Shown: piece by piece, positions 1 to 64,000 of the stretch
Numbering within the stretch: position 1 is the first letter of the stretch
Layout of the letters: each line of letters starts with the position of its first letter
Assembly: GCA_963778645.1 (NCBI GenBank)
Contig: CAVZVH010000021.1
Coordinates: 17,191 to 81,190, forward strand
DNA length: 64,000 bases
Origin: an uncultured Chloroflexia bacterium
GTDB lineage: Bacteria > Chloroflexota > Limnocylindria > Limnocylindrales > CSP1-4
Direction: 5' to 3'
The notes under the pieces: model-generated
Seen by the model: only the letters and a program-made list of their open reading frames with translations
The model's database searches: none
Told to the model about the DNA's origin: nothing
Translations under genes and position numbers: made by a program

Positions 1-107
1 ACCCGTCAGGAGTGACCCCCCGACGACAGCGGTGATGATGGCCTCAAACTCCTTCTGGGCGCCGCGTCCCGCCTCAGCGCTGCCGAACGACAGCACCTGG
101 ATGACCG

Positions 108-881
108 TCAGGAGCGCGCAGGAATTCCCACCGCGACAAATAGCAGAACTCGAACGCGGTCGGTCGGCACGCCAAGCGCCCGAGCATGCCGCTCGGACCC
201 GCCTGTGCCATAGATCCAATTCCCGAATGTCGTCTTGGTGAGCACGATGGTGCCGACGACGGCGAGCGCCAGCCACCACACGACGCTGACATGCATGCCG
301 CCCGGCAGCGTGCCGGCAAAGAACACCTTGATGGGGGACGCATCGATCGTGTCCTGCAGTCCGCCGATGATCGGAGAGCCCGCGACCGTGATCGTCAAGC
401 CGATCGCGGCTCCCCGCAGCAAGAACATCGTCCCAAGCGTAACTAGGAACGACGGAAGACCAGTCCTGATCACGAGGATGCCATTCGCCAGCCCGATCAG
501 CCCGCCCACCACCAGCGTCACGACGACGGCCAGCGGGACGGGCAGACCAAGGTTCCCGATGCAGAGTGCGGCGATTACGGCTGTAAAGCCGACCTGAGAC
601 CCGACGGAGAGGTCGAATTCGCCGGCGATCATCAGGAGCGTCACGGCCGTGGCGACGATCCCGACCTGTGCCGCAACTTCGAAGTAGTTGACCGTCGCGT
701 CGAACGTCAGGAAGCCACTGTCACCTGCGGTGATTGCGAAGAATGTCCAAACCACCACCAAGCCCACGACCGCTGCGAATTCGGGTCGGTTGGCGAGCCG
801 CCGGACGACGCCGATCGATCGCAGCCGCATGGAGCTTGGGCTCGAGACGCCTGGCGCGCCCGCAAGATCAGACATGCGCAC
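108..881 (-). CDS. Sugar ABC transporter permease (RbsC/XylH-like); ORF is shorter than family norm, so the C-terminus is possibly truncated or frameshifted near the window start
   Basis: 257-aa ORF with multiple TM segments and the permease EAA-like region (…AGEFDLSVGSQVGFTAVIAAL…). Tandem with the upstream SBP gene. Confidence 0.7.
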   Translation of the reverse strand: MRMSDLAGAPGVSSPSSMRLRSIGVVRRLANRPEFAAVVGLVVVWTFFAITAGDSGFLTFDATVNYFEVAAQVGIVATAVTLLMIAGEFDLSVGSQVGFTAVIAALCIGNLGLPVPLAVVVTLVVGGLIGLANGILVIRTGLPSFLVTLGTMFLLRGAAIGLTITVAGSPIIGGLQDTIDASPIKVFFAGTLPGGMHVSVVWWLALAVVGTIVLTKTTFGNWIYGTGGSERHARALGVPTDRVRVLLFVAVGIPARS

Positions 882-945
882 CTCGCCATGCGTGCGAGCG
901 GGCCTGACTAGGCCCGCTCGCCTACGTGTCCCCCGAACTCAGGGG

Positions 946-2058
946 CTAGAAGGTCCCGTTGCTCGCGGATTCAAGAACACTTTCGATGTTCGTCGCGTCG
1001 ATGAAGAATGGACCGGTTGGAATGACGGCCGCGGCGCCCCCGGGCAGGTTACCGGTCGCGAGGTAGATCGCCATGGAGGACACGGGGATGTAGCCCTGCA
1101 GATACGGCTGTTGACCGATCGCGAAGTCCACCGTGCCGGCCTGGATCCCGTCCGTCGCCTCCTGGAACGTGTCGAACGTCGCGCAGTGAAGCTTCCCTTG
1201 GAGGCTCTTCTCGGTCTGGATCTGAACACACGAACTGACCGTGAAGGGGACCCCGATGCCGATGACGGCGTCGTACGTTGGATCCGCTTGCAGTTTCGTC
1301 TCGATGATGTTCTTCTCCGTTGCCGGGTCATTCAAGTCCCCGACGATCTGCTCGGACTTCCCGCCGAGAGCGACCATCGCGTCCGAAATTCCCTTGCAGC
1401 GTGTTGACGTTGCGATGTTCTCTGGGACTGCGTTGTCACAGAGGACGTTGCGCGCACCGTTGGCGTAGAGCGTGGCCCCGGCCTGATAGCCGGCGTCGTA
1501 TTCGATCGACCCAACGTGGAGCATGGACCCGACATCCTTGAAGTCATCGACTCCCGAGTTGTACGTGAAGACCGGAATACCTTTCGCCCTGGCGGCTTGG
1601 ATCGCGGCCTTCTGGGCATCGGGCGATGGGAGCGAGATGATGAGACCCGCGGGATTCTTCGCCACGGCCGCATCGATCAATGGACCCATCTGCGCCGGAT
1701 CTTCCTTCTCCAGAGCTGCGAACTCGACCTTGATCCCGTAGCCAGCGAAGTCCCTGCCCGCAGCGTCGGCGCCGTTCTTGATCGTGGCCCAGAAGCCTCC
1801 GGATGTGCCAAAGGACGTGTGGGCGATCACGATGATCAGCTTGTCGCCGGTTGCGGCTGATGGCTCGGTGGTCGCCGGCGCCACGGTGGCCCCGGTGGCC
1901 GCGGTGGCCCCGGGAGATTGGGCGCCGGGGGATTGCGACTCAGTCGTCGTTCCACACGCGGCTAGCGACAGTGCCGCGACGACAGATCCGGCGATCCAGG
2001 TTCGCCAGCGGCGCTTAGGTCGGGGACGCTCCGTTCCCACAGCGAGACTCGTCGTCAT
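946..2058 (-). CDS. Sugar ABC transporter substrate-binding lipoprotein (periplasmic binding protein type 1, ribose/xylose-binding-like)
   Basis: Signal peptide plus lipobox (…ALSLAACGTT…) and PBP fold sequence features. Sits 62 bp upstream of the permease on the same strand. Confidence 0.75.
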   Translation of the reverse strand: MTTSLAVGTERPRPKRRWRTWIAGSVVAALSLAACGTTTESQSPGAQSPGATAATGATVAPATTEPSAATGDKLIIVIAHTSFGTSGGFWATIKNGADAAGRDFAGYGIKVEFAALEKEDPAQMGPLIDAAVAKNPAGLIISLPSPDAQKAAIQAARAKGIPVFTYNSGVDDFKDVGSMLHVGSIEYDAGYQAGATLYANGARNVLCDNAVPENIATSTRCKGISDAMVALGGKSEQIVGDLNDPATEKNIIETKLQADPTYDAVIGIGVPFTVSSCVQIQTEKSLQGKLHCATFDTFQEATDGIQAGTVDFAIGQQPYLQGYIPVSSMAIYLATGNLPGGAAAVIPTGPFFIDATNIESVLESASNGTF

Positions 2059-2208
2059 CTAGGTTTCCTCCATTGCGCAGTCGTCAGTTCGCGCTCCGCA
2101 TCGGCTGTCGCAACCGGTTCTCGGTCGTGGAGAGCACGAATCGCCCAGGCGCCTCCTCCGCATCCTCACCTCCACGCAGCGGTCGTTGTGGTACCTAGAC
2201 CGTGTGCT

Positions 2209-2224
2209 GTTAACGGTTGACCGC
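2209..2224. promoter_or_regulatory. GTTAAC-containing near-palindrome upstream of the SDR gene. Possible second GntR operator. TTGACA box at 2293..2298
   Basis: TGTTAACGGTTGACCG shares AACGGTT half-site with the 4044..4072 palindrome. Confidence 0.3.
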
Positions 2225-2367
2225 AACTACCCAGCCTTTATAGGGCTTCACCGCGCTGTTGGCAAGCCGCTGCTGGTGTCGCGCGGGGCTTGACAGGCTG
2301 CCGAGATTGCGCGGTATGGTCGCGTGCCAGGCCGTTGATGAGGGTGACCGTGACGCCATTCGAACTG

Positions 2368-3195
2368 ATGGACATGACCGGCAAGGTCGTGATCGTGACG
2401 GGCGGGTCCCAAGGCATCGGCGCAGGATGCGCACGAATCCTGACGAGCGTCGGCGCAACAGTGGTCATCGTGGCTCGAAATGCCGCCGATGGCGAGCGAG
2501 CCGCCCGTGAGATCAGCCGAGTCGGTCCGGGACGATGTGAGTACCTTGCCGCCGACCTAGGTGAGCTAGAGAGCTCTGCGCGAGTGGTTTCTACGGTCCT
2601 CGCGTCACATGGTCGCCTCGACTGCTTGGTCAACAACGCCGCTTCGTACACGGGCTGGCTGCCGATTGACGAGATCGACCTGGATGTGGCCGATCGGGTA
2701 ATGCGGACGAACGTCCTTGCGTACTTCGCGCTTGCGAAGGCGGCTCTGCCTCAGCTACGGGAAACGGGCGGCACCATCGTCAACGTCGGAAGTATGGGCG
2801 GAGAGATCGGCCTGTGGCACGACTCGATCTATGCCGCGACGAAAGGCGCCATTCTCTCGTTGACACGTTCACTAGCGATCGACGAGGCGGTCCACAACGT
2901 GCGAGTCAACGCTGTCCTCCCCGGTAACATCTTGGTGGAGCGGCGGGTGCGTGCTGCCGAAACGCCAGGCGGACAGCGATTGCACGCATTCCTCGAGCAC
3001 AGCCAATGGCTAGGTCGAAGCGGGACGCCTGACGAGATCGGCCTGGCCGTTCTGTTCCTGGCCTCGGACCTCTCAACCTTCTGCACCGGCGTTGGACTCG
3101 TTGTCAGCGGCGGCCTCGAGCTTGGGATCGGGTCGAAGCGACCGTATGGCGAGTTCGCGACAGAGAATCAGTGGGACCCTCATCACGATTCGTGA
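2368..3195 (+). CDS. SDR family NAD(P)-dependent oxidoreductase
   Basis: TGGSQGIG Rossmann motif and YAATKGA (YxxxK) catalytic motif. Start is the ATG at 2368 inside longer ORF 2290..3195. Confidence 0.85.
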   Translation: MDMTGKVVIVTGGSQGIGAGCARILTSVGATVVIVARNAADGERAAREISRVGPGRCEYLAADLGELESSARVVSTVLASHGRLDCLVNNAASYTGWLPIDEIDLDVADRVMRTNVLAYFALAKAALPQLRETGGTIVNVGSMGGEIGLWHDSIYAATKGAILSLTRSLAIDEAVHNVRVNAVLPGNILVERRVRAAETPGGQRLHAFLEHSQWLGRSGTPDEIGLAVLFLASDLSTFCTGVGLVVSGGLELGIGSKRPYGEFATENQWDPHHDS

Positions 3196-3248
3196 TGCGG
3201 ATGGGCGACCAACGCATCATGCTCATCGTCACGAAGTAGGGTGGCGTC

Positions 3249-3971
3249 ATGGCCAGACCCCGTAAGCCCCGGGTAGACCTCGACCTTTCCCCGCCCCGCG
3301 ATCGCGAAGAGCTTTGGGAAGGTGTCGCTCACGACCTGCGATCGGCAATCGTTGGGGGCGGGATACCGCCTGGCGCGAGCCTTGTCGAGGCGGATCTCGC
3401 GGCCCGATTTGGAGTGAGTCGAGGCCCCATCCGCGACGCCCTTCGCGAGCTTGCCCGTGAAGGGATCGTGGTCGACCTGCCACGTCGCGGGACGATCGTC
3501 TCGACCTTGACGTTTTCCGACATGCGCGACGTGTATGCCGTCAGGGAAGGGCTCGAGACGGTTGGGGCACGCTTCACGATCGAGCGGGCGACGGATGAGG
3601 GATTGGCGAGTCTCCGGGGCCTGGTCGAGGCAATGGAGTCGGCCTGGGCCCGCCGGGCCAACTACACCGAGAGTCTCGATGCCGACCTGGCCTTCCATCG
3701 GCAGGTGCTCGCGCTCTCGGCGAGTGCGCGACTCGTTCCCCTCTATGAACAGATGCTGTCCCAAACCCAACTGCTTGTTCATGGGGCCGCGATTGCAAAT
3801 CCACGATTGCGCCTGGGACTTCGGAAGTCGGCACATCGTCGCATCCTGGATGCCGTCGTCGCCCGGGACGCGGGTCGCGCCAGGCGCGCGATCGAGGATC
3901 ACTACGCGTACGCCGAGCAACGCCTGTTTGGAAGTGGACGTCGAGCCGAGCCGACAGGTCAGGACCGCTAG
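3249..3971 (+). CDS. GntR family transcriptional regulator (FadR/FCD subfamily)
   Basis: N-terminal wHTH (…LAARFGVSRGPIRDALRELAREGIV…) plus C-terminal FCD-like helical domain. Confidence 0.85.
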   Translation: MARPRKPRVDLDLSPPRDREELWEGVAHDLRSAIVGGGIPPGASLVEADLAARFGVSRGPIRDALRELAREGIVVDLPRRGTIVSTLTFSDMRDVYAVREGLETVGARFTIERATDEGLASLRGLVEAMESAWARRANYTESLDADLAFHRQVLALSASARLVPLYEQMLSQTQLLVHGAAIANPRLRLGLRKSAHRRILDAVVARDAGRARRAIEDHYAYAEQRLFGSGRRAEPTGQDR

Positions 3972-4043
3972 CTCGATCGCTCGCTCGCTCGACCCCTGCA
4001 CTTTCGCATTGCTCAAAGGCTGGGTCCGCGGTGCTACACTTAG

Positions 4044-4072
4044 CAGAAGTAAACGGTTAACCGTTACTTCTG
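4044..4072. promoter_or_regulatory. Near-perfect 29-bp palindrome (core AACGGTTAACCGTT) between gntR and the P450 gene. Candidate GntR-family operator
   Basis: CAGAAGTAAACGGTTAACCGTTACTTCTG. Fits the GT-N-AC GntR operator consensus. Related GTTAACGGTTGACCG at 2209..2224 upstream of the SDR gene. Confidence 0.45.
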
Positions 4073-4132
4073 ACTTGGCGGCGAAGCACCGTGGAGTCCT
4101 TCGCAGCTGTCTGGCCTATAGGGGACCTTCGA

Positions 4133-5365
4133 ATGACGTCGAGCACGGCGGACCTGGACGAGTTACTGGCGTCGTCCGGGTTTGTGCAGGATCCATACCC
4201 GCTCTACCGCGATCTTCGAACCCACAGGCCCGTGCATTGGAGCGATCGATGGGGCGTCTGGGTGCTCACGCGGTACGACGACACCTTGGCCGTACTCCGC
4301 GACCCGAAGACCTTCTCGAACGCCGGTCGGTTCAGTGCACTCCTCGACCAATTACCGCCGGATGTGCAGCCCGACGTCGAGCCGCTGCGACAGCACTACG
4401 GCTCAGGCTTGATTCAGTCGGACCCGCCCGACCACACCCGACTGCGAGGGCTGGTTCGCTTGGCGTTCACCCCTCGAGCGGTCGAGGGTTTCCAAGGCCG
4501 CATTCAAACCATCGTTGACGATCTCTTGAATCGCGCGGCGGCGAAAGGTCAGTTCGACCTCGTTCGGGATCTGGCCTACGCACTACCGGTGTTCGTCATA
4601 AGCGAGATGCTGGGAGTACCGACTGACGATCTCGATCGCGTGTTTTCGTGGAACGCCGACATCGTGGGTCTCCAAGCGACCGGAGGGGCAAGTGAGGATC
4701 ACGCCCGTCGGGCGGCGGTTGCCACCACGGAACTCGAATCCTTCTTCGGGGACGTCATTGACGAGCACCGTCGCCATCCAAAGCCGGACCTTCTTGGTTC
4801 GCTTATCGATGCTCAGGAGAACGGCGCTCAGCTCTCGAGAGAGGAGTTGATCGGGACCTGCGTAACTCTATTGCTGGCCGGTCACGACACCACAAAGAGT
4901 CTGATCTCGAACGGCTCGTTGCTGCTGTTGCAGCATCCGGCAGCGAGGTCTCGGTTCCAGGAGGACCCTGAAGTCCTGGCTACGGCGATCGAAGAGATGC
5001 TTCGGTACGAGAGCCCGATTCAGCGCGGATGGCGGCGGGTGGCCACCGATGTGGAATTGCGAGGCGAACGTCTCAAGAAGGGAGATCTCGTCTATTTCAT
5101 GTTCGGTGCCGCGAATCGCGACCCTGACGTGTTCTCGAATCCGGATGGGTTTGACATTGAGCGGTCCGAGAATCGCCACCTCGCGTTTGGCTACGGCATC
5201 CATTTCTGTATCGGCGCACCGCTTGCTCGGCTGGAAGGGTCGATCGCAATGACGACGCTCTTCCGTCAGTTCCCGAACATCGAGATGGTTGACACGACCG
5301 TCGAGTGGCAGCCAAGCGTGCACGTTCGGTGCCCGGCTCGACTCGTGCTCAACCCATCAATGTGA
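4133..5365 (+). CDS. Cytochrome P450
   Basis: I-helix AGHDTT, ExxR (EEMLRYESP) and heme-binding loop FGYGIHFCIGAPLARLEG. Confidence 0.9.
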   Translation: MTSSTADLDELLASSGFVQDPYPLYRDLRTHRPVHWSDRWGVWVLTRYDDTLAVLRDPKTFSNAGRFSALLDQLPPDVQPDVEPLRQHYGSGLIQSDPPDHTRLRGLVRLAFTPRAVEGFQGRIQTIVDDLLNRAAAKGQFDLVRDLAYALPVFVISEMLGVPTDDLDRVFSWNADIVGLQATGGASEDHARRAAVATTELESFFGDVIDEHRRHPKPDLLGSLIDAQENGAQLSREELIGTCVTLLLAGHDTTKSLISNGSLLLLQHPAARSRFQEDPEVLATAIEEMLRYESPIQRGWRRVATDVELRGERLKKGDLVYFMFGAANRDPDVFSNPDGFDIERSENRHLAFGYGIHFCIGAPLARLEGSIAMTTLFRQFPNIEMVDTTVEWQPSVHVRCPARLVLNPSM

Positions 5366-5378
5366 AGGCGAGGGGCAC

Positions 5379-6035
5379 ATGGGAGGATTTGGCGTCGATC
5401 TTCGCGTGTGCTTCGTTGGGGACTCGATCGTCCACGGAACAGTCGACCCGCTCGGGCTCGGATGGCCGGGTCGATTGTCGCTCTCCGCGGCTCGCATTGG
5501 ACGACCATTCACGTCATACAACCTGGGTGTCCGGGGCGACACGTCCGAGGACGTCCGGCGGCGCTGGGCGGCTGAGGTCGCCTATCGTCTGATTGACGGC
5601 ATCCGCGGCGCGGTCGTTTTTGGGTTCGGGCTCAACGATTCGCTTGCCGACCCTTCGGGCTCATGGCGGGTCCATCCCGACCGATTGAGCGACAACACCA
5701 GGGACATCCTGTCGCGCGCCGCCGGGCAATGGCCGGTGCTCGTCGTTGGCCCGGCTCCGGTGGACGACTCGCGGCTGCCTCCGGGCCTGCCAAGCCGAGT
5801 GGGCCCGATATGGTCGACCTCGAACGCTCGTATTGCCGAGGCCAGCGCAAGAATGAGCGCAGTTGCTCTCGAACTGGGGATACCGTTTCTCGCACTCTTC
5901 GCCGAACTGGTGGATCTGCCTGAATGGTTGACGACGATGGCCGAGTCGGACGCCGTCCACCCCTCGTCTGGATACTCCTTGATCTCCGATCAATTCGAAC
6001 GGTGGCCGGCCTGGCTGAGCCTCCTCGACGGGTGA
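5379..6035 (+). CDS. SGNH/GDSL family hydrolase
   Basis: GDS block (CFVGDSIVHG), GLND block and C-terminal DxxH (DAVHP). RBS GAAGGCGAGGGG upstream. Confidence 0.7.
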   Translation: MGGFGVDLRVCFVGDSIVHGTVDPLGLGWPGRLSLSAARIGRPFTSYNLGVRGDTSEDVRRRWAAEVAYRLIDGIRGAVVFGFGLNDSLADPSGSWRVHPDRLSDNTRDILSRAAGQWPVLVVGPAPVDDSRLPPGLPSRVGPIWSTSNARIAEASARMSAVALELGIPFLALFAELVDLPEWLTTMAESDAVHPSSGYSLISDQFERWPAWLSLLDG

Positions 6036-6042
6036 CGGACGC

Positions 6043-7206
6043 ATGATCGACGGGTTCCCGTCCGGCATTCGTGCGGCGATTCTCCACCGCGTGAACGATC
6101 CACTGGAGATCGCAGAGGTTGGCTTTCGTGCGTTGGGGCCGACAGACGTTCTCATCCGAAACGTGGCGAGCGGCCTTTGCCATTCGGATCTCGAGATCAT
6201 GCTCGGATCGCTCGCGGCGCCACTGCCCATCGTCCTCGGTCACGAACTGGCCGGCATTGTCGAGATCGTCGGCCGCGATGTCACGTCGCTGCGCCCAGGG
6301 GATCACGTCGTCGGATCGTGGATGCCCAACTGCGGGAGATGCTTCTATTGCATCCGAGATCAGCCCGTCCTGTGCGTGCGGACAGCCACGACGCTGGGAG
6401 CCGGTGGGCTGACGGACGGTCGATCCCGGATCGCGCACGACGGACGTCCCGTGAGCCATTTCAGTGGCATCTCCTCACACGCGCAGTACTCGATCCTCTC
6501 AGAGGAAGGCGCCGTCGTGATCCCGCATGAGATGCCCCTTGAGCTGGCATGTCTCCTCGGCTGTGCCGTCTCGACCGGGGTCGGGGCCGCGATCCGCGTC
6601 GCCCGGGTCGCTGTCGGCTCGTCTGTCGCCGTCGTGGGTTGTGGCGCCGTTGGCTTGAACAGCATTCAGGGAGCGCGCCTGGCAGGTGCGGAGATCATCG
6701 TTGCGATCGACCGTGACACGGCAAGGCTTGCTCGAGCCGAGCAACTTGGGGCGACGCACGTGGTGAATTCGCTCCAGGTCGATCCAGTCGAGTTCGTCCA
6801 TGCGCTGACCGAGCATCGGGGCGCCGACTACGCGATCGAGGCGGGTGGCAGTGAGGACACGATGCAGCTCGCCATCGAAGTCTCACGCCCCGGGGCAACC
6901 GTCGTCATCCTAGGGAAGGTGGCTCCCGATAAGGGCGTCACCTTCCGCTTCGGCTCATTGATGGGTGAGCGTTGGATTACCAGATCGTCGTATGGCGGCG
7001 TCCGCCCGCCAAGAGACTTCCCATTCCTTTGCCGAGCGTATCTTGACGGACGCCTGCTGTTGGATGAACTCGTCGACCGACGAATCACGTTCGACGAGGT
7101 CAACGACGCATTCGGTCAGATGCGGCGAGGAGAGGTCGTGCGAATTGTCCTAGACCCTTGGGGCGAAGGCACCCCCCGCCCGCCAGTTAAGCCGGGGTTG
7201 GCTTGA
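6043..7206 (+). CDS. Zinc-dependent alcohol dehydrogenase (MDR family)
   Basis: Catalytic Zn motif GLCHSDLE/GHELAGIV, structural Zn CGRCFYC, NAD(P) motif VVGCGAVGL. Confidence 0.85.
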   Translation: MIDGFPSGIRAAILHRVNDPLEIAEVGFRALGPTDVLIRNVASGLCHSDLEIMLGSLAAPLPIVLGHELAGIVEIVGRDVTSLRPGDHVVGSWMPNCGRCFYCIRDQPVLCVRTATTLGAGGLTDGRSRIAHDGRPVSHFSGISSHAQYSILSEEGAVVIPHEMPLELACLLGCAVSTGVGAAIRVARVAVGSSVAVVGCGAVGLNSIQGARLAGAEIIVAIDRDTARLARAEQLGATHVVNSLQVDPVEFVHALTEHRGADYAIEAGGSEDTMQLAIEVSRPGATVVILGKVAPDKGVTFRFGSLMGERWITRSSYGGVRPPRDFPFLCRAYLDGRLLLDELVDRRITFDEVNDAFGQMRRGEVVRIVLDPWGEGTPRPPVKPGLA

Positions 7207-7368
7207 CTCTTGGCCATGTCCTGCGCTCGCGATTGCGGAGTCGGAGTGATCCTCATCACGCTCGACCCACCACGCATGTCCCGTCGGCAATCACGTCGCA
7301 GTCCAAGCTTGACGCGAGTGCACGGCGACGGGTTCGCACGAACCCGGTGACAACAGGGAGGTGCGAGG

Positions 7369-8262
7369 ATGCCGATGAAGATCTCGCTTGACCCATACAT
7401 GTTTCGGACCACGCCCCTCGCAGAGTTGCCGGGATTGGTCGCCGACCTCGGCTATGAGTACATCGAGCTCTCACCCCGCGAGGACTTCATCCCGTTCTTT
7501 CGGCACCCACGCGTGGACACGGAGACGATCCGGTCGTTCAAGGCGGCGCTTGACATCGCGGGAGTCGCCGTGTCGTCCCTTCTGCCGCTGTTCCGCTGGT
7601 CGGGTCCCGACGAGGACGAGCGGCGAGCCGCAGTGCGCTACTGGAAACGGTCCATCGAAATCGCGGTCGAGATGGGCGTCACGGTCATGAACTCCGAGTT
7701 CAACGGGCGCCCGGAGAATCCATCGATCTCTGAGGCGCAGTTCTGGAAGTCGTTGGAGGAGCTACTCCCGATCTTCGAGCGGGAAGGTATCCACCTCGCG
7801 CTGGAGCCCCACCCCGACGACTTCATCGAGGACGGACTTGCGGCGGTGAACATGGTCCGGGGCATCAACTCGCCGAACGTGTCGTTTCTGTACTGCGCTC
7901 CGCACACCTTCCACCAGGGCGGCAACATGGCCGAGATCATGCGCTCGGCTGGGAATCTGCTGACGCAGGTTCACGTCGCCGACTGCCTCGACCATCGCGC
8001 CTCCTCCGGCCTGCGCTACATCATCAATCCACCAGGCACCACGGCGCGCGTGCATCAGCACTTGGACATCGGCCAAGGCGAGGTGCCGTGGGATAGGTTC
8101 TTTGACACCCTTGGGGAGCTTGAGTTCGACGGGATCATGACCGTGTGCGTATTCGCCTGGGAGGACCGGGCAGCCGCGTCCAGCAGCTTCATGCTCGAGG
8201 AGATCCGCCGCCGCATCACCGGCTGGTCACATCTATCCAACCCTTCCGACGCGAGTGCCTGA
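7369..8262 (+). CDS. Sugar phosphate isomerase/epimerase (xylose isomerase-like TIM barrel)
   Basis: Sequence family resemblance (…LGYEYIELSPRE…, conserved E/H/D metal ligands). Last gene of the co-directional 2368-8262 cluster. Confidence 0.7.
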   Translation: MPMKISLDPYMFRTTPLAELPGLVADLGYEYIELSPREDFIPFFRHPRVDTETIRSFKAALDIAGVAVSSLLPLFRWSGPDEDERRAAVRYWKRSIEIAVEMGVTVMNSEFNGRPENPSISEAQFWKSLEELLPIFEREGIHLALEPHPDDFIEDGLAAVNMVRGINSPNVSFLYCAPHTFHQGGNMAEIMRSAGNLLTQVHVADCLDHRASSGLRYIINPPGTTARVHQHLDIGQGEVPWDRFFDTLGELEFDGIMTVCVFAWEDRAAASSSFMLEEIRRRITGWSHLSNPSDASA

Positions 8263-8497
8263 CGCCAATTGACCTACGCTTCGTCGATTGTTTAGCCAGC
8301 GACGCCGGGAGTCGGCCCTCCCGGTCGGCGAAGTGCTCGAGCCCGGGCCGCCGCCTTCGGTGACGGGTTCGTTCCGCCCGAGTCGTCGATCAGGTTCTGG
8401 CTGAACTCAAAGATCCGGCTGCCCAAGACGTGGAGCGTGAGGTGGGCGAAGGCGAGCGTGGAGTCGCCATCGAGGAGGTACCAGGATTGACTCGGAG

Positions 8498-10175
<1,678 letters not shown>

Positions 10176-10260
10176 GGGTCAAGGGTAGCGGGCGAGGCGG
10201 ACACGGGGCGGCCCGCGACTCGGCGATGTCAGCGTGACGCCCGCCCGTTAGGCTGGTCGA

Positions 10261-11422
10261 ATGGCGGAGATCGACCTCGGCGCGGCCCCCGATGGTCCGG
10301 GGACGCACGCCCTCGTCATCGGCGTCAGCCACTACCCGAACCTCGCCGGGGACGCCGCCACCGAGGCCGGCCTGCGCTACGGCCTCGAGGACCTGAGCAG
10401 CGCCGCCCGCTCGGCGTCCGAGGTCGTGGCCTGGTTGCTCAACGAGTACCGCAATCCTGGCGCGCCGCTCGCCAGCCTCCGCGTGCTCCTCTCGCCCGCT
10501 GAGGGCGAGACGCTCGCCGACGGCGTCGTCGAGCGCCTGCCCGCGTCATACGCGGCGACTCGAGACGCGGTCGAGGCCGATCTGATGGCCTTCCGGGCCG
10601 CCTGCAGCGAGCGACGCGAGAACGTCGGGTTCGTGTACGTGGCGGGCCACGGCATCCAGCTGACGAAGCGAGGCGCGATCGTCCTCCTCGAGGACTTCGC
10701 CGATCCCGGCCGGGTCGAGCTGTACGGCGCCATCGACATGGTCGGCTGTCACGAAGGGTTCGAGGGCGACGCCTACGCCGCGAACCAGTTCTGGTTCGTC
10801 GACGCGTGCCGCCAACTGCCCGCGATCGCCCGACAATTCGAAGAACTCGAGGCCGGTGTGCTGAGCCTCGCCAAGCCGCCGGGCGAGGTGGAATCGTCAC
10901 CGCTGTTCCTCGCGTCGGCGTCGCGGGATGTCGCCTTTGCCGAGGTCGGCGGCATGACCCTCTTCAGCCAGGCCGTGCTCCGAGGGCTCCGCGGCGCGGC
11001 GGCCGAGGGACCCGAAGATGACCTGAGCCTGGGCTGGCATGTCCCCGCCGGAAAGCTCGGTGATGTCGTGAAGGAGATCGTCGGCAAGCTCGCCGGGGCC
11101 AAGGGCGAGGAGCAATCGGTCCAACCGACCGGATGGGCGGGCCGGGCCGTCGTGCACCAGTTCGAAGGCCCGCCCGATGTCCGCGTCGTCCTCTCGCTCG
11201 AGCCGGATGAGGCGGCGGCGAAGACCAAGGTCTCCTTGCTGTTCGATGCCGACGAGGCCCAGAAGACGGTCGATGGCGCCGCCGAGTGGCCGCTCGAGCG
11301 AACGCTCCCGGCAGGCGCCTACCAGATCAGGGTCGAGACCGAGGCGCCGTATGCGCCGGTGGGCCCCAGGCTGGTGCAAGGTCATGCCGCTCGAGTTCCG
11401 CGACAAGGTCAAGGTGGTCTGA
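10261..11422 (+). CDS. Caspase-like (peptidase C14 / orthocaspase-fold) protein with C-terminal beta-sandwich extension. Apparent -1/+1 frameshift at the C4 run ~11364-11367
   Basis: HALVIGVSHY…FVYVAGHG (His) …FWFVDACRQ (Cys), with dyad spacing ~48 aa as in caspases/metacaspases. GC3 analysis shows the true frame switches near 11365 and ends at TGA 11420-11422 (…PLEFRDKVKVV*). Confidence 0.65.
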
Positions 11423-11843
11423 TGGCCCAGGGCAAGCTCCTGATCTCGTTCAAGAGCAGTTCCTTCTTCCTTGGCCAGAACCTGCCCGTGGAGGTCCGCG
11501 ACGCGAGCAACAAGCTGGTCACCCGATCGGCCGGACCGGTCGCCGTGGACCTGCCAGCGGGGCTCTACGTCGTGGAGGCGACGCTCCCCGGCGGCAGCCG
11601 GCTCTCGGAGGTGGTGGCGGTCGCGGCTGGTCCGCCGACCCAGCTGGTGCTCAGTGGCAAGAAGGGTGGGGCGGCCGCGTCGAAGACGACGACGACGCTG
11701 CCGAGGAGGTCGCGGTCGGGGGATCGCCGGTCGGGGAGGCGGCGGACCGGGAGGATATGCCCCCGGCCGAGCTCGTCGACCACCATGCGGTCGAGCTGCT
11801 GGAGCAGCGCGGCTCCACCTGGATCTTCGACACCACGCTCTGA
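11422..11843 (+). CDS. Hypothetical beta-rich protein with acidic C-terminal tail. Start ATG overlaps upstream stop (TGATG). A second frameshift lies in a GAC-repeat/G5 region ~11680-11722
   Basis: MAQGKLLISFKSSSFFLGQNLPVEVRD…LPAGLYVVEATLPGG repeats the LPAGxYxxxE motif found in the C-terminus of the caspase-like protein. High-GC3 frame ends …ELVDHHAVELLEQRGSTWIFDTTL* at 11843. May be one polypeptide with 10261..11422 if the stop is an indel artefact. Confidence 0.45.
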
Positions 11844-11856
11844 GCCGGATGAGACG

Positions 11857-12477
11857 CCGGTGGCGACGTTCGTGGTCGACGGCACGAGGATCAGCACGTC
11901 GCTGCCCGTGAACCCGAGAGGCAAGCCCGAGGAGCGACCGTGCACCGTCACGTTCCTGCGGCGAGCGGGGAGGATCCGCGTCGACGTCGGGTTCGTCCGC
12001 CAGCGGCGTGTGGCGTGGACGCTGGAGGGCATGGTCAAGTCGGACGACTCGGTTTCGACCGCGGAACTGTTCAACAACGCCGACTACGTCCTGTTCGAGA
12101 AGTACCAGGATCCGCCGGCCGCGGCGCTCGGCGGACTCACGTTGCATCGCATCGGCCGCCTGCGCGAGCGACACGCCTGGATCGAGAACCTCGCGCGGGA
12201 CTTCCGCTGGGTGGCCGACGGGCGCGTGCTCCTGGCGGCGCTTCTGTCGACCAGCGAGGCCCCCGCAGAGCGCGCTCGCGGCCTCGCCGAGCTGCTCGAG
12301 GTCGCGCCACAGCGACCGCTGTTCACCGACGGCCTGGCCCTCATGGTCAAGCTCCTCCGCACCTGGCCCGACGAGGCCGGCAAGGACGAGCGGCGCGCGG
12401 CGTTATCGGTCATCACCTCTGATCCGGCGACGGTCGACTGGGACGCGATGACCCTGACGAAGTACGACGAGGGCTGA
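11857..12477 (+). CDS. Hypothetical helical protein (206 aa, GTG start), no recognisable domain
   Basis: High GC3 frame, 14 bp after previous stop, GGATGAG upstream. …FRWVADGRVLLAALLSTSEAPAERARGLAELLEV…. Confidence 0.5.
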   Translation, partial: PVATFVVDGTRISTSLPVNPRGKPEERPCTVTFLRRAGRIRVDVGFVRQRRVAWTLEGMVKSDDSVSTAELFNNADYVLFEKYQDPPAAALGGLTLHRIGRLRERHAWIENLARDFRWVADGRVLLAALLSTSEAPAERARGLAELLEVAPQRPLFTDGLALMVKLLRTWPDEAGKDERRAALSVITSDPATVDWDAMTLTKYDEG

Positions 12478-12479
12478 GC

Positions 12480-13587
12480 GTGCCGCTCGAGCTCCGGTTC
12501 CTCCCGGCCAGGGAGGGCGACGCGATCTGGGTCCGCTGGGGCGACGGCCTCGATCACCAGCTCATCATCGACATGGGCAAGGAGAGCACGGGCAACGCGA
12601 TCCGCGGGCGGCTCGAAGCTCTCGAGACGAAGGATCGGCATTTCGAGCTGCTGGTCGTGACCCACATCGACGGCGACCACATCGGCGGCGTGCTCACGGC
12701 TCTCGCGGATGCCCCACCGCTGGATGAGCTGACCTTCGGCGACATCTGGTTCAACGGTTGGGCGCATCTGCACGGCAAGTCGGTGCCGCGGCCAGGGGAG
12801 GGGACGGGGCTCGAACCGATGGGTGCCGCCCAGGGCGAGCGACTCACCTCCTGGCTCAACGTGCCGTGGAACGAGGCGTTCGGGCGCGGACCGATCCGGC
12901 GGGAGGATCCGCTGCGGACGGTCAAGCTCTCGGACGAGCTCACGCTGACGGTCCTGGGCCCGACGACCGAGCGGTTGGAGCAGCTGCAGGACACGTGGGA
13001 GGAGGAGGTCCACCTCGCGATCGAGCGGGGCACGCTCACCGAGGTCTCTCCGGGACTGGAGGCGATGGGTCGGCGCCGACCGGACAAGCCCGAGCTTCCG
13101 ACCAAGGGCGACCTGCACGTGCTCGCCGACGAGGTGTCGAGGCCCGATCCGTCGCTGTCGAATGGCACCAGCATCACGCTGCTCCTCGAGTGGCGGAAGC
13201 GGCGGGTGCTGCTCACGGGCGACGCGTGGGCCGCCGATGTGGTCGACGGCCTCGCGCGTCTGGGTGAGCCGGCTCCGGTCCCGATCGACGTCTTCAAGCT
13301 GCCGCACCACGGCAGCGAGGGGAACGTGTCGAATGCGCTCGTGGCCGCCGTGGCGTGTCCGGCATGGGTGTTCTCGACCGATGGCAGCCGCCACTATCAC
13401 CCGGACGCCGCCGCGGTGGCTCGCGTCGTTCGCCATCCGATGGATCCTCGGCCCAGGCTCCTGTTCAACGTCCCGAGCGACTTCAACGAGTGGTGGTCCG
13501 ACAGGGACTGGAAGGACAGAGTTCGGCTACTCGACCGAGACCGGAACGGACGAAGATGGCCTGACGGTCACCCTCGAGCCAGGCTGA
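12480..13587 (+). CDS. MBL-fold metallo-hydrolase (ComEC/Rec2-type beta-lactamase domain). Apparent +1 frameshift ~13520-13530; annotated ORF runs to 13640
   Basis: VVTHIDGDHIGG and KLPHHGSEGN motifs. GTG start 2 bp after the upstream stop. GC3 indicates the true C-terminus is …EFGYSTETGTDEDGLTVTLEPG* (13587). Confidence 0.65.
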
Positions 13588-14257
13588 CGGTTGGTTCCAC
13601 CGTCCCTATGCATCCGACATGCATACCGACCGCAGGGTGACCTCTGGGACCGAAATCGTGCATAAACCCGCGACGCTCCGGATCGCTCGTCAGGGACGCC
13701 GGTTCGTACTCCAGCAACACGCTCCCCGACGCGAACGTCCGGGTGCCGATCAGCTTCAACTCCAGAGGCCGGTGAAGTGACCCGAAGATCGCCTTGCCCT
13801 TGCCGAGCGCGGTGCTCGTGACGAGGAACCGGTACGTGTCGATCAGGCCGGCCTCGCTCAGGGTCGCAAGCAGGTCGGCGCCGCACCCAAGCTGGAGGTC
13901 GGCGCCGTCCGCCTCCTTCAGCCGGCGGACCGCGTCGATGACATCGCCCTCGAGCACCGTCGCGTTCGGCCGCAGCTCGGGCTGCCCGCGCGACACCACG
14001 AACTTCGGCGTCTCCCGCCAGAACTGGGCGAACTCGCGCTCCACCTCGGACGTCGCCGGATCGTCGATATCGAGGTCGTCCCAGTAGTCCATGACGTCGT
14101 ACATGACCCGGCCCATGACGGCGCCGCCGGCGTCACGAGTGAGGTCGTTGGCGAACCGATGCTCGTCCTCGGCCGGGTCGTAGTGCCCGAGGCCGCCGTC
14201 CGGGTCGGAGTACAGCCCGTCAGTCGTGAGGATGATGTAGAAGTTCAGCCGTCGCAT
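13568..14257 (-). CDS. Dihydrofolate reductase family protein (RibD C-terminal-like)
   Basis: MRRLNFYIILTTDG…LQLGCGADLLATLSEAGLIDTYRFLVTSTALGKGKAIF. Typical of the YwjB/RibD_C family. Confidence 0.7.
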   Translation of the reverse strand: MRRLNFYIILTTDGLYSDPDGGLGHYDPAEDEHRFANDLTRDAGGAVMGRVMYDVMDYWDDLDIDDPATSEVEREFAQFWRETPKFVVSRGQPELRPNATVLEGDVIDAVRRLKEADGADLQLGCGADLLATLSEAGLIDTYRFLVTSTALGKGKAIFGSLHRPLELKLIGTRTFASGSVLLEYEPASLTSDPERRGFMHDFGPRGHPAVGMHVGCIGTVEPTVSLARG

Positions 14258-14267
14258 CGGGTACAGC

Positions 14268-14666
14268 CTAGCGCTTCGAGGCGCGGCCGCGTCCGCCGGC
14301 GTCCGTCTCGGTCCCGATCCCGGCCTTTCGATCCAGCGCCTGGAGCAGGTCGTGCGCAGCGAGTTCGACCGCCTTGTGCCGCCACTCGGCGGCGCGGTAG
14401 TGGCAGGCGATGATCCCCGAGCGGTGGATCCGCTTGAAGTCACCGAACACGAACGCGTGGCGACCCTTGGTCTCCTCGGTGGCGCCGTCGGTCAAGCCGA
14501 GGAACCATGCACCGTACTCGTCCCAGGAGTGCTTCTCGAGGTAGTCGTTCTCGTCCTCGGCGCGCGGCTGGACCTCGCCCCAGTCGCTGCGGAGCACGTA
14601 CCGCCGTGCTTCGATGAGTCGCTTCGCGTGCTCGACGGCGCGCTTGTTCACCGTGTATCTGGCCAT
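14268..14666 (-). CDS. Hypothetical protein (133 aa)
   Basis: ATG at 14666 inside longer ORF. Tandem, 10 bp upstream of the DHFR-like gene. Confidence 0.45.
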   Translation of the reverse strand: MARYTVNKRAVEHAKRLIEARRYVLRSDWGEVQPRAEDENDYLEKHSWDEYGAWFLGLTDGATEETKGRHAFVFGDFKRIHRSGIIACHYRAAEWRHKAVELAAHDLLQALDRKAGIGTETDAGGRGRASKR

Positions 14667-14778
14667 GATCACCACGCTGCCACGGAACGCTTGAGGATGC
14701 TCGCCAGGCACGCAACTGGAGGCTACAGACGCCTCGCGATTGGTCGACTTTGACGGGAGCCGCTCAGCATTTCGAACC

Positions 14779-15378
14779 TTATGGGACGTCTCCGCGAGCC
14801 CACGGACCCGACGCGAACGCCGATAACGCCCACGCGTAGGCATCCTTGCAGGTACCTTCGCATGGCTGAGGCAGGACGACCTCGAAGGTGACGACGTCTC
14901 CAGCGATCGAGTAGTCGACGACGAGATCTCCGGCATATTGGAACTCGGTCGCGTGCGACGGGAAGGCGAGCGTGTCGGCGTCCACGATCAAATGGTCACC
15001 GCCATCGACCTGCTGGCCATGTTCGTCCTTGGAGCCGAACCCGCCCGAGGACGTGAGGAAATGCGAGTGCTCCAACGGTCCCCGTGCACCAGCACAGACA
15101 TCCCCGGCGGTAGGCGCCGCCCCTCCGCCGTAGAAGTTGCCAGTGAGCCAGTCGACGTGCGACTCCGCGAGGCCGGCCCGTTCGAACGCGGCGAGCATCT
15201 CCTGGCAGCTCTGCGCGCGATGCCACGTTCCGAGGACGTCGCTTTCCGCGCTGAGCGATTCTGATGCTGAGGCGGCTGGCGTCGTGGCTTCCTGAACGCT
15301 CGAAGTCGATGCGCCACTCCCACACCCGCCAACGAGGACCAGCTCCAGTGTGAGGAGCGCGCAAACAGCGGCCCTCAT
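14779..15378 (-). CDS. Secreted lipoprotein, unknown function
   Basis: Signal peptide with lipobox LVGGCGS. Confidence 0.55.
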   Translation of the reverse strand: MRAAVCALLTLELVLVGGCGSGASTSSVQEATTPAASASESLSAESDVLGTWHRAQSCQEMLAAFERAGLAESHVDWLTGNFYGGGAAPTAGDVCAGARGPLEHSHFLTSSGGFGSKDEHGQQVDGGDHLIVDADTLAFPSHATEFQYAGDLVVDYSIAGDVVTFEVVLPQPCEGTCKDAYAWALSAFASGPWARGDVP

Positions 15379-15848
15379 GTGGACCCCTCATCCATCGTCA
15401 TGAACTCGTTCACGCGCAAGAGACGCCAGAGCGGGCGGTGGTACCACGGCAGCAGCGCACGACTCGGGTCGACAACGACCTTCGGATCGGTCAGGTGCGT
15501 CGTCCGGCGTCGGACCCTGAGCTCGGCCTCACCGGCCGCCAGGATGTTCTTGACCCATTCGACGTCCCGTCCGTACATCAGGGAGATGACGTGGTCGGGT
15601 CCATGCCGGAACACCTTGACCGGGATCCGATAGCGACGCCCGCTCTTGCGACCGACGTACTCGAGGATCGCGAACCCGGGCACCCACGCGGCCACTCGGC
15701 GGAAGATCGGGTTGAAGATCCTCGTCGTGAAGGACCGGAGAGGGCGGAAAAGGGTCAACGCACACTCATCTGGGGAGTATGCGCCCCGATCCTCACCGGT
15801 GGCCAGCAACCCAGCATGCTGGTATACTGGGCCGATGAAAGTCACCAT
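15375..15848 (-). CDS. Nitroreductase-family deazaflavin(F420)-dependent oxidoreductase (DDN-like)
   Basis: …EYVGRKSGRRYRIPVKVF… motif characteristic of F420H2-dependent DDN/PNPOx-like split-barrel proteins. 4-bp overlap with the downstream lipoprotein gene. Confidence 0.7.
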   Translation of the reverse strand: MVTFIGPVYQHAGLLATGEDRGAYSPDECALTLFRPLRSFTTRIFNPIFRRVAAWVPGFAILEYVGRKSGRRYRIPVKVFRHGPDHVISLMYGRDVEWVKNILAAGEAELRVRRRTTHLTDPKVVVDPSRALLPWYHRPLWRLLRVNEFMTMDEGST

Positions 15849-16095
15849 CGATCTCGACGCTGAGCTCTATCGCGCCGTCAAGGTGGAAGCCGCCCGATCG
15901 GACCGGAGCGTGCGAGACGTCGTGGACGAGGCGCTCGAGGCCTGGCTCGATGCCACGGAGGCAAGCGAGGATCGCGCGTCCGCGGAAGCGGCGCTCGCGG
16001 AATACCGACGGGAGGGCGGGGAGTCGGCGGCGTCCGTCTTCGGGTCGTTGGCCGCCGAGACCCAAGCCACGTATGGCCCGGACGAGCGTGAGTGA
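15835..16095 (+). CDS. Type II antitoxin, ribbon-helix-helix (CopG/RHH) family
   Basis: MKVTIDLDAELYRAVKVEAARSDRSVRDVVDEALEAWL. Stop overlaps the start of the downstream toxin gene. Confidence 0.75.
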   Translation: MKVTIDLDAELYRAVKVEAARSDRSVRDVVDEALEAWLDATEASEDRASAEAALAEYRREGGESAASVFGSLAAETQATYGPDERE

Positions 16096-16366
16096 GGGCC
16101 GCCTCAAGGTCGAGCTCGCGCCAGCCGCGCAACGTCAGCTCCGCCGCCTTCCGCCGGGCGACGCCGCGCGACTTCGGGGCCCGATCCTCGCCTTGGCGAT
16201 CGATCCGCGGCCGCCCGGCGTCATCAAGCTCGCAGGCACCGATTTCTGGCGCCTACGCGTCGGCGACCTGCGGATCGTCTATCTGGTCGATGACGGGGAA
16301 GGGCTCGTCATCGTCCTCAAGGTCGCCCGACGCTCCGAGAGCACGTATCGCCGGGTCGAGCGGTGA
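16089..16366 (+). CDS. Type II toxin, RelE/ParE family (GTG start overlapping antitoxin stop)
   Basis: …[35 protein letters not shown]… typical RelE/ParE C-terminal block. Confidence 0.75.
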
Positions 16367-18426
16367 TGAGCCGCAGGTGAGGGGCGCGGCCTGTGCCGCA
16401 GCGTCAACGACGCGGCCGCGGGCCCGCAGGCTGCGCGACGTCGAGGAGGGGCCGCCGGAGCCACTCCGTCCTCGACTTCGACCGGGGCCGGCGATGACGC
16501 CACCGGCGCCCAAGACGGCATCGCCTCGGCGGCCTGCGGTCGGGCGAACAGGAAGCCCTGGCCCTGGTCGCACGTCGACTTCGCGACACGATCCCGCTGG
16601 TCCTGGCGTTCGATGCCCTCGGCGACGATCTCGAGACCCAGGGAGCGCCCGAGGTGGACGATCCCGCCGAACAGGGCCTCGCCCTCGGGTGTCTCGATCT
16701 CCTTGGTGAACTCCCGGTCGATCTTGAGGATGTCGATCGGGAAGCGTCGCAGGTAGCTGATCGACGAATAGCCAGTCCCGAAGTCGTCGATGGCCAGCCG
16801 CACGCCGATCGCCTTGAGCTGGCGAAGCATGGCCTCGGCCGCGGGGTCGGCGACCAGGATCGTCTCGGTCACCTCCAGGATCAGCGATGACGGGTCGACG
16901 CCCGTTCTCTGCAGCGTCCGACGGACCTCGTCGATCAGCCACCCGTCCTGGAGCTGGCGGCCGGACAAGTTGACCGACAGGGCGAGGCCCGGCATCTGTT
17001 CTTGCCAGGTTCGGAGCTGCCTGCACGCGGTCTCGAGGACCCAGGCGCCGATCTCCACGATGGCACCGGTCTCCTCGGCGATGGCGATGAACGCCGCGGG
17101 TGGCAGAAGTCCGCGTTCCGGATGCTCCCAGCGCACCAGCGCCTCGACGCTCGTCGTCGCGCCGGTTCGCAGGTCGACGATCGGCTGGTAGTGGATCCTG
17201 AGTTCGGACCGGCCCACGGCGCCGCGCAAGTCCGCGCGCAGCCGTGCCCCGTCGTCCGCGGCGGCTCGTTCTTCCGCCTCGTACAGACGATGTCGACCCT
17301 TGCCGGACTGCTTCGCGCCGTACATCGCGAAGTCGGCGTTGCGGATCAGGCTCTCAGCGTCCTGCATGGCGGCGGAGCCGACGTCGACGCCGACGCTGAC
17401 CGAGACGCGGACCTGGCGGTCGACGGTGTCGACGGGCCGATCGAATGCGCGCACGACCCGGGCGGCGATCGCCGTCGCCTCGAGTTGGTCGGCCACATCC
17501 TCGATGAGGATGCCGAATTCGTCGCCGGACAGTCTCGCCACCGTGTCCCCGCCGCGCAGGAGGCGCTGGAGCCGCGCTGCCACCCCGACCAGGACCTGGT
17601 CACCGACGTCATGTCCGTACCGGTCGTTGACGACCTTGAAGTCGTCGATATCGACGAACAGCAGCGCAGAGCGTCGGTCACCCTCGTTTGCCCGACGAGC
17701 GAGGGCGTGCGCCACGCGATCGCCGAAGAGGCCACGGTTCGGCAGGCCGGTCAGGTGATCGTAGAACGCCTGGTGACGGATCTCCGCGTAGAGCCTGGCA
17801 TTCTCGAACAGGACGCCTGCCTCGCTCGCCATCATCTGCGCCAGGGCCACCTGACGATCCTCGAGCGGTTTGTCGCCGCGCGTCATGAGCTCGACGGTCC
17901 CGATCGCCTGCCCGTTGACGACCATCGGGATCTGGAACATCAGGCGCCCGCCGAGCGCAAGCAGGAAGCTGATCTCGTTGGGTTCGGCATCCGGATCGAC
18001 GGCATCGATGATGGAGACCAGGCGGGAATCCAGGACACGGGCGGTTTCCGGGTACTCGGACAGGGGATACACGTCTCGCAGGCCCGCCCGCCGCTCGATC
18101 GGGTGATAGCCCACGGTCCGGACATGGTTCTGGTCACGCTCCCAGGCGTAGATCCCACACTCGTCGAACCCGACGGCCTGTGCCATGTGACGCGCGATCA
18201 GATCGCCGACGGCATAGCTGTCGATGGCGGCCGCCACGTCCCGGCCCATCGCCACCACGCTCTCCAGCTCGCGCGTCCGCTCGGCGACCTCGGCGTACAG
18301 GGCGCGCGTCGTTCGCTCGGCGATCTGCTCGGCCTCGCGTCTGGCCTGGCGCGCGCGTTCGAGGCGTCGCCGGAGGCGCTCGATCTCAGTCGCCAATGCG
18401 GACCTCGATCGTGCACCGTTCGTCAC
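16279..18426 (-). CDS. GAF-GGDEF-EAL signalling protein (diguanylate cyclase/phosphodiesterase). The last ~70 aa look like wrong-frame translation, and the 3' end overlaps the RelE gene by ~88 bp
   Basis: GAF region, GGDEF active site ([11 protein letters not shown]), EAL ([12 protein letters not shown]…, [15 protein letters not shown]). Confidence 0.85.
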
Positions 18427-18925
18427 CGCGCAACATGCAGCGTGGTTGGGCGATGACGACGGTCTGCCCGTAGTGGACCGCGGCCCCTTCGATCATGCCT
18501 TCCGCGAAGGCACAGAGCCGCCGCGGCGACCCGTAGAGCATCGTGATCGTCCCGTCGGTGGCAGTCGCGTATCCGAACGTGGGCACATCCGCGCCGGGAT
18601 AGAGCTTGCGGACCTCGGGATGGATGATGTCGTTGAGCGTGGGGAGGAACGTTCGCAGGTCCTCATGCGGGTCGAAGAACCCGGGGTAGGCGGACGCGAG
18701 CGCCGGCAGCAATTCCCGTCCGAACCAACGGGTCACCTCGTGGGATGACATCCCGGTCAGTGTCGATGCGCCCTCCACGAGCGCCGTCAGCTGCTGGTCC
18801 GGATAGGTGCCGAGCGACGTGTACACACCGTCCAGGCCGGAGGCCTCGAGCAGGTCGTCCCACGCGTCTTCGCCGTGGGTACGGGTGAACGCTCCCTCGA
18901 ACAGGTCGAAGATGATCCCCTTCAT
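18386..18925 (-). CDS. H-NOX (heme-nitric oxide/oxygen binding) domain protein
   Basis: [46 protein letters not shown]…. Colinear with the H-NOX family N-terminus and including the YxSxR-like region. Confidence 0.7.
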
Positions 18926-19080
18926 CGGTCGGCGACGGGTGGGATGAGCTGGGCGTCCACGTTCTGATGATGGGTTCGCGGTGCGGACCGGCAACGACAC
19001 CACAGTCCTGCCGGTTCGGGGGGATGGTCCTACGCGCGCTCGCCGACGACGTGCGCGGACGCGACGAATTTCGAACTAGG

Positions 19081-19680
19081 ATGCGTCAACCCATGCTTCC
19101 TGAATATTTCGCGATCATCGGCGCCATCATCGGCTCGCTCGGCGGCTTCTATTACCTGTACGAAACCATCGTCGGCAAGGCCCAGCCCAACCGCATCACC
19201 TGGCTGCTGTGGGGGATCTTCCCGATGGTCATCTTCGTGGCCCAACGGGCGCAGGGGGTCGAGGGCTTGTCCTGGACATCGTTTGTCGCCGGCTTTACGC
19301 CATTGCTGATCGTGGCGGCATCGTTCTTCAACAGGAAGGCCTATTGGAAAAGCGCACCGCGCGACTACTACCTGATGGCGGCGGCCATCGTCGGCATGAT
19401 CCTGTGGGCCATCACCGACAATCCGAACTTGGCCATCCTGTTCGCGCTGCTGGCCGATATGCTGGCGGGCATACCGACTCTGATCAAGGCGTATCGCCAT
19501 CCTGAGTCCGAAAGCTGGATCGCCTATGCCATCAGCACCGTTGGCTTCGGCATCAGCTTCCTGTCGGTTCAAACCTACGACTTTGAAAACACGGCCTTCG
19601 TCGCCTACGTGTTTGCGACCAACGGCGTCTTGGCATTGCTGGCCGCACGGGGCCGCAAGCCTGAACAGGCAACCAGCTGA
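19081..19680 (+). CDS. Integral membrane protein, unknown function
   Basis: Six predicted hydrophobic helices. ATG at 19081 inside longer ORF. Confidence 0.5.
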   Translation: MRQPMLPEYFAIIGAIIGSLGGFYYLYETIVGKAQPNRITWLLWGIFPMVIFVAQRAQGVEGLSWTSFVAGFTPLLIVAASFFNRKAYWKSAPRDYYLMAAAIVGMILWAITDNPNLAILFALLADMLAGIPTLIKAYRHPESESWIAYAISTVGFGISFLSVQTYDFENTAFVAYVFATNGVLALLAARGRKPEQATS

Positions 19681-19752
19681 AGGATGTCGCGAGTCGGCCG
19701 GCCCGGTCGATGTGGCGGGCCACCTCTGGGGCGAGGTCGGCGTAAGCTCGAT

Positions 19753-21405
19753 CGCGTGACCGTTCTCGATGCCCTCGAAGCCGGTCGGGAGGCCTTCCAG
19801 GTGCGGGCCTGGGGCAAGGCGTACGCCCAGCTGTCGGCGGCCGACACACTCGAGCCGCTCGGGTTCGACGACCTCGTGCGCCTCGCCCAGGCCGCCGAGC
19901 TGATCGGCCGCCACGAGGACACAGACGAGCTGGCGGAGCGCGCCTACCGGGAAGGGCTTCGGGTGCGAGACCTGCCGGGCGCGGCGCGAGCGGCGTTCTG
20001 GCTCGGCTTCGGGCTCATCGCCCGCGGAGAGTTCGCGCGCGGCGGCGGCTGGGTCGCACGCGCCACTCGACTCATCGAGGAGGAGGGACTCGACACGGTC
20101 GAGGCTGGCTATGTCCTGCTGCCCGGCGCCATTCGGGGGATCGATGAAGGCCGGCCGGCCGAGTCGCTGGCGGCCTTCGAGGAGGCCTCCCGGATCGCCG
20201 CGCGCTTCGACGACCCTGACCTCGCGACCCTGGGACGGCTCGGCCAAGGGTCGGCGCTGGTGAATCTGGGCGAGATCGATCGCGGCGTGGCCTTCCTCGA
20301 CGAGGCGATGGTCGCCGTCACCGCGGACGAGGTCTCGCCGATCGTCGTCGGGATCGTCTACTGCGCGACGATCGAGACCTGCCAGCAGATCTTCGACCTT
20401 CGGCGCGCACAGGAGTGGACGGCCGCATTCACCCGCTGGACCGAGTCGCAACCCGAACTGATGCCGTTCCGTGGCCGATGCCTGCTGTACCGCGCCGAGC
20501 TGCTCCAGTTCCACGGCGCGTGGAAGGATGCCTTCGCCCAGACGAAGATCGCCTACGACCGGCTGTCGACGCCGCCACCGGAGCCGGCGGTCGCCGAGGC
20601 CCTCTACCAGCAGGGCGAGCTCCACCGGTTGCGAGGGGCGTTCGAGCCGGCCGAGGAGGCATATCGCCAAGCGAGCCAAGGAGGACGCGAGCCTGAGCCG
20701 GGTCGGGCGCTGCTCCGGCTGGCCCAGGGGGATGCCAGTGCCGCGCTGGCGGTCATCCGCCGCGCAGTCGACGAGCGGCAGGATCCATTGATGCGCGCCA
20801 GGCTCCTCGAGCCCTACGTCCAGATCGCCCTCGCAGCCGGCGATCCGTTCGCCGCCCACGTGGCTGCGACGGAGCTCGGCGCCACAGCCGAGTCGTCGCG
20901 CGCGCCGCTGTTGCGCGCGATGGCGGCCCGGGCCCAGGGGTCGGTCGCGCTCGCGGACGGGGAGGCGAACGCGGCCATCGCCATCCTGCGGCGAGCCTGG
21001 ACGTTGTGGCGGGATCTCGAGGCACCGTACGAGGCAGCCCGCGTCCGCGTGCTGATCGGTCAGGCCTGTCGCGCCCTCGGCGACGAGGACACGGCAGCGT
21101 CGGAGTTCGATGCGGCGGGCGATGTCTTCCGCGTCCTCGGCGCCGGGCCCGACCTCGCGCGTGTCGAGGCGATGACGAGGTCGCGTCCCAAGACGGGCGG
21201 CCCAGCCGGGCTCACGGCCCGGGAGGTCGAGGTCCTGCGGCTCGTGGCGGCGGGGAAGAGCAACCGGGCGATCGCGGAGGCCCTCGTCATCAGCGAGAAG
21301 ACCGTGGCTCGGCACGTCAGCAACATCTTCACGAAGCTCGACCTGTCGTCGCGCTCGGCCGCGACCGCCTACGCATACGAGCACGGGATCCGCCCGACTA
21401 CATAG
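19753..21405 (+). CDS. LuxR-family transcriptional regulator with N-terminal TPR/MalT-like helical domain (start uncertain, ORF opens at 19684)
   Basis: C-terminal HTH_LuxR: LTAREVEVLRLVAAGKSNRAIAEALVISEKTVARHVSNIFTKLDL. Confidence 0.75.
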   Translation, partial: RVTVLDALEAGREAFQVRAWGKAYAQLSAADTLEPLGFDDLVRLAQAAELIGRHEDTDELAERAYREGLRVRDLPGAARAAFWLGFGLIARGEFARGGGWVARATRLIEEEGLDTVEAGYVLLPGAIRGIDEGRPAESLAAFEEASRIAARFDDPDLATLGRLGQGSALVNLGEIDRGVAFLDEAMVAVTADEVSPIVVGIVYCATIETCQQIFDLRRAQEWTAAFTRWTESQPELMPFRGRCLLYRAELLQFHGAWKDAFAQTKIAYDRLSTPPPEPAVAEALYQQGELHRLRGAFEPAEEAYRQASQGGREPEPGRALLRLAQGDASAALAVIRRAVDERQDPLMRARLLEPYVQIALAAGDPFAAHVAATELGATAESSRAPLLRAMAARAQGSVALADGEANAAIAILRRAWTLWRDLEAPYEAARVRVLIGQACRALGDEDTAASEFDAAGDVFRVLGAGPDLARVEAMTRSRPKTGGPAGLTAREVEVLRLVAAGKSNRAIAEALVISEKTVARHVSNIFTKLDLSSRSAATAYAYEHGIRPTT

Positions 21406-21539
21406 TTCTACCCATGCCGCCGCTGCGCGGTTTGGACAATCCGGCCGATGCGGCCGACGTCGACCGGGACCTACCGTCGTCGCTGGCACCCGTTCACGCG
21501 GGTGCCTCCGAACCTCAAACGACGACGAGGGGTTGCGCC

Positions 21540-22694
21540 ATGGGCAGCGAACACCGACAGACGGAGCGGTTCGACACCGTGATCATCGGAGGCGGGCAGG
21601 CAGGACTGGCCGCCGGGTACGAACTGAAGAAACGGGGCGTGCCGTTCGTCGTCCTCGAGTCGAATGCCCGCATCGGCGACAACTGGCGGTCTCGATGGGA
21701 ATCGCTCCGGCTGTACAGCCCGGCCCGCGCCGACGGCCTCCCGGGCATGCCGTTCCCGGCCGCGAAGTCCGCCTACCCGACCGGGAAGCAGATGGCCGAC
21801 TACCTGGAGTCCTACGCCAGCGGTGGCCAGCTGCCGGTCCGGACCGGCGTCCACGTCGATCGGCTGCGGGCGCGGGAGGACGGCGCGGAGGGCTACGTCA
21901 TCGAGGCCGGTGACCAGCGCTTCGAGGCGGCCCAGGTCGTCGTGGCGACCGGCCCGTTCCGGCATCCGAATGTCCCGGAGTTCGCCGGCCAGCTCGACCC
22001 GGCGATCCGCCAACTGCATTCGAGCGAGTACCACGGCCCGTGGCAGCTCCAGGACGGTCCGGTCCTGGTCGTCGGTGCCAGTCATTCCGGCGCCGATGTC
22101 GCCCTCGAGGCCGCGACCAACGGCCACCGGACCTACCTGTCCGGTCGGATCCACGGTCAGCTGCCCGTCCCCCTCGAGAGCCGTCGAGGGCGGATCGGCT
22201 TCCGGTTCATGGTGCTCGCCGCCAAGCATGTGCTGACGCTTCGGACCCCGATGGGCCGCGCGATGGCGCCGCACGTCCGGATGGGTGGGGGACCGCTGTT
22301 GCGGGTCCGGCGGCAGGATCTGGACAAGGCCGGCGTGGAGCGTTCAGAGTCGCGCACCGAGGGTGTCAAGGACGGCATGCCGGTGCTGGCCGATGGCCGA
22401 GTGCTCGACGTCGCGAACGTGGTCTGGTGCACGGGCTTCCGCCCCGATTTCAGCTGGATCGAGCTGCCGATCACGGGTGACGACGGTTGGCCGGTGCAGT
22501 GGCGGGGGGTCGTGGCCTCGGCGCCCGGGCTCTACTTCCTGGGCCTGCCGTTCCTGTACGCCTTCGCGTCGATGCTGGTCGCCGGTGCCGGACGGGATGC
22601 CGCCTACGTCGCCGATCACGTCGCCGAGCGCGCGAAGACAAGACAGAGCGCCCGCGGTCGGGGATCGGCGGCCACGTCGAGCCAGGTCGCCTGA
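21540..22694 (+). CDS. Flavin-containing monooxygenase-like NAD(P)/FAD-dependent oxidoreductase
   Basis: FAD motif VIIGGGQAGLAAG, second dinucleotide motif VLVVGASHSGADVA. FMO/CzcO-like length. Confidence 0.75.
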   Translation: MGSEHRQTERFDTVIIGGGQAGLAAGYELKKRGVPFVVLESNARIGDNWRSRWESLRLYSPARADGLPGMPFPAAKSAYPTGKQMADYLESYASGGQLPVRTGVHVDRLRAREDGAEGYVIEAGDQRFEAAQVVVATGPFRHPNVPEFAGQLDPAIRQLHSSEYHGPWQLQDGPVLVVGASHSGADVALEAATNGHRTYLSGRIHGQLPVPLESRRGRIGFRFMVLAAKHVLTLRTPMGRAMAPHVRMGGGPLLRVRRQDLDKAGVERSESRTEGVKDGMPVLADGRVLDVANVVWCTGFRPDFSWIELPITGDDGWPVQWRGVVASAPGLYFLGLPFLYAFASMLVAGAGRDAAYVADHVAERAKTRQSARGRGSAATSSQVA

Positions 22695-22741
22695 CGGAGG
22701 CCTAGCCGAGACGGCCATACTTCGACGCCTGGGGGACTCGA

Positions 22742-23125
22742 GTGGCGTTGGAGGTCGGTGCGATGCGGTTCATCCAGGAGTTCGGGTACACCGTCAAGGT
22801 CGGGCAGGACGAAGCTCACCAGAAGTGGGTGATCGCGAACGACGAGCGCCTGAGGGCGGCCGCGCCGGCGGGGTCGAAGTACATCGGGACGTTCGCCGTG
22901 GTGATCGGCTCCGAGAAGCAGGCCGGCAGTTACCGCGTCCTCATGGAGCTCGACAGCTACGGTGCCATGGATACCGCGGCGGCCGTGGGGAAGGACCCGA
23001 AGAGCGAATGGGCGAAGCTCCTCATCGAGTCGAGCAAATTCTTCGATCTCGACCTAAACGCGCCCTGGAGTACCACGCTCATGAAGGACGTCGTCGACGC
23101 GACGATCTGGGACCCGAAGACCTAG
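22742..23125 (+). CDS. Hypothetical protein
   Basis: High GC3 ORF, no recognised motif. Confidence 0.4.
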   Translation: MALEVGAMRFIQEFGYTVKVGQDEAHQKWVIANDERLRAAAPAGSKYIGTFAVVIGSEKQAGSYRVLMELDSYGAMDTAAAVGKDPKSEWAKLLIESSKFFDLDLNAPWSTTLMKDVVDATIWDPKT

Positions 23126-23208
23126 CGAGACTCTTCCCGCGCATACTGGCCGTTCGAGGGACCTCGGGCACAGGACCCGGGGGCCTGCCGGCTCGAGAGG
23201 GAGACGAC

Positions 23209-23580
23209 ATGGCCGATCATCCGAACGCGGCTTTGGCGCGCAAGGCGATGGATGGGTTCAACAACGGCGACATGGAGGGGATCTCGGCGTTCCTCGCCGA
23301 AGACGTGGTCTGGCATGAGATCGGACGGACCGAGCCACGTCGAGGCCTGGCGGAGATGGCCGCATCCATGGGATCGTCTGACTTCGAGATCACCGCGAAG
23401 CTCCACGACGTCGTCGCGAACGACGACCACACGATCGCGCTCGCAGACGCGACGGCGACCCGCGGCGGCAAGACCTTGAACTACCGGACCGCGGAGATCA
23501 TGCACATCCGCGACGGCAAGGTCGTCGAGCGTTGGGCGTTCTCGGACGACACGGCGGCGATCGTCGAATTCTTCAAGTAG
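23209..23580 (+). CDS. SnoaL/NTF2-like (ketosteroid isomerase-like) protein
   Basis: …MDGFNNGDMEGISAFLAEDVVWHEIG… typical SnoaL-like fold N-terminus. Confidence 0.6.
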   Translation: MADHPNAALARKAMDGFNNGDMEGISAFLAEDVVWHEIGRTEPRRGLAEMAASMGSSDFEITAKLHDVVANDDHTIALADATATRGGKTLNYRTAEIMHIRDGKVVERWAFSDDTAAIVEFFK

Positions 23581-23877
23581 GAGTTCAGGCCCCGTCGGTC
23601 GGCGCCTGGCGCCTCTGTCAGATGCCGATTCGGCACGAACCCCTCGTGGACTCGTGACGAGACGGCAAGAACGGCAGGATTCGGGCGGCCGTTCACGCTC
23701 GTTGATGGCACGAGTGCATCTGGTAGATGCACGGCGGCCTTCGCTCTGCGCTGAGGTGCGCTGCAGCCCCGCCACGGTGCCCTCCGGCACCGCCCTCGAA
23801 ACCGAGGCGTGGATCTCGGCGTCTCCGGGCCATCGGCGACCGCATGCGTCGCCAGCCCAGATGACACGGAGCCTCCC

Positions 23878-24651
23878 ATGCCGCCCACCACGATCACGCT
23901 CACCCTGCCGACGTCGCGCATCCGTTGGATCGGGATCGGGCTGGCCATCGGCCTGCTCGTCGCCGCGATCGCGAGTCCGGCGTTCGCACCACGCGCCGCT
24001 CTCGCAGCGGGCGAGACCCCGCCCGAGCACACGATCAGCGTCACCGGCACGGGCCGGGTCATCATCAGCCCCGACGTCGCCGACCTGCGCCTCGGCGTCT
24101 CGGTCACCAAGCCCACCGTGAAGGCCGCGCAGGCCGCGGCCGCGGCATCGATGACGAAGGTCATGGCAGCCCTCAAGAAGCTCGGCATCGCCGACGCGGA
24201 CCTCCAGACCAGCGGGCTCAGTCTCCAGCCGGTGTACCAGTACAACAACAACGCGAACCCGCCGAAGCTGACCGGCTACACGCTCTCCAACGGGGTCTCG
24301 GTCACGATCCGCGACCTGGCCAAGCTCGGCGACGCGATCGACGACGGCCTGGCGGCCGGCGCCACCACGCTCGACGGCGTGACGTTCCGGGTCGATGACC
24401 CGGCGAAGGCCCAGCAGCAGGCCCGCGTACAGGCGATGACCCAGGCAAAGGCGATCGCGGACACGCTGTCGTCGAGCGCCGGCGTCTCGATCAAGGGCGT
24501 GGCCTCGATCAGCGAGACCAGCGGCCCGATGCCATACCCCGTGTACTACGAAGCGGGTCGCGCCGCCGCGATCGCGGACGGGTCCACGCCCATCCAGGTG
24601 GGCACGAACGAGGTGACCGTCACGGTCTCGGTGGTCTACCTCATCGGCTGA
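23878..24651 (+). CDS. SIMPL domain protein (DUF541, YggE-like)
   Basis: N-terminal TM anchor, …ISVTGTGRVIISPDVADLRLGVSV… and C-terminal …NEVTVTVSVVYLIG. Typical SIMPL architecture. Confidence 0.65.
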   Translation: MPPTTITLTLPTSRIRWIGIGLAIGLLVAAIASPAFAPRAALAAGETPPEHTISVTGTGRVIISPDVADLRLGVSVTKPTVKAAQAAAAASMTKVMAALKKLGIADADLQTSGLSLQPVYQYNNNANPPKLTGYTLSNGVSVTIRDLAKLGDAIDDGLAAGATTLDGVTFRVDDPAKAQQQARVQAMTQAKAIADTLSSSAGVSIKGVASISETSGPMPYPVYYEAGRAAAIADGSTPIQVGTNEVTVTVSVVYLIG

Positions 24652-24749
24652 GCGCCAGGGGTGCTGTCGATTCGGGCCGGGGCCGTTCGTCGTTGGGTCA
24701 GAAGGGCAGCCGAGGCGACTGTGACCCCGGTCCCGGATGAGGAGACCGA

Positions 24750-25103
24750 ATGATGGCGACAACGGGACAGGTGATGCACGTCGAAGTCGTCGGCAAGGAC
24801 GGCAAGGCCCTGCAGCGCTACTACGGCGATCTGTTCGGCTGGAAGATCGACACGAACAACCCGGGCGGCTACGGGATGACCTCGCACGAGGAGACCGGGG
24901 TGGTCGTCGGCATCGGTAGCACCCCGGACGGGTCGGCCGGGCACGTCACGGGCTATGTCCGGGTCGCCGACATCAACGCGACCCTGGCCAAGGCCACGTC
25001 GCTCGGTGGCTCGGTGATCATGCCCAAGTTCAGCCCCGACGGGTCGGCGCAGCTGGCGCTGATCGCCGATCCAGAGGGCCACGTGATCGGCCTGACCGAA
25101 TAG
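24750..25103 (+). CDS. VOC family (glyoxalase/bleomycin-resistance fold) protein
   Basis: …HVEVVGKDGKALQRYYGDLFGWKID… ~117 aa. Confidence 0.6.
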   Translation: MMATTGQVMHVEVVGKDGKALQRYYGDLFGWKIDTNNPGGYGMTSHEETGVVVGIGSTPDGSAGHVTGYVRVADINATLAKATSLGGSVIMPKFSPDGSAQLALIADPEGHVIGLTE

Positions 25104-25198
25104 GGTCGCTTCCCCGCACGGACGAGCCGGGCCCATCCAGGGCCCGGCTTCTTCATGGGTTGACATCGGCGATATGACTGACGATAGTCATACATATC

Positions 25199-25459
25199 AT
25201 GAGCAGTCGAGTAGGAGAGCGCGGCCAGATCACGATCGAAAAGGCTATCCGCGAAGAGCTCGCGATCTACGCCGGTGACGAAGCGGTCCAGCGTGTCGAG
25301 GATGGCCGCATCGTCATCGAGGTGATCCCAGGTCGGCACCGGCGGTCGATGGCGGGAACACTTCGCGATAAGGTCCGGCGCAGGCCACCGAATGAGTCGT
25401 GGCCGACCCTTCGTGCGGCGGCCTGGGAGACGCCCGATCCGGATCGGTCGGGGTCTTGA
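25199..25459 (+). CDS. Type II antitoxin, AbrB/MazE/SpoVT (VapB-like)
   Basis: MSSRVGERGQITIEKAIREELAI… swapped-hairpin motif. Confidence 0.7.
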   Translation: MSSRVGERGQITIEKAIREELAIYAGDEAVQRVEDGRIVIEVIPGRHRRSMAGTLRDKVRRRPPNESWPTLRAAAWETPDPDRSGS

Positions 25460-25854
25460 TCTCCGCCGATACCTCGGTGCTCGTTCGCTACCTCGTCGGG
25501 ACGCCGGCTGCACAGGCCCGACGGGCAGCCGGCCTGATCGATGATGACGCGGTCGAGATCGGGATCTCGCCGGTCGCGCTGGCGGAGTGCGCGCACGTCT
25601 TGCGCACGCAGTACGAGGTCGAGCAGCCCGACATCATCGATAGCCTCATCGGCCTGATCCAGCGCGAGAACGTCCGCGTGCTCGGCCTTCGGACCGATGT
25701 GCTCGTGGAGATGCTGGTCCGTGCCCGCCATCTGCCCGGCCGTCCGATCCCGGACGCGATGATCGTCGCCGCGGCTGTCGCCGCCGACGCGCTCCCGCTC
25801 GCGACGTTCGATCGCGAACAGCGACGGTACGGGGTCGCCGTCCGCGAACCGTGA
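25399..25854 (+). CDS. PIN-domain ribonuclease toxin VapC (start uncertain: GTG 25399 or TTG 25456 overlapping antitoxin stop)
   Basis: LISADTSVLVRYL (first Asp), …DAMIVAAA…, LATFD C-terminal acidic residue. Confidence 0.7.
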   Translation: MADPSCGGLGDARSGSVGVLISADTSVLVRYLVGTPAAQARRAAGLIDDDAVEIGISPVALAECAHVLRTQYEVEQPDIIDSLIGLIQRENVRVLGLRTDVLVEMLVRARHLPGRPIPDAMIVAAAVAADALPLATFDREQRRYGVAVREP

Positions 25855-25869
25855 TCGGCACGGCACTGA

Positions 25870-26406
25870 TCAGGCTGGGCCGGCGGTCCCCACGGCGATC
25901 CGGTAGCGGAGGTGCTGCGGCCCGGACGCGGACGGTGAGATCGACACACCGATCCAGGCGGGCAAGGTGGTGCTGTCGAAGGAGGTCAGCGTCGGGACCA
26001 GCACCGGGCACTCGACGGTGAACGTCCCGCCATCCACGCCGTCCGGGTGGTCCTTCGTGAGATCGCCCCCGGCCGCGTGCAGGTTCACGGTCAGTTCGCC
26101 GTCACCGACACACACGACTGCGACGGCGTAACGCGGCCCGATCGTCGAGAGGATCGTGGTCTCGTGGGCGGGGCCTTCGTTGCTGTCCGTGGCCGCCAGG
26201 GTCCAACCCGGCTCGAAGGCTGTCACGTCCAGCGGCGGGAGACTGGGGACCGGCGTGGGCAGCGGAGTCGGGGTGGGAGTCGGGGACGGTGTGGGTTCGG
26301 CGGTGGGAGCGGCGGTCGGGCTCGAGACAGCGCCATCGCTCGGTGGGGCCGGAGTCGCGCAGGCGGCGAGCAGCCACAGGATCGCCAACAGCGCGATGCG
26401 TCGCAT
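25870..26406 (-). CDS. Pro/Thr-rich secreted lipoprotein
   Basis: MRRIALLAILWLLAACATPAPPS lipobox, PT-rich linker. Confidence 0.55.
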   Translation of the reverse strand: MRRIALLAILWLLAACATPAPPSDGAVSSPTAAPTAEPTPSPTPTPTPLPTPVPSLPPLDVTAFEPGWTLAATDSNEGPAHETTILSTIGPRYAVAVVCVGDGELTVNLHAAGGDLTKDHPDGVDGGTFTVECPVLVPTLTSFDSTTLPAWIGVSISPSASGPQHLRYRIAVGTAGPA

Positions 26407-26539
26407 GTCCCCTCGCTCGATGCCACGGATCGACACGCCGTGCGGCCGCAGTGTACGGCGCGGCCGGTGCCATCGACGGATGTTCCGGGCGACGCGCGTC
26501 GACGCGCAAGGCGTCCCCGGCGAGGACCTCGGGCGGAGG

Positions 26540-26731
26540 CTAGCTCGCGTCGGCCTCGTCGAACGCCAGCGTCCAGGACTCGTCGAGCGCGGCGTCGAGC
26601 CAATCCGGCTCAGCCGAGGCGGCGGTGGCCTGGTCGGCCAGTCGTCGATCGACATACGCCTTGAGTTCGATGGGTCCGGCCTCCCAGAGGCTGCTCGTGC
26701 CGTCGATTCGTGGTGTTGGCTTCTTGGCCAT
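26540..26731 (-). CDS. Small hypothetical protein (63 aa)
   Basis: High GC3, ATG start. Otherwise only antisense junk in this interval. Confidence 0.3.
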   Translation of the reverse strand: MAKKPTPRIDGTSSLWEAGPIELKAYVDRRLADQATAASAEPDWLDAALDESWTLAFDEADAS

Positions 26732-26902
26732 GGCCTGGTCCTCCCGTGGTCCTGCCAATAGCGGCAGGTCTGTGGCCTCGAACGTTGGCGCGACGCACCG
26801 CGCGACGGTACTGGCGGGAAGTACCACGACCGGTGCCGGGACCTTCAGTCGTGCGAGCACGGGACACGCGGTTGAGTCGCCGGTCGCGGGCGTGCTAGGG
26901 TC

Positions 26903-27454
26903 GTGGCCATGAGCGACCTCATCGCCCAGACGATCAACGTCCTTCGCGTCGATGCCGGTCGCTGGCAGGCGCTCGCGATGCTGGATCGGGACCTGCTGGG
27001 GCGGCAGCCGGCGCCTGGGGAGTGGTCGGCGCTGCAGTGCCTCGGACACGCCGCGGATACCGAGTCGGCCGTCTTCGCCGAGCGAGTTCGGGCGATCCTG
27101 ACCGGCCAACCCGTGCTGCGCAGCTACGAACCGGACGTCGAGTCGACGCCGGTCACCGCCGAGACCGATCCGCAGCACCTCGCCGAGAAGCACGAGCAAT
27201 TGCGGGCCCGCAGCCTGGAGCTGCTGGCCACCGCGACCGAGGCTGACCTGGACCGGACGTCGCGCCACGCCGATCTCGGGATCGTGTCGCTGCGTGAGCT
27301 CCTCAACGAATGGGCTGCCCACGACCTGATGCACATCGTCCAGGCCGAGCGCGCCGTCATGCAGGCGTTCATCCCGGGCTCCGGGCCGTGGCGCCACTAC
27401 TTCGCGGATCACGACGTGGAGGGCAAGGTGGCCGAGGCGTCAACGCCCGGCTGA
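26903..27454 (+). CDS. DinB/YfiT-like (DinB_2, mycothiol-dependent maleylpyruvate isomerase N-terminal-like) protein
   Basis: H…D…H metal triad spacing (…LGHAADTESAVF…, …AAHDLMH…). Confidence 0.6.
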   Translation: MAMSDLIAQTINVLRVDAGRWQALAMLDRDLLGRQPAPGEWSALQCLGHAADTESAVFAERVRAILTGQPVLRSYEPDVESTPVTAETDPQHLAEKHEQLRARSLELLATATEADLDRTSRHADLGIVSLRELLNEWAAHDLMHIVQAERAVMQAFIPGSGPWRHYFADHDVEGKVAEASTPG

Positions 27455-27694
27455 CCCGCGCGCCGGCTCACCGGCGACGATCGGGCGGCGCGCCTCTCAG
27501 AGCGTTCTCAGGGTCCCGGCCCATCTTGATCCCCGTCCTACCTCCCCGGCGACCCAAGCGCCGGCGAACCGAATGACCCGTCTGACGTCCTCCTCCCGTC
27601 TCCCGCGGTCGACCGGCTCGCCGGTGCTCGCCGTTTCCGGACCCGGGGCCACGCCTCGCTTGACCGACCGGTCGACCACGCCCACCCTTTCACC

Positions 27695-28925
27695 ATGACC
27701 CGACGACCGCCGCTGGTGGCCGCGCTCGCCGTTTCCGTCGTCGTCGCCATCGTCGGCACGGTCGTCCTCGCGAACACGCTGGCCGGCCCGAACGACCAGA
27801 ACAGCCTCGTCCGTGACCCGAATGCCAGCCCCACGACTGGCGCCGAAGCGGGCCCGGCCGGGACGCCGACGCCGGTCCCGACCCCGCGCCCGATTCCGAA
27901 GCACGAGGTCTACGGCTACATCCCGTACTGGGAGATGGACGACGGCATCGCGGCGCACGTGCGCGGCACCGACCTCTCCACCGTCGCGCTGTTCTCCATC
28001 ACGAACAAGCGCAACGGCACCATCGACACCGGCCAGAACGGCTACCGGAAGATCACGGGTCCGATCGGCCGGCGGCTGATCCAGGACGCCCACGACCGCG
28101 AGGCGCGGGTCGAGGTCGTCTACACGAGCTTCGGCTTCGAGCGCAACCAGCGCTTCTTCGGCGGCAAGATCGAAACGCAGGACAAGGTCATCACGGGCCT
28201 GGTGACATTCGCGGAAGAGACCGGAGTCGATGGCATCAACGTCGATGTCGAGCAACTCGAAGGCGAGTTCGTGGCGGCCTACGGCGCGTTCGTCGGACGG
28301 CTGCGGCGACGCGCTCCGGGAGAAGATGCCGAAGGCCCAGGTGTCCGTCGCCACGACGGCCAATATCGGCGGCGCCTCGATGGCCGCGGCAGCCGCAACG
28401 GCCGGTGCGGACCGCATCTTCATGATGGGCTACGACTACCACTGGCCCGGATCCGCGCCCGGGGCCTCGTCGCCGCTGGACCGGCGCGACGGTGACGATC
28501 GCGACCTGATCTGGTCGCTGAACCTCTACGAGCTGCTCGGCGTGCCGGTCGATCGAACCCTGCTCGGCCTGCCGCTCTATGGCATGGTCTGGCCGGTGAC
28601 CGGGCCGGAGCTCGGAGCACCAGAGACCGGTCGCGGCGATGCCTGGTTCCCACGCAAGAACGTCGCCTTCCTGCTCGATCCGGCGTCGGTCCCGACGCGC
28701 GACGCGATCGAAGTCGTCGAGATGTACGCGGAAGAGACAGGGACCGGCGAGCCCGTTGGCTGGGAGGCGATCTACGTCGACTCGCCTGGAACGCTGACGC
28801 CGAAGCTCGCGCTTGCCGACGATCGCGGCCTGGCGGGCGCAGGGTTCTGGGCCATCGGCTACGAGCGCGGCCTGCCCGAGTACACGAAGCTCATCAACCG
28901 ATTCCATGCTGGCGAACTCGACTAG
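27695..28925 (+). CDS. Glycoside hydrolase family 18 (chitinase-like), N-terminal membrane anchor. Apparent frameshift ~28295-28315 (split into ORFs 27695..28495 and 28230..28925)
   Basis: DGINVDVEQLEG (DxxDxDxE) and MMGYDYHWPGS GH18 blocks. Confidence 0.75.
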
Positions 28926-29109
28926 ACGCAGGTCGCGGCGTGGATCGCCGGGCAGGCCGATTGGCCGCCCTTCGAGGTCACCGGCGACGTCGAGCGCGAG
29001 CGTGCCCGCGAGGTGATCGCCCGCTTCTGGCCCGACTGATTCCGGGTCGCCCGCTCGACTATCCTCGCTCGTAAGGCTGGACCGAGCGCCGACATCGGAT
29101 GGAGGATCC

Positions 29110-29574
29110 ATGGACGACCTGGGCTACAACCTGATCAAGTACGTGCACGTCGTCTGCGCGATCATCTGGGTCGGCGGCGCGTTCTTCGCCCAACTGTTGG
29201 CGGTCAAGGCCCAGCGGTCCTCGGACCCGATGGAGCTCCCCAAATTCGGTCAGACGGTCGGCGAGCTCGGCATGCGGGTCTTCCTGCCCGCTTCCATCCT
29301 GCTGTTCATCGCCGGACTGATCCTCGTGGCCCAGCGGTGGTCGTTCGGGTCGGTCTGGGTGTCGGTCTCGATGGTCCTGTGGCTCGTGTCGGTGCTGGTC
29401 GGGGCGCTGTATATCGGACCGTCCGGGGTCAGGGTCGGCAAGATCCTCGAGGCCGAGGGGCCCACATCGGTGGCCGGCCGCGCCGGCCTGGCCCGCATCC
29501 TCCTCGTCTCAAGGCTTGAGCTCGTGAGCTTCGCGTTCGTCGTCTTCCTGATGGTGGTCAAGCCCGGCAACTGA
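29110..29574 (+). CDS. DUF2269 family membrane protein
   Basis: Four TM helices, …KYVHVVCAIIWVGGAFF…. Confidence 0.55.
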   Translation: MDDLGYNLIKYVHVVCAIIWVGGAFFAQLLAVKAQRSSDPMELPKFGQTVGELGMRVFLPASILLFIAGLILVAQRWSFGSVWVSVSMVLWLVSVLVGALYIGPSGVRVGKILEAEGPTSVAGRAGLARILLVSRLELVSFAFVVFLMVVKPGN

Positions 29575-29623
29575 CCGAGCGATCCGGCGCGCGCGGGGCC
29601 TCGCCCCGGCGGCCCAGGCGGCC

Positions 29624-29950
29624 CTAGGCGGTCGACGCCTTCGTCGGCACCGGCGTCAGGTGGGTCATGACGCCATAGGTCTCGCCGGTCTCGGGGTCCT
29701 GCCTGGCCGCCACGACGAGGCGGCGGGCTCCCCAGGTCGTAACGATGCGGCGGGCCAGCGGTTTGCCGCCGCGGTAGACCTGGTCCATCAGCTCGAACGC
29801 CTCGGTCGGCAGGCCGACGAGCGCCTCCCTGGCCGGCTGCCCCACGCAGCGGGGCCCGAAGAGCTCGACGAACGCGGCGTTGCCGTGGACGATCATGTGC
29901 CCCGGGCCGACGTGGAACGCGGCCGGGCTGGGCGATCGGGGCAGGCTCAT
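29624..29950 (-). CDS. Small PAS-like protein, translationally coupled to cydB (ATGA overlap)
   Basis: 108 aa. …GHMIVHGNAAFVELFGPRCVGQPAREAL… PAS-like N-terminal pattern. Confidence 0.45.
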   Translation of the reverse strand: MSLPRSPSPAAFHVGPGHMIVHGNAAFVELFGPRCVGQPAREALVGLPTEAFELMDQVYRGGKPLARRIVTTWGARRLVVAARQDPETGETYGVMTHLTPVPTKASTA

Positions 29951-30969
29951 CGGATCCCACTCGGGTCATGTCCGTGCAAGCGGCTGCGCTGATCGAGGGT
30001 GTAGAGGAGCCCGAGCGACGGGGCGATGACGATGGCCGCGACGACGAACACGACCAGCAGGCCAGCCAACGTACCGGCGGGCGCGGCCGCCTCGGTGAGG
30101 GACATCGTCCCGGGCAGGATGTCGGGGTACTGCGCGACGCCCCAGCCCCAGACGATCGCGGTGACCGCCCCGACGGCCATCGCCCGCGTGCCGCGCGGGC
30201 CGCGTCGGCTGAGCGCGACCAGGGCGCCGAGTCCGAAGACGCCGGAGGCCACGATGAGCGGCCAGCCGCTGCGAAGGAGATCGCCCGAGATGACCGGCGC
30301 ATCGAGCTGGATCACGAAGATCCCGACGATCGCGAGGGCGCCCGCCACGATCGCGGCGGCCGTGGCTCGGCGGCGGAAGTAGGACTCGAGCTCGGCGAAC
30401 CCCAGCCGTCGCGCATCGTTGACCAGGAAGACGGCGGCGAGGTACGCACACACGGCGATCGCCAGGAACCCGACCAGGATCGACGTCGGGTTGAGCCAGC
30501 TCCCGAACAGGTCGGCGGGTGCCGGGGAGGTCGAGACCCGACCGCTCGCGATCGCGCCGGCGACGGCGCCGAGGAAGAACGGCGTGACGACCGACGAGAC
30601 TGCGAAGACCGTCTCAGCGAGGCGACGGGCGGTCGGTCCTGCCGCCACCGGTCGGAAGGCGAACGCGGCGCCGCGCAGCACGATCCCGAAGGCGGCCAGG
30701 CTCAGCGGTACGAACAGTGTCGACATGATGGCGGCGAAGGCCGGCGGAAAGGCCGTCCAGAGGATGACCAGATCGAAGATGAGCCAGGTGTGGTTCGCCT
30801 CCCAGACGGGCCCGATGGCGGCCGTGATCAGGGATCGTGCCCGGTCGGCCCGCTCCCCGCGGCCGGCCGCCAGATCCCAGAAGCCCGCCCCGAAGTCGGC
30901 GCCGCCGAAGACGGCATAGGCGGTCACGCCGAGCCATAGGACGATCGCCGTCAGGTCGATGATCGTCAT
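29947..30969 (-). CDS. cydB: Cytochrome bd ubiquinol oxidase subunit II
   Basis: MTIIDLTAIVLWLGVTAYAVFGGADFGAGFWDL…. Confidence 0.9.
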   Translation of the reverse strand: MTIIDLTAIVLWLGVTAYAVFGGADFGAGFWDLAAGRGERADRARSLITAAIGPVWEANHTWLIFDLVILWTAFPPAFAAIMSTLFVPLSLAAFGIVLRGAAFAFRPVAAGPTARRLAETVFAVSSVVTPFFLGAVAGAIASGRVSTSPAPADLFGSWLNPTSILVGFLAIAVCAYLAAVFLVNDARRLGFAELESYFRRRATAAAIVAGALAIVGIFVIQLDAPVISGDLLRSGWPLIVASGVFGLGALVALSRRGPRGTRAMAVGAVTAIVWGWGVAQYPDILPGTMSLTEAAAPAGTLAGLLVVFVVAAIVIAPSLGLLYTLDQRSRLHGHDPSGIR

Positions 30970-32396
30970 GCGCGAGACCCGCCGTCGGCCGAGCCCGAGG
31001 GTCCGTACGGCACACGGTCGGTCTCCTCGGCACCACCGGCGTCCCGTCCGCCGGCCGCCAGATCGGCCCTTGCCCAGCGCCTCGAGAGCGTGCGCAGCGC
31101 GAACAGGGTCGCGACCCCGAGCCCGGTGTACAGCACGACGACCGCCACGAAGGTTGCCTGGACACCGCCGGTCTGGGTCACCGCATCACTCGTTCGCAGC
31201 ACGAGATAGACGACCCACGGCTGACGGCCGACCTCGGTGACGATCCAGCCGGCTTCGAGCGCGATGATGGCCCCGATCCCGGCCAGGGCCGCCGCCCGCA
31301 GGAACCAGCGCGCCGTCGCGTAGTCCCGCCGACGGATCCGGAGGATCAGCCCCCAGACGCCGAGGAGCACGAGCGCGGTGCCGATCCCGACCATCGTGTT
31401 CCAGGCGAGGTGGACGACCGTGGCCGGCGGCCGCTGGTCGACGGGGATCTGGTCGAACCCGATGACCACCGTGTCCGGGCTGAAGCCGGCCAACAGCGAC
31501 CCGAGTTCGGGGATCTCGATACCGCCCACGACCACGCCGTCGACCAGGATGCCCCCGAGCGTCACTGGCTGGTGCGGGCCCGTGGTCATGATGTACTCCA
31601 TCGCGGCGAACTTCGCCGGCTGATCCTTGACGAGCTCACGGGCCGCGATGTCGCCGACGGCCACCTGGATGGGCGCCGCGATGGCCGCGGTCACGAACGG
31701 GATCAGGAAGCCGAGGCGCAGGTATCGGTCCGCCTGACCGCGAGCCCGGAGCAGCCCGACGGCGTACACCGAGGCGAGCAGGAAGCCGGTCACGAGGTAC
31801 GCGGCCAGCAGCATGTGCGGGACCTCGTAGAAGGTGGCGCGGTTGAAGATGACCTCAAGCGGCTGGACCGATGCGACCCGCCCGTCGGGACCCAGGACGT
31901 AGCCGGCCGGCTGGTTCATCCACGCGTTGGCCGCCACGACCGAGAACGTCCCACCGATGCCGGCCAGGATCACCGGGATGCCACTCCACAGGTGGGCGCG
32001 TGGCGAGAGCCGGTTCCAGCCATAGATGTAGATGGCGATGAAGATCGCTTCGAGGAAGAAGAAGATCCCCTCGATCGCGAACGGCAGGCCGAAGGCCCCA
32101 CCGAAACGGCCCATGAGGACCGGCCAGAGCAGGCCCATCTCGAACGAGAGGACCGTGCCGGTGACCGCACCCACCGCGAACGTCACGGCCATGACCGTCG
32201 ACCACCGACGGGCGAGCAGCAGGGCCACTGGGTCGCTTTGGCGCAGGCCGATCCAGTTGGCGACGACGACGAGGAAAGGCAGCCCCACGCCCAGGCACGC
32301 CAGCACGATGTGAAAGCCGAGGGTGAATGCCATCTGCGACCGGGCGGCCAGCAGCTCAGCGGGAGCGGCGTCGAGCGGGAACGGGATCGGGATCAT
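30966..32396 (-). CDS. cydA: Cytochrome bd ubiquinol oxidase subunit I
   Basis: …GFHIVLACLGVGLPFLVVV…, Q-loop region. ATG at 32396 inside longer ORF. Confidence 0.9.
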   Translation of the reverse strand: MIPIPFPLDAAPAELLAARSQMAFTLGFHIVLACLGVGLPFLVVVANWIGLRQSDPVALLLARRWSTVMAVTFAVGAVTGTVLSFEMGLLWPVLMGRFGGAFGLPFAIEGIFFFLEAIFIAIYIYGWNRLSPRAHLWSGIPVILAGIGGTFSVVAANAWMNQPAGYVLGPDGRVASVQPLEVIFNRATFYEVPHMLLAAYLVTGFLLASVYAVGLLRARGQADRYLRLGFLIPFVTAAIAAPIQVAVGDIAARELVKDQPAKFAAMEYIMTTGPHQPVTLGGILVDGVVVGGIEIPELGSLLAGFSPDTVVIGFDQIPVDQRPPATVVHLAWNTMVGIGTALVLLGVWGLILRIRRRDYATARWFLRAAALAGIGAIIALEAGWIVTEVGRQPWVVYLVLRTSDAVTQTGGVQATFVAVVVLYTGLGVATLFALRTLSRRWARADLAAGGRDAGGAEETDRVPYGPSGSADGGSRA

Positions 32397-32619
32397 CGGG
32401 CGGCTCGATCGTACTCCCGACCGGATCGGCGGTCGCGCACACGCGGTCCGCGCCCCGATCGACGTCGGGCCGAGCCCCTCGATGTGCCGGCCGACCCTCC
32501 GAAATACCTGTGCTAGGCTGGGTATTCGCCACGCTGCGTGGCGGGCTCCGCGTGGTCGACTTCCTCTCGAACGGGCCGTGCGTTCCGCCATCCGCGTTCG
32601 GGAACTGTTGGAGGCCCTC

Positions 32620-32826
32620 ATGGCCACCGGGACCATCAAGCGAGTCATCGCCGATCGCGGCTTTGGATTCATCTCCGCCGAGGATGAGAAGGAGTACTTC
32701 TTCCATCGCGGCGCCCTGGATGCCTCGATGGAGTTCGAACGCCTGGTCGGCGGCGAGCGCGTCGAGTTCGAGATCGAAGAGAGCCCGAAAGGCCCGCGCG
32801 CATCGAACGTTCGGCCCGCCGAGTGA
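32620..32826 (+). CDS. Cold-shock protein (CspA family)
   Basis: GTIKRVIADRGFGFISAEDEKEYFFH RNP motifs. GGAG RBS 7 nt upstream. Confidence 0.85.
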   Translation: MATGTIKRVIADRGFGFISAEDEKEYFFHRGALDASMEFERLVGGERVEFEIEESPKGPRASNVRPAE

Positions 32827-32837
32827 CAAACTCACGT

Positions 32838-32857
32838 CCCGTCATCTGACGGGACGC
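32838..32857 (+). terminator. Putative hairpin terminator after csp (GTCCCGTCA-tc-TGACGGGAC)
   Basis: Perfect 9-bp stem 12 nt after the stop. No U tract. Confidence 0.35.
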
Positions 32858-32943
32858 CTGCCCCCCGTCTCGAAACCAGCGGGCTAAGCGACTGGGACCT
32901 TCGGGGGATGCCCGCCGGTCGCGCCGAGCGACACCGTCGGGTC

Positions 32944-33378
32944 ATGAAATTCCTCCTGCGCATCGGCGTCGTCGCCGTCTTCATCGTCGGTGGCCTGGTC
33001 TTCCGGGATCGGCTCGGTGGAAGCCCCGCCGAGCTCCAGGTCGGAGACTGCTTCGACGTCCCGACGACGATCGATCAGACCGTCAACGACGTGCAGCACC
33101 ATCCGTGCACGGAGACCCACACCGGCGAGGTCGTCCTCGTGACCAAGCATCCGGCCGCCAAGGGGGCACCGGAGCCGGGCGACGACGAGCTGACGTCGTA
33201 CCTGATCAGCACCTGCGGCGCAGCCCTGACGAAGTACGCCGGATCGGACACCGACAGGTTCGATCTCGGTGCGTTCTATCCCACCGAGGAAGACTGGAAG
33301 AACGGCGACCGTGGGGTCACCTGCTATCTCACGATGCTCGACGAATCCGCGATGACGGTGTCGTTCAAGACGAAGTGA
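32944..33378 (+). CDS. Septum formation family protein (membrane-anchored, conserved Cys pairs)
   Basis: N-terminal TM, DCFD…C…C pattern typical of actinobacterial Septum_form domain. Confidence 0.5.
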   Translation: MKFLLRIGVVAVFIVGGLVFRDRLGGSPAELQVGDCFDVPTTIDQTVNDVQHHPCTETHTGEVVLVTKHPAAKGAPEPGDDELTSYLISTCGAALTKYAGSDTDRFDLGAFYPTEEDWKNGDRGVTCYLTMLDESAMTVSFKTK

Positions 33379-33388
33379 CCGCGCGGGC

Positions 33389-34396
33389 TCAGTCCCGGCC
33401 CACCGTCACCAGCACCGCACAGTGGTCCCCGGCCGGCGGGCAGCGCGTGGCTTCCTTGAGCGGCCGAAGGCCGGGCCCGGTCATCACGACATCGATCCTG
33501 ATGAGACCGATCCCGAGCGGCTCGAGGAGGTCCGGGCGGTAGGTCCAGCCCGGCCCGACCCCGACATCCGCATGGGCGTCGCGAAGCCCGGCCGTGAACC
33601 ACGCGAACGCAGGCTCCGTCGGTGCCGTGTTGATGTCGCCGACCACGAGGACCGGTTCGCCGGCGGTCAGGGCCTGGTCGATGTCCTCCGAGATTCGTGC
33701 GAGGGCCGCGTTTCGCAACGTCGGATCGAACCCGACCGGCAACGCGAGTGGTCCTCGGGGCATGCGCGCCGGCAGGGGATGGACATTGAGGATCCAGATC
33801 CGGCCGCCCGGCACCTCGACGATGGCGTCGAGCCTGGACGGGTCACCCTCGAAGGTCACGTCCGAGAGCGGATGGCGGCTGAGCAGACCAAGGCCGAGCA
33901 CATCATCCCGCGGATAGAAGGCCTGGTAGGGATAGTGGCTCGTGAGCACCGGGTCGGTCGCGATGGCGTCGGCGAACTCCGGTGTGAGTTCCTGCAACGC
34001 GACCACGTCGGCGGACATCGGCTGGAGGAACGCGACCGCGTCGGGCGCGGCACGGGACATGATCTCGAGGTTGAACGTCGCCACTTCGACAGTGGGCCCA
34101 TCCGCGACTGATCCCGGCGGCGACCACCACTCACCGCCGAAACGCACGACGGCGGCGATGCCCAGGACGACCAACCCGAGACGCAGCGCCCAGGCACCAC
34201 GAAGGACGGCAAACGGCACGAGGAGGAGCGCCGCGATCGTCAGGTGGGCAGCGAGCACCTGGGCGAGACCGACGGGTCCGTCACCAGGTCCCGGGACGAG
34301 GCCCGCAAGGTCGAGGATCGCGACTGCCACGACGAACGCGGCGAGGACTCGAAGCAGCGCGCGACGTGGCGCGGCGTTCGGTCCTTCGGCTCCCAC
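33389..34396 (-). CDS. Endonuclease/exonuclease/phosphatase (EEP) family membrane protein
   Basis: …ATFNLE…, …ALQELT…, …VVGDINTAP… EEP catalytic blocks. GTG start with GAGGGGG RBS. Confidence 0.65.
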   Translation of the reverse strand: MGAEGPNAAPRRALLRVLAAFVVAVAILDLAGLVPGPGDGPVGLAQVLAAHLTIAALLLVPFAVLRGAWALRLGLVVLGIAAVVRFGGEWWSPPGSVADGPTVEVATFNLEIMSRAAPDAVAFLQPMSADVVALQELTPEFADAIATDPVLTSHYPYQAFYPRDDVLGLGLLSRHPLSDVTFEGDPSRLDAIVEVPGGRIWILNVHPLPARMPRGPLALPVGFDPTLRNAALARISEDIDQALTAGEPVLVVGDINTAPTEPAFAWFTAGLRDAHADVGVGPGWTYRPDLLEPLGIGLIRIDVVMTGPGLRPLKEATRCPPAGDHCAVLVTVGRD

Positions 34397-34463
34397 GCCC
34401 CCTCGGACGATCGCGAGCGGGTGTTCGTGTCGCGGGGTCCTAGGGCGGCGCCCCGAGGCAGGG

Positions 34464-35345
34464 TCACGCGTCGATGAGCGGCGCCACCTCCCGGGCGAAT
34501 CGCTCGGCCTGAGCCACGACCTCTGCCGGATCCGTCGTTTCGAAGTAGAGCGCCAGATGCGTGGCCCCGTGACCCGCGAACGCCTTGGCCTCGGCGGCGA
34601 TCTCCTCGGGCGTGCCGCGCATCGCGTAATAACGGTCGCTTGCCGCGCCGAACTGGACACGGACCCGCGCCGACAGCCACGGTGCCGGCCGACCGGCCGC
34701 CTCGGCCGCGGCCCGCACCACCGGCACGCGCTCGCCGAAGGCCATCGGGCTGGCCGCGCTCGAGTGGTAGCCGTCCGCGAGTCCTCCCGCCCGCCGCAGG
34801 GCCGGCTCAGCCCGGCCACCGACCACGATCGGGAGCTCGGCCCCTTGCTCGGGAAGTGGCCCGAAGGCGAAGTCGTCGATCGTGTGGAAACGTCCGTGGA
34901 ACGGCTCGGTCGAACCGGACCACAGGTGACGCCACAGCCGGATGGTCTCGTCGAGATAGGCGCCGCGGACGTGGAACCGGTCCGCGACCCCGATGTTCCC
35001 GAACTCGTCGCGATTCCAGCCGACCCCGACGCCGGCGACGACCCGGCCGCCGCTCAATGAATCGAGCGAGGCGAGCTCCTTCGCCAGGAGGACCGCGTTG
35101 CGCTGCGGGACGACGATGACGCTCGTCCCCAGGCGCAGGTTCGGGTGCCGGGCACCGACCCAGGCCAGCGTCAGGATGGCCTCGTAGATCCGGCCGTACT
35201 CATCGGCACCGGCGCGGTTGATGAGGACGTGGTCGGTCGTCCAGACGGTCGACCATCCCAGCCGTTCGGCGACCTCGGCGGCGGCCTCGATGCCTTCGGG
35301 CGACGAACCATCGGGAAAGTTCGGGAGCGCGAGGCCGTAGTCCAT
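34464..35345 (-). CDS. LLM class F420-dependent oxidoreductase (luciferase-like monooxygenase)
   Basis: MDYGLALPNFPDGSS…TTDHVL… typical LLM N-terminus. Confidence 0.75.
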   Translation of the reverse strand: MDYGLALPNFPDGSSPEGIEAAAEVAERLGWSTVWTTDHVLINRAGADEYGRIYEAILTLAWVGARHPNLRLGTSVIVVPQRNAVLLAKELASLDSLSGGRVVAGVGVGWNRDEFGNIGVADRFHVRGAYLDETIRLWRHLWSGSTEPFHGRFHTIDDFAFGPLPEQGAELPIVVGGRAEPALRRAGGLADGYHSSAASPMAFGERVPVVRAAAEAAGRPAPWLSARVRVQFGAASDRYYAMRGTPEEIAAEAKAFAGHGATHLALYFETTDPAEVVAQAERFAREVAPLIDA

Positions 35346-35500
35346 GGCCCCCGGATGGTACGGGAATGACCGACTGGGCTCGGCTGTCGTTGGACTCCGC
35401 GGACCGGACCTTGAGCGGCGTACCATCGGTCCAGGCGAACGATGGACGCTCGATGCCATGGCATTTCTTGCCACGTCGGGTTCGTCGCCGGGAGGTAGTC

Positions 35501-35761
35501 GTGGGCATCATCGCGTGGATCGTGTTGGGGGCGATCGCCGGCTTCATCACGAACATGATCATGGGCGGCAAGGAAGGCGTGATCCAGACGATCATCCTGG
35601 GCATCGTCGGTGCCGTCGTCGGCGGATTCCTGGCCGGGAGGGTTCTGAACGTCGCGGACGTGACTGGCATCAATATCGAGAGCATCGTGGTCTCGGTGGT
35701 CGGTGGAGTCATCGTCGTCGCGGCCTACCGGGTGCTCGTGGGTCGACGCTCAGCGATCTGA
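35501..35761 (+). CDS. GlsB/YeaQ/YmgE family stress-response membrane protein
   Basis: GIIAWIVLGAIAGFI…GGKEG…IILGIVGAVVGGF. GGAGG RBS, GTG start. Confidence 0.7.
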   Translation: MGIIAWIVLGAIAGFITNMIMGGKEGVIQTIILGIVGAVVGGFLAGRVLNVADVTGINIESIVVSVVGGVIVVAAYRVLVGRRSAI

Positions 35762-35794
35762 CAGCGGCCGCGACTGGCTGCTGGGAAAGGGCCG

Positions 35795-36057
35795 TGAGCG
35801 AGGCCGAAGACCGCTACTTCGCCGAGATCGTCGCGGACTGCGAGGGCGTCCTCGGTCGCGGGATCGAGCTGCTCGAGCTGGACCGCGAAGACGGCGATGA
35901 CGCCGTGCGGCTCGTCGCCCGGTATCGACTCGAGGACTGGATCGGGGAGAGCACCGCGAGCGGAGAGACGGTCGTCGCCGCGCACGCCGCGCTTCGCGCA
36001 CGGCTCTTGTTCGATCGGATCCGCCTGGGCTTCACGGCGATCATCGAGCGTACTTGA
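35795..36057 (+). CDS. Small hypothetical protein (GTG start)
   Basis: High GC3 frame continuing after the glsB-like stop. Confidence 0.3.
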
Positions 36058-36131
36058 CGGTCATCCATACGACGTCCGCCCGCGAAGGACGGTACGGGGT
36101 AGCTAACCCGGCGAGCCTGAGGAGGTGGGGA

Positions 36132-36971
36132 GTGGCACACAGCGCGGTCCTGAAGGAGATCCGACGCCTCGATCCGGTGAAGGACCATCAGAGGATCGCG
36201 TTCCTGACGTCGCTCCAGGAATTCCCGTGGGACACGACACGCTCGCTGGAGCTCGCGCTGTTCCGTGCGTTCGCAGTCGCGAAGGGGACGACCCTGCTGG
36301 CCGGCACCGGCGAGTTCACCGAGCGGACGCAGAAGCGGTACGACGACACGGTCCTGATCCTCGCCGAGATCCTGGAGCACGGCTACGACAGCCAGCGGGG
36401 CAAGGCCGCCCTGCGGCGGATCAACCAGATGCACGGCCGCTACTCGATCCCGAACGACGAGTTCCTGTACGTCCTCTCGACGTTCGTGTTCGAACCGATC
36501 CGCTGGAACGAGCGATTCGGCTGGCGACCCCTGCTCCGGCAGGAGAAGCTGGCGTCATTCCACTTCTGGCGTGAGATCGCCCGGCGCATGGCGATCAAGG
36601 ACGTGCCGGAGGACTATGCGACGTTCGAGCGCTACTACGAGGACTTCGCGATCGCGAACTATCGATATGCGCCGGAGAACGGGGCGCTGGCCCGAGCGAC
36701 GCGGGATCTCCTGCTGAGCTGGTACCTGCCCAGGCCGCTCTGGCCACTCGGCCGGCCGTTCGTCCACGCGATGATGGATGACCGACTGCTCGACGCGGTC
36801 GGACTACCGCATCCGCATCCGGCCATCCGACGATTCACCGAAGGCGCCGTTCGGTTGCGCAGCCGGATCGTCCGCCGCCTGCCGCCGCGCCGGCAACCAC
36901 GACTGATCACGCGCCAGCGCCACCCGACGTATCCGAAGGGCTACACGATCGAGGAGCTCGGCGTCCACTGA
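36132..36971 (+). CDS. Oxygenase MpaB family protein (DUF2236)
   Basis: …RINQMHGRYSIPNDEFLYVLSTFVFEPIRW…. GGAGGTG RBS before GTG 36132. Confidence 0.6.
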   Translation: MAHSAVLKEIRRLDPVKDHQRIAFLTSLQEFPWDTTRSLELALFRAFAVAKGTTLLAGTGEFTERTQKRYDDTVLILAEILEHGYDSQRGKAALRRINQMHGRYSIPNDEFLYVLSTFVFEPIRWNERFGWRPLLRQEKLASFHFWREIARRMAIKDVPEDYATFERYYEDFAIANYRYAPENGALARATRDLLLSWYLPRPLWPLGRPFVHAMMDDRLLDAVGLPHPHPAIRRFTEGAVRLRSRIVRRLPPRRQPRLITRQRHPTYPKGYTIEELGVH

Positions 36972-37095
36972 ATGGCCCTTCCGATCGACCGTCGCGCGAC
37001 GCCGGTCGGGATCCTCGACACGGAAACGGCGAGGGCTCCGAGAGCCCTCGCCGTTCGTGGTGGAATGCCGGGTCGGGGACCCGGGTCGCGGCGCT

Positions 37096-37788
37096 CTAGG
37101 CGATCGCGGTCGCCGGCCGCAGGACCGGAACCTTGACCTTCTCGGTCTCGGCTCGCGTCGCCCACACGAGGCCCAAGCCCGTCAGCAGGATCGTGACGCC
37201 GAAGCCGGCGAGGAGGGCGGCGATGCCCAGCCCGATCTGCAGTGCCGAGGCCGTCACGCTGCCGACACCGAGCTCGGCGATCAGCGCGTGTGCGGTGCCT
37301 GTCCAGACCTGTCCGCGGGCCGCAGCCTCGATGGGGTTCGAGCGGTCGAAGCCTGTCCAGTAGCGGCCCTCGGTCGCGAACTCGTAGGTGCCTGCCGCGT
37401 AGACCGTGCCGTCGTCGGCCGTGACCGCCTCGTCGAGGACGATCGTCGTGGTGCCGTGCAGGGTGTGGTAGGCGATCGTCGCCATCTGGTACATGTATTC
37501 GCTGGCAGTGTTGACCAGCGGGTCATTCGGGTTGAGCTCCGAGGTGTTGACCGCGTAGCCCCAGTCGTTGGTCAGGAGCGACATGATCGCCACGGCGCCT
37601 TCGGTCTCGCCGCGGTCGACCAGCTGTCCGGATTCGTTGTAGCTCAGGGTGACATTCTGCGCGGCGCTGAATGCCTGGAGCGACTTGGCTCCCTGGTCCG
37701 TCTTGTAGAAGGCAAACCCACCGCCCGCGATGAACGCGAGCCCGATGACTGCCAGCATGACGCCGAGGCCCTTCAATCGATCGTTCAT
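37096..37788 (-). CDS. Membrane protein, unknown function (N- and C-terminal TM helices)
   Basis: RBS GAGGATGG before ATG 37788. Confidence 0.5.
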   Translation of the reverse strand: MNDRLKGLGVMLAVIGLAFIAGGGFAFYKTDQGAKSLQAFSAAQNVTLSYNESGQLVDRGETEGAVAIMSLLTNDWGYAVNTSELNPNDPLVNTASEYMYQMATIAYHTLHGTTTIVLDEAVTADDGTVYAAGTYEFATEGRYWTGFDRSNPIEAAARGQVWTGTAHALIAELGVGSVTASALQIGLGIAALLAGFGVTILLTGLGLVWATRAETEKVKVPVLRPATAIA

Positions 37789-37987
37789 GGTTCCATCCTC
37801 GCTGACTTCTTCTACTTTGGCTCTGTCGGAAATCAGAGTCCGCGATGCGTTGGATTTGGGCTACGGGCCATGCCGACCGTTCTGACGGGCCGATCGACCC
37901 TGTTTGGAGCGAATGACACGGGTGGAGGGCCGAATCCTCCCAGCCCCGGCCGGGATCCAGGCCCCGGCTGGATACCCTCCGGGGGTA

Positions 37988-38058
37988 TTGACAAGGGCTT
38001 GACAAATCGCGTTCGAGGCGCATGATTGTCACCACGCAGGGCTTGTCAAGACTTGACA
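37988..38058. promoter_or_regulatory. Cluster of four TTGACA hexamers within CTTGACAAG/CTTGTCAAG motifs, upstream of dnaG
   Basis: TTGACA at 37988, 37999, 38053 and reverse at 38045. Consensus -35 boxes are uncommon in this GC background. Confidence 0.35.
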
Positions 38059-38155
38059 GGCCCACAGTCATGTCCGGCTCCTGGCGGTAGGGGTCGAACG
38101 AGCGGATCGGGCGCGGCAGGGCGTTCGGTTCGGAAGCAAGCGCAGGAGGCGCCAT

Positions 38156-40067
38156 TTGTCGGTCGGTGTCGCAGCCGAAGTCAAGAGCAAGCTGTCGGTC
38201 GTCGAGGTCGTCGGCGAGACGGTCACACTCAAGAAGGCGGGCACCACCTACAAAGGCCTCTGTCCGTTCCACGGCGAGAAGACGCCGTCGTTCGTGGTCA
38301 CCCCGGTCCGTGAGAGCTGGCACTGCTTCGGGTGCGGACTGGGCGGGGACATCTTCAGTTTCGTCATGCAGCGGGACGGCGTGCCGTTCCCCGAAGCCCT
38401 CCGCACGCTGGCCAGTCGCGCCGGCGTCGAGATCGACGAGCGGACGAAGCGCGAGGATGCCCACAAGGCCCGGCTCCGCCAGGTCCTCGACCACGCGATC
38501 GGCTTCTATCACGCGGTCCTGATCCACAAGGCGCCGACGGCGCTGGCGTACCTGCGCGACCGTGGTTTCACCGACGAGACCATCGAGACCTACCAGCTCG
38601 GCTGGGCGCCGGCCGGCTGGGACCAGATGACCAAGACGCTCGCGACCAAGCGCGACGTCCGTCCGGAGGAGCTCGTCGAGGTTGGTTTGGCCTCGCCCCG
38701 GACGAGCGGTCGCGGCGGGGTCTACGACAAGTTCCGGGCTCGCGTCATCTTCCCGATCCGCGACCAGAGCGGTCACGCGGTCGGGTTGGGTGGACGACTG
38801 TTGGAGGGCGAGGGACCCAAGTACCTCAACTCACCATCGACACCGCTCTTCGACAAGAGTCGGACGCTCTACCTGATCGATCGCGCCAAGGGCCCGATCC
38901 GACGCCAGGACCAGGCCGTCATCGTCGAGGGCTACACCGACGCGCTCATGGCCCACCAGGCCGGGTTCGACAACGTCGTGGCCTCGCTCGGGACCGCGCT
39001 GACCCCTGGTCAGGTGGCGTTGCTGACCCGTTACGCCAAGCGGATCGTGCTCGCCTACGACGTCGACGCCGCGGGCGAGAAGGCGGGCACGCTCGGGGTG
39101 ACCGCCCTCGCCGAGCTCATCCGCCAGCTCCAGTCGGACGCGACCGGGGTCAAGCTCGAGGACGTGCGCGTCGCGCGGTTGCCGGACGGGAAGGACCCGG
39201 ACGAGGTCGTTCGCGAGTCGACGGACGCCTGGACGGGTGCGATCAGCGCCGCCAAGCCGCTCGTCGAATACCTCATCGGCCACCACGCGCAGCGATTCGA
39301 TCTCAAGACCTCGTCGGGGCGGCTGGGCTTCGTCGACGCCGTCATGCCGTCCCTTCGTGACATCGCCGATCCACTGCGCCGCGACGAGGCGTTGCAGGAG
39401 GTCCGTCGGGTGTCCGGGGTCGAGGAGCGCGTGCTGCGCCAGGTCCTGGAGCGCCGCCTGGCGGCGACCGGTCCGGGCCGCGCCGGCGACCAGCAGTCCC
39501 GCATCACCGCCGACTCGGTGCTGGCCTCGCCAGATGCGCTGCCGATCGAGTCCATCCTGCGGGCCATCACCCCCGTCGAGTCGGAGCTGCTCCGTTTGCT
39601 CCTGCTGGTCCCGGACGAGCAACTGCGCGTCGCCGAGGAGCTCGGACCGGACCAGCTGCCCTCGACCGTCGCGCGCGAGCTGTTCCGGGCGATCGTCCTC
39701 CAGCGTGAGTCCGACGACCGGGGCATCCACCCGCCGTTCGACGGTGCCGCGCTCCTGCTCGTGCTCGACGATGAAACGGCGGCGCTCGCCCGCGCGTTGT
39801 ATGCGAAGGCGGGACCGGATCCGAGGACGCTCGACGCCCACGACCTCGACTACGAGATCAACCGACTCCTCATCCAGCTCGAAGACGATCGGCTGCGCGA
39901 GCGCAGCGAATACAACGAGGCCGCCCAGGGGGAAGCCGAACGAGCGGGCGACGCCGAGTCGATCGCGCGACTCGAACTCGAAGGACGACAGATCAATGAA
40001 GCACGCCGGTCGCTGGACCGACGTCGAGACCAGACCCGGCTGTTTCGTCAGCCATCGGAGGTAACCC

Positions 40068-40078
<11 letters not shown>
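38156..40078 (+). CDS. dnaG: DNA primase
   Basis: Zn-ribbon [11 protein letters not shown]…CFGCG, Toprim EGYTD…, TTG start with AGGAGG 7 nt upstream. Confidence 0.9.
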
Positions 40079-41795
<1,717 letters not shown>

Positions 41796-41805
41796 ATCGC
41801 GCTCG

Positions 41806-41836
41806 GGTCGGACGGCCGTCGCGATCTCCGACCCGG
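41806..41836 (+). terminator. Putative hairpin after rpoD (GGGTCGGA-N14-TCCGACCC)
   Basis: 8-bp stem just after the stop. No U tract. Confidence 0.3.
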
Positions 41837-41936
41837 GGTGGTGTGGGTGGTTCCTGCGCGCACCGCTTTTGCCGCGTCGCCGTTCCGCTCCTTGCTGCCC
41901 GGTAGTACTTTTGACCCCTTCCTACGGGGTGTACCA

Positions 41937-42965
41937 ATGGACGAGTCCGAGCAGCACAACGTCTCCGAGTCTTCCGAGTCGACCGTCGCCGTTGACGAGC
42001 AGCCTGCTGCCGCGCCAGAGGCGGAGCATGACGCCGGCCCGCGAGGGTTCCTGAGCGAACTCACCAACGCGATGCGGGGCGCGGCTGAGCGCGAACGCGA
42101 GCGGGTCTCCGCCGAGGTCGATGCCGCCACCGAAGCGCATGTCGAGAAGGTGCGTGCCCGTGCGGCCACCGAAGCGGCCGAGCTGCGCCGCCTGGCCGAG
42201 GACGACATCGACGGCATCCACGCCTGGTCGAAGGAAGAGACGATCCGGATCCGCGACGAGACCGAGCTTCGGATCGGGACACGTCGCGAGGAGCTTCAGG
42301 GCTACCTCATCCGGCACGCCGCGATCATCGACGGCGAAGTCGGTCACGTCGAGGGCGCGGTCCGCGACTATCGGACCGAGCTCGATCAGTTCTTCGCGCG
42401 CCTGGTCGCCGAGACGGACCCGGCCGCATTCGCGCGCATGGCCGACGAGATGCCCGAACCGCCCGACCTGGGCAAGGTCGGCAGCGCGGCCCGAGCCGAG
42501 GCCGTCGCCGCCCTGGCCGAAGAGCAGGACGCCGCGGACGCGGGTGTCGCCGACGCGGTGGCGAGTGCCGAGGTCAGCGGGCAGCAAGCGGCCGCCGCCT
42601 CGACGGCCTTCAACCCCATGCAACCCGGCCCGGAACTCGTGCCGGTCATGAACCAGGCCAGCGAGATGGCGAACGGCAGCACGGTCATGGCCGACGTCGT
42701 GGCCAGCGGTGAGGCTACCGCGACGAGTGCCGAGGCCGCGAGTGACGCGGCCGATGCGTCGACCGAAGCCGGGACCACGTCCGGTGAGGCGGCCGCAGAG
42801 GCGACCGAGGCGGCCGGCGAGTCGACCGAGCAGCCCAACGCCGCCGTCCGCATCCTGCGGTCGATCGCATCGTCGCTGGCCCCGTCGTCGGAGCACCCGA
42901 ACGAGGCCGTGGCCGAGACGGTCCCCGCCGGGGCCACGGCTGACGAGGACGAGCCCAAGGCGTAG
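41937..42965 (+). CDS. Acidic Ala/Glu-rich coiled-coil protein, unknown function
   Basis: Low-complexity helical sequence, high GC3. Confidence 0.5.
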   Translation: MDESEQHNVSESSESTVAVDEQPAAAPEAEHDAGPRGFLSELTNAMRGAAERERERVSAEVDAATEAHVEKVRARAATEAAELRRLAEDDIDGIHAWSKEETIRIRDETELRIGTRREELQGYLIRHAAIIDGEVGHVEGAVRDYRTELDQFFARLVAETDPAAFARMADEMPEPPDLGKVGSAARAEAVAALAEEQDAADAGVADAVASAEVSGQQAAAASTAFNPMQPGPELVPVMNQASEMANGSTVMADVVASGEATATSAEAASDAADASTEAGTTSGEAAAEATEAAGESTEQPNAAVRILRSIASSLAPSSEHPNEAVAETVPAGATADEDEPKA

Positions 42966-43271
42966 ACGCTCGGCGCCGCCGCGCCGCACGGGGGCTTGCC
43001 GTCGGGCGGCTTTCGAGCCGCGGGATCACCCGTTCCTTGCACCTGATGCAAGAATCTGACGTCGCGTTGCGTGAACTGCACGTTCTGTCGCCGGGAGATC
43101 CCCTGGTCATTCGATCGTTGCATCCCACGAACGATTCGGGTCGATACCTGCCCGTCCGTGTCTATTCCTTGCAGGACATGCAACTTTCGACGCACTAATC
43201 GTGTTGGTCTCCTGGTCGTGGCGACGGTAGTTGCATCCGATGCAATCTGGTGTGCAGGCGTCCGGCTGCAG

Positions 43272-43952
43272 TCAGAGCATGACGACCGAGCTCCCGCCTG
43301 GGTCAACGCCGGCCGCAAGAAGCTCCAGCGCGCGCGAGCCTCGGACCGGGAACGTGTCGCGCAACACATCGCCATGGGCACGCATGAACGCGCGGTTGTG
43401 TCGGGAGTCGAGGAGCAATAGGGTCATGTGTGTCACGTCTCCGTCACGCATCTTGAGTGCGAGGCGACGCTCCATGGCCTGACGGTCCCGAGGCCTCGTT
43501 TCGGCCTCGATACCGAGGCGCCAACCTGATCCTGCGACGACGGCATCCCACGCCCGCCGATCCGAGGGATCAGGGAACGGCACCTCCGTGTGGAAACGCA
43601 GCGATGGATGCAGGCGATCTCGAAAACGTCCAATGAGGCCCGCGTGGGCGGCGTCTCGCAACGGTTCGCCGCTTGGATACGCCCGGGCGGACAATTCCAA
43701 GCCGACCACCGCAAGCAGCTCGCTGGCTTGCTGGATCGAGAGCGACGCGGCGACTCCGCGCTCGATTCGGCTGTACTGCGCCGCTGAGATCCCGACGGCA
43801 CGGGCGACGTCGCGCCCAGACAAGCCTCGATCTAGCCGGCCGTCCCGTAGCTCGCGGCGGACTCGCGCCGTCAGCTCCCGCCCACGGGCTGCACCGACAT
43901 CGACGGATCGTTCTCTGGATCCCACGGAGGCATCATGCCGGTGCGGGCTCAC
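43272..43952 (-). CDS. XRE-family HTH transcriptional regulator with C-terminal domain of unknown function
   Basis: LSGRDVARAVGISAAQYSRIERG. Confidence 0.7.
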   Translation of the reverse strand: MSPHRHDASVGSRERSVDVGAARGRELTARVRRELRDGRLDRGLSGRDVARAVGISAAQYSRIERGVAASLSIQQASELLAVVGLELSARAYPSGEPLRDAAHAGLIGRFRDRLHPSLRFHTEVPFPDPSDRRAWDAVVAGSGWRLGIEAETRPRDRQAMERRLALKMRDGDVTHMTLLLLDSRHNRAFMRAHGDVLRDTFPVRGSRALELLAAGVDPGGSSVVML

Positions 43953-43959
43953 CCCGCCC

Positions 43960-44776
43960 TTACCTGGAACGCAGGGCCCACCGTTCCGCGGTGAGCCCGA
44001 TCGCAGCGGCCGACCCGGCCGACCGGGCCGAGCCCGCGGGCCCGGCCGACCCGACCCGGCGCAGCCGACCGGTCATCCAGTCGCGGTACCAGGGAGCCCA
44101 GGTGTGGGCGCCGGTCCGTCGATCGCCGGCCACGCCGTCGTGATACTCGGCATAGGTGTGCCCGAACGGCGGCTCGCCGTCCGAGCGGGTCGAGGTGTAA
44201 TCGCCGGCATCATGCAGGCCGGGAAGGACCGCCTCCCCGAGGCCCGCTGCCCGATAGAACCCCTCGACCTGGTGGAGCCATTCGTGGACGTAGCCCTGCT
44301 CGGGTGTCGGGTCCGTCGCGAGGGTCCGCCAATGGTCGGTCGAGATGGAGCTGAAGCCCGCCCCGAACGTCGCATCGGATGCACCGATCGTGCAGCCCCA
44401 GCCACATTGCGGCACATCCGGATCGCCCGGCCAGAGCGCGAAGATCGAGTCGTAGCGATCGGGTGCCGGCATGGGTCTCCATGGCCTCCCGGCACTCGCG
44501 CGGCCCGACCCACCAGCGGCCAGCGCCGCTCGACGACAGCGACGGGATCGGTCGCCGGACCTCGATGACATCGAGTGGCGCCAGCTCGGCGAGGCCGTCG
44601 CTCCAGTCCCGGACCGCGGCGGGCAACCGTTCGACGACCCGTTCGACGGCCGCGCGCTCCTCGCGGGTCATGACCCGACGGGCGCGGCGACGCTTGAGCC
44701 CCGATCCCCAGCGGGCGTCGAGTACGGGGTAGAGGAACACGACAGTTCGAAAGCGCTGGGCGGTGGGGGAGGCCAT
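43960..44776 (-). CDS. HExxH zinc-metallopeptidase-like protein. Apparent frameshift ~44480-44520 (ORFs 44210..44809 and 43960..44571)
   Basis: …YVHEWLHQVEG… HExxH motif. The two overlapping ORF pieces fit one ~270-aa protein. Confidence 0.45.
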
Positions 44777-44874
44777 CCGGAGGAGGGTATCGCGACCGGA
44801 GCACGCCACGCAGCGGCGAACGCGGACTCGACGGGCGCTCCTGCTAGCATCTCGACCGTGACCCAGGAGTCGTC

Positions 44875-45793
44875 GTGACCACCGCCTCGAAGAAGGCCAA
44901 GCCGTCGTCGTCCGGCCCCGGCCCGCTCGTCAGCGTCGATTGGCTGGCGGCGAACGTTGCCCGCCCGGACCTTCGGCTCGTTCACGTGTCGACCGTCCGG
45001 CGCGTCTACAACAAGCACCATATCGCCGGCGCGACCTACAGCGACCTCCACAAGGAGCTCGCGTTGCGCGGGACCGCGCCGGAGACGGGCGAGGCCGTAC
45101 GCGAGTGGCTCGTCCCCACCCGCGAACAGGTCGAGGCCATCCTGCGCCGCTGGCGGGTCGGTACGGGCGACCGGGTCGTCATCTACGACGATATCGGCCT
45201 CAATCGCCATGCGATCCGCGGTTACTGGCTCCTCCGGTTGTACGGCTTCCCGAAGGATCGAGTCCACATCCTCGACGGCGGCATCGAAGCCTGGCGACGC
45301 GCCGACCAGCCGACGACCACCGACATCCCCGAAGCCGATCTCGCCGACGGGCTGCGCGCGCCCGTCGAGCTCGGCGAGCGCGACGAATTCGCTGGTCGCG
45401 ACGTACGACGAGGTCCTGGCCTGGAGTCGCGAGTCGAACGGCGGCGCCGATGCACCGACCCGCATCCTCGACGTCCGAACGGCCGGCGAGTATGTCGGCG
45501 CCGACCTTCGAGCGAAGCGTGGCGGCCACATCCCGGGTGCACGCCAGCGCTGCTTCGTCGACCTGCTGACCGACGACGGCACGTTCCGGCCGGTCGATGA
45601 GATGGTCGCGCTCGTCCGTGCCTCGGGCGCCGACCCGGACCAGGTACGCGTGACGTACTGCCAGGGTGGGGTGCGCGCCGCGCTCGTCTGGTTCGTCCTC
45701 CACGAGTTGGCCGGCTACGAAGACGTCCGCAGCTATGCCGGCTCCTGGGAGGAATGGGGGAATCGCGCGGACAGTCCCATCGACAGCCCCTAG
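44875..45793 (+). CDS. Thiosulfate/3-mercaptopyruvate sulfurtransferase (tandem rhodanese domains). Apparent frameshift ~45380-45395
   Basis: Two rhodanese domains. Active-site loop CQGGVRAA in the second. Confidence 0.8.
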
Positions 45794-45889
45794 CCTTCGC
45801 ACCCCACCGAGGGCTATCCTCGCCCACAGCGATGACCACGACGCGTGGTCGGGTCCTGACGAGCGCGCGCACGTCGGAGGGAGCGAGAG

Positions 45890-46465
45890 ATGAGCACCGC
45901 TTCAGGCACGACGGACCAGGCCCAGGCGATGATGGCCGGAGTGGCCAGATCGTGGGGTCTCGTGCTCGTCATGGGGATCCTGAGCATCGTCATCGGGATC
46001 CTGGCCATCGTCTGGCCGGGTGCGACCATCGTGACCGTCGCGATCTTCTTCGCCGCCTGGCTGTTCGTCAGTGGCATCTATTCGATCGTTGGTGCCTTCA
46101 CCGAGGACGCGAGCACGGGCCACAAGGTGCTCTCCGCGATCATCGGCGTCCTCTCGGTCATCATCGGGTTCTCGCTGTTGCGGAGCCCGTTCCAATCGGT
46201 CGAGGTCGTGATCTTCGTGTTGGGGATCTTCTGGGTGTCGCAGGGGATCGTTGGATTCGTCATGGCCTTCGAGGTCAAGCAGGGTCGCGGCTGGCGACTG
46301 GTCAGCTCGATCCTCGGCGTCATCGCCGGCATCATCATCCTGGTCTACCCGATCAGCTCGGCCCTGACGCTGGCCTTGTTCGGCGGCATCTGGCTGATCA
46401 TCCTTGGTATCACCCAGATCGTCGCGGCCTTCCAGCTTCGGGGTCTCGCGAAGGCCGGTTCCTGA
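45890..46465 (+). CDS. HdeD family acid-resistance membrane protein (DUF308)
   Basis: Six TM helices with repeated GI(L/W)xI motifs. Confidence 0.65.
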   Translation: MSTASGTTDQAQAMMAGVARSWGLVLVMGILSIVIGILAIVWPGATIVTVAIFFAAWLFVSGIYSIVGAFTEDASTGHKVLSAIIGVLSVIIGFSLLRSPFQSVEVVIFVLGIFWVSQGIVGFVMAFEVKQGRGWRLVSSILGVIAGIIILVYPISSALTLALFGGIWLIILGITQIVAAFQLRGLAKAGS

Positions 46466-46577
46466 AGCCCGGTGGTCGGGGCGGCGCCCGGCCTCGTGCT
46501 ATCCTGTCGCGCGGCGTCGACCCGACGCCCACCACGCGTGCGGCCCCGGCACAGCGCTCGGAGCCCCGCGTCTCCGC

Positions 46578-46652
46578 TCCGGCGTAGCTCAGTGGTAGAG
46601 CGGGCGGCTGTTAACCGCTTGGTCGTAGGTTCGAGTCCTACCGCCGGAGCCA
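46578..46652 (+). tRNA. tRNA-Asn (anticodon GTT), CCA encoded
   Basis: Cloverleaf: acceptor TCCGGCG/CGCCGGA, D-arm GCTCAGTGGTAGAGC, anticodon loop cuGUUaa, T-arm GGTTCGAGTCC. Confidence 0.9.
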
Positions 46653-46850
46653 CTCCCTTACTGGATCCGATCGGGTAACACTGTCGTTGGGCGTCGACCT
46701 CCAGACGGTCGGCCAGGCCGGGACTCCGATTGGGAGTGACCGCCTGCATCGGCTTCCGGCCGTGCACCGAGATGAGCCACGGATCGGGATGGGCTGCGCC
46801 GGGACCGAAGATTGATCGTCGGCTCCCTCCACCCCGTCAACGTTCGGGCG

Positions 46851-47255
46851 CTACTCGGTGACGGTGACAGTCAGGTTCATCGAAGGATGGATGGTGCAGG
46901 TCACCTTGTAGGTGCCCGGCGAGAGCCTGATGTCGTGCGTTTGGTCCCCGCTGCCCATCGAGATGGCCTCGAAGGCCGGGCCCGCGACCTCTGTGCCGTT
47001 CTCGCCGACGACGATTCGGTGATCGAAGTCGTCGTTGTTCTTGAAGGTTATCGGGTCTCCAAACGCAACGGTGATGCTGGCCGGGCTGAAGGCGTTGCTC
47101 GAGATGGTGATGGTGCCGTCCCCTCCCGCGCCGCCATCTCCGCCGGTCGGACTGGCCGTGGGGCTGGCGCACCCGGCCAGGACGATGACCAGGGCCATTG
47201 TCCAGGCGAGCGTTGCCCTGCGTGGTGGGCGAGCGGCAACGAACGGGGCATGCAT
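46851..47255 (-). CDS. Cupredoxin (type-1 blue copper) lipoprotein
   Basis: Lipobox LAGCAS. Copper ligands …FDHRIV… and C-terminal CTIHPSM (Cys-x2-His-x2-Met). RBS GGGAGGAGG. Confidence 0.7.
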   Translation of the reverse strand: MHAPFVAARPPRRATLAWTMALVIVLAGCASPTASPTGGDGGAGGDGTITISSNAFSPASITVAFGDPITFKNNDDFDHRIVVGENGTEVAGPAFEAISMGSGDQTHDIRLSPGTYKVTCTIHPSMNLTVTVTE

Positions 47256-47537
47256 GGTCGGCGACCTCCTCCCGGTGACATCGGGGCGGGGCGTTCCGCC
47301 TGCACGCATTTTGGGGCAGGCCGCGCACTGCCGCCACCCGCCCCAGCGCCCACGTAAGGAGGTATGCCGGCAGTACGGTCGCTGCAGTGGCGTCGGACAG
47401 GCGACCGGCGGCCTCAGCCTGATGCCATCGCTCGCACTCAACGGACCCGACCGGTAGGGTCGTCCTGAGGGCCCCCCGCCGATGGCGGTGTGCGGAAGCC
47501 GGCTTGGCCGCGAACGGTTGAACGTACAATCTCCCGA

Positions 47538-47597
47538 ATGGACGGCCACGCGCCCAGTCGGACCGGCCCGGCCCGACCGAGGTCAGGTCCAGAGTAG
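47538..47597 (+). other. Putative short uORF (19 codons, MDGHAPS…) at the end of a conserved leader element upstream of corA
   Basis: ATG immediately 3' of TACAAT-containing conserved 42-nt element. A paralogous uORF (MEGPRAS…) precedes the GH13-like gene at 48820. Confidence 0.3.
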
Positions 47598-47712
47598 GCC
47601 GGGAACCCGTTCGTAGGCACGCATGACCGACCGACGCTCACGCTTCCAGTTGCCGACCAGGCGATCGACTGCCGGGACGGATCCACCTCACGAGCCGGCC
47701 CCCGAAGTGTCG

Positions 47713-48771
47713 ATGGAAGCACGTCCGGAGGACGTCGCGGCACCCGTCGAGCAGAGCGTGGTCGATGCCGCGATCTATCGCGAGGGCCACCGCATCGAGA
47801 CGCCGCCGACCGTGGCCGACGCGGCGCGACACATGCGGGAGCAGCCGGGCACCATGGCCTGGATCGGACTGTTTCGGCCGTCCGCCTCGCAGCTTCTCCC
47901 GGTCGCCGATCAGTTCGGGCTCCACGAGGTCGCGGTCGAGGACGCGATCGTTGCCCATCAGCGGCCCAAGCTGGAACGCTACGGGGACACCCTCTTCGTG
48001 GTCCTTCGTGCAGCGACATACCTCGACGACGTCGAGGAGGTCGAGTTCGGCGAGATTCACGTGTTCGTTGGACCGGCCTTCATCCTGACGGTTCGACACA
48101 GCCGGACGCCCGATCTCAGCGCCGTCCGCCACCGGATGGAAGGTGACCCGGAGCTCCTTGCCCGTGGCCCAGAGGCCGTGCTGTACGCGATCCTCGATAG
48201 CGTCGTGGACGGCTATGCCCCAGTCATCGCCGGGCTCCAGAAGGACATCGATGAGATCGAGACCGAAGTCTTCCGCGGCGATCCGAATGTCTCTCGTCGG
48301 ATCTATGAGCTGTCCCGCGAGGTGATCGAGTTCCAACGAGCGACCCGTCCGCTCCTCGGGATGCTGGACGCTTTGGCCCTCGGCTTCGACAAGTACCACA
48401 CTGACGATGACCTGCAACGCAACCTGCGGGATGTCGCCGACCACGCCACGACCGTCGCCGAGCGTGTCGCCGTGTTCCGCCAGATGCTGACCGACATCCT
48501 CACGGTGAACGCGACCCTCGTGAACCAGGCGCAGAACGAGGAGATCAAGCGGCTCACTGAGGCCAGCTACGACCAGAACGAGGAGGTCAAACGCGTCTCG
48601 GCCTGGGCCGCGATCCTATTCGCGCCGACGTTGATCGGCACCGTCTATGGCATGAACTTCGACTCGATGCCAGAGCTCCACTGGGAGCTTGGCTATCCGC
48701 TTGCGCTGGGCCTGATGATCCTCACGAGCGTGACGCTGTGGGTGATCTTCAGAAGGCGGGGATGGCTATGA
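47713..48771 (+). CDS. corA: Magnesium/cobalt transporter CorA (start may be 47623)
   Basis: C-terminal two TM helices with YGMNF motif. Confidence 0.85.
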   Translation: MEARPEDVAAPVEQSVVDAAIYREGHRIETPPTVADAARHMREQPGTMAWIGLFRPSASQLLPVADQFGLHEVAVEDAIVAHQRPKLERYGDTLFVVLRAATYLDDVEEVEFGEIHVFVGPAFILTVRHSRTPDLSAVRHRMEGDPELLARGPEAVLYAILDSVVDGYAPVIAGLQKDIDEIETEVFRGDPNVSRRIYELSREVIEFQRATRPLLGMLDALALGFDKYHTDDDLQRNLRDVADHATTVAERVAVFRQMLTDILTVNATLVNQAQNEEIKRLTEASYDQNEEVKRVSAWAAILFAPTLIGTVYGMNFDSMPELHWELGYPLALGLMILTSVTLWVIFRRRGWL

Positions 48772-48819
48772 CGGACGACGACGGGCAGTAGCCGAGGCGG
48801 TTATACGTACAATCTCCCC

Positions 48820-48858
48820 ATGGAAGGGCCACGCGCCTCCGCCGGCACCCACGGGTGA
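48820..48858 (+). other. Putative short uORF (12 codons, MEGPRASAGTHG). Stop overlaps the GTG start of the downstream gene (GTGA)
   Basis: See the 47538 element. Conserved sequence and position. Confidence 0.3.
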
Positions 48859-50396
48859 CCTCGAGGACGCGCCGTCGGGTCGCCGGAGCCATCGTCGTGA
48901 TGGTGGCAGCTGGAGGGGTGGCGATGATGGCGGCGCGACCGGACCTGGGACCAGCGCCCGCACCAGGCGTCCCGGGGACCCCGTTCTCCGACGGCGGCAG
49001 CTGGATCTACCACTACATCCACACGCCCGAGCCGCCCACGTACGGCGCGACGACGTTCTCGACGATCACCGAGCGGATCGTTGGTGACTACTACACGAGT
49101 CGCGGCATCACCAACCTGATGATCTACGCCCCGTACCGCAGCACCGGCGCGTTCCGCGGCCTGCCGGCGATCGACTTCCTCGACACGAGTCCCGAGAACG
49201 GAACGATCGAGGACTTCCGGACGATGGTCGCGACAGCCAATGCCAAGGCCATCACCGTGACCATGTACATCGCCCTGATCTACATCAGTCCGCTGAACCC
49301 GATCTTCGAGAAGGCACAGGAGGATCGTCGCAACGGCGTCGATTCGCTGGAACGCCGGATGCTTCGATGGGATGAGCGTGTCCCGGAAGGGTCCAATCCG
49401 CCACCCGGCGGCGCACCGCCTGACGAGCAGGAAGTTCCGCGCCCGGTCGAAGGCGACTGGGCATGGAGCGAGGTCGCGCAACGCTGGTATGCGACCAGTT
49501 GGGGTCTCCCTGCCGTCGACTACGCGAGCGATAGCACCCGCGAGTACGCGAAGGACGTGCTCCGGTTCTGGATGGATCTCGGGGTCCAGGGGTTCGAGTA
49601 CGACATCCCGATGTCGTACTGGGGGATGCAGGGCACGGACGAAGCCCGGCAGACCGAGGTCATGGTCACGACGCCTCGCGAGCACCGGCCCGACACCGAG
49701 CTCTACCTGCACGCCGAGGGCTATGGGACGTTCGAGAACGAGGCGTACAGCGACCGGGTCGGCTTCACGCACATCATGATCAACGGCGACGACGACCTGG
49801 ACTCATTCGTCACCCGAGCGGGGCGCGTCCCGCAGACGGGCACGGTCGATCAACTCGAGGACCAGTGGGCGACCTATTTCGATCCTCGCCAGGCAGCAGG
49901 ACGGGGCGTCTACGCCGTGTCGCTCTACGACATCGATCTCGATCCACGGCTCCGGGCGCTGGACGCGGCCGTCCAGGCGGGCATGGGCGCCCAATACGCC
50001 ATCGATCACGAGGAGCTCATCGAGAACTCGAACGGCCCGATCCTCCCCGCGACGACCATCGAAGGCGTGTGGGACGTCTTCCGGTCGCTGCGAGCGTCGC
50101 CCGCCCTCTCACCCTCCGCGTCGCGGCAGCGGGTGCCGACCGTCGATGATCCGAGCGCCTATGCCATCAAGCGGACCAGCCTGGACGGCACCCGCACAGC
50201 CTTGCTCGTCTACAACTTCCACGATGAAGAGGTCACGATCACGCTCGACCTCGCGGGCAGCGGCATCGCGCTCCCGCAGCGTTCGATCGACCTGGTGACC
50301 GGCGAGCCCGGGCCGATGCTCGAGTCGACCGCGCCGACCTTCACCCTCGAGCCCTACGGCTATCGGTTCCTGGATGTCCGGACGAGCGTGTCATGA
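48855..50396 (+). CDS. Secreted alpha-amylase family (GH13-like) protein
   Basis: Signal peptide. …YRSTGAFRGLPAIDFLDTSPENGTIEDFRTMVATANAKAITVTMYIAL… matches the GH13 beta3/beta4 region pattern. Catalytic motifs look diverged. Confidence 0.5.
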   Translation: MTSRTRRRVAGAIVVMVAAGGVAMMAARPDLGPAPAPGVPGTPFSDGGSWIYHYIHTPEPPTYGATTFSTITERIVGDYYTSRGITNLMIYAPYRSTGAFRGLPAIDFLDTSPENGTIEDFRTMVATANAKAITVTMYIALIYISPLNPIFEKAQEDRRNGVDSLERRMLRWDERVPEGSNPPPGGAPPDEQEVPRPVEGDWAWSEVAQRWYATSWGLPAVDYASDSTREYAKDVLRFWMDLGVQGFEYDIPMSYWGMQGTDEARQTEVMVTTPREHRPDTELYLHAEGYGTFENEAYSDRVGFTHIMINGDDDLDSFVTRAGRVPQTGTVDQLEDQWATYFDPRQAAGRGVYAVSLYDIDLDPRLRALDAAVQAGMGAQYAIDHEELIENSNGPILPATTIEGVWDVFRSLRASPALSPSASRQRVPTVDDPSAYAIKRTSLDGTRTALLVYNFHDEEVTITLDLAGSGIALPQRSIDLVTGEPGPMLESTAPTFTLEPYGYRFLDVRTSVS

Positions 50397-51454
50397 GTCG
50401 TCCCGACCGTCGCGTGCCAGTGTCCGAGGCGAGCGCCGCCCCGCGCCAACGCCGGCCGACCCAGGCCGACGTGGCCCGACTCGCCGGGGTGTCCCAGGCA
50501 CTCGTGTCGTACGTCCTGAACGGCACCGATGTGAGCGTGACACCTGCGACTCGGCGGAAGATCCTGCATGCGATCGAGTCGCTCGGGTACATCCCACATG
50601 GCGCGGCTCGCAGCCTGCGGACCCGGCAGACCATGACGATCGCGTTGGTCGTGCCGGACATCACGAATCCGTTCTGGCCCGAGGTGCAACGAGGCGTGCA
50701 GGAAGTCGCCGACCGCGCCAACTACCAGGTCATGACGTTCAACACCGACAATGAACTCGGGAGACTCACCAGCGTCTGCCTTTCCATCCTGGGCGCCGGG
50801 GCAGACGGCGCGATCATCTGCGACCTGGGTGAGTCCGCCCGGGACGTCGGTCGGCTGGTCTCGAACGGTATTCCCGTCACCTATATCGGTGGAGGCCATG
50901 GAGTCGATGCATCCGTGGATCGGGTCGGGATCGACAACGTCGCTGCCGCCCGGGAAGTCGGGCTCCTTCTCGCGAAGCGCGATCTCGAGCGGATCGCCAT
51001 CATCGCCGGGTCACCGGAGACGACGAATGGAGCCGATCGCTTGCGGGGCTTTCTCGAGGGCCTCCGTGATGGGGGTCGATCACCCGCGACGACGGAGATC
51101 GCGTACGGCGACTTCACGTTCGAGAGTGGGCAGCGGGCGATGGACGAGCTGATCTCTGGCCGAGGCGTTCCGCCCGACGCCGTCTTCGCAGCCAATGACC
51201 TGATGGCGCTCGGCGCGATGCAAACGCTCCAGGGGGCCGGGTTCGACATCCCGAAGGACACGGCGCTCATCGGCTTCGATGACATCGCGGTCGCGCGGAT
51301 GGTGACACCAGGCCTGACGACCGTCGAGGGGCCCAAGCGCGCCCTCGGCCAGCGAGCCGCCGAACTGTTGATCTCGCGCATGAGCATGGACATCGACGCA
51401 CCGGCGCGCATCGAAGTCCTGCCGTGCTTGCTGGTTGTCCGAGCGTCGGCGTGA
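50393..51454 (+). CDS. LacI family transcriptional regulator
   Basis: N-terminal HTH …PTQADVARLAGVSQALVSYVLNG… plus periplasmic-binding-fold effector domain. Confidence 0.85.
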   Translation: MSRPDRRVPVSEASAAPRQRRPTQADVARLAGVSQALVSYVLNGTDVSVTPATRRKILHAIESLGYIPHGAARSLRTRQTMTIALVVPDITNPFWPEVQRGVQEVADRANYQVMTFNTDNELGRLTSVCLSILGAGADGAIICDLGESARDVGRLVSNGIPVTYIGGGHGVDASVDRVGIDNVAAAREVGLLLAKRDLERIAIIAGSPETTNGADRLRGFLEGLRDGGRSPATTEIAYGDFTFESGQRAMDELISGRGVPPDAVFAANDLMALGAMQTLQGAGFDIPKDTALIGFDDIAVARMVTPGLTTVEGPKRALGQRAAELLISRMSMDIDAPARIEVLPCLLVVRASA

Positions 51455-51494
51455 CGCCGATCCCGTATTGCGACGATCGACGTTGACCTGGGTG

Positions 51495-54033
51495 TCATCC
51501 ACCGGCGCGTGACGCGTTTCGACGGGCGAGGTCGCGGAGCTCGCGGTCGGCGGACGTGAACACGGTTCTGATCCGGCGCTGGGACGATCGATCGCCTCGT
51601 GTCGCAAGGGTATCCAGCCAGGCGAGGCCGCCGGCGACGATCGTCCTGAGGTAGGTGATGTCGGCGCGTGCGTCGACGTGACGATCGCCCACGAGATAGA
51701 TCGGCGACGTATGGGCGGCCATCTGGACCGGCCATACATGCTGTGCGATGAACGGACTCGAGGTGCGCGCAGCGATCCAGCCACCTTGCGAGGCCCGGAT
51801 CGTCGTCTTGAGTTCCAGGAACCGATCGCCGCGGGGCTCGGTGGTCGGCCTCGATGACGCTCCCGTTGTAGACGAGTTCCAGTCGGTCGAGGGGAGCCAC
51901 GCAGCGGGCTGTCGCATGCACGGCAAGGCTTGCTCCCGGTCCGATCGCGATCTCCTCGCCGAGCCCGACGCCTTCGACAGCCAGATCGATGAACGGTCCG
52001 CTGGAGGTGGACGTTCGACCGGATCGCACGGCGTTGGTCCAGCTCTGCCACGAGGTCGGGCCTGTCCCCACTTGCGCGTAGGTCCGCAGGCCACCGATGG
52101 GCATGCCCGCACTCATCTTGTCGGTGCCACCGACGACGGGAACGCGCAGGCCGCTGTTGAGCAGGCGGTACCACTCGCGCGTGGCGTAGGTGTCGACACC
52201 CGACCAGAAGTCGCGGATCTCCAGGGCGTCGACGCGGCCGAGGGCGACGTCGGCGACCACCTCGCAGTACGGGTTGGGGAAGTGCGGGACGACGGCCAGG
52301 CCACCCCGCAGTCGACTGTCATCGGCCCAATCCGAGATGCTGGTCCAGGCCGCGTCGCCGAGGTACGACTCGTCAGGCCCCGCCGAGCTGAGTGGGGCCG
52401 TGATCCTCCCGCTGGTCCCGAGCAGCGACAGATGCCCCAGGATGTGCTGGCGGTTCTCGGTCCCGACCCAGACGAGCGTGCCGTCTCGACTGACCGGCGA
52501 TAACTCGCCGGTGACGTCACCGACGTTCGTGAACAGATCGCCCCATTGGGCCGCCAGCAGGTTGACGATGCTCAGGCCCTCGGCCTGACCCTCCAGCCAC
52601 GCCGTCTCGGGCGACAGGAAGTGAACATGGGTGTCGGCGCCGATCCAGCCTTGTCGCCGAACGTCGCTCGTCCGCTTGAGATCGACGACGACCGGATCGC
52701 CTGAGTTGGACACGCCGGCCTTCACGACCATCCGGACCGGCTCGAATTCGAAGCCCTTGACCACCTCGACGAAGACGTCGTTTGCCGGAAGGCGGACCTG
52801 GAACGATCCAGGCACGTACGCGTAGTTCGTCCGGCCGAGCTTGAGATCGGCGCCGTAGTCCTCGAACCAGCGATCGTTGACCTCCTGCCGGTGGCCGACC
52901 GGAGGCAGGTACCTGCCCTGGCTGGTTCGAACGTGGACTCGCGACGGCGTCAGGGCGCCGGTCTCGGAATCGCGAACCTCGAACGAGACGAGGCGCGTCG
53001 GCTCCGGGAGCCTCTCGATGCGGACGCCGTTCGACAGCCGGGTGTGGCGCCGCCGCCTCAGCTCGGCCATCGACGCGCTCGCCCCCGCGACGGTGACGGC
53101 TCCACCCTCGGCGGCCGCGACCTGGACGATGCGGGCGGTCGGTGGGACCGGCCCGGCCTCGTCGCCCCACCCGACGACCGCGGGGCGACGCCATGCGGTC
53201 CGATCCGTCGGTTGGAGGTCCAGCGTGCGCGCGATCAGGCCCAGATCGACCTCCACGGCGGGCGGTGAGTCTGACGCATCCGAGTCGACGACGAGGCTCA
53301 TGAGGCGCGCACGCCGGAGCGGGTGGGCGACCGACCGGACCAGGGTGATGGCCCCGATGGCAATCCAGTCCGAGCTCGTCGCCTGGAGCTGTAGACCCGC
53401 GAGTGGCACGGCCGGGCGGGGGTTCCGAAGGGCGAACAGCCAGTAGGCTCCGAATGGAGGGACGGTCGGCTCGCCCCATGCCACGCCCGCGTAGTCCCCG
53501 CCCTGGACGCCCGTTTGATCGGCGCCCCATTCACCCTCGGCATGCGGACCGCGCCACTCCCTGGATCGGACATCGCGATGGGGAAGACTCGCGAATGCGG
53601 CTTGACCCCAGCCGACGACGAGGTCGTTGATCTCGAACCGTCGCCGGATCGGCACGCTCCGCCGGACCGCGTCCGCATACACGAGCGAGTAGGTGGCGAG
53701 GCGGGCACCTGGGTCGAGGATTCCCGGACCCGGAGCATGTCCGCTGGTCGCATCTGGGCCCGTGGAGAAGTGGGCAACGACCACCCAATCCGTCAGGGCG
53801 TCATCGATGACGACATCCGCGTGAGGCGCCGTTGGCAGACCGAGCCAGCGCTGGCGAGGCGTCGCGCCATCGGATGCAAACTCGAACGGGATCCCCCACA
53901 GCGTCTGGTCTCCGCCGGGAAGGGCCCGGATGGCACCGCCGATGCTGGGGTGGAGGGCAACGTCGGTCGTCGATCGCGGACCATCCACCGGACAGATGGC
54001 GGAGACGGGCACGGGCGCAAATGAAGGCCGCAT
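51495..54033 (-). CDS. CehA/McbA-family (PHP-like) metallohydrolase with large N-terminal domain. Apparent frameshift ~51790-51810. The long 50881..54033 ORF tail is antisense to lacI
   Basis: …GWIGADTHVHF…, …HILGHLSLLG…, …VVPHFPNP…, …VVGGTDKMS… metal-ligand blocks. GC3 shows the true C-terminus in ORF 51495..52112 frame. Confidence 0.55.
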
Positions 54034-54036
54034 GCG

Positions 54037-55059
54037 TCAGGATGTGAGGCGGCCGAGGGTCGCGGTCGCCAGAGCACGCTGGTCCGTTGCCTTCCCGATG
54101 GCCAGCGACGCCAGTCTGGCGCTCATACGCTGCTCGCTCTTGAGCCGCTTCGAGCCGAGCGACGTCCGCCAGGTCGGAGGCAGCGATCGGGCGCCCGCCA
54201 GTGCACCGGAGATCGACCCGACCATGGCCCCGATGGTATCCGTGTCGCGCCCGAAGTTCGCCGCGGATTCCACGCACCGCAGCGGATCTCCCTCGGCCAG
54301 GGCCAGGAGGCCGAAGACGGCCGGCACCGTCTCCCGTGCGTCGCAGGCAACGGGTTGGCGGAACGTCTGGTGATATCGACGCCGAAACGTCTCGTAGTCT
54401 TTCGCCCGCCTGGCCAGTATCAGAGCCTGCGCGATCAGGCCTCGCATCACCGCGCCGGAGCGCCGATGCAGGTCGGCTCCGGCACCCCCGAGCACATCAG
54501 CGAGTGACGCCCCCGGCACGACGGCGATGGCGACGGCGGCCGCGATAGCCGCGGCGGCGTCGGCGCAGAACGAGACCGGTCCCTGGTGGATCAACGACCC
54601 CAGGGACCACGCCTGGATCGCGGCGGCACGCGCGTTTCCAGCGTTCACGATGCCGACCGGCGCGATGCACATGGCCGAGCTCGAGCTCGCCATGTTCCCG
54701 TTCGCGACGCTCCGTGCGTCGAACCCCATCGCCAGCTTCTCCGCCGTCTGCAGCACCGACACGAAGAACTTCGGTCGTAGCGGGCCAGTGAACAGGTCGC
54801 GATGGGCGATCCATCGTTCTGCCCAGTCGTCCGGTCCGGCATACCCGTCGGTCGCCAGCAAGGCCTCGCAGAGGAGCAAGCGCATCGCCGAGTCATCGGT
54901 GCCAGACCCTGCAACGGCCGTGACCCAACCGAACCGGCTGGCGATGTCGTCGGGCTCCATGTTCTCCGTGGGTGTGCCCATCGCGTCGCCGACCAACCCA
55001 CCGATGAGACATCCCAGGACTCGATCCTCGAATTCCCTCGCCGCGGGCGCGACCTTCAT
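54037..55059 (-). CDS. ADP-ribosylglycohydrolase family protein (DraG-like)
   Basis: …RVLGCLIGGLVGDAMGTPTE… N-terminal motif. ~340 aa. Confidence 0.7.
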   Translation of the reverse strand: MKVAPAAREFEDRVLGCLIGGLVGDAMGTPTENMEPDDIASRFGWVTAVAGSGTDDSAMRLLLCEALLATDGYAGPDDWAERWIAHRDLFTGPLRPKFFVSVLQTAEKLAMGFDARSVANGNMASSSSAMCIAPVGIVNAGNARAAAIQAWSLGSLIHQGPVSFCADAAAAIAAAVAIAVVPGASLADVLGGAGADLHRRSGAVMRGLIAQALILARRAKDYETFRRRYHQTFRQPVACDARETVPAVFGLLALAEGDPLRCVESAANFGRDTDTIGAMVGSISGALAGARSLPPTWRTSLGSKRLKSEQRMSARLASLAIGKATDQRALATATLGRLTS

Positions 55060-55934
55060 CCCTTGAGTCCCACCGACGCGATCCCACCGATGAGGCGGCG
55101 CTGCAGGACGAAGTACAGGATGATCGGTGGCGCCATCATGAGGAGGTTTGCCGCCATCACCAGGTTCCAGTCCGTGCCGCGAAGGGTCACGCTGTTGGCC
55201 AGGCCCAGGGCGACGGTGAACTGGCTGTTTCGCTCCAGATAGATCAGCGGTCCGAGGAGGTCGTTCCAGCTGCCCAGGAACACGAAGACGGCGCACACCG
55301 CGAGGACCGGCTTGGTGAGCGGCAGGATGACCCACCAGAAGATCGCGAGATGCCCGGCCCCATCGATCCGTGCCGCCTCGTCGAGTTCACGCGGGATCGT
55401 ACGCATGTACTGGCGGATGAGGAACACGAAGAAGGCGCTGCCGAAGAATGACGGCACGATCAGGGGCAGGTACGTCCCGTACCAGCCGATCGTGTGGAAG
55501 ATCAGGAACTGCGGAACCATCAGCGCCTGCCACGGGATCAGCATGGTCAGGATCAGCAGCCTGAAGAGGCGATCCCGCCCGCGAAATCGCATCCGAGCGA
55601 ACGCGTATCCCGCCACCGAGCAAGAGAAGAGTGTCCCGATCAGGTTCCCGGCGAAGATCGTCAGCGTGTTCAGCATGTAGAGGCCGAACGGTCGATCCGG
55701 CTGCGTCATCGTGCGGACGAAGTTGTCGAATGCGAAGAACTTCGTCGGGAACCACTCCGCCGGGATGGTGAAGACCGGTACGCGATCGGGCTTCAACGCG
55801 ACCGTGATCATCCAACCAACGGGCAGGAGCACCACGACGGACAGAAGGATGAGCAACGCGACCGTGGCGCCGCGACGGGCCAGCGCCGACCAGCGAATCG
55901 GCTTCCGTGGTGGGCTCGCGAACGACGGCGCCAA
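55056..55934 (-). CDS. Carbohydrate ABC transporter permease (MalG-like)
   Basis: Six TM helices, EAA loop region. Confidence 0.8.
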   Translation of the reverse strand: MAPSFASPPRKPIRWSALARRGATVALLILLSVVVLLPVGWMITVALKPDRVPVFTIPAEWFPTKFFAFDNFVRTMTQPDRPFGLYMLNTLTIFAGNLIGTLFSCSVAGYAFARMRFRGRDRLFRLLILTMLIPWQALMVPQFLIFHTIGWYGTYLPLIVPSFFGSAFFVFLIRQYMRTIPRELDEAARIDGAGHLAIFWWVILPLTKPVLAVCAVFVFLGSWNDLLGPLIYLERNSQFTVALGLANSVTLRGTDWNLVMAANLLMMAPPIILYFVLQRRLIGGIASVGLKG

Positions 55935-55937
55935 CGG

Positions 55938-56872
55938 TTACTTGCCTTCGGTCTCGTAGTACACGAACCGCTCCGAGGCTCGCATCGCAAGCAGGATCAC
56001 CCCGGTGGCAGCGAGGACGAAGACCAGGCCGAGGGCGGATGCGTAGCCGATCCGACCGCTGCGAAAGCCCTCGTTCCAGAGGTTCAGGAGATAGAACAGG
56101 AGCGACCCGCTCGAGCCTCGGCTGCCGCCGAGGACGTACGCGACGTCGAACACCTGGAAGGACCCGATCAACGTCGTGATGAAGAGGAAGTAGAGCGTCG
56201 GCGAGAGCATCGGCAGGGTGATGTGCCGGAACTTCTGGCGGGAACCGGCGCCGTCGATCTCCGCCGCCTCATAGAGCTGGGCGGGGATGTTCTGGAGACC
56301 GGCGAGGTAGATGATCGCGGCGCCACCGACCGTCCAGACGCTCGTCAGGACGACGGCCGGCACAGCCCAATCCGGGTTCGTCAGCCACCTCGGCGGGTTC
56401 TCGATCCCGAGACTCCGCAGCAGCTGGTTCAGGATCCCGAACTCCGGGTTGAGGATCTGGAGCCAGAGCACGGCGACCGCGACCCCGGCGATGACCGATG
56501 GCACGAACATGATGGTTCGGAACAGGCCGATGCCCCGCACCGGACGATTGAGGAGCAGGGACAGTCCGAGCCCCAGGACCAACAGGATCGGCAATGACAG
56601 AAGCGTGTAGCGGAGCGTCACGCCGACCGATTGAAGGAACCGGCGGTCGGACACCATCGAGACGTAGTTGTCCAGACCGACGAACCGCGGTGTCGTCGCG
56701 AGGGTCCAATCGGTCAGGCTGATGGCGGCCATCACGACGACGGGAAGGCCGATGAACAGACCCAGACCGGCCAGCCACGGGCCGACGAAGAACCACGCGG
56801 CGGGCTCGTCCGAGGACAAGCCCGCCGGTCGTGCGAACCGACGTTCGCGGGAGATGCCGGACACTACCCGTC
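55938..56872 (-). CDS. Carbohydrate ABC transporter permease (MalF-like); GTG start ~56872, with the long upstream extension of ORF 55938..57503 rejected
   Basis: …IDGAGSRQKFRHITLPMLSPTLYF… EAA motif. Confidence 0.75.
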
Positions 56873-56907
56873 GGCCGAGCACGGTAGGAGTGGAGCGCCG
56901 GACCGTG

Positions 56908-58236
56908 CTACTGGATCTTGTCCCACGACTCCCATTCCCGGTCGAGGTCCTCCTGCATGAGCGGAGCCGCGGCTCGAAGTGCGCTGCCCGCGTCGCCGTT
57001 CTCGACGATGCTCGTGAAGGTCTCATCGAGGATCGGGCCCAACACGGAGAAGAAGCCGGGCACGAAGGCCCGCTGCCTTGCCTGAGCCGCCAGGTCGAGG
57101 AGGATCTGTCGCTCAGGCGCTCCGGTGGCCCAACCGGTGTCCTTGGCCAGCTGGAGATCGAGTGGCGGCGCGCCGGCCTCCGCTCGGACCTTGTTGCCCT
57201 CTGTCGCGATCCAGACCACCAGCTCCTTGGCCTCGTCCGGGTGCGACGCCTTGGTCGGGACGGCCCACATGTCCATCCAGGTCGATGCCCACACGGGCTC
57301 ACCGGCACGCTCCACCGGAAGGGGAGCCACGCCGACGTCGACGCCCTGCTCCTGGAGCTCGCCGACGGCGGTGTTATCGCCGATCGCCATGGCCAGCTGA
57401 TGGGTCGCCAGGAGATCGGTCGATTCGATGCCGGCCGCCTCCTGTTCGGCTCCTGTGATCCCGACGCCATCCCTGGCCATCTTGGCGAGGACGTCCCAGG
57501 CATGGATCGTGGCTTCGTCGTCGACCAAGCCGATCACGCTGCGACCATCCTCGCTGTAGAGATTCGTCGTGTCCATCCACCAGTGTGTCGGCGCGACCTC
57601 GCCTCCCCAGACCCGCTTCGCCAGGTCCGGATCCGGCTTCGCGAGCGTCGTGGCGACCTGCGCGTACTCGTCGACCGACATCGGCACGGTCGCCGACGGA
57701 TGCGGCAGACCCGCGGCGTCGAATGCCTGCCGGTCATAGAGCAGCACCACCACCCCGAGGTAGCTGCCAAGGCAGTACAGCTTCCCGTCGAGCATGCAGC
57801 CCCCGAGCGGGCCCTGGGCGTATCGAGTGAGGTCGATGCTGTTGCTCGCGAAGACCTCATCGAGGGGATGGAACGCGCCCGCCTTGAGCCAGCGTGCCTC
57901 ATACATCAGGGCGACGTCGGGCGGTGAGCCAGCGGCGAACGCCGTGTCCAGTTTGGTGACGTAGAGGTCCTCCGGCACGAGCGTGACTTCTAGCGTGATG
58001 TTCGGGTGGGAGGCCTCGAAGCCCTCCTTGAACCTCGGGAGGATGCCGTCCTCACCCTCGAAGACCCAGAGGTCGAGCGAGACCTTCTCGCCGGTCGCGG
58101 CCGAGCTCGTGGCGCCCGCCGAAGCGTTGCTGGAACCCGTCGGTGTCACGGACGATGGTGCCGACGTCCCGCATGCCGAGATGAGCAGAGCGCCGGCCAT
58201 GAGGGCGCCGGACGTCCGCCTGCCGAAGACCGTCAT
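56908..58236 (-). CDS. Sugar ABC transporter substrate-binding lipoprotein
   Basis: Lipobox LLISACGTS, family-1 SBP features. Confidence 0.8.
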   Translation of the reverse strand: MTVFGRRTSGALMAGALLISACGTSAPSSVTPTGSSNASAGATSSAATGEKVSLDLWVFEGEDGILPRFKEGFEASHPNITLEVTLVPEDLYVTKLDTAFAAGSPPDVALMYEARWLKAGAFHPLDEVFASNSIDLTRYAQGPLGGCMLDGKLYCLGSYLGVVVLLYDRQAFDAAGLPHPSATVPMSVDEYAQVATTLAKPDPDLAKRVWGGEVAPTHWWMDTTNLYSEDGRSVIGLVDDEATIHAWDVLAKMARDGVGITGAEQEAAGIESTDLLATHQLAMAIGDNTAVGELQEQGVDVGVAPLPVERAGEPVWASTWMDMWAVPTKASHPDEAKELVVWIATEGNKVRAEAGAPPLDLQLAKDTGWATGAPERQILLDLAAQARQRAFVPGFFSVLGPILDETFTSIVENGDAGSALRAAAPLMQEDLDREWESWDKIQ

Positions 58237-59039
58237 GATCGAGCCTCCTCGAGCTCCGTGCGTTCCGTGTTGTCATCCGCGAATGAGGTCGCCGCCGGGG
58301 CGACCCGTACCTCGTAGCTCCCCATCGTGCCCTCCTCGCACACCAGCCCGACCGCACCCCCACGAAGCGAACGCGGCGATTCGTCGACCACGTCGGCGAT
58401 CAACCCGCCATCGACCCATGCCCTGATCCGAGGTCCGATCACCTCGAGCGCCAACGCGTACGACCGGAAGTACTCCAGGTCGAATGCGACGTCCGCCAGG
58501 ACCGTGACGTCGTCATTGGCCCGGACGACCCTGGCCCGCCCTTCGTTGGTGAGCAACAGGGCGTAGTAGCGACGGAGACCCTGCACGCGCGCCGCGACAC
58601 CGGCCGCGGCCGCCATCCACAGGGTCACATCCGCGTCGACGCGATAGTCGGTCCAGTCGAGGGACCCCTGACTGATGAGGCCCGTCCCCCGGTTCTGCGA
58701 GAAGCGGTAGGTCTCAGGTTTTCGTGCCTCCCAGACGTCGACGGCATCGATCCATGCGCGGCGCCACATCGTTCCACCATCGACGGGGCGACCGAGCCTC
58801 ACGGTCGGTGACCCCGACCATGACAGCCAATCCAGGTGGATGGCGCCCTTCGCCTGGCCCGAGACCTCGACCCCGACTTCCGCGATCGGCTGACCGCCGG
58901 TCTCGGGCACCGGCCAGCGGAGTTCGACTCGACCGCCGGGCTCCAACGACTCGGCCGGACCGCGGAGCCAGCTGAGCTCGTCATTCCCCGTGTAATGGGC
59001 GAGGATCAGCCGAGTCGTTGACCGGACCAGTGGTGTCAT
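58233..59039 (-). CDS. Hypothetical protein (268 aa), unknown function
   Basis: High GC3 ORF between an ADP-ribosylglycohydrolase paralog and the ABC transporter. Confidence 0.4.
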   Translation of the reverse strand: MTPLVRSTTRLILAHYTGNDELSWLRGPAESLEPGGRVELRWPVPETGGQPIAEVGVEVSGQAKGAIHLDWLSWSGSPTVRLGRPVDGGTMWRRAWIDAVDVWEARKPETYRFSQNRGTGLISQGSLDWTDYRVDADVTLWMAAAAGVAARVQGLRRYYALLLTNEGRARVVRANDDVTVLADVAFDLEYFRSYALALEVIGPRIRAWVDGGLIADVVDESPRSLRGGAVGLVCEEGTMGSYEVRVAPAATSFADDNTERTELEEARS

Positions 59040-60393
59040 CCGACAGTCGGACCGCCGCCCGGAGGTCCTGGCCGGCGTGGAGCGTCGGGGAGGCCAGGAG
59101 CCGATACCCGATCATGTTGATCGCGCTCGGCGGGATGAACGTCGGTGTCGTCAATCGCGTTGACCCGGGGCCCGGATGGTCGAAGCCACAGCGCAGGCTT
59201 CTGCGCCCCGTGGTACTCCCGCCTTCGACGTTCATCAGCATCGGCGGATCGCCGGTGGCATCCGTGTCGGCCGCAAAGCCCTGGACCGCGCCATCGAACT
59301 CGAAGTGGAAGCGCGCCCCGCGCTTCGGGAGGACGGGATCCTCGCCTGCCATCCGACGACCCGCCGTGGTGATCCGCCCTGCCTCGATCACGGCGTCGGT
59401 GATCGCGCGGCCCCCCTCGGCAGTCGGCAGATACATCCGATCCGCCACCGGGCCACGCCAGTCGACCGTCCCGCTCAATCCGGCGAGACCAACCTTGATC
59501 CCCATCAGACAGCCGATGTTGCCGGAGTTGCAGTCGGTATCCCAACCACCGGTGTTGACGATCGAAAGGGTCCGGCTGAAGTCGTCGTCGCCCCATAGCA
59601 GGCTCAGGATCATCAGGCCGTGGTTCGGGACGACATGGACGTTGCCGCGGTATCGGTGGTATCCGTATCGCTCAGCGAGCCGCTCCCGGGCGACCCGCCA
59701 GTCCGGTTCGCCGACCCGCCAGTCCCGCAGGTCGGCGATCAAACGGGCGATGACCGAATCGGGCGGGATGAAGGACAGCCCGGTGTCGAGTAGACGGTCG
59801 AGGTCCCCATCGACGAACGCCTGGGCTTCCATCGCGGCGAGCAAGGCCGCGGCGTGCACGGCCTCGCCGTCGTGGCTGACGCTCGCCGCCGTCCGGGCGA
59901 GTGCCGCCGCCCGTGCCGGATCTCCCGGTGACGCCATCGCCCAGGCGTCGATGAAGATCTGGGCGCCGATCTGTTCGGACGTCTCACGACCGTTCAAGGC
60001 GGCCGACCCGCTGCGAGGTGCCGGTACGCCCGACTTGAGACGCAGGTAGGCGGTGTGCTCCGTCGAGTGTCCGAGGCCTCCCCACCACAGGATCGTGCGG
60101 TTCTCGATGAGGTAGTTCAGCCATGCTCGGCCGACCGCCTCGGACCCGAGGTCGGGGTCGTAGCCGCTGTCCTCGAGAGCGCGGAAGAACGTGAACGTCC
60201 CCGTGATGTCGTCGTCGGTGACGATCAGCGGGACGCCGAGCTGCTCATGGACATAGCCGGTGATCTCGCCGAGTTCGTCGGTGATCCGCTCGTAGGTCCA
60301 GCCTTCGACCGGTCGGCCCAGGTAGACGCCGATGATCTTGCCAAGGACGCCGGCGTAGACACGCTCCTCGTAGTCGGTCGGGATCGACGACAA
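58981..60393 (-). CDS. ADP-ribosylglycohydrolase family protein (second paralog)
   Basis: …VLGKIIGVYLGRPVEGW… and …GGWDTDCNSGNIGCLMG… blocks. Confidence 0.7.
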   Translation of the reverse strand: MSSIPTDYEERVYAGVLGKIIGVYLGRPVEGWTYERITDELGEITGYVHEQLGVPLIVTDDDITGTFTFFRALEDSGYDPDLGSEAVGRAWLNYLIENRTILWWGGLGHSTEHTAYLRLKSGVPAPRSGSAALNGRETSEQIGAQIFIDAWAMASPGDPARAAALARTAASVSHDGEAVHAAALLAAMEAQAFVDGDLDRLLDTGLSFIPPDSVIARLIADLRDWRVGEPDWRVARERLAERYGYHRYRGNVHVVPNHGLMILSLLWGDDDFSRTLSIVNTGGWDTDCNSGNIGCLMGIKVGLAGLSGTVDWRGPVADRMYLPTAEGGRAITDAVIEAGRITTAGRRMAGEDPVLPKRGARFHFEFDGAVQGFAADTDATGDPPMLMNVEGGSTTGRRSLRCGFDHPGPGSTRLTTPTFIPPSAINMIGYRLLASPTLHAGQDLRAAVRLSDDTTGPVNDSADPRPLHGE

Positions 60394-60423
60394 CTCGAAC
60401 GCTCCTCCTGCGAGTTATTCGTA

Positions 60424-60944
60424 TCAGCATGCGAGGCCGCTTGGCCGCGCGTCAATCCTCGGCGACGACGAGGCGGTCCGCATGACGCTGCCGGTCGGCG
60501 ACCTACGGTTGCCCGTGCGGCTCGCGATGTAGGCTCGCCAGCCACCGTACGCGCTGATGTCCCGGTCCGTCGGCCGGAGCCGTGCCGGATCGAACAGGAC
60601 ACCCGGCACGACACGTCCGTCGATGAGTTCGACCGATCCCACATAGAGACCCGGCGGCTCCCCGTGAACGACGCGTTCCAGGACGTCTCCGAGAGGCGAT
60701 AAAGTTCGCCCAGCACGGCGATGCCACCGCTTTCGACCTCATGCATCCCGGGATGTCGGTCGCCGATCGAGTGCAGTCGATACCTCGGCGCGGTCGAGAT
60801 CGATCCGAGGAAGGCCGCTCCGTCCAGGTTGGCGTGGAGTGCCAGGCCCTTCATGAGGGTTCCGTTCACGAAGAGCAGGGACCCATCGTTGGCGGGACTG
60901 CTTCGGCTGGCGCTCCTGTCGTCCGGTTCCACGGCGCTCCTCAC
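60424..60944 (-). CDS. Gamma-glutamylcyclotransferase/AIG2-like family protein. Apparent frameshift ~60650-60660
   Basis: LLFVNGTLMKG… N-terminus. Downstream frame gives …LERVVHGEPPGLYVGSVELIDGRVVPGVLF… typical of GGCT-like proteins. Confidence 0.5.
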
Positions 60945-61034
60945 TGCTGGCGATCGTCGGGGATAGGATGATACGTATCATCGACGGGCACGGGCTCGGG
61001 TGGATCGAAGGTCGAGGAGGAGGAGCAGCCTCGG

Positions 61035-61967
61035 ATGCCGCCTGACAGCGAAACCGTCACCTACAAGCAGGTCGGCGAGCTTGCGATCAAGGCCGATGTC
61101 TCCATGCCCGCCGGCAAGGGTCCGTACCCGGTCATCGTGTTCATCCATGGTGGCGCCTTGATCATGGGCAGCCGGAGCTGGATCGATCCGATCCAACGGG
61201 AGTCCTACCTGAGCGACGGCTTCGCGGTCGTCTCGATCGACTATCGGTTGGCTCCCGAGACCAGGCTCGCCGCGATCGTCTCGGACCTCGATGACGCGAT
61301 CGCATGGGTCCGCGGCGCCGGCGGACGGCGGTTTCGGCTCGATCCACGTCGCGTGGCCGTCGTCGGACATTCCGCGGGCGGCTACCTCGCGTTGCTCGCG
61401 GGCGCCCGAGTCAAGCCCGGCCTCCAGGCGCTTGTCTCCTTCTATGGGTACGGTGACATCACCGGGCCGTGGTACAGCCGTCCCGATCCCTTCTACCTCA
61501 CCAAGCCGCTCGTCGACGAGGCCGACGCCTGGGCAGGCATGCGTGGGGCACCGGTCTCGAGCGTCGAAGGCTCGGAGAACGACGCCCGTCATCGGTTCTA
61601 CCTCTACAACCGGCAGCAGGGTCTGTGGCCGCAGAACGTCGAGGGCCACGATCCCGCCCGCGATCCCGGCGCATTCGCGCCGTACTGCCCCGTCCAGCTC
61701 GTCACGGCGGCCTACCCGCCCACGCTCCTGTTGCACGGGGACCACGACACCGATGTCCCCCACGAACAGTCTGTCTTGATGGCGTCGGCCCTCGAGGCAG
61801 CCGGCGTGACGCATGCCTTGATCACGGTCCCGAACGGCGATCATGGCTTCGATCGCGAGATGGATCGGCCCGACATCGCCGATGCCTTCGGACGCGTCCG
61901 AGCATTCCTCCGGCGTCACGCCGACGTGTCTCGTGACCGTCCCGAGGCCGGCGGCCTCCGGTCGTAG
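61035..61967 (+). CDS. Alpha/beta hydrolase (esterase/lipase, HSL-like fold-3)
   Basis: HGGALIMG oxyanion block, GHSAGG nucleophile elbow, C-terminal DHGF. Confidence 0.8.
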   Translation: MPPDSETVTYKQVGELAIKADVSMPAGKGPYPVIVFIHGGALIMGSRSWIDPIQRESYLSDGFAVVSIDYRLAPETRLAAIVSDLDDAIAWVRGAGGRRFRLDPRRVAVVGHSAGGYLALLAGARVKPGLQALVSFYGYGDITGPWYSRPDPFYLTKPLVDEADAWAGMRGAPVSSVEGSENDARHRFYLYNRQQGLWPQNVEGHDPARDPGAFAPYCPVQLVTAAYPPTLLLHGDHDTDVPHEQSVLMASALEAAGVTHALITVPNGDHGFDREMDRPDIADAFGRVRAFLRRHADVSRDRPEAGGLRS

Positions 61968-61985
61968 ACCGGTCCGTCGCGGTGG

Positions 61986-62622
61986 TCAGCGTTGGTCGAC
62001 GGCGAGGCGGACGCCGAAGGCGACCAGGATCGCGCCCATGACCGCGTCGAAGGCTCGGCGGATCCGCGGGCGGCGCAAGACGTGGCCGGCTCGGGCGACG
62101 ACGGCCGCGTAGGCGCATAGCCAGGCCAGGGTCATCGACACGAAGACGAGCCCGAGGACGAGCATGGCACCGGCCGCACCCGACCCGGGCGCCACGAATT
62201 GGGGCAGGAGGCTCGAGAAGAAGATCGCCATCTTCGGGTTGCCAAGGTTGCTGAGGGCGCCTTGCCGAAAGGCCTTCCGCGGGGCCAGACCCGTCGAGCG
62301 GGGTCCGGTGAAGTCCTCTACGCGCCCGGGCCGTGCGGCGAGCCACAGCGAGTTCGCGCCGAGATAGATGAGATAGGCGGCCCCGATCAGCCGGATCGCG
62401 GCGAAGGCGGGCTCCGAGGCGACCAGCAGGGCCGTCAACCCGAGGCTGGCGGCGACCGTCCAGCAGGCCTGACCGAGCGCGACGCCTGAGGCCGTCCCGA
62501 TGCCGGCCGCGCGGCCGCCGAGCAACGTGTTCCGGATCGTCAGGGCCGTGTCCTGCCCGGGCGTCATGATCACCACGGCCGCGATTCCGAGGAACGCCGC
62601 GAGCGAGCCATCCATGGCGCGA
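61986..62622 (-). CDS. LysE/RhtB family amino-acid exporter
   Basis: Six TM helices. Start at ATG 62622 within longer ORF. Confidence 0.7.
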
Positions 62623-62664
62623 AGTGTCGGCCCTGGTTCGCGGTGGCGGCAAGCCGCCTTCGAT

Positions 62665-63205
62665 CTAGGGCTCGCCGGCGTCGGCGGGCGGGTCGGTCGC
62701 GGCGGCTGGCACAGGTTCTGCCGCGGACTCGTCCGGCTCGGCATCGACCGCCAATTCGTCCGGCTCGCCCGCCGCGATCTCACCCGCCACGGAGTCGATC
62801 GACGACTCGCCCAGCTCGGTGTCGTCGCCGGCTTCGGCATCGGTGATCTGCAGCGCGTCGTAGAGCTCCGAGGGTCGATATGGGCGCACGAGCACGGTCG
62901 CCCCGACCGCGGCGAACGCCTCGCTCTGCGCGGCCAATCGCTCCGGCAGGATCACCACGGCGGGAAGGGAGCTGTGGCCGAGGAGGCCGCGCGCGACCTC
63001 GAGCTCGTCGGCGGTCGCCTGGGCCAGGTCGAGGACGATCGCGGAGACCGAGGTATCGCCGCTGGCGAGGCTGAGTGCCTCGCGAGCCGAGCGGCGCGAG
63101 ATCGTGTCGGCGCCGCCAAGCCGGAGCGTGACCTCCAGGACCCGGAGCCATCGCTCATCGGCCGAGACGACAAGGACCTGTCCGGAACCCACGTCGCCCA
63201 CTGTA
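62665..63205 (-). CDS. Response-regulator receiver-like domain protein with acidic C-tail (start uncertain)
   Basis: …QVLVVSAD…, …AIVLDL… (putative phospho-Asp), …LVRPY… REC-like pattern. Divergent from pilT. Confidence 0.4.
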
Positions 63206-63219
63206 CACTGGCGCGCGGC

Positions 63220-64000
63220 GTGGATGAACGTGTCGAGATGCTGCTGCAGGCCGTTGCCGACCGCAACGGATCCGACCTGTTGTTCGCCCCCGGCGCCCCG
63301 CCCACCGTCCGCGTCAACGGCATGCTCGACCGGCTCTCCAACGACACGATGACGGCCGAAATCGACCACCGAGCTCGCCCGAACGCTGGCGGGCGCTCGC
63401 TGGGATGAGCTCCAGGTCCGCCGCGAGCTGGACTTCAGCTTCTCGTTCGGCGAGGCGGCCAGGGTGCGGGCGAACCTGTTCTTCCAGCGCGGGACGCTGG
63501 CGGGAGCGTTGCGGTTCGTTCCGTACGACATCCCGACCCTCGAGGGGCTTGGGGCTCCGGCCGCCTGTCTCGAGCTGATCCACCGCCCGCACGGACTCAT
63601 CCTGGTCACCGGCCCGACCGGCGCCGGCAAGTCGACCACGGTCGCAGCGATGATCGATCGGATCAACCGCGAGCGCCCGGTCCACATCATCACCATCGAG
63701 GACCCCATCGAATACGTGCACCGTCACCACCGTGCGATCGTGGTCCAGCGAGAGGTGGGGTCGGACACCCATGACTTCGCCGGTGCCCTGCGCTCGGCGC
63801 TGCGAGAGGATCCCGATGTGGTCCAGGTCGGCGAGATGCGCGACCTCGAGACGATCGCCGCGACGCTGACCATGGCCGAGACGGGGCACCTCGTCTTCGG
63901 GACGCTCCACACGAACGACACAGCCCAGGCGATCGATCGCATGGTGGATGTCTTCCCGCCCCAGCAGCAGCGGCAGATCCAGATCCAGCTCTCCCAGACG
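63220..64000 (+). CDS. pilT: Type IV pilus retraction ATPase PilT (partial, continues beyond window). Apparent frameshift ~63360-63370
   Basis: Colinear with PilT: …LLFAPGAPPTVRVNG…, Walker A GPTGAGKST, …IEDPIEYVH…, …ALRSALREDPDVVQVGEMRDLETI…, …GHLVFGTLHT…. Confidence 0.85.

What the first reader, a model, noticed from the sequence alone, without database searches (positions are those of the whole stretch)
10261..13587. Tightly coupled operon: caspase-like protease + beta-rich acidic protein + unknown helical protein + ComEC-type MBL hydrolase
Four co-directional genes are spaced in a way that suggests translational coupling: TGATG overlap, then a 14-bp gap, then a 2-bp gap. They sit between housekeeping ettA and a convergent DHFR-like gene.

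Gene 1 has the caspase/metacaspase His-Cys dyad context (FVYVAGHG … FWFVDACRQ) followed by a beta-sandwich-like region. Gene 2 repeats the LPAGxY(V/I)xxE motif from gene 1's C-terminus and ends in an Asp/Glu-rich tail. Gene 3 (206 aa) has no recognisable motif. Gene 4 carries the HxDxDHxGG and PHHGS motifs of ComEC/Rec2-type MBL nucleases or hydrolases.

Prokaryotic caspase-like proteases commonly act as effectors or activators in conflict systems (CHAT/type III CRISPR, gasdermin operons, CBASS-like). I do not recognise this particular combination with an MBL-fold partner as a named system. It is therefore a candidate uncharacterised protease-plus-hydrolase module, possibly defense or regulated-cell-death related.

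Caveat: genes 1/2 and gene 4 each carry apparent single-base frameshifts, so gene 1 and gene 2 may really be one ~525-aa protein.
Basis: partly seen in the sequence, partly recalled or inferred. Interest (0 to 1): 0.85.

Follow-up and report, generated by a model that had tools for sequence, protein, structure and literature searches.

The report
CanABC caspase-activated nuclease defence operon
This stretch encodes a three-gene "canu" (CanABC) anti-phage module, in which a caspase-like protease with a partner protein switches on a DNA-cutting enzyme; the system was described experimentally in 2025, so this is a new, frameshift-riddled copy of a known kind.

Summary
The genes are real, but there are three, not four. 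Four single-base indels in the assembly produce the apparent extra gene.

- **canA** (10261-11422): caspase plus an Ig-like domain, 386 aa.
- **canB** (11422-12477): about 352 aa.
- **canC** (12480-13587): MBL-fold nuclease, about 369 aa.

All three are full-length homologues, in the same order, of Klebsiella aerogenes CanA, CanB and CanC. That is the "canu" caspase-nuclease defence system of Tuck et al., Science 2025 (PMC12799240). BLASTP gives 38% identity (E 1e-73), 28% (5e-35) and 43% (5e-102).

The residues tested in that paper are conserved here: the caspase Cys, the nuclease His, and both gating-loop glycines in LExMG motifs.

The triad is conserved in 15 of 16 species-representative genomes from several phyla, always with different flanking genes.

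The most likely mechanism is by orthology. A CanA-CanB complex senses infection and cleaves two loops thought to block the CanC active site. That releases a non-specific DNase and causes abortive infection.

"Unnamed system", "four genes" and "gene 1+2 fusion" were not. The frameshifts look like long-read assembly errors, but real decay is not excluded.

The parts
10176..10260 (.). Divergent intergenic region between ettA (- strand) and canA; presumed promoter and RBS of the operon
   Evidence: ORF map. No sigma-70 consensus site or intrinsic terminator was found anywhere in 10100-13800. The promoter is therefore inferred, not shown.
10261..11422 (+). canA: caspase-family (C14) protease with a C-terminal Ig-like/transthyretin-like beta-sandwich; 386 aa after repair of one indel
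   Evidence: - Pfam C14: 27.3 bits, above the cut-off.
- More than 200 homologues of 380-390 aa.
- 38% identity to KaeCanA, E 1e-73.
- AF2 model: pLDDT 92.8.
10648..10650 (+). Codon of CanA catalytic His130 (YVAGHG)
   Evidence: Invariant in 60 homologues; position.
10807..10809 (+). Codon of CanA catalytic Cys183 (FWFVDACRQ)
   Evidence: Aligns with KaeCanA C187, whose C187A mutant abolishes defence (PMC12799240 section 8 and Table S1). Invariant in homologues.
11371..11381 (+). Indel 1: 1-bp frameshift in the last 15 codons of canA (frame 0 to +1)
   Evidence: The +1 frame reads VMPLEFRDKVKVV*, matching the homologue end VMPLEFTYKVKVP.
11422..12477 (+). canB: two beta-sandwich domains, a disordered acidic linker and a TPR-like helical domain (Pfam PF27295 Y4kD_C); about 352 aa.
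   Evidence: - 28% identity to KaeCanB over its full length, E 5e-35.
- AF2 model: pLDDT 90.1.
11656..11690 (+). Indel 2: frameshift inside canB (frame 0 to +2), in a G-rich run
   Evidence: Three-frame translation and GC3 switch. The codon HMM places the switch at 11664.
11826..11845 (+). Indel 3: compensating frameshift inside canB (frame +2 back to 0).
   Evidence: The +2 frame 'VELLEQRGSTWIFD' matches the homologue 'VELLEH..QHGSTWTFD'. Frame 0 'EPDETPVATF' then matches 'DPTETPMARF'.
12480..13587 (+). canC: MBL-fold (ComEC-like) pro-nuclease, about 369 aa after repair of one indel
   Evidence: - Pfam Lactamase_B.
- PADLOC: LmuA 5e-60, Avs1a 2e-42, RTasMBL 1e-35.
- 43% identity to KaeCanC, E 5e-102.
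- The only PDB relatives by sequence are ComEC MBL domains.
12660..12680 (+). CanC metal-binding motif THIDGDH (residues 61-67)
   Evidence: In the 16-sequence CanC alignment the motif reads TH[IV]DxDH. T, H, D, D and H are invariant; the third and fifth positions vary (I/V, and G/A/R/T/I/S).
12810..12824 (+). Gating loop 1 motif LEPMG (G115), the equivalent of KaeCanC G104
   Evidence: Aligned with the KaeCanC LEGLG motif, which carries G104. The G104K mutant loses defence (PMC12799240).
13056..13070 (+). Gating loop 2 motif LEAMG (G197), the equivalent of KaeCanC G189
   Evidence: The Gly is invariant in all 16 CanC sequences. Kae G189K loses defence.
13305..13310 (+). CanC His276-His277 (PHHGS)
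   Evidence: The first His aligns with the His replaced in the KaeCanC 'H271A' dead mutant.
13512..13522 (+). Indel 4: 1-bp frameshift in the last ~25 codons of canC (frame +2 to 0). The true stop is TGA 13585-13587.
   Evidence: Frame 0 '(E)FGYSTETGTDEDGLTVTLEPG*' matches the homologue ends 'FGYTTTYGVEDDGVTVALS'. The HMM places the switch at 13516.

Best explanation
The locus is a stand-alone canABC ('canu', caspase-nuclease) anti-phage operon.

**Inferred mechanism** (by orthology to K. aerogenes CanABC):
1. CanA is a MALT1-like caspase with a C-terminal Ig-like domain. It forms a complex with CanB, which has two Ig-like beta-sandwiches and a TPR-like helical domain.
2. On infection, this complex becomes active. 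In T4 the trigger genetically involves the Dda helicase.
3. CanA then cuts the CanC MBL-fold pro-nuclease at two conserved LExMG-containing loops thought to block its active site.
4. Freed CanC degrades DNA indiscriminately. This arrests or kills the infected cell.

**Shown here:** gene structure, orthology of all three proteins, conservation of every residue tested in the model system, the caspase and Ig/TPR folds, and conservation of the triad across phyla.

**Inferred:** complex formation, cleavage, DNase activity, the defence phenotype, and a sensor or regulator role for CanB.

The four frame-breaking indels are most likely long-read assembly errors.
For: - **Orthology.** BLASTP of the window proteins against Kae proteins taken from Table S1 of PMC12799240:
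  - CanA: 38% identity, E 1e-73.
  - CanB: 28% identity, E 5e-35, end to end.
  - CanC: 43% identity, E 5e-102.
  - The gene order A-B-C is the same.
- **Functional residues conserved.**
  - CanA C183 corresponds to Kae C187.
  - CanC G115 and G197 correspond to Kae G104 and G189.
  - PHH corresponds to the His mutated in the Kae 'H271A' construct.
- **Folds.**
  - The CanB model (pLDDT 90.1) consists of CnaB/transthyretin-like sandwiches plus a TPR-like domain, with no enzyme fold.
- **Co-occurrence.** 15 of 16 species-representative loci found with CanB carry canA-canB-canC in the same order. They come from Actinomycetota, Chloroflexota, Acidobacteriota and Pseudomonadota. Thiodiazotropha also has the triad. 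Flanking genes differ everywhere.
- **Defence-effector family.** CanC hits the LmuA, Avs1a and DRT MBL nuclease models.
- **Published experiments on KaeCanABC** (PMC12799240):
  - defence against T4;
  - loss of defence on mutation of the caspase Cys, the nuclease His or either Gly;
  - CanA-CanB co-purification;
  - CanAB-dependent conversion of CanC into a nuclease.
- **Indels as artefacts.**
  - ettA is also split.
  - A crude codon HMM flags about 10 further stop-less frame switches elsewhere in the window. One of these (31003) is an ordinary junction between adjacent cytochrome bd oxidase subunit genes, not a frameshift.
  - Two assemblies of the same populations differ by 1-bp indels in C/G runs that break canB or canC.
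Against: - As assembled, all three genes are frame-broken: 4 indels in 3.3 kb. That is denser than the rough window average of about 1 per 6 kb, so real pseudogenisation cannot be excluded.
- The closest relative (79% CanA identity, locus L001/L014) lacks canC entirely.
- No activity, complex or phage phenotype was tested for this copy.
- The locus is not in a recognisable defence island. PADLOC found no convincing defence gene among 10 flanking proteins; the one hit was a short C-terminal match to a CARF3 model in the 550-aa product of 19743-21393.
- No CanB relative was found in IMG/VR viral contigs or, at E 1e-5, in plasmids.
- No promoter-like or terminator-like site was found.
- Occlusion of the CanC active site by the two loops was not modelled here.
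Confidence: 0.85

Rival explanations
1. The locus is a decaying, non-functional canABC remnant. On this reading the four frameshifts are genuine mutations that have inactivated a costly abortive-infection system.
For: - There are four frame-breaking indels in 3.3 kb, affecting all three genes.
- The nearest relative has already lost canC.
- Several other long genes in the window are intact: cytochrome bd oxidase subunits I and II, the GGDEF-EAL gene, the solute-binding protein gene and the ADP-ribosylglycohydrolase gene.
Against: - ettA, a conserved housekeeping gene, is broken in the same way.
- About 10 other stop-less frame switches occur elsewhere in the window, one of them (31003) being an ordinary gene junction.
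- By the same HMM criterion, 2 switches are seen in this locus against about 0.5 expected. That is not significant.
- After repair there are no in-frame stops, the codon bias is fully coding-like (GC3 0.85-0.95), and every catalytic and cleavage-site residue is intact.
- Related MAG assemblies of the same populations disagree by 1-bp indels in homopolymers.
Confidence: 0.12
2. The MBL gene is a stray component of a known trypsin-MBL system (AVAST type 1, Lamassu, Hachiman HamMAB or DRT UG9), and the caspase gene is merely adjacent.
For: CanC hits PADLOC LmuA (5e-60), Avs1a (2e-42) and RTasMBL (1e-35), and NCBIfam Avs1a (191.5 bits).
Against: - The NCBIfam Avs1a score is far below its cut-off of 420.
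- No trypsin-like protease, STAND NTPase, SMC/LmuB, HamAB helicase or reverse transcriptase was found in the flanks.
- The caspase and canB are co-inherited with the MBL gene in 15 of 16 genomes.
- CanC is closer to KaeCanC, at 43% identity over its full length.
Confidence: 0.02
3. The module has a non-defence role. One example is a ComEC-like DNA-uptake or turnover nuclease matured by a protease. Another is a caspase-driven developmental cell-death pathway unrelated to phages.
For: - The only solved relatives of CanC by sequence are ComEC MBL domains.
- The locus sits among metabolic and housekeeping genes rather than in a defence island.
Against: - TIGR00361 ComEC_Rec2 scores 27.5 bits against a cut-off of 190, and CanC has no membrane competence domain.
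- The orthologous K. aerogenes operon protects against T4, and that protection needs both catalytic sites (PMC12799240).
- The patchy distribution across phyla, with unrelated flanks, is typical of mobile defence cassettes.
Confidence: 0.03

Closest known systems
Canu / CanABC caspase-nuclease defence system (Klebsiella aerogenes KaeCanABC; Tuck et al., Science 2025, PMC12799240)
   Same: - Three genes in the same order and tightly coupled.
- CanA is a MALT1-like caspase with a C-terminal Ig-like domain.
- CanB is a full-length homologue.
- CanC is an MBL pro-nuclease with two loops that carry the conserved Gly cut-site motifs.
- The catalytic Cys and His residues are conserved.
   Different: - Identity is only 28-43%.
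- The host is a high-GC soil-type organism (GC about 0.69) rather than an enterobacterium.
- CanB carries a longer acidic disordered linker.
- The locus is not in an obvious defence island.
- As assembled, it carries four frameshifts.
- It is untested experimentally.
Trypsin-MBL nuclease-protease pairs in AVAST type 1 (Avs1a), Hachiman HamMAB, Lamassu and DRT UG9
   Same: The pro-nuclease belongs to the same MBL (ComEC-like) family and follows the same logic: a gated nuclease released by a partner protease (PMC12799240; bioRxiv 10.1101/2025.09.03.673762).
   Different: - In those systems the protease is trypsin-like and fused to the sensor (STAND, HamA or LmuA), and the nuclease gene lies upstream.
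- Here the protease is a separate caspase, the nuclease gene lies downstream, and no NTPase, helicase or SMC sensor is present.
Human paracaspase MALT1, and caspase-activated DNase (CAD/ICAD)
   Different: - The nuclease is unrelated: MBL fold here, against the beta-beta-alpha-Me fold of CAD.
- Activation is by removal of internal loops rather than by cleavage of a separate inhibitor.
- The cut-site motif is LExMG rather than P1 Arg or Asp.
Rhizobial plasmid caspase / Y4kD-like / MBL triads (e.g. Sinorhizobium americanum CCGM7 plasmid B)
   Same: The three-gene architecture is the same. The MBL gene is 37% identical to KaeCanC (E 7e-73). The C-terminal domain of the middle protein matches CanB (E 4e-8).
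   Different: The caspase and middle protein are much more diverged. The middle protein is longer (404 aa). The locus is plasmid-borne, next to patatin and EEP nuclease genes.

Membership tests
Canu (CanABC) | canA encodes a caspase-family protease with a His-Cys dyad and a C-terminal Ig-like domain, homologous to KaeCanA | tested here: met
   - Pfam C14 scores above its cut-off.
- 38% identity to KaeCanA, E 1e-73; C183 aligns with C187.
Canu (CanABC) | canB, a KaeCanB homologue, is encoded between the caspase and nuclease genes | tested here: met
   28% identity, E 5e-35, over 346 of 352 residues. Homologues carry Pfam PF27295 Y4kD_C.
Canu (CanABC) | canC encodes an MBL-fold nuclease downstream of the caspase gene, homologous to KaeCanC, with an intact metal and catalytic site | tested here: met
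   43% identity, E 5e-102. The THIDGDH, GDA, PHHGS and HPD motifs are conserved.
Canu (CanABC) | Two gating insertions carry the conserved glycine cut sites (Kae G104 and G189) | tested here: met
   LEPMG (G115) and LEAMG (G197) align with the Kae sites. The second Gly is invariant in 16 of 16 sequences and the first is present in 14 of 16. Physical occlusion of the active site was not modelled.
Canu (CanABC) | The three genes are co-inherited as one co-directional unit | tested here: met
   15 of 16 genome loci have A-B-C in the same order with gaps of -4 to about +45 nt. The Thiodiazotropha locus L003 and the metagenome contig L005 (Logan, ERR11523665) also carry A-B-C.
Canu (CanABC) | The CanA-CanB complex cleaves CanC into an active DNase, and the system protects against phage | not testable with these tools
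   Shown only for KaeCanABC (PMC12799240).
Canu (CanABC) | Intact open reading frames, i.e. a functional copy | tested here: inconclusive
   Four 1-bp indels break the frames. The pattern across the window and in sister assemblies points to assembly error, but no reads are available to check.
AVAST type 1 (Avs1a/b/c) | An Avs1a equivalog score, plus a trypsin-like Avs1b and a STAND Avs1c next to it | tested here: not met
   NCBIfam Avs1a scores 191.5 bits against a cut-off of 420. No trypsin or STAND gene is in the flanks.
Lamassu (LmuA-hydrolase type) | LmuB (SMC-like ATPase) and LmuC partner genes | tested here: not met
   Only the nuclease hits an LmuA model. PADLOC and Pfam found no SMC/LmuB in the neighbouring genes.
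ComEC/Rec2 competence protein | A full-length ComEC with a membrane competence domain, scoring above the TIGR00361 cut-off | tested here: not met
   27.5 bits against a cut-off of 190; only the MBL domain aligns.

The most novel reading that the evidence does not exclude
The most novel reading has three parts.
- CanB (Pfam Y4kD_C), with two Ig-like sandwiches and a TPR-like solenoid, is the actual infection sensor. It would dock on the homologous Ig-like domain of CanA.
- The conserved LExMG loop motif defines a caspase specificity that is neither P1-Asp nor P1-Arg.
- CanAB pairs that lack CanC, as in the nearest relative, act on other substrates. The protease-sensor pair would then be a portable module with exchangeable effectors.
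Probability: 0.25. Interest if true: 0.5.

Novelty: new member of a known kind. Interest (0 to 1): 0.3.

Why it matters
- It shows that the recently described caspase-activated nuclease (canu) immune module exists, with every functionally tested residue conserved, in high-GC environmental bacteria far from the enterobacterial model. In 15 of 16 genomes from several phyla it is a fixed three-gene cassette.
- It adds a domain-level description of CanB, the least understood component: Ig-like, linker, Ig-like, TPR-like. It also links the Pfam family Y4kD_C to CanB.
- On the practical side, it shows how 1-bp indels in long-read MAGs can turn three genes into an apparent four-gene 'novel' operon.

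Tried and rejected
Rejected from homologue lengths and alignments.
- **Looking up the window's own 738-aa ORF call (P0001).** Not on record in the contig index, so the source organism was not identified.
- **Literature search for 'Y4kD'.** Returned only an unrelated paper.
- **Other 2025-26 discovery papers.** The NAR 2026 domain-centric paper (PMC13069673) and the trypsin-MBL bioRxiv preprint (10.1101/2025.09.03.673762) were checked and do not describe a caspase-MBL system. A third paper that turned up in the search (bioRxiv 10.1101/2025.09.30.679545) was not opened.
- **CanB against plasmids (tblastn).** No hit at E 1e-5.
- **CanB patterns in IMG/VR viral contigs.** No relatives found.
- **Sequence search of PDB.** Nothing for CanA or CanB.
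- **Promoter and terminator consensus scan.** Nothing found.
- **Overlapping long ORF pairs elsewhere as evidence of frameshifts.** Most turned out to be ordinary adjacent genes: the cytochrome bd oxidase subunit I/II pair, and the solute-binding protein and ADP-ribosylglycohydrolase genes. This approach was replaced by a codon-HMM frame-switch scan.
- **afdb50 fold search for CanB.** The library was unavailable.
- **AVAST, Lamassu and ComEC membership.** Considered and rejected (see membership test).
Full report
**1. What is in the sequence**

Between 10261 and 13587 the + strand carries continuous coding signal, with GC3 of 0.85-0.95 in the coding frame. On one side lies a divergent ettA-type ABC-F gene, itself split into two ORFs at 8498-8884 and 8904-10175. 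On the other lies a convergent RibD_C (DHFR-like) gene.

The mechanical ORF list shows one 738-aa ORF (10261-12477) followed by a 386-aa ORF (12480-13640). The coding frame, however, changes inside these ORFs.

**2. Gene structure: three genes and four indels**

- *canA.* A search with the frame-0 product returned over 200 homologues. Nearly all are 380-390 aa and cover only the first ~78% of the query. The C-terminus of the homologues (…VMPLEFTYKVKVP) matches the window's +1 frame (…VMPLEFRDKVKVV*), which ends at the TGA of TGATG at 11420. So canA is 10261-11422, with a 1-bp indel near 11371-11381.
- *canB.* In related loci the next gene is a single protein of 338-373 aa carrying Pfam PF27295 (Y4kD_C).
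  - The window's frame 0 from the ATG at 11422 to the stop at 12475-12477 is open. Between about 11665 and 11840, though, the real coding frame is +2. There 'VELLEQRGSTWIFD' matches the homologue 'VELLEH…QHGSTWTFD'.
- This means two compensating indels.
- *canC.* It starts at the GTG at 12480, 2 bp after the canB stop. An indel lies near 13512-13522. After repair its end, '…FGYSTETGTDEDGLTVTLEPG*' (stop 13585-13587), aligns with homologue ends.

**3. Are the indels real?**

Several observations point to assembly error:
- ettA is broken in the same way.
- A crude codon-usage HMM flags about 10 further same-strand frame switches with no nearby stop elsewhere in the 64 kb. One of these (31003) is an ordinary gene junction; the GH18 gene at 28292 is a likelier case.
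- Most related genome loci come from 'MFD' MAGs, and several of these also show frame-split hits.
- Where two assemblies of the same population are available (L004/L005 and L001/L002), they differ by single-base indels in C/G runs that break canB or canC in one assembly only.
- After repair, the window genes have no internal stops and keep every key residue.

I therefore favour assembly error. Four indels in 3.3 kb is still on the high side, so genuine decay remains possible (about 12%).

**4. What the proteins are**

- *CanA.*
  - It passes the Pfam Peptidase_C14 threshold.
  - Its AF2 model has pLDDT 92.8 and pTM 0.92.
  - Its C-terminal ~90 residues form a beta-sandwich that matches CnaB/transthyretin-like domains.
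  - H130 and C183 are invariant in 60 homologues.
- *CanB.*
  - Its AF2 model has pLDDT 90.1 and pTM 0.87.
  - The layout is: beta-sandwich (1-78), disordered acidic linker (82-105), a second beta domain (116-192), and a helical repeat domain (197-333).
- *CanC.*
  - It is an MBL-fold protein whose only solved sequence relatives are ComEC MBL domains.
  - It hits the defence-nuclease models LmuA (5e-60), Avs1a (2e-42) and RTasMBL (1e-35), but falls below the NCBIfam Avs1a cut-off.

**5. Identification with a known system**

A full-text search found Tuck et al., Science 2025 (PMC12799240). That paper describes MBL pro-nucleases activated by partner proteases. It also describes a new 'canu' (caspase-nuclease) system, whose prototype is the three-gene KaeCanABC of Klebsiella aerogenes.

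I took the three protein sequences from Table S1 of the paper and compared them directly with the window proteins:

| Protein | Identity | E-value |
|---|---|---|
| CanA | 38% | 1e-73 |
| CanB | 28% (end to end) | 5e-35 |
| CanC | 43% | 5e-102 |

The residues whose mutation abolished defence in that paper are all conserved here:
- CanA C187 corresponds to C183.
- The CanC His of PHH corresponds to H276.
- The two predicted cut-site glycines, G104 and G189, correspond to G115 in LEPMG and G197 in LEAMG.

**6. Conservation of the module**

A scan of one genome per GTDB species with CanB patterns gave 16 loci. By tblastn, 15 carry canA-canB-canC in the same order and orientation.

The taxa include Nocardioides, Kribbella, Microbacterium, Ilumatobacteraceae, Acidimicrobiia, Chloroflexota, Thermoanaerobaculia, Dechloromonas and a gammaproteobacterium. 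A Thiodiazotropha MAG also has the triad. Flanking genes are unrelated between loci, as expected for a mobile cassette.

The one exception is the closest relative of the window (a Chloroflexia MAG with 79% CanA identity). It has canA-canB but no canC.

In the window itself the neighbours are metabolic or housekeeping genes plus a ParE/RHH toxin-antitoxin pair. PADLOC found no convincing defence gene among ten flanking products; the only hit was a short C-terminal match to a CARF3 model in one of them. No relatives were found in viral contigs.

**7. Mechanism**

By orthology with KaeCanABC, the inferred steps are:
1. CanA and CanB form a complex.
2. An infection cue licenses the protease. [quoted passage not shown]
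3. CanA cleaves the two loops thought to block the CanC active site.
4. Activated CanC degrades DNA non-specifically, giving abortive infection or growth arrest.

All of these steps are inferred for this copy. The paper showed CanAB co-purification and CanAB-dependent nuclease activation for KaeCanABC.

My own added inference is that CanB acts as a scaffold or sensor through its Ig-like and TPR-like domains.

**8. Verdict**

Its functional guess (a protease-plus-hydrolase defence module) is right. Its claim that the combination is unnamed is out of date.

This is a new, untested member of a known kind, possibly not intact. Interest is modest. It extends canu to high-GC environmental lineages, gives a domain picture of CanB, and ties Pfam Y4kD_C to CanB.

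Noticed in passing
L001 8001-10177 (same locus as L014); downstream 10235-11182: The closest relative of the window's system is a Chloroflexia MAG with 79% CanA and 70% CanB identity. It has canA-canB but no canC by tblastn. Two convergent ORFs without Pfam hits (75 and 238 aa) follow instead. This is either loss of the effector or a CanAB pair acting on something else.
   Followed up: partly
L022 4941-8418 (Sinorhizobium americanum CCGM7 plasmid B, NZ_CP013053.1): This conjugative rhizobial plasmid carries a diverged caspase (399 aa), a 404-aa 'hypothetical' protein whose C-terminus matches CanB (E 4e-8), and an MBL gene 37% identical to KaeCanC. The triad sits next to patatin and EEP-nuclease genes. 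It is a diverged canu-like triad, and probably explains why the Pfam CanB domain is named Y4kD_C after pNGR234a y4kD.
   Followed up: partly
window 8498-10175 (- strand): The housekeeping ABC-F gene ettA is split into 423-aa and 128-aa ORFs. The break falls inside its second ABC domain and is a frameshift, most likely an assembly error.
   Followed up: partly
window ~117, 205, 28292, 44460, 45388, 51844, 60661, 60893: A crude codon-usage HMM finds further same-strand coding-frame switches with no stop codon nearby. One example is inside a GH18 gene at 27582-28902. This suggests indel errors are spread along the whole contig.
   Followed up: partly
L004 vs L005; L001 vs L002: Pairs of assemblies of the same populations (ENA MAG contig versus Logan contig) are 99.7-99.95% identical. 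They differ by 1-bp indels in C/G runs, and each such indel breaks canB or canC in one assembly of the pair.
   Followed up: yes
window 15850-16366 (+) and ~25443-25846 (+): A ParE-family toxin with an upstream small RHH-like antitoxin ORF lies 2.3 kb downstream of canC. A PIN/VapC-like ORF lies about 12 kb downstream. These are the only conflict-type genes seen near the locus.
   Followed up: no
PMC12799240 Table S1, KaeCanC rows: In the construct labelled H271A, the substituted His is residue 266 when counted on the listed 355-aa sequence. G104 and G189 count correctly. This is a numbering inconsistency in the source, not in the window.
   Followed up: no
L007 7011-9158: In the Nocardioides MAG locus, the canC ORF runs on to 716 aa. 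The extension is a low-complexity, out-of-frame-looking tail followed by an unrelated domain. It is probably a missing stop or an indel rather than a true fusion.
   Followed up: no

Follow-up and report, generated by a model that had tools for sequence, protein, structure and literature searches.

Introduction

Why should the same short stretch of DNA stand directly in front of two functionally unrelated genes? This question is raised by a 64-kb stretch of DNA (hereafter the window) from an uncultured, high-GC soil bacterium of the phylum Chloroflexota, in which a 41-nt element is found once upstream of corA, encoding a Mg2+/Co2+ channel, and once upstream of a gene for a GH13-like glycoside hydrolase. 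Regulation of Mg2+ transporters by short ORFs and structured leaders is known from other bacteria, with the M-box riboswitch and mgtL-type leader peptides as examples. An earlier note on this DNA had described the element as a promoter followed by a leaderless-type upstream ORF (uORF), and had proposed a regulatory device common to both genes, i.e. a Mg2+-, pH- or stress-responsive uORF or a riboswitch-like leader. Based on comparison of the window with related loci, we here favor a different reading, which we consider fairly probable: the element would comprise the promoter, a LacI-type operator and the 5' end of a leaderless uORF belonging to a sugar locus, and would have been duplicated once in front of corA. 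Since the extra copy precedes corA in this genome only, the element is best regarded as an ordinary regulatory module and not as a Mg-sensing device.

Results

A sharply bounded repeat native to the GH13 locus

Both copies of the element lie on the plus strand. Copy 1 (CGGTTGAACGTACAATCTCCCGAATGGACGGCCACGCGCC, 47515-47554) is located 68 nt 5' of corA (PF01544; 47623-48771, plus strand), whose ATG start is confirmed by a conserved N-terminus in orthologues, while copy 2 (CGGTTATACGTACAATCTCCCCATGGAAGGGCCACGCGCC, 48798-48837) sits 1283 nt further 3', directly upstream of the GH13-like gene (PF00128 and SupH-like_C; 48855-50396, plus strand). In a gapped alignment the copies are identical in 35 of 41 columns, and they share an exact 14-mer, ACGTACAATCTCCC, that occurs nowhere else in the 64 kb. 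Two or more matches to it appeared in none of 100 shuffled sequences. Likewise, the local alignment score of 48 lies far above that of dinucleotide shuffles (19.9 ± 3.0; 0 of 500 as high). The repeat noticed previously is thus confirmed, as are the TACAAT hexamer in both copies, the ATG 6-7 nt behind it and the short ORFs of 19 and 12 codons opened there. On both sides of the two copies the similarity of the flanks does not exceed the shuffle level, so that the repeat is sharply bounded. For the same reason, we reject the idea that copy 1 has retained part of the 5' GH13 coding sequence.

All six orthologous GH13 loci that we compared (L001, L002, L003, L140, L141 and L142; 76-83% amino acid identity) retain the invariant sequence ATACGTACAATC, whereas sequence farther 5' cannot be aligned among them. 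The hexanucleotide GAGGCG just 5' of copy 2 resembles the orthologues, while the bases 5' of copy 1 do not, which indicates that copy 2 is the original and that copy 1 is the later addition in front of corA. As judged from these alignments, copy 2 is therefore ancestral. The corA copy resembles copy 2 (35/41) about as closely as the orthologous elements do (30-37 of 40-45). In L139, a more distant GH13 relative (64% amino acid identity), the element is absent and the gene sits behind another gene; both the GH13 gene and the adjacent LacI gene of L139 look fragmented.

Two scans beyond these loci carry no information on further copies of the element. An exact scan with TTRWACGTACAATCTCCC of representative genome contigs, a set that evidently does not include the source genome, gave 11 matches at chance level, all of them in taxa without any close relationship (Planctomycetes, Bacteroidetes, Vibrio and others), and among the matches listed in a scan of metagenome contigs with TTRWACGTACAATCTCC only chance ones were left after filtering by G+C content and flanks, the known relative L003 not being recovered among them. 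By exact protein look-up, neither the GH13 protein of the window nor P0001 is on record.

A predicted leaderless promoter

The hexamer TACAAT (48808-48813, plus strand), which we take as the predicted -10 box of the GH13-lacI operon, is invariant in all seven loci and is found at 47525-47530 in copy 1. The ATG of copy 2 (48820) follows 6 nt and that of copy 1 (47538) 7 nt past the hexamer. All six orthologues have an ATG or GTG at 6-7 nt as well, the RTG being kept at this position in 7/7 loci though the adjacent bases diverge. A TAnnnT -10 box ending 6-7 nt 5' of an AUG or GUG is a known signature of leaderless transcripts (PMC3160421), and both copies and the six orthologues show exactly this spacing. 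The window as a whole is enriched in the arrangement TAnnnT-N6/7-RTG, which occurs 16 times at spacings of 6-7 nt compared to about three times at each other spacing. Nine of these 16 occurrences open ORFs of at least 100 amino acids, and six of the nine are gene starts supported by Pfam. Because real genes in the window make use of this arrangement, a leaderless transcript is credible here, too. In this respect the earlier description of a promoter with a leaderless-type uORF holds up well, with at least six real gene starts of the same architecture and a start codon kept in every locus.

A good reading of the element is hence a predicted -10 promoter with a start codon at 6-7 nt, i.e. a leaderless short ORF. 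TACAAT would act as a sigma-70-type -10 box, and transcription would begin 6-7 nt further on, at the first base (A or G) of the start codon or right beside it, which would render the mRNA leaderless. No recognizable or conserved -35 box accompanies the hexamer, and a simple sigma-70 scan around both copies returned no promoter match. The sequence ATACG found 5' of the -10 box is absent from the other leaderless promoters in the window, which argues that general promoter function does not account for this additional conservation.

A candidate LacI-family operator overlapping the -10 box

Downstream of the GH13-like gene lies an intact gene for a LacI-family repressor with HTH and periplasmic-binding-protein fold (50393-51454, plus strand). 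Its start overlaps the GH13 stop codon (ATGA), which suggests that the two genes are co-transcribed, and the GH13-LacI synteny is also found in L001 and L002. The encoded protein is a candidate for binding a 16-bp imperfect palindrome in copy 2, GGTTATACGTACAATC (48799-48814), composed of the half-sites GGTTATAC and GTACAATC around a central CG, with six of eight symmetric pairs. Besides this operator-like 16-mer and the -10 box, copy 2 includes the first 18 nt of the predicted leaderless uORF. The corresponding 16-mer of copy 1 (47516-47531; half-sites GGTTGAAC and GTACAATC) contains TACAAT and likewise has six of eight symmetric pairs, one of which was created by a substitution of its own.

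Even palindromes with a central CG account for about 90% of LacI-family motifs, and 72% of such transcription factors are autoregulated (Ravcheev 2014, PMC4052901). The site at 48799-48814 falls into the length range of 16-22 bp described for these operators (PMC4052901). With a position 41-56 nt 5' of the GH13 GTG, it also lies within the usual distance of about 30-140 bp, with a LacI-family gene in or adjoining the operon.

A related and perfect 16-bp palindrome, GATGATACGTATCATC (60967-60982; half-sites GATGATAC and GTATCATC), which shares the core ATACGTA, is observed in an intergenic region 5' of a minus-strand sugar-ABC/ADP-ribosylglycohydrolase operon and of a divergent alpha/beta-hydrolase gene. 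It contains TATCAT, and thus a TAnnnT box, on both strands. The string of minus-strand genes from 50881 to 60944, convergent on the LacI gene, is a putative co-regulated operon with synteny in both L001 and L002. It comprises GGACT/AH_C-like, ADP-ribosylglycohydrolase, unknown, solute-binding protein and permease genes, a further ADP-ribosylglycohydrolase and a 1050-amino acid CehA/McbA-like metallohydrolase. A weaker operator-like site, GCTGATACGAATAACT (60413-60428, minus strand), which alone is not significant, lies between the GGACT-like and ADP-ribosylglycohydrolase genes. Finally, L142 possesses a second site, GAGTATACGTACATTC, 1.15 kb 5' of its GH13 site, whose likeness is confined to the 16-mer.

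Within the window and the loci fetched for comparison, the motif thus recurs in the six orthologous GH13 loci, at 60967 and in L142. Owing to their common descent, the orthologous GH13 sites amount to little more than one independent instance of the operator, and only the 60967 palindrome, the second site of L142 and, weakly, the site at 60413 count as independent. A 12-bp palindrome, TTGWACGTWCAA, had been tried as a regulon probe and was rejected; with two mismatches allowed it matched only the two copies, a count not above chance. A search with the 12-mer at two mismatches also matched two unrelated places. The 16-bp view proved more informative.

Could the element be nothing but a strong promoter with a leaderless uORF, devoid of any transcription factor site? 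The six additional conserved bases 5' of TACAAT would then represent an extended -10 or UP-like sequence, the likeness of the 60967 palindrome would be coincidental and the corA copy a duplicated promoter. Leaderless promoters are indeed common in the window, independent operator instances are few, and for perfect 16-bp palindromes in general there is no enrichment (3 observed versus 2.6 expected). Against this stands the absence of ATACG from the other leaderless promoters. Furthermore, the core ATACGTA occurs in the 64 kb solely at the two promoter regions that flank the LacI gene, i.e. the GH13 promoter site and the 60967 palindrome, a perfect 16-bp palindrome with this core arose only once in 200 shuffles, and the second site of L142 has the 16-mer alone in common with the element. 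We thus consider a plain promoter unlikely.

Taking together the palindrome with its central CG, the perfect palindrome of the same core at the adjacent operon and the co-transcribed LacI-family gene, the 16-mer is probably a LacI-family operator that overlaps the -10 box, and the palindrome at 60967-60982 is probably a second operator of the same repressor. The repressor encoded behind the GH13-like gene would bind the 16 bp, whose right half coincides with the -10 box, occlude the latter and thereby autoregulate the GH13-lacI operon. Through the 60967-60982 palindrome it would also control the ABC-transporter/ADP-ribosylglycohydrolase operon.

Two frame states upstream of the GH13 start

The uORF of copy 2 (uORF2; MEGPRASAGTHG, 12 codons, 48820-48858, plus strand) ends with a TGA that overlaps the GTG of the GH13-like gene at 48855 (GTGA), as had been noticed before. 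An N-terminal segment read from this GTG, VT.R.RRWVAGAIV..., is conserved as protein in the orthologues and constitutes a signal/anchor segment; public gene calls place the GH13 start 23 codons too late. The upstream start codon precedes that of GH13 by 35 nt in the window and in L001, L002, L003 and L142, which results in a 12-codon uORF with GTGA overlap in 5/7 loci. In L140 and L141 the offset is 36 nt and the upstream start is fused in frame to the GH13 ORF without a stop, leaving no separate uORF. The GTGA overlap does not count as a feature of its own, because the 35-nt offset together with the conserved GTG-ACC produces it automatically. The uORF peptides are not conserved (MEGPRASAGTHG, MGRAKRHRSVSA, MRGPRVSLGANG, MLRPHASVGTRR and MDFTSRLRRRSV). 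The earlier note had in addition pointed to similar N-termini of the uORFs of both copies. Here, the likeness stems from nucleotide identity of the first three codons only, since behind codon 3 the copies are out of frame by a 1-nt indel: CCACGCGCC encodes H-A-P in copy 1 but P-R-A in copy 2.

According to our reading of the sequences, none of the seven loci contains an SD-like run before the GH13 start. The window thus combines the two traits of NUGA-type coupling, a 4-nt stop/start overlap and an SD-less downstream ORF. Ribosomes would load on the 5'-terminal start codon and translate the 12-codon uORF2, the UGA of which forms a GUGA with the start codon of the SD-less GH13 ORF, and the GH13 protein would then be made by termination-reinitiation. 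In L140 and L141, owing to a 1-nt difference, it would instead be translated by direct read-through with an N-terminal extension. The uORF2 peptide as such would have no function. In one of these routes the main ORF would itself be leaderless and extended by 12 residues, in the other a leaderless uORF of 12 codons would be followed by GUGA reinitiation. More tentatively, the two routes may be interchangeable and toggled by natural 1-nt variants among close relatives. The SD-less GH13 with its signal peptide would then be translated only via the 5'-terminal start codon, and the 41-nt element would form a cassette that can be copied to recruit corA into the sugar regulon. We regard this extended proposal as possible rather than probable.

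The corA copy as a lineage-specific duplicate

Four corA orthologues (L004-L007; 83-88% amino acid identity, on four contigs and each in a different context) show no trace of the element in their upstream regions. Conservation in relatives, named previously as a check, is therefore found for the GH13 loci and not for corA. Given that the four corA orthologues lack the element, the copy in front of corA arose by a lineage-specific duplication of 41 nt comprising the promoter, operator and 5' end. Judged by this distribution, it is a historical accident and not a conserved Mg2+-related device. The idea of a device common to unrelated genes thus gives way to an element native to the GH13-LacI sugar locus. 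The uORF of copy 1 (uORF1; MDGHAPSRTGPARPRSGPE, 19 codons, 47538-47597, plus strand), whose end lies 25 nt 5' of the corA ATG, probably arose as a side effect of the duplication.

Another route to two copies would be the insertion or recombination of a 1.24-kb corA segment beside the GH13 leader, leaving the direct repeats as a scar and copy 1 without present function. The direct repeats have sharp limits and just one gene between them, and the context of corA differs in every relative examined. The upstream neighbor of the GH13 gene also differs in every locus, which points to a rearrangement-prone junction. On the other hand, no integrase or transposase was detected in the checked ORFs adjoining the segment, no recombinase domain appeared in the neighboring ORFs tested, and the G+C content of the segment is ordinary and like that of its flanks. 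Moreover, copy 1 retains TACAAT, a start codon at the right spacing and six of eight palindromic pairs, and the GAGGCG evidence identifies it as the copy added upstream of corA. Taken as a whole, a functionless scar appears distinctly unlikely to us. The scar reading is compatible with the duplication step of our explanation and differs from it only with respect to the activity of copy 1. A tRNA-Asn gene lies 0.9 kb upstream and has no repeat in common with the element.

As regards this activity, the features retained by the duplicate suggest that copy 1 is probably still active as a promoter, which would put corA under the same control as the GH13-lacI operon.

No signs of an RNA leader or attenuator

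The element matches no Rfam family at gathering thresholds in a search of the whole window, including the M-box, and at E ≤ 5 the region 47200-49000 gave a chance snoRNA match only. Around both copies we found no terminator-like site and no relevant intrinsic terminator or antiterminator, and the folding energies of the two leaders are ordinary (MFE z-scores of -0.87 and -0.91). Covariation analysis, as recommended in the earlier note, concerns the only predicted leader hairpin, CCUCCG...CGGAGG around the GH13 GUG, which is 89% paired across cells and shows covariation no better than shuffles. The right arm of this hairpin coincides with conserved coding sequence. A leader-peptide attenuator finds no counterpart here either, given that the peptides differ, the frames differ and a terminator is missing. 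Although the element does precede corA in this genome and Mg2+-transporter leaders exist elsewhere, a cis-regulatory attenuator or riboswitch-like leader responding to Mg2+, pH or stress and common to both genes is highly improbable in view of these results, of the corA orthologues without the element and of the two GH13 orthologues without a separate uORF.

Discussion

The arrangement proposed here resembles autoregulated local LacI sugar regulons of the RegPrecise type (Ravcheev et al. 2014, PMC4052901), with which it shares the even, palindrome-like 16-bp site with central CG, the location of that site 41-56 nt 5' of the first structural gene, a regulator encoded in the same operon, carbohydrate-related targets and a second, better palindrome at the promoter of an adjacent ABC-transporter operon. 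It differs from these in that the site, with the motif GnTkATACGTAymAwC, is putative. Furthermore, the right half-site doubles as leaderless -10 box, and an additional site precedes the gene of a metal-ion channel.

With regard to translation, leaderless uORFs and 4-nt NUGA stop/start overlaps have been reported for Mycobacterium tuberculosis (D'Halluin et al., bioRxiv 10.1101/2022.06.01.494293) and leaderless short ORFs for mycobacteria (Canestrari et al., bioRxiv 10.1101/834739). The GH13 locus shares with these systems the start codon at the predicted mRNA 5' end, the short uORF, the GUGA overlap, the downstream ORF without canonical SD and the proposed hand-over by termination-reinitiation. 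Here, however, the host belongs to the Chloroflexota and not to the Actinomycetota, the arrangement is predicted from sequence, and the uORF state gives way to the in-frame fusion in some close relatives. As the uORF lacks regulatory codons (e.g. poly-Cys), there is no sign of amino-acid sensing. The likeness to Mg2+ leaders such as the M-box/ykoK riboswitch or the mgtA/mgtL leader peptides is limited to the position 5' of a Mg2+ channel gene and to a short ORF; the element matches no Rfam family, neither its structure nor its peptide is conserved, and its original home is a sugar locus.

The main value of the analysis is thus a correction, which turns an apparent common sensor into a sugar-locus promoter/operator with one lineage-specific duplicate. 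It also provides GnTkATACGTAymAwC as a candidate operator motif for an uncharacterized LacI-family regulator of a poorly studied soil lineage, and draws attention to public GH13 start calls that, being late, miss the signal/anchor segment. The TAnnnT-N6/7-RTG architecture and a predicted leaderless uORF with GUGA overlap are hereby found beyond the Actinomycetota, where they have been described. The natural frame-toggle among the relatives represents a possible experiment for comparing termination-reinitiation with direct leaderless initiation. If our tentative proposal is true, leaderless extension and uORF-GUGA reinitiation would be functionally interchangeable routes in this lineage.

Results and Discussion

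Direct reading of the sequence places the element that the earlier note described upstream of corA and of a GH13-like gene at 47515-47554 (copy 1) and 48798-48837 (copy 2), both on the + strand and 1283 nt apart. A repeat finder returns the copies as a 40-nt repeat pair, and in a gapped alignment they are identical in 35 of 41 columns, with a Smith-Waterman score of 48 compared to 19.9 ± 3.0 for dinucleotide shuffles. Common to both is the exact 14-mer ACGTACAATCTCCC, which is found nowhere else in the 64 kb, even when two mismatches are permitted; two matches were obtained in 0 of 100 shuffles. The flanks directly 5' and 3' of the core do not exceed shuffles in score, so the repeat is sharp-ended. 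Copy 1 precedes corA (47623-48771; PF01544 and TIGR00383) and copy 2 a gene for a GH13-like hydrolase (48855-50396; PF00128 and SupH-like_C), whose stop codon is overlapped by the start region of a LacI-family gene (50393-51454). As claimed previously, TACAAT (47525-47530 and 48808-48813) is followed in both copies by an ATG, after 7 nt in copy 1 and 6 nt in copy 2, which opens a short ORF (uORF1 and uORF2, respectively).

The GH13 protein has few close relatives, and the comparison set consisted of six orthologous loci with 76-83% amino acid identity (L001, L002, L003, L140, L141 and L142). T(T/C)ATACGTACAATC is found upstream of GH13 in all six; hereby, the 12-mer ATACGTACAATC is invariant, sequence farther upstream is unalignable, and the gene upstream changes from locus to locus. 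At a more distant GH13 locus (L139, 64% amino acid identity) the element is missing. CorA has hundreds of close relatives, the named ones being Chloroflexota MAGs; the corA upstream regions of four related contigs (L004-L007, 83-88% amino acid identity) show no trace of the element, and the corA neighbourhood is different in each. GAGGCG directly 5' of copy 2 resembles the corresponding bases of the GH13 orthologues, while the bases 5' of copy 1 do not. Retention at GH13 orthologues, absence at corA orthologues and the orthologue-like bases 5' of copy 2 thus indicate that the GH13 locus is the ancestral home of the element and that the corA copy is a lineage-specific duplicate, rather than part of a device shared by the two genes, as had been proposed. 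The similarity of copies 1 and 2 is about equal to that of orthologous copies (30-37 of 40-45). The latter reflects constraint, since neutral sites should be saturated at 80% protein identity; the similarity of the corA copy could result from recency or from constraint. Scanning a genome collection for further copies yielded 11 chance-level matches in unrelated phyla, and the matches listed for a metagenome collection were chance matches only.

A simple sigma-70 scan around the copies gave no -35/-10 pair, so the promoter assignment is based on the -10 box. In the window, TAnnnT is followed by ATG or GTG 16 times at spacings of 6-7 nt, compared to about three times per other spacing, and ORFs of at least 100 aa are opened in 9/16 versus 15/53 cases. 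Six of these nine are Pfam-supported genes with domains starting near the N-terminus (ABC-F ATPase, GntR/FCD regulator, LuxR/TPR regulator, RibD_C, DinB_2 and caspase-domain protein). The spacing excess and these gene starts thus suggest that leaderless transcripts are frequent in the window, and copies 1 and 2 both match the pattern. All seven GH13 loci keep the start codon 6-7 nt past TACAAT (four ATG, three GTG), and the bases after it are strongly divergent. Elsewhere in the window, an 85-bp gap (10176-10260) separates the divergent ABC-F ATPase (8904-10175, - strand) and caspase-domain (10261-12477, + strand) genes, each of which starts exactly 6 nt past a TAnnnT hexamer (TACCCT and TAGGCT, respectively); this gap looks like a back-to-back leaderless promoter pair.

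uORF1 comprises 19 codons and uORF2 12 codons; as noted earlier, the stop of the latter overlaps the GTG at 48855 (GTGA). In the window, L001, L002, L003 and L142, the upstream start lies 35 nt before the GH13 start, giving a 12-codon uORF ending in GTGA; in L140 and L141 the offset is 36 nt, which puts the upstream start in frame with GH13, with no stop. The overlap follows of necessity from the 35-nt offset together with the conserved GTG-ACC and provides no independent evidence. The similar N-termini ascribed to the two peptides did not hold up: an indel places the shared CCACGCGCC in different frames in copies 1 and 2, and uORF peptides are unrelated in sequence across loci. The peptide is therefore not regarded as the functional object.

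No SD-like sequence precedes the GH13 start in any locus. Because the segment from the GTG (VT.R.RRWVAGAIV...) is conserved at the protein level, the GTG is probably the real GH13 start and the annotated starts lie too late. Public gene calls span 486-503 aa (P0001, 490 aa; P0006, 486 aa; P0007, 495 aa; P0002, 503 aa), with the start picked at an internal ATG past an in-ORF GGAGG. The 23 omitted codons (48855-48924, VTSRTRRRVAGAIVVMVAAGGVA; likewise in L001, L002, L140 and L142) are conserved as protein and resemble a signal peptide or membrane anchor. The simplest reading would be ribosome loading at the 5'-terminal start codon of a leaderless mRNA, with GH13 being reached directly in the in-frame variants and by termination-reinitiation at GUGA in the others. 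In M. tuberculosis, leaderless uORFs are on record, as are NUGA overlaps in which the downstream ORF lacks an SD (bioRxiv 10.1101/2022.06.01.494293); the GH13 locus likewise combines a predicted leaderless uORF with a GUGA overlap and an SD-less downstream ORF. The natural toggle between uORF and in-frame states among relatives is a small point of interest.

A riboswitch-like leader or leader-peptide device, as suggested before, found no support in Rfam, folding or terminator searches. Rfam gave no match at gathering thresholds and one chance match only at E ≤ 5, leader folding energies are ordinary (z about -0.9), and no terminator-like site was found near the copies. RNAalifold does predict a hairpin enclosing the GH13 GUG with 89% pairing by pair counting; in covariation, a check suggested for the element in the earlier note, this hairpin does not surpass shuffles, and conserved coding sequence makes up its 3' arm. 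None of these results supports a riboswitch or an attenuator.

The six bases before the -10 box are invariant in the GH13 loci, and the other leaderless promoters of the window lack ATACG at this position. GGTTATAC-GTACAATC is a palindrome-like site of even length (16 bp), symmetric in 6/8 pairs and centred on CG. The great majority of LacI-family motifs are palindromes of even length (16-22 bp) with CG at the centre; the operators are mostly located 30-140 bp 5' of start codons, and autoregulation applies to 72% of the regulators (PMC4052901). The candidate site shares the even 16-bp form and the central CG. As motif form, position and autoregulation are typical of the family, the conserved block, which overlaps the -10 box, is probably the operator of the LacI-family repressor encoded in the same operon, a reading to which few independent sites contribute.

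The 7-mer ATACGTA occurs twice in the 64 kb, namely in the element and in the perfect 16-bp palindrome GATGATAC-GTATCATC at 60967-60982. Perfect 16-bp palindromes show no overall enrichment (3 observed vs 2.6 expected); 200 shuffles produced a single one with an ATACGTA core. Between the two sites, positions 4 and 13 change together (T/A vs G/C). The palindrome contains TATCAT, a TAnnnT hexamer, and is intergenic, upstream of a minus-strand gene string (~60944 to 50881; GGACT-like, ADP-ribosylglycohydrolases, solute-binding protein, permeases, CehA/McbA-like metallohydrolase) which is convergent with the LacI gene and has syntenic counterparts in L001 and L002. L142 holds a second site, GAGTATACGTACATTC, 1.15 kb upstream of its GH13 site and before an alpha/beta-hydrolase gene, with similarity restricted to the 16-mer. 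A weaker site at 60413-60428 is, alone, not significant.

Two further observations concern these regions. At 498-523 of L142, two TATACGT copies stand 13 nt apart (TATACGTgggagTATACGTACATTC), the second belonging to the operator-like 16-mer; they are located where a minus-strand gene call has its 5' end, and 133 nt upstream of an alpha/beta-hydrolase gene. The GGACT/allophanate-hydrolase-C-like gene (60428-60944, - strand) shifts frame about a third in, near 60660-60670: the Pfam match is confined to residues 24-90 of an ORF of 239 aa, and the second frame, with plausible sequence (GEPPGLYVGSVELIDGRVVPGVLF...), runs to a TGA at ~60428. Either a frameshift, a pseudogene or misassembly accounts for this.

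Copy 1 retains the -10 box, the start codon at 7 nt and 6/8 palindromic pairs, one of which arose from its own A-to-G change. uORF1, for which there is no counterpart elsewhere, stops 25 nt short of the corA ATG. Neither a recombinase gene nor a compositional anomaly was seen at the corA segment, and a tRNA-Asn gene 0.9 kb upstream of copy 1 has no part in the repeat. This tRNA-Asn (GTT; 46578-46652) starts within the last 10 nt of an ORF at 45754-46587 (277 aa, no Pfam match) and is followed by a minus-strand cupredoxin gene, the likely start of which is ATG 47255 after GGGAGGAGG, not the listed GTG 47549. Between the cupredoxin gene and corA, at 47356-47468, a perfect SD-like AAGGAGG (47356-47362) is followed only 1 nt later by the ATG of an Arg-rich ORF of 34 codons (MPAVRSLQWRRTGDRR...); a normal SD would require a longer spacing. 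In related contigs, the corA orthologue adjoins a second CorA paralogue, convergent or divergent (L004 1945-8528, L005 6001-8164, L006 4396-6583), and in L004 also MgtE and two Nramp genes, a metal-ion transport cluster not present in the window. In the more distant L139 (1607-2615 and 5660-7644), the gene calls split the LacI-family gene into an HTH part and a ligand-binding part, and GH13 homology begins ~330 nt upstream of the called start; the sugar locus there seems to be in decay or wrongly assembled.

In conclusion, the element is best described as the promoter, the probable LacI-type operator and the beginning of a leaderless-type uORF of a GH13-lacI sugar operon, with one apparent lineage-specific duplicate before corA. 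The earlier observation thus stands, and its interpretation is supported in part, namely as a promoter with a leaderless short ORF; the Mg2+- or riboswitch-type sensor and the functional peptide find no support. LacI operators and leaderless uORFs with NUGA coupling are already known kinds, and the element would join both. Should copy 1 be active, corA would have come under a sugar-responsive promoter in this lineage.
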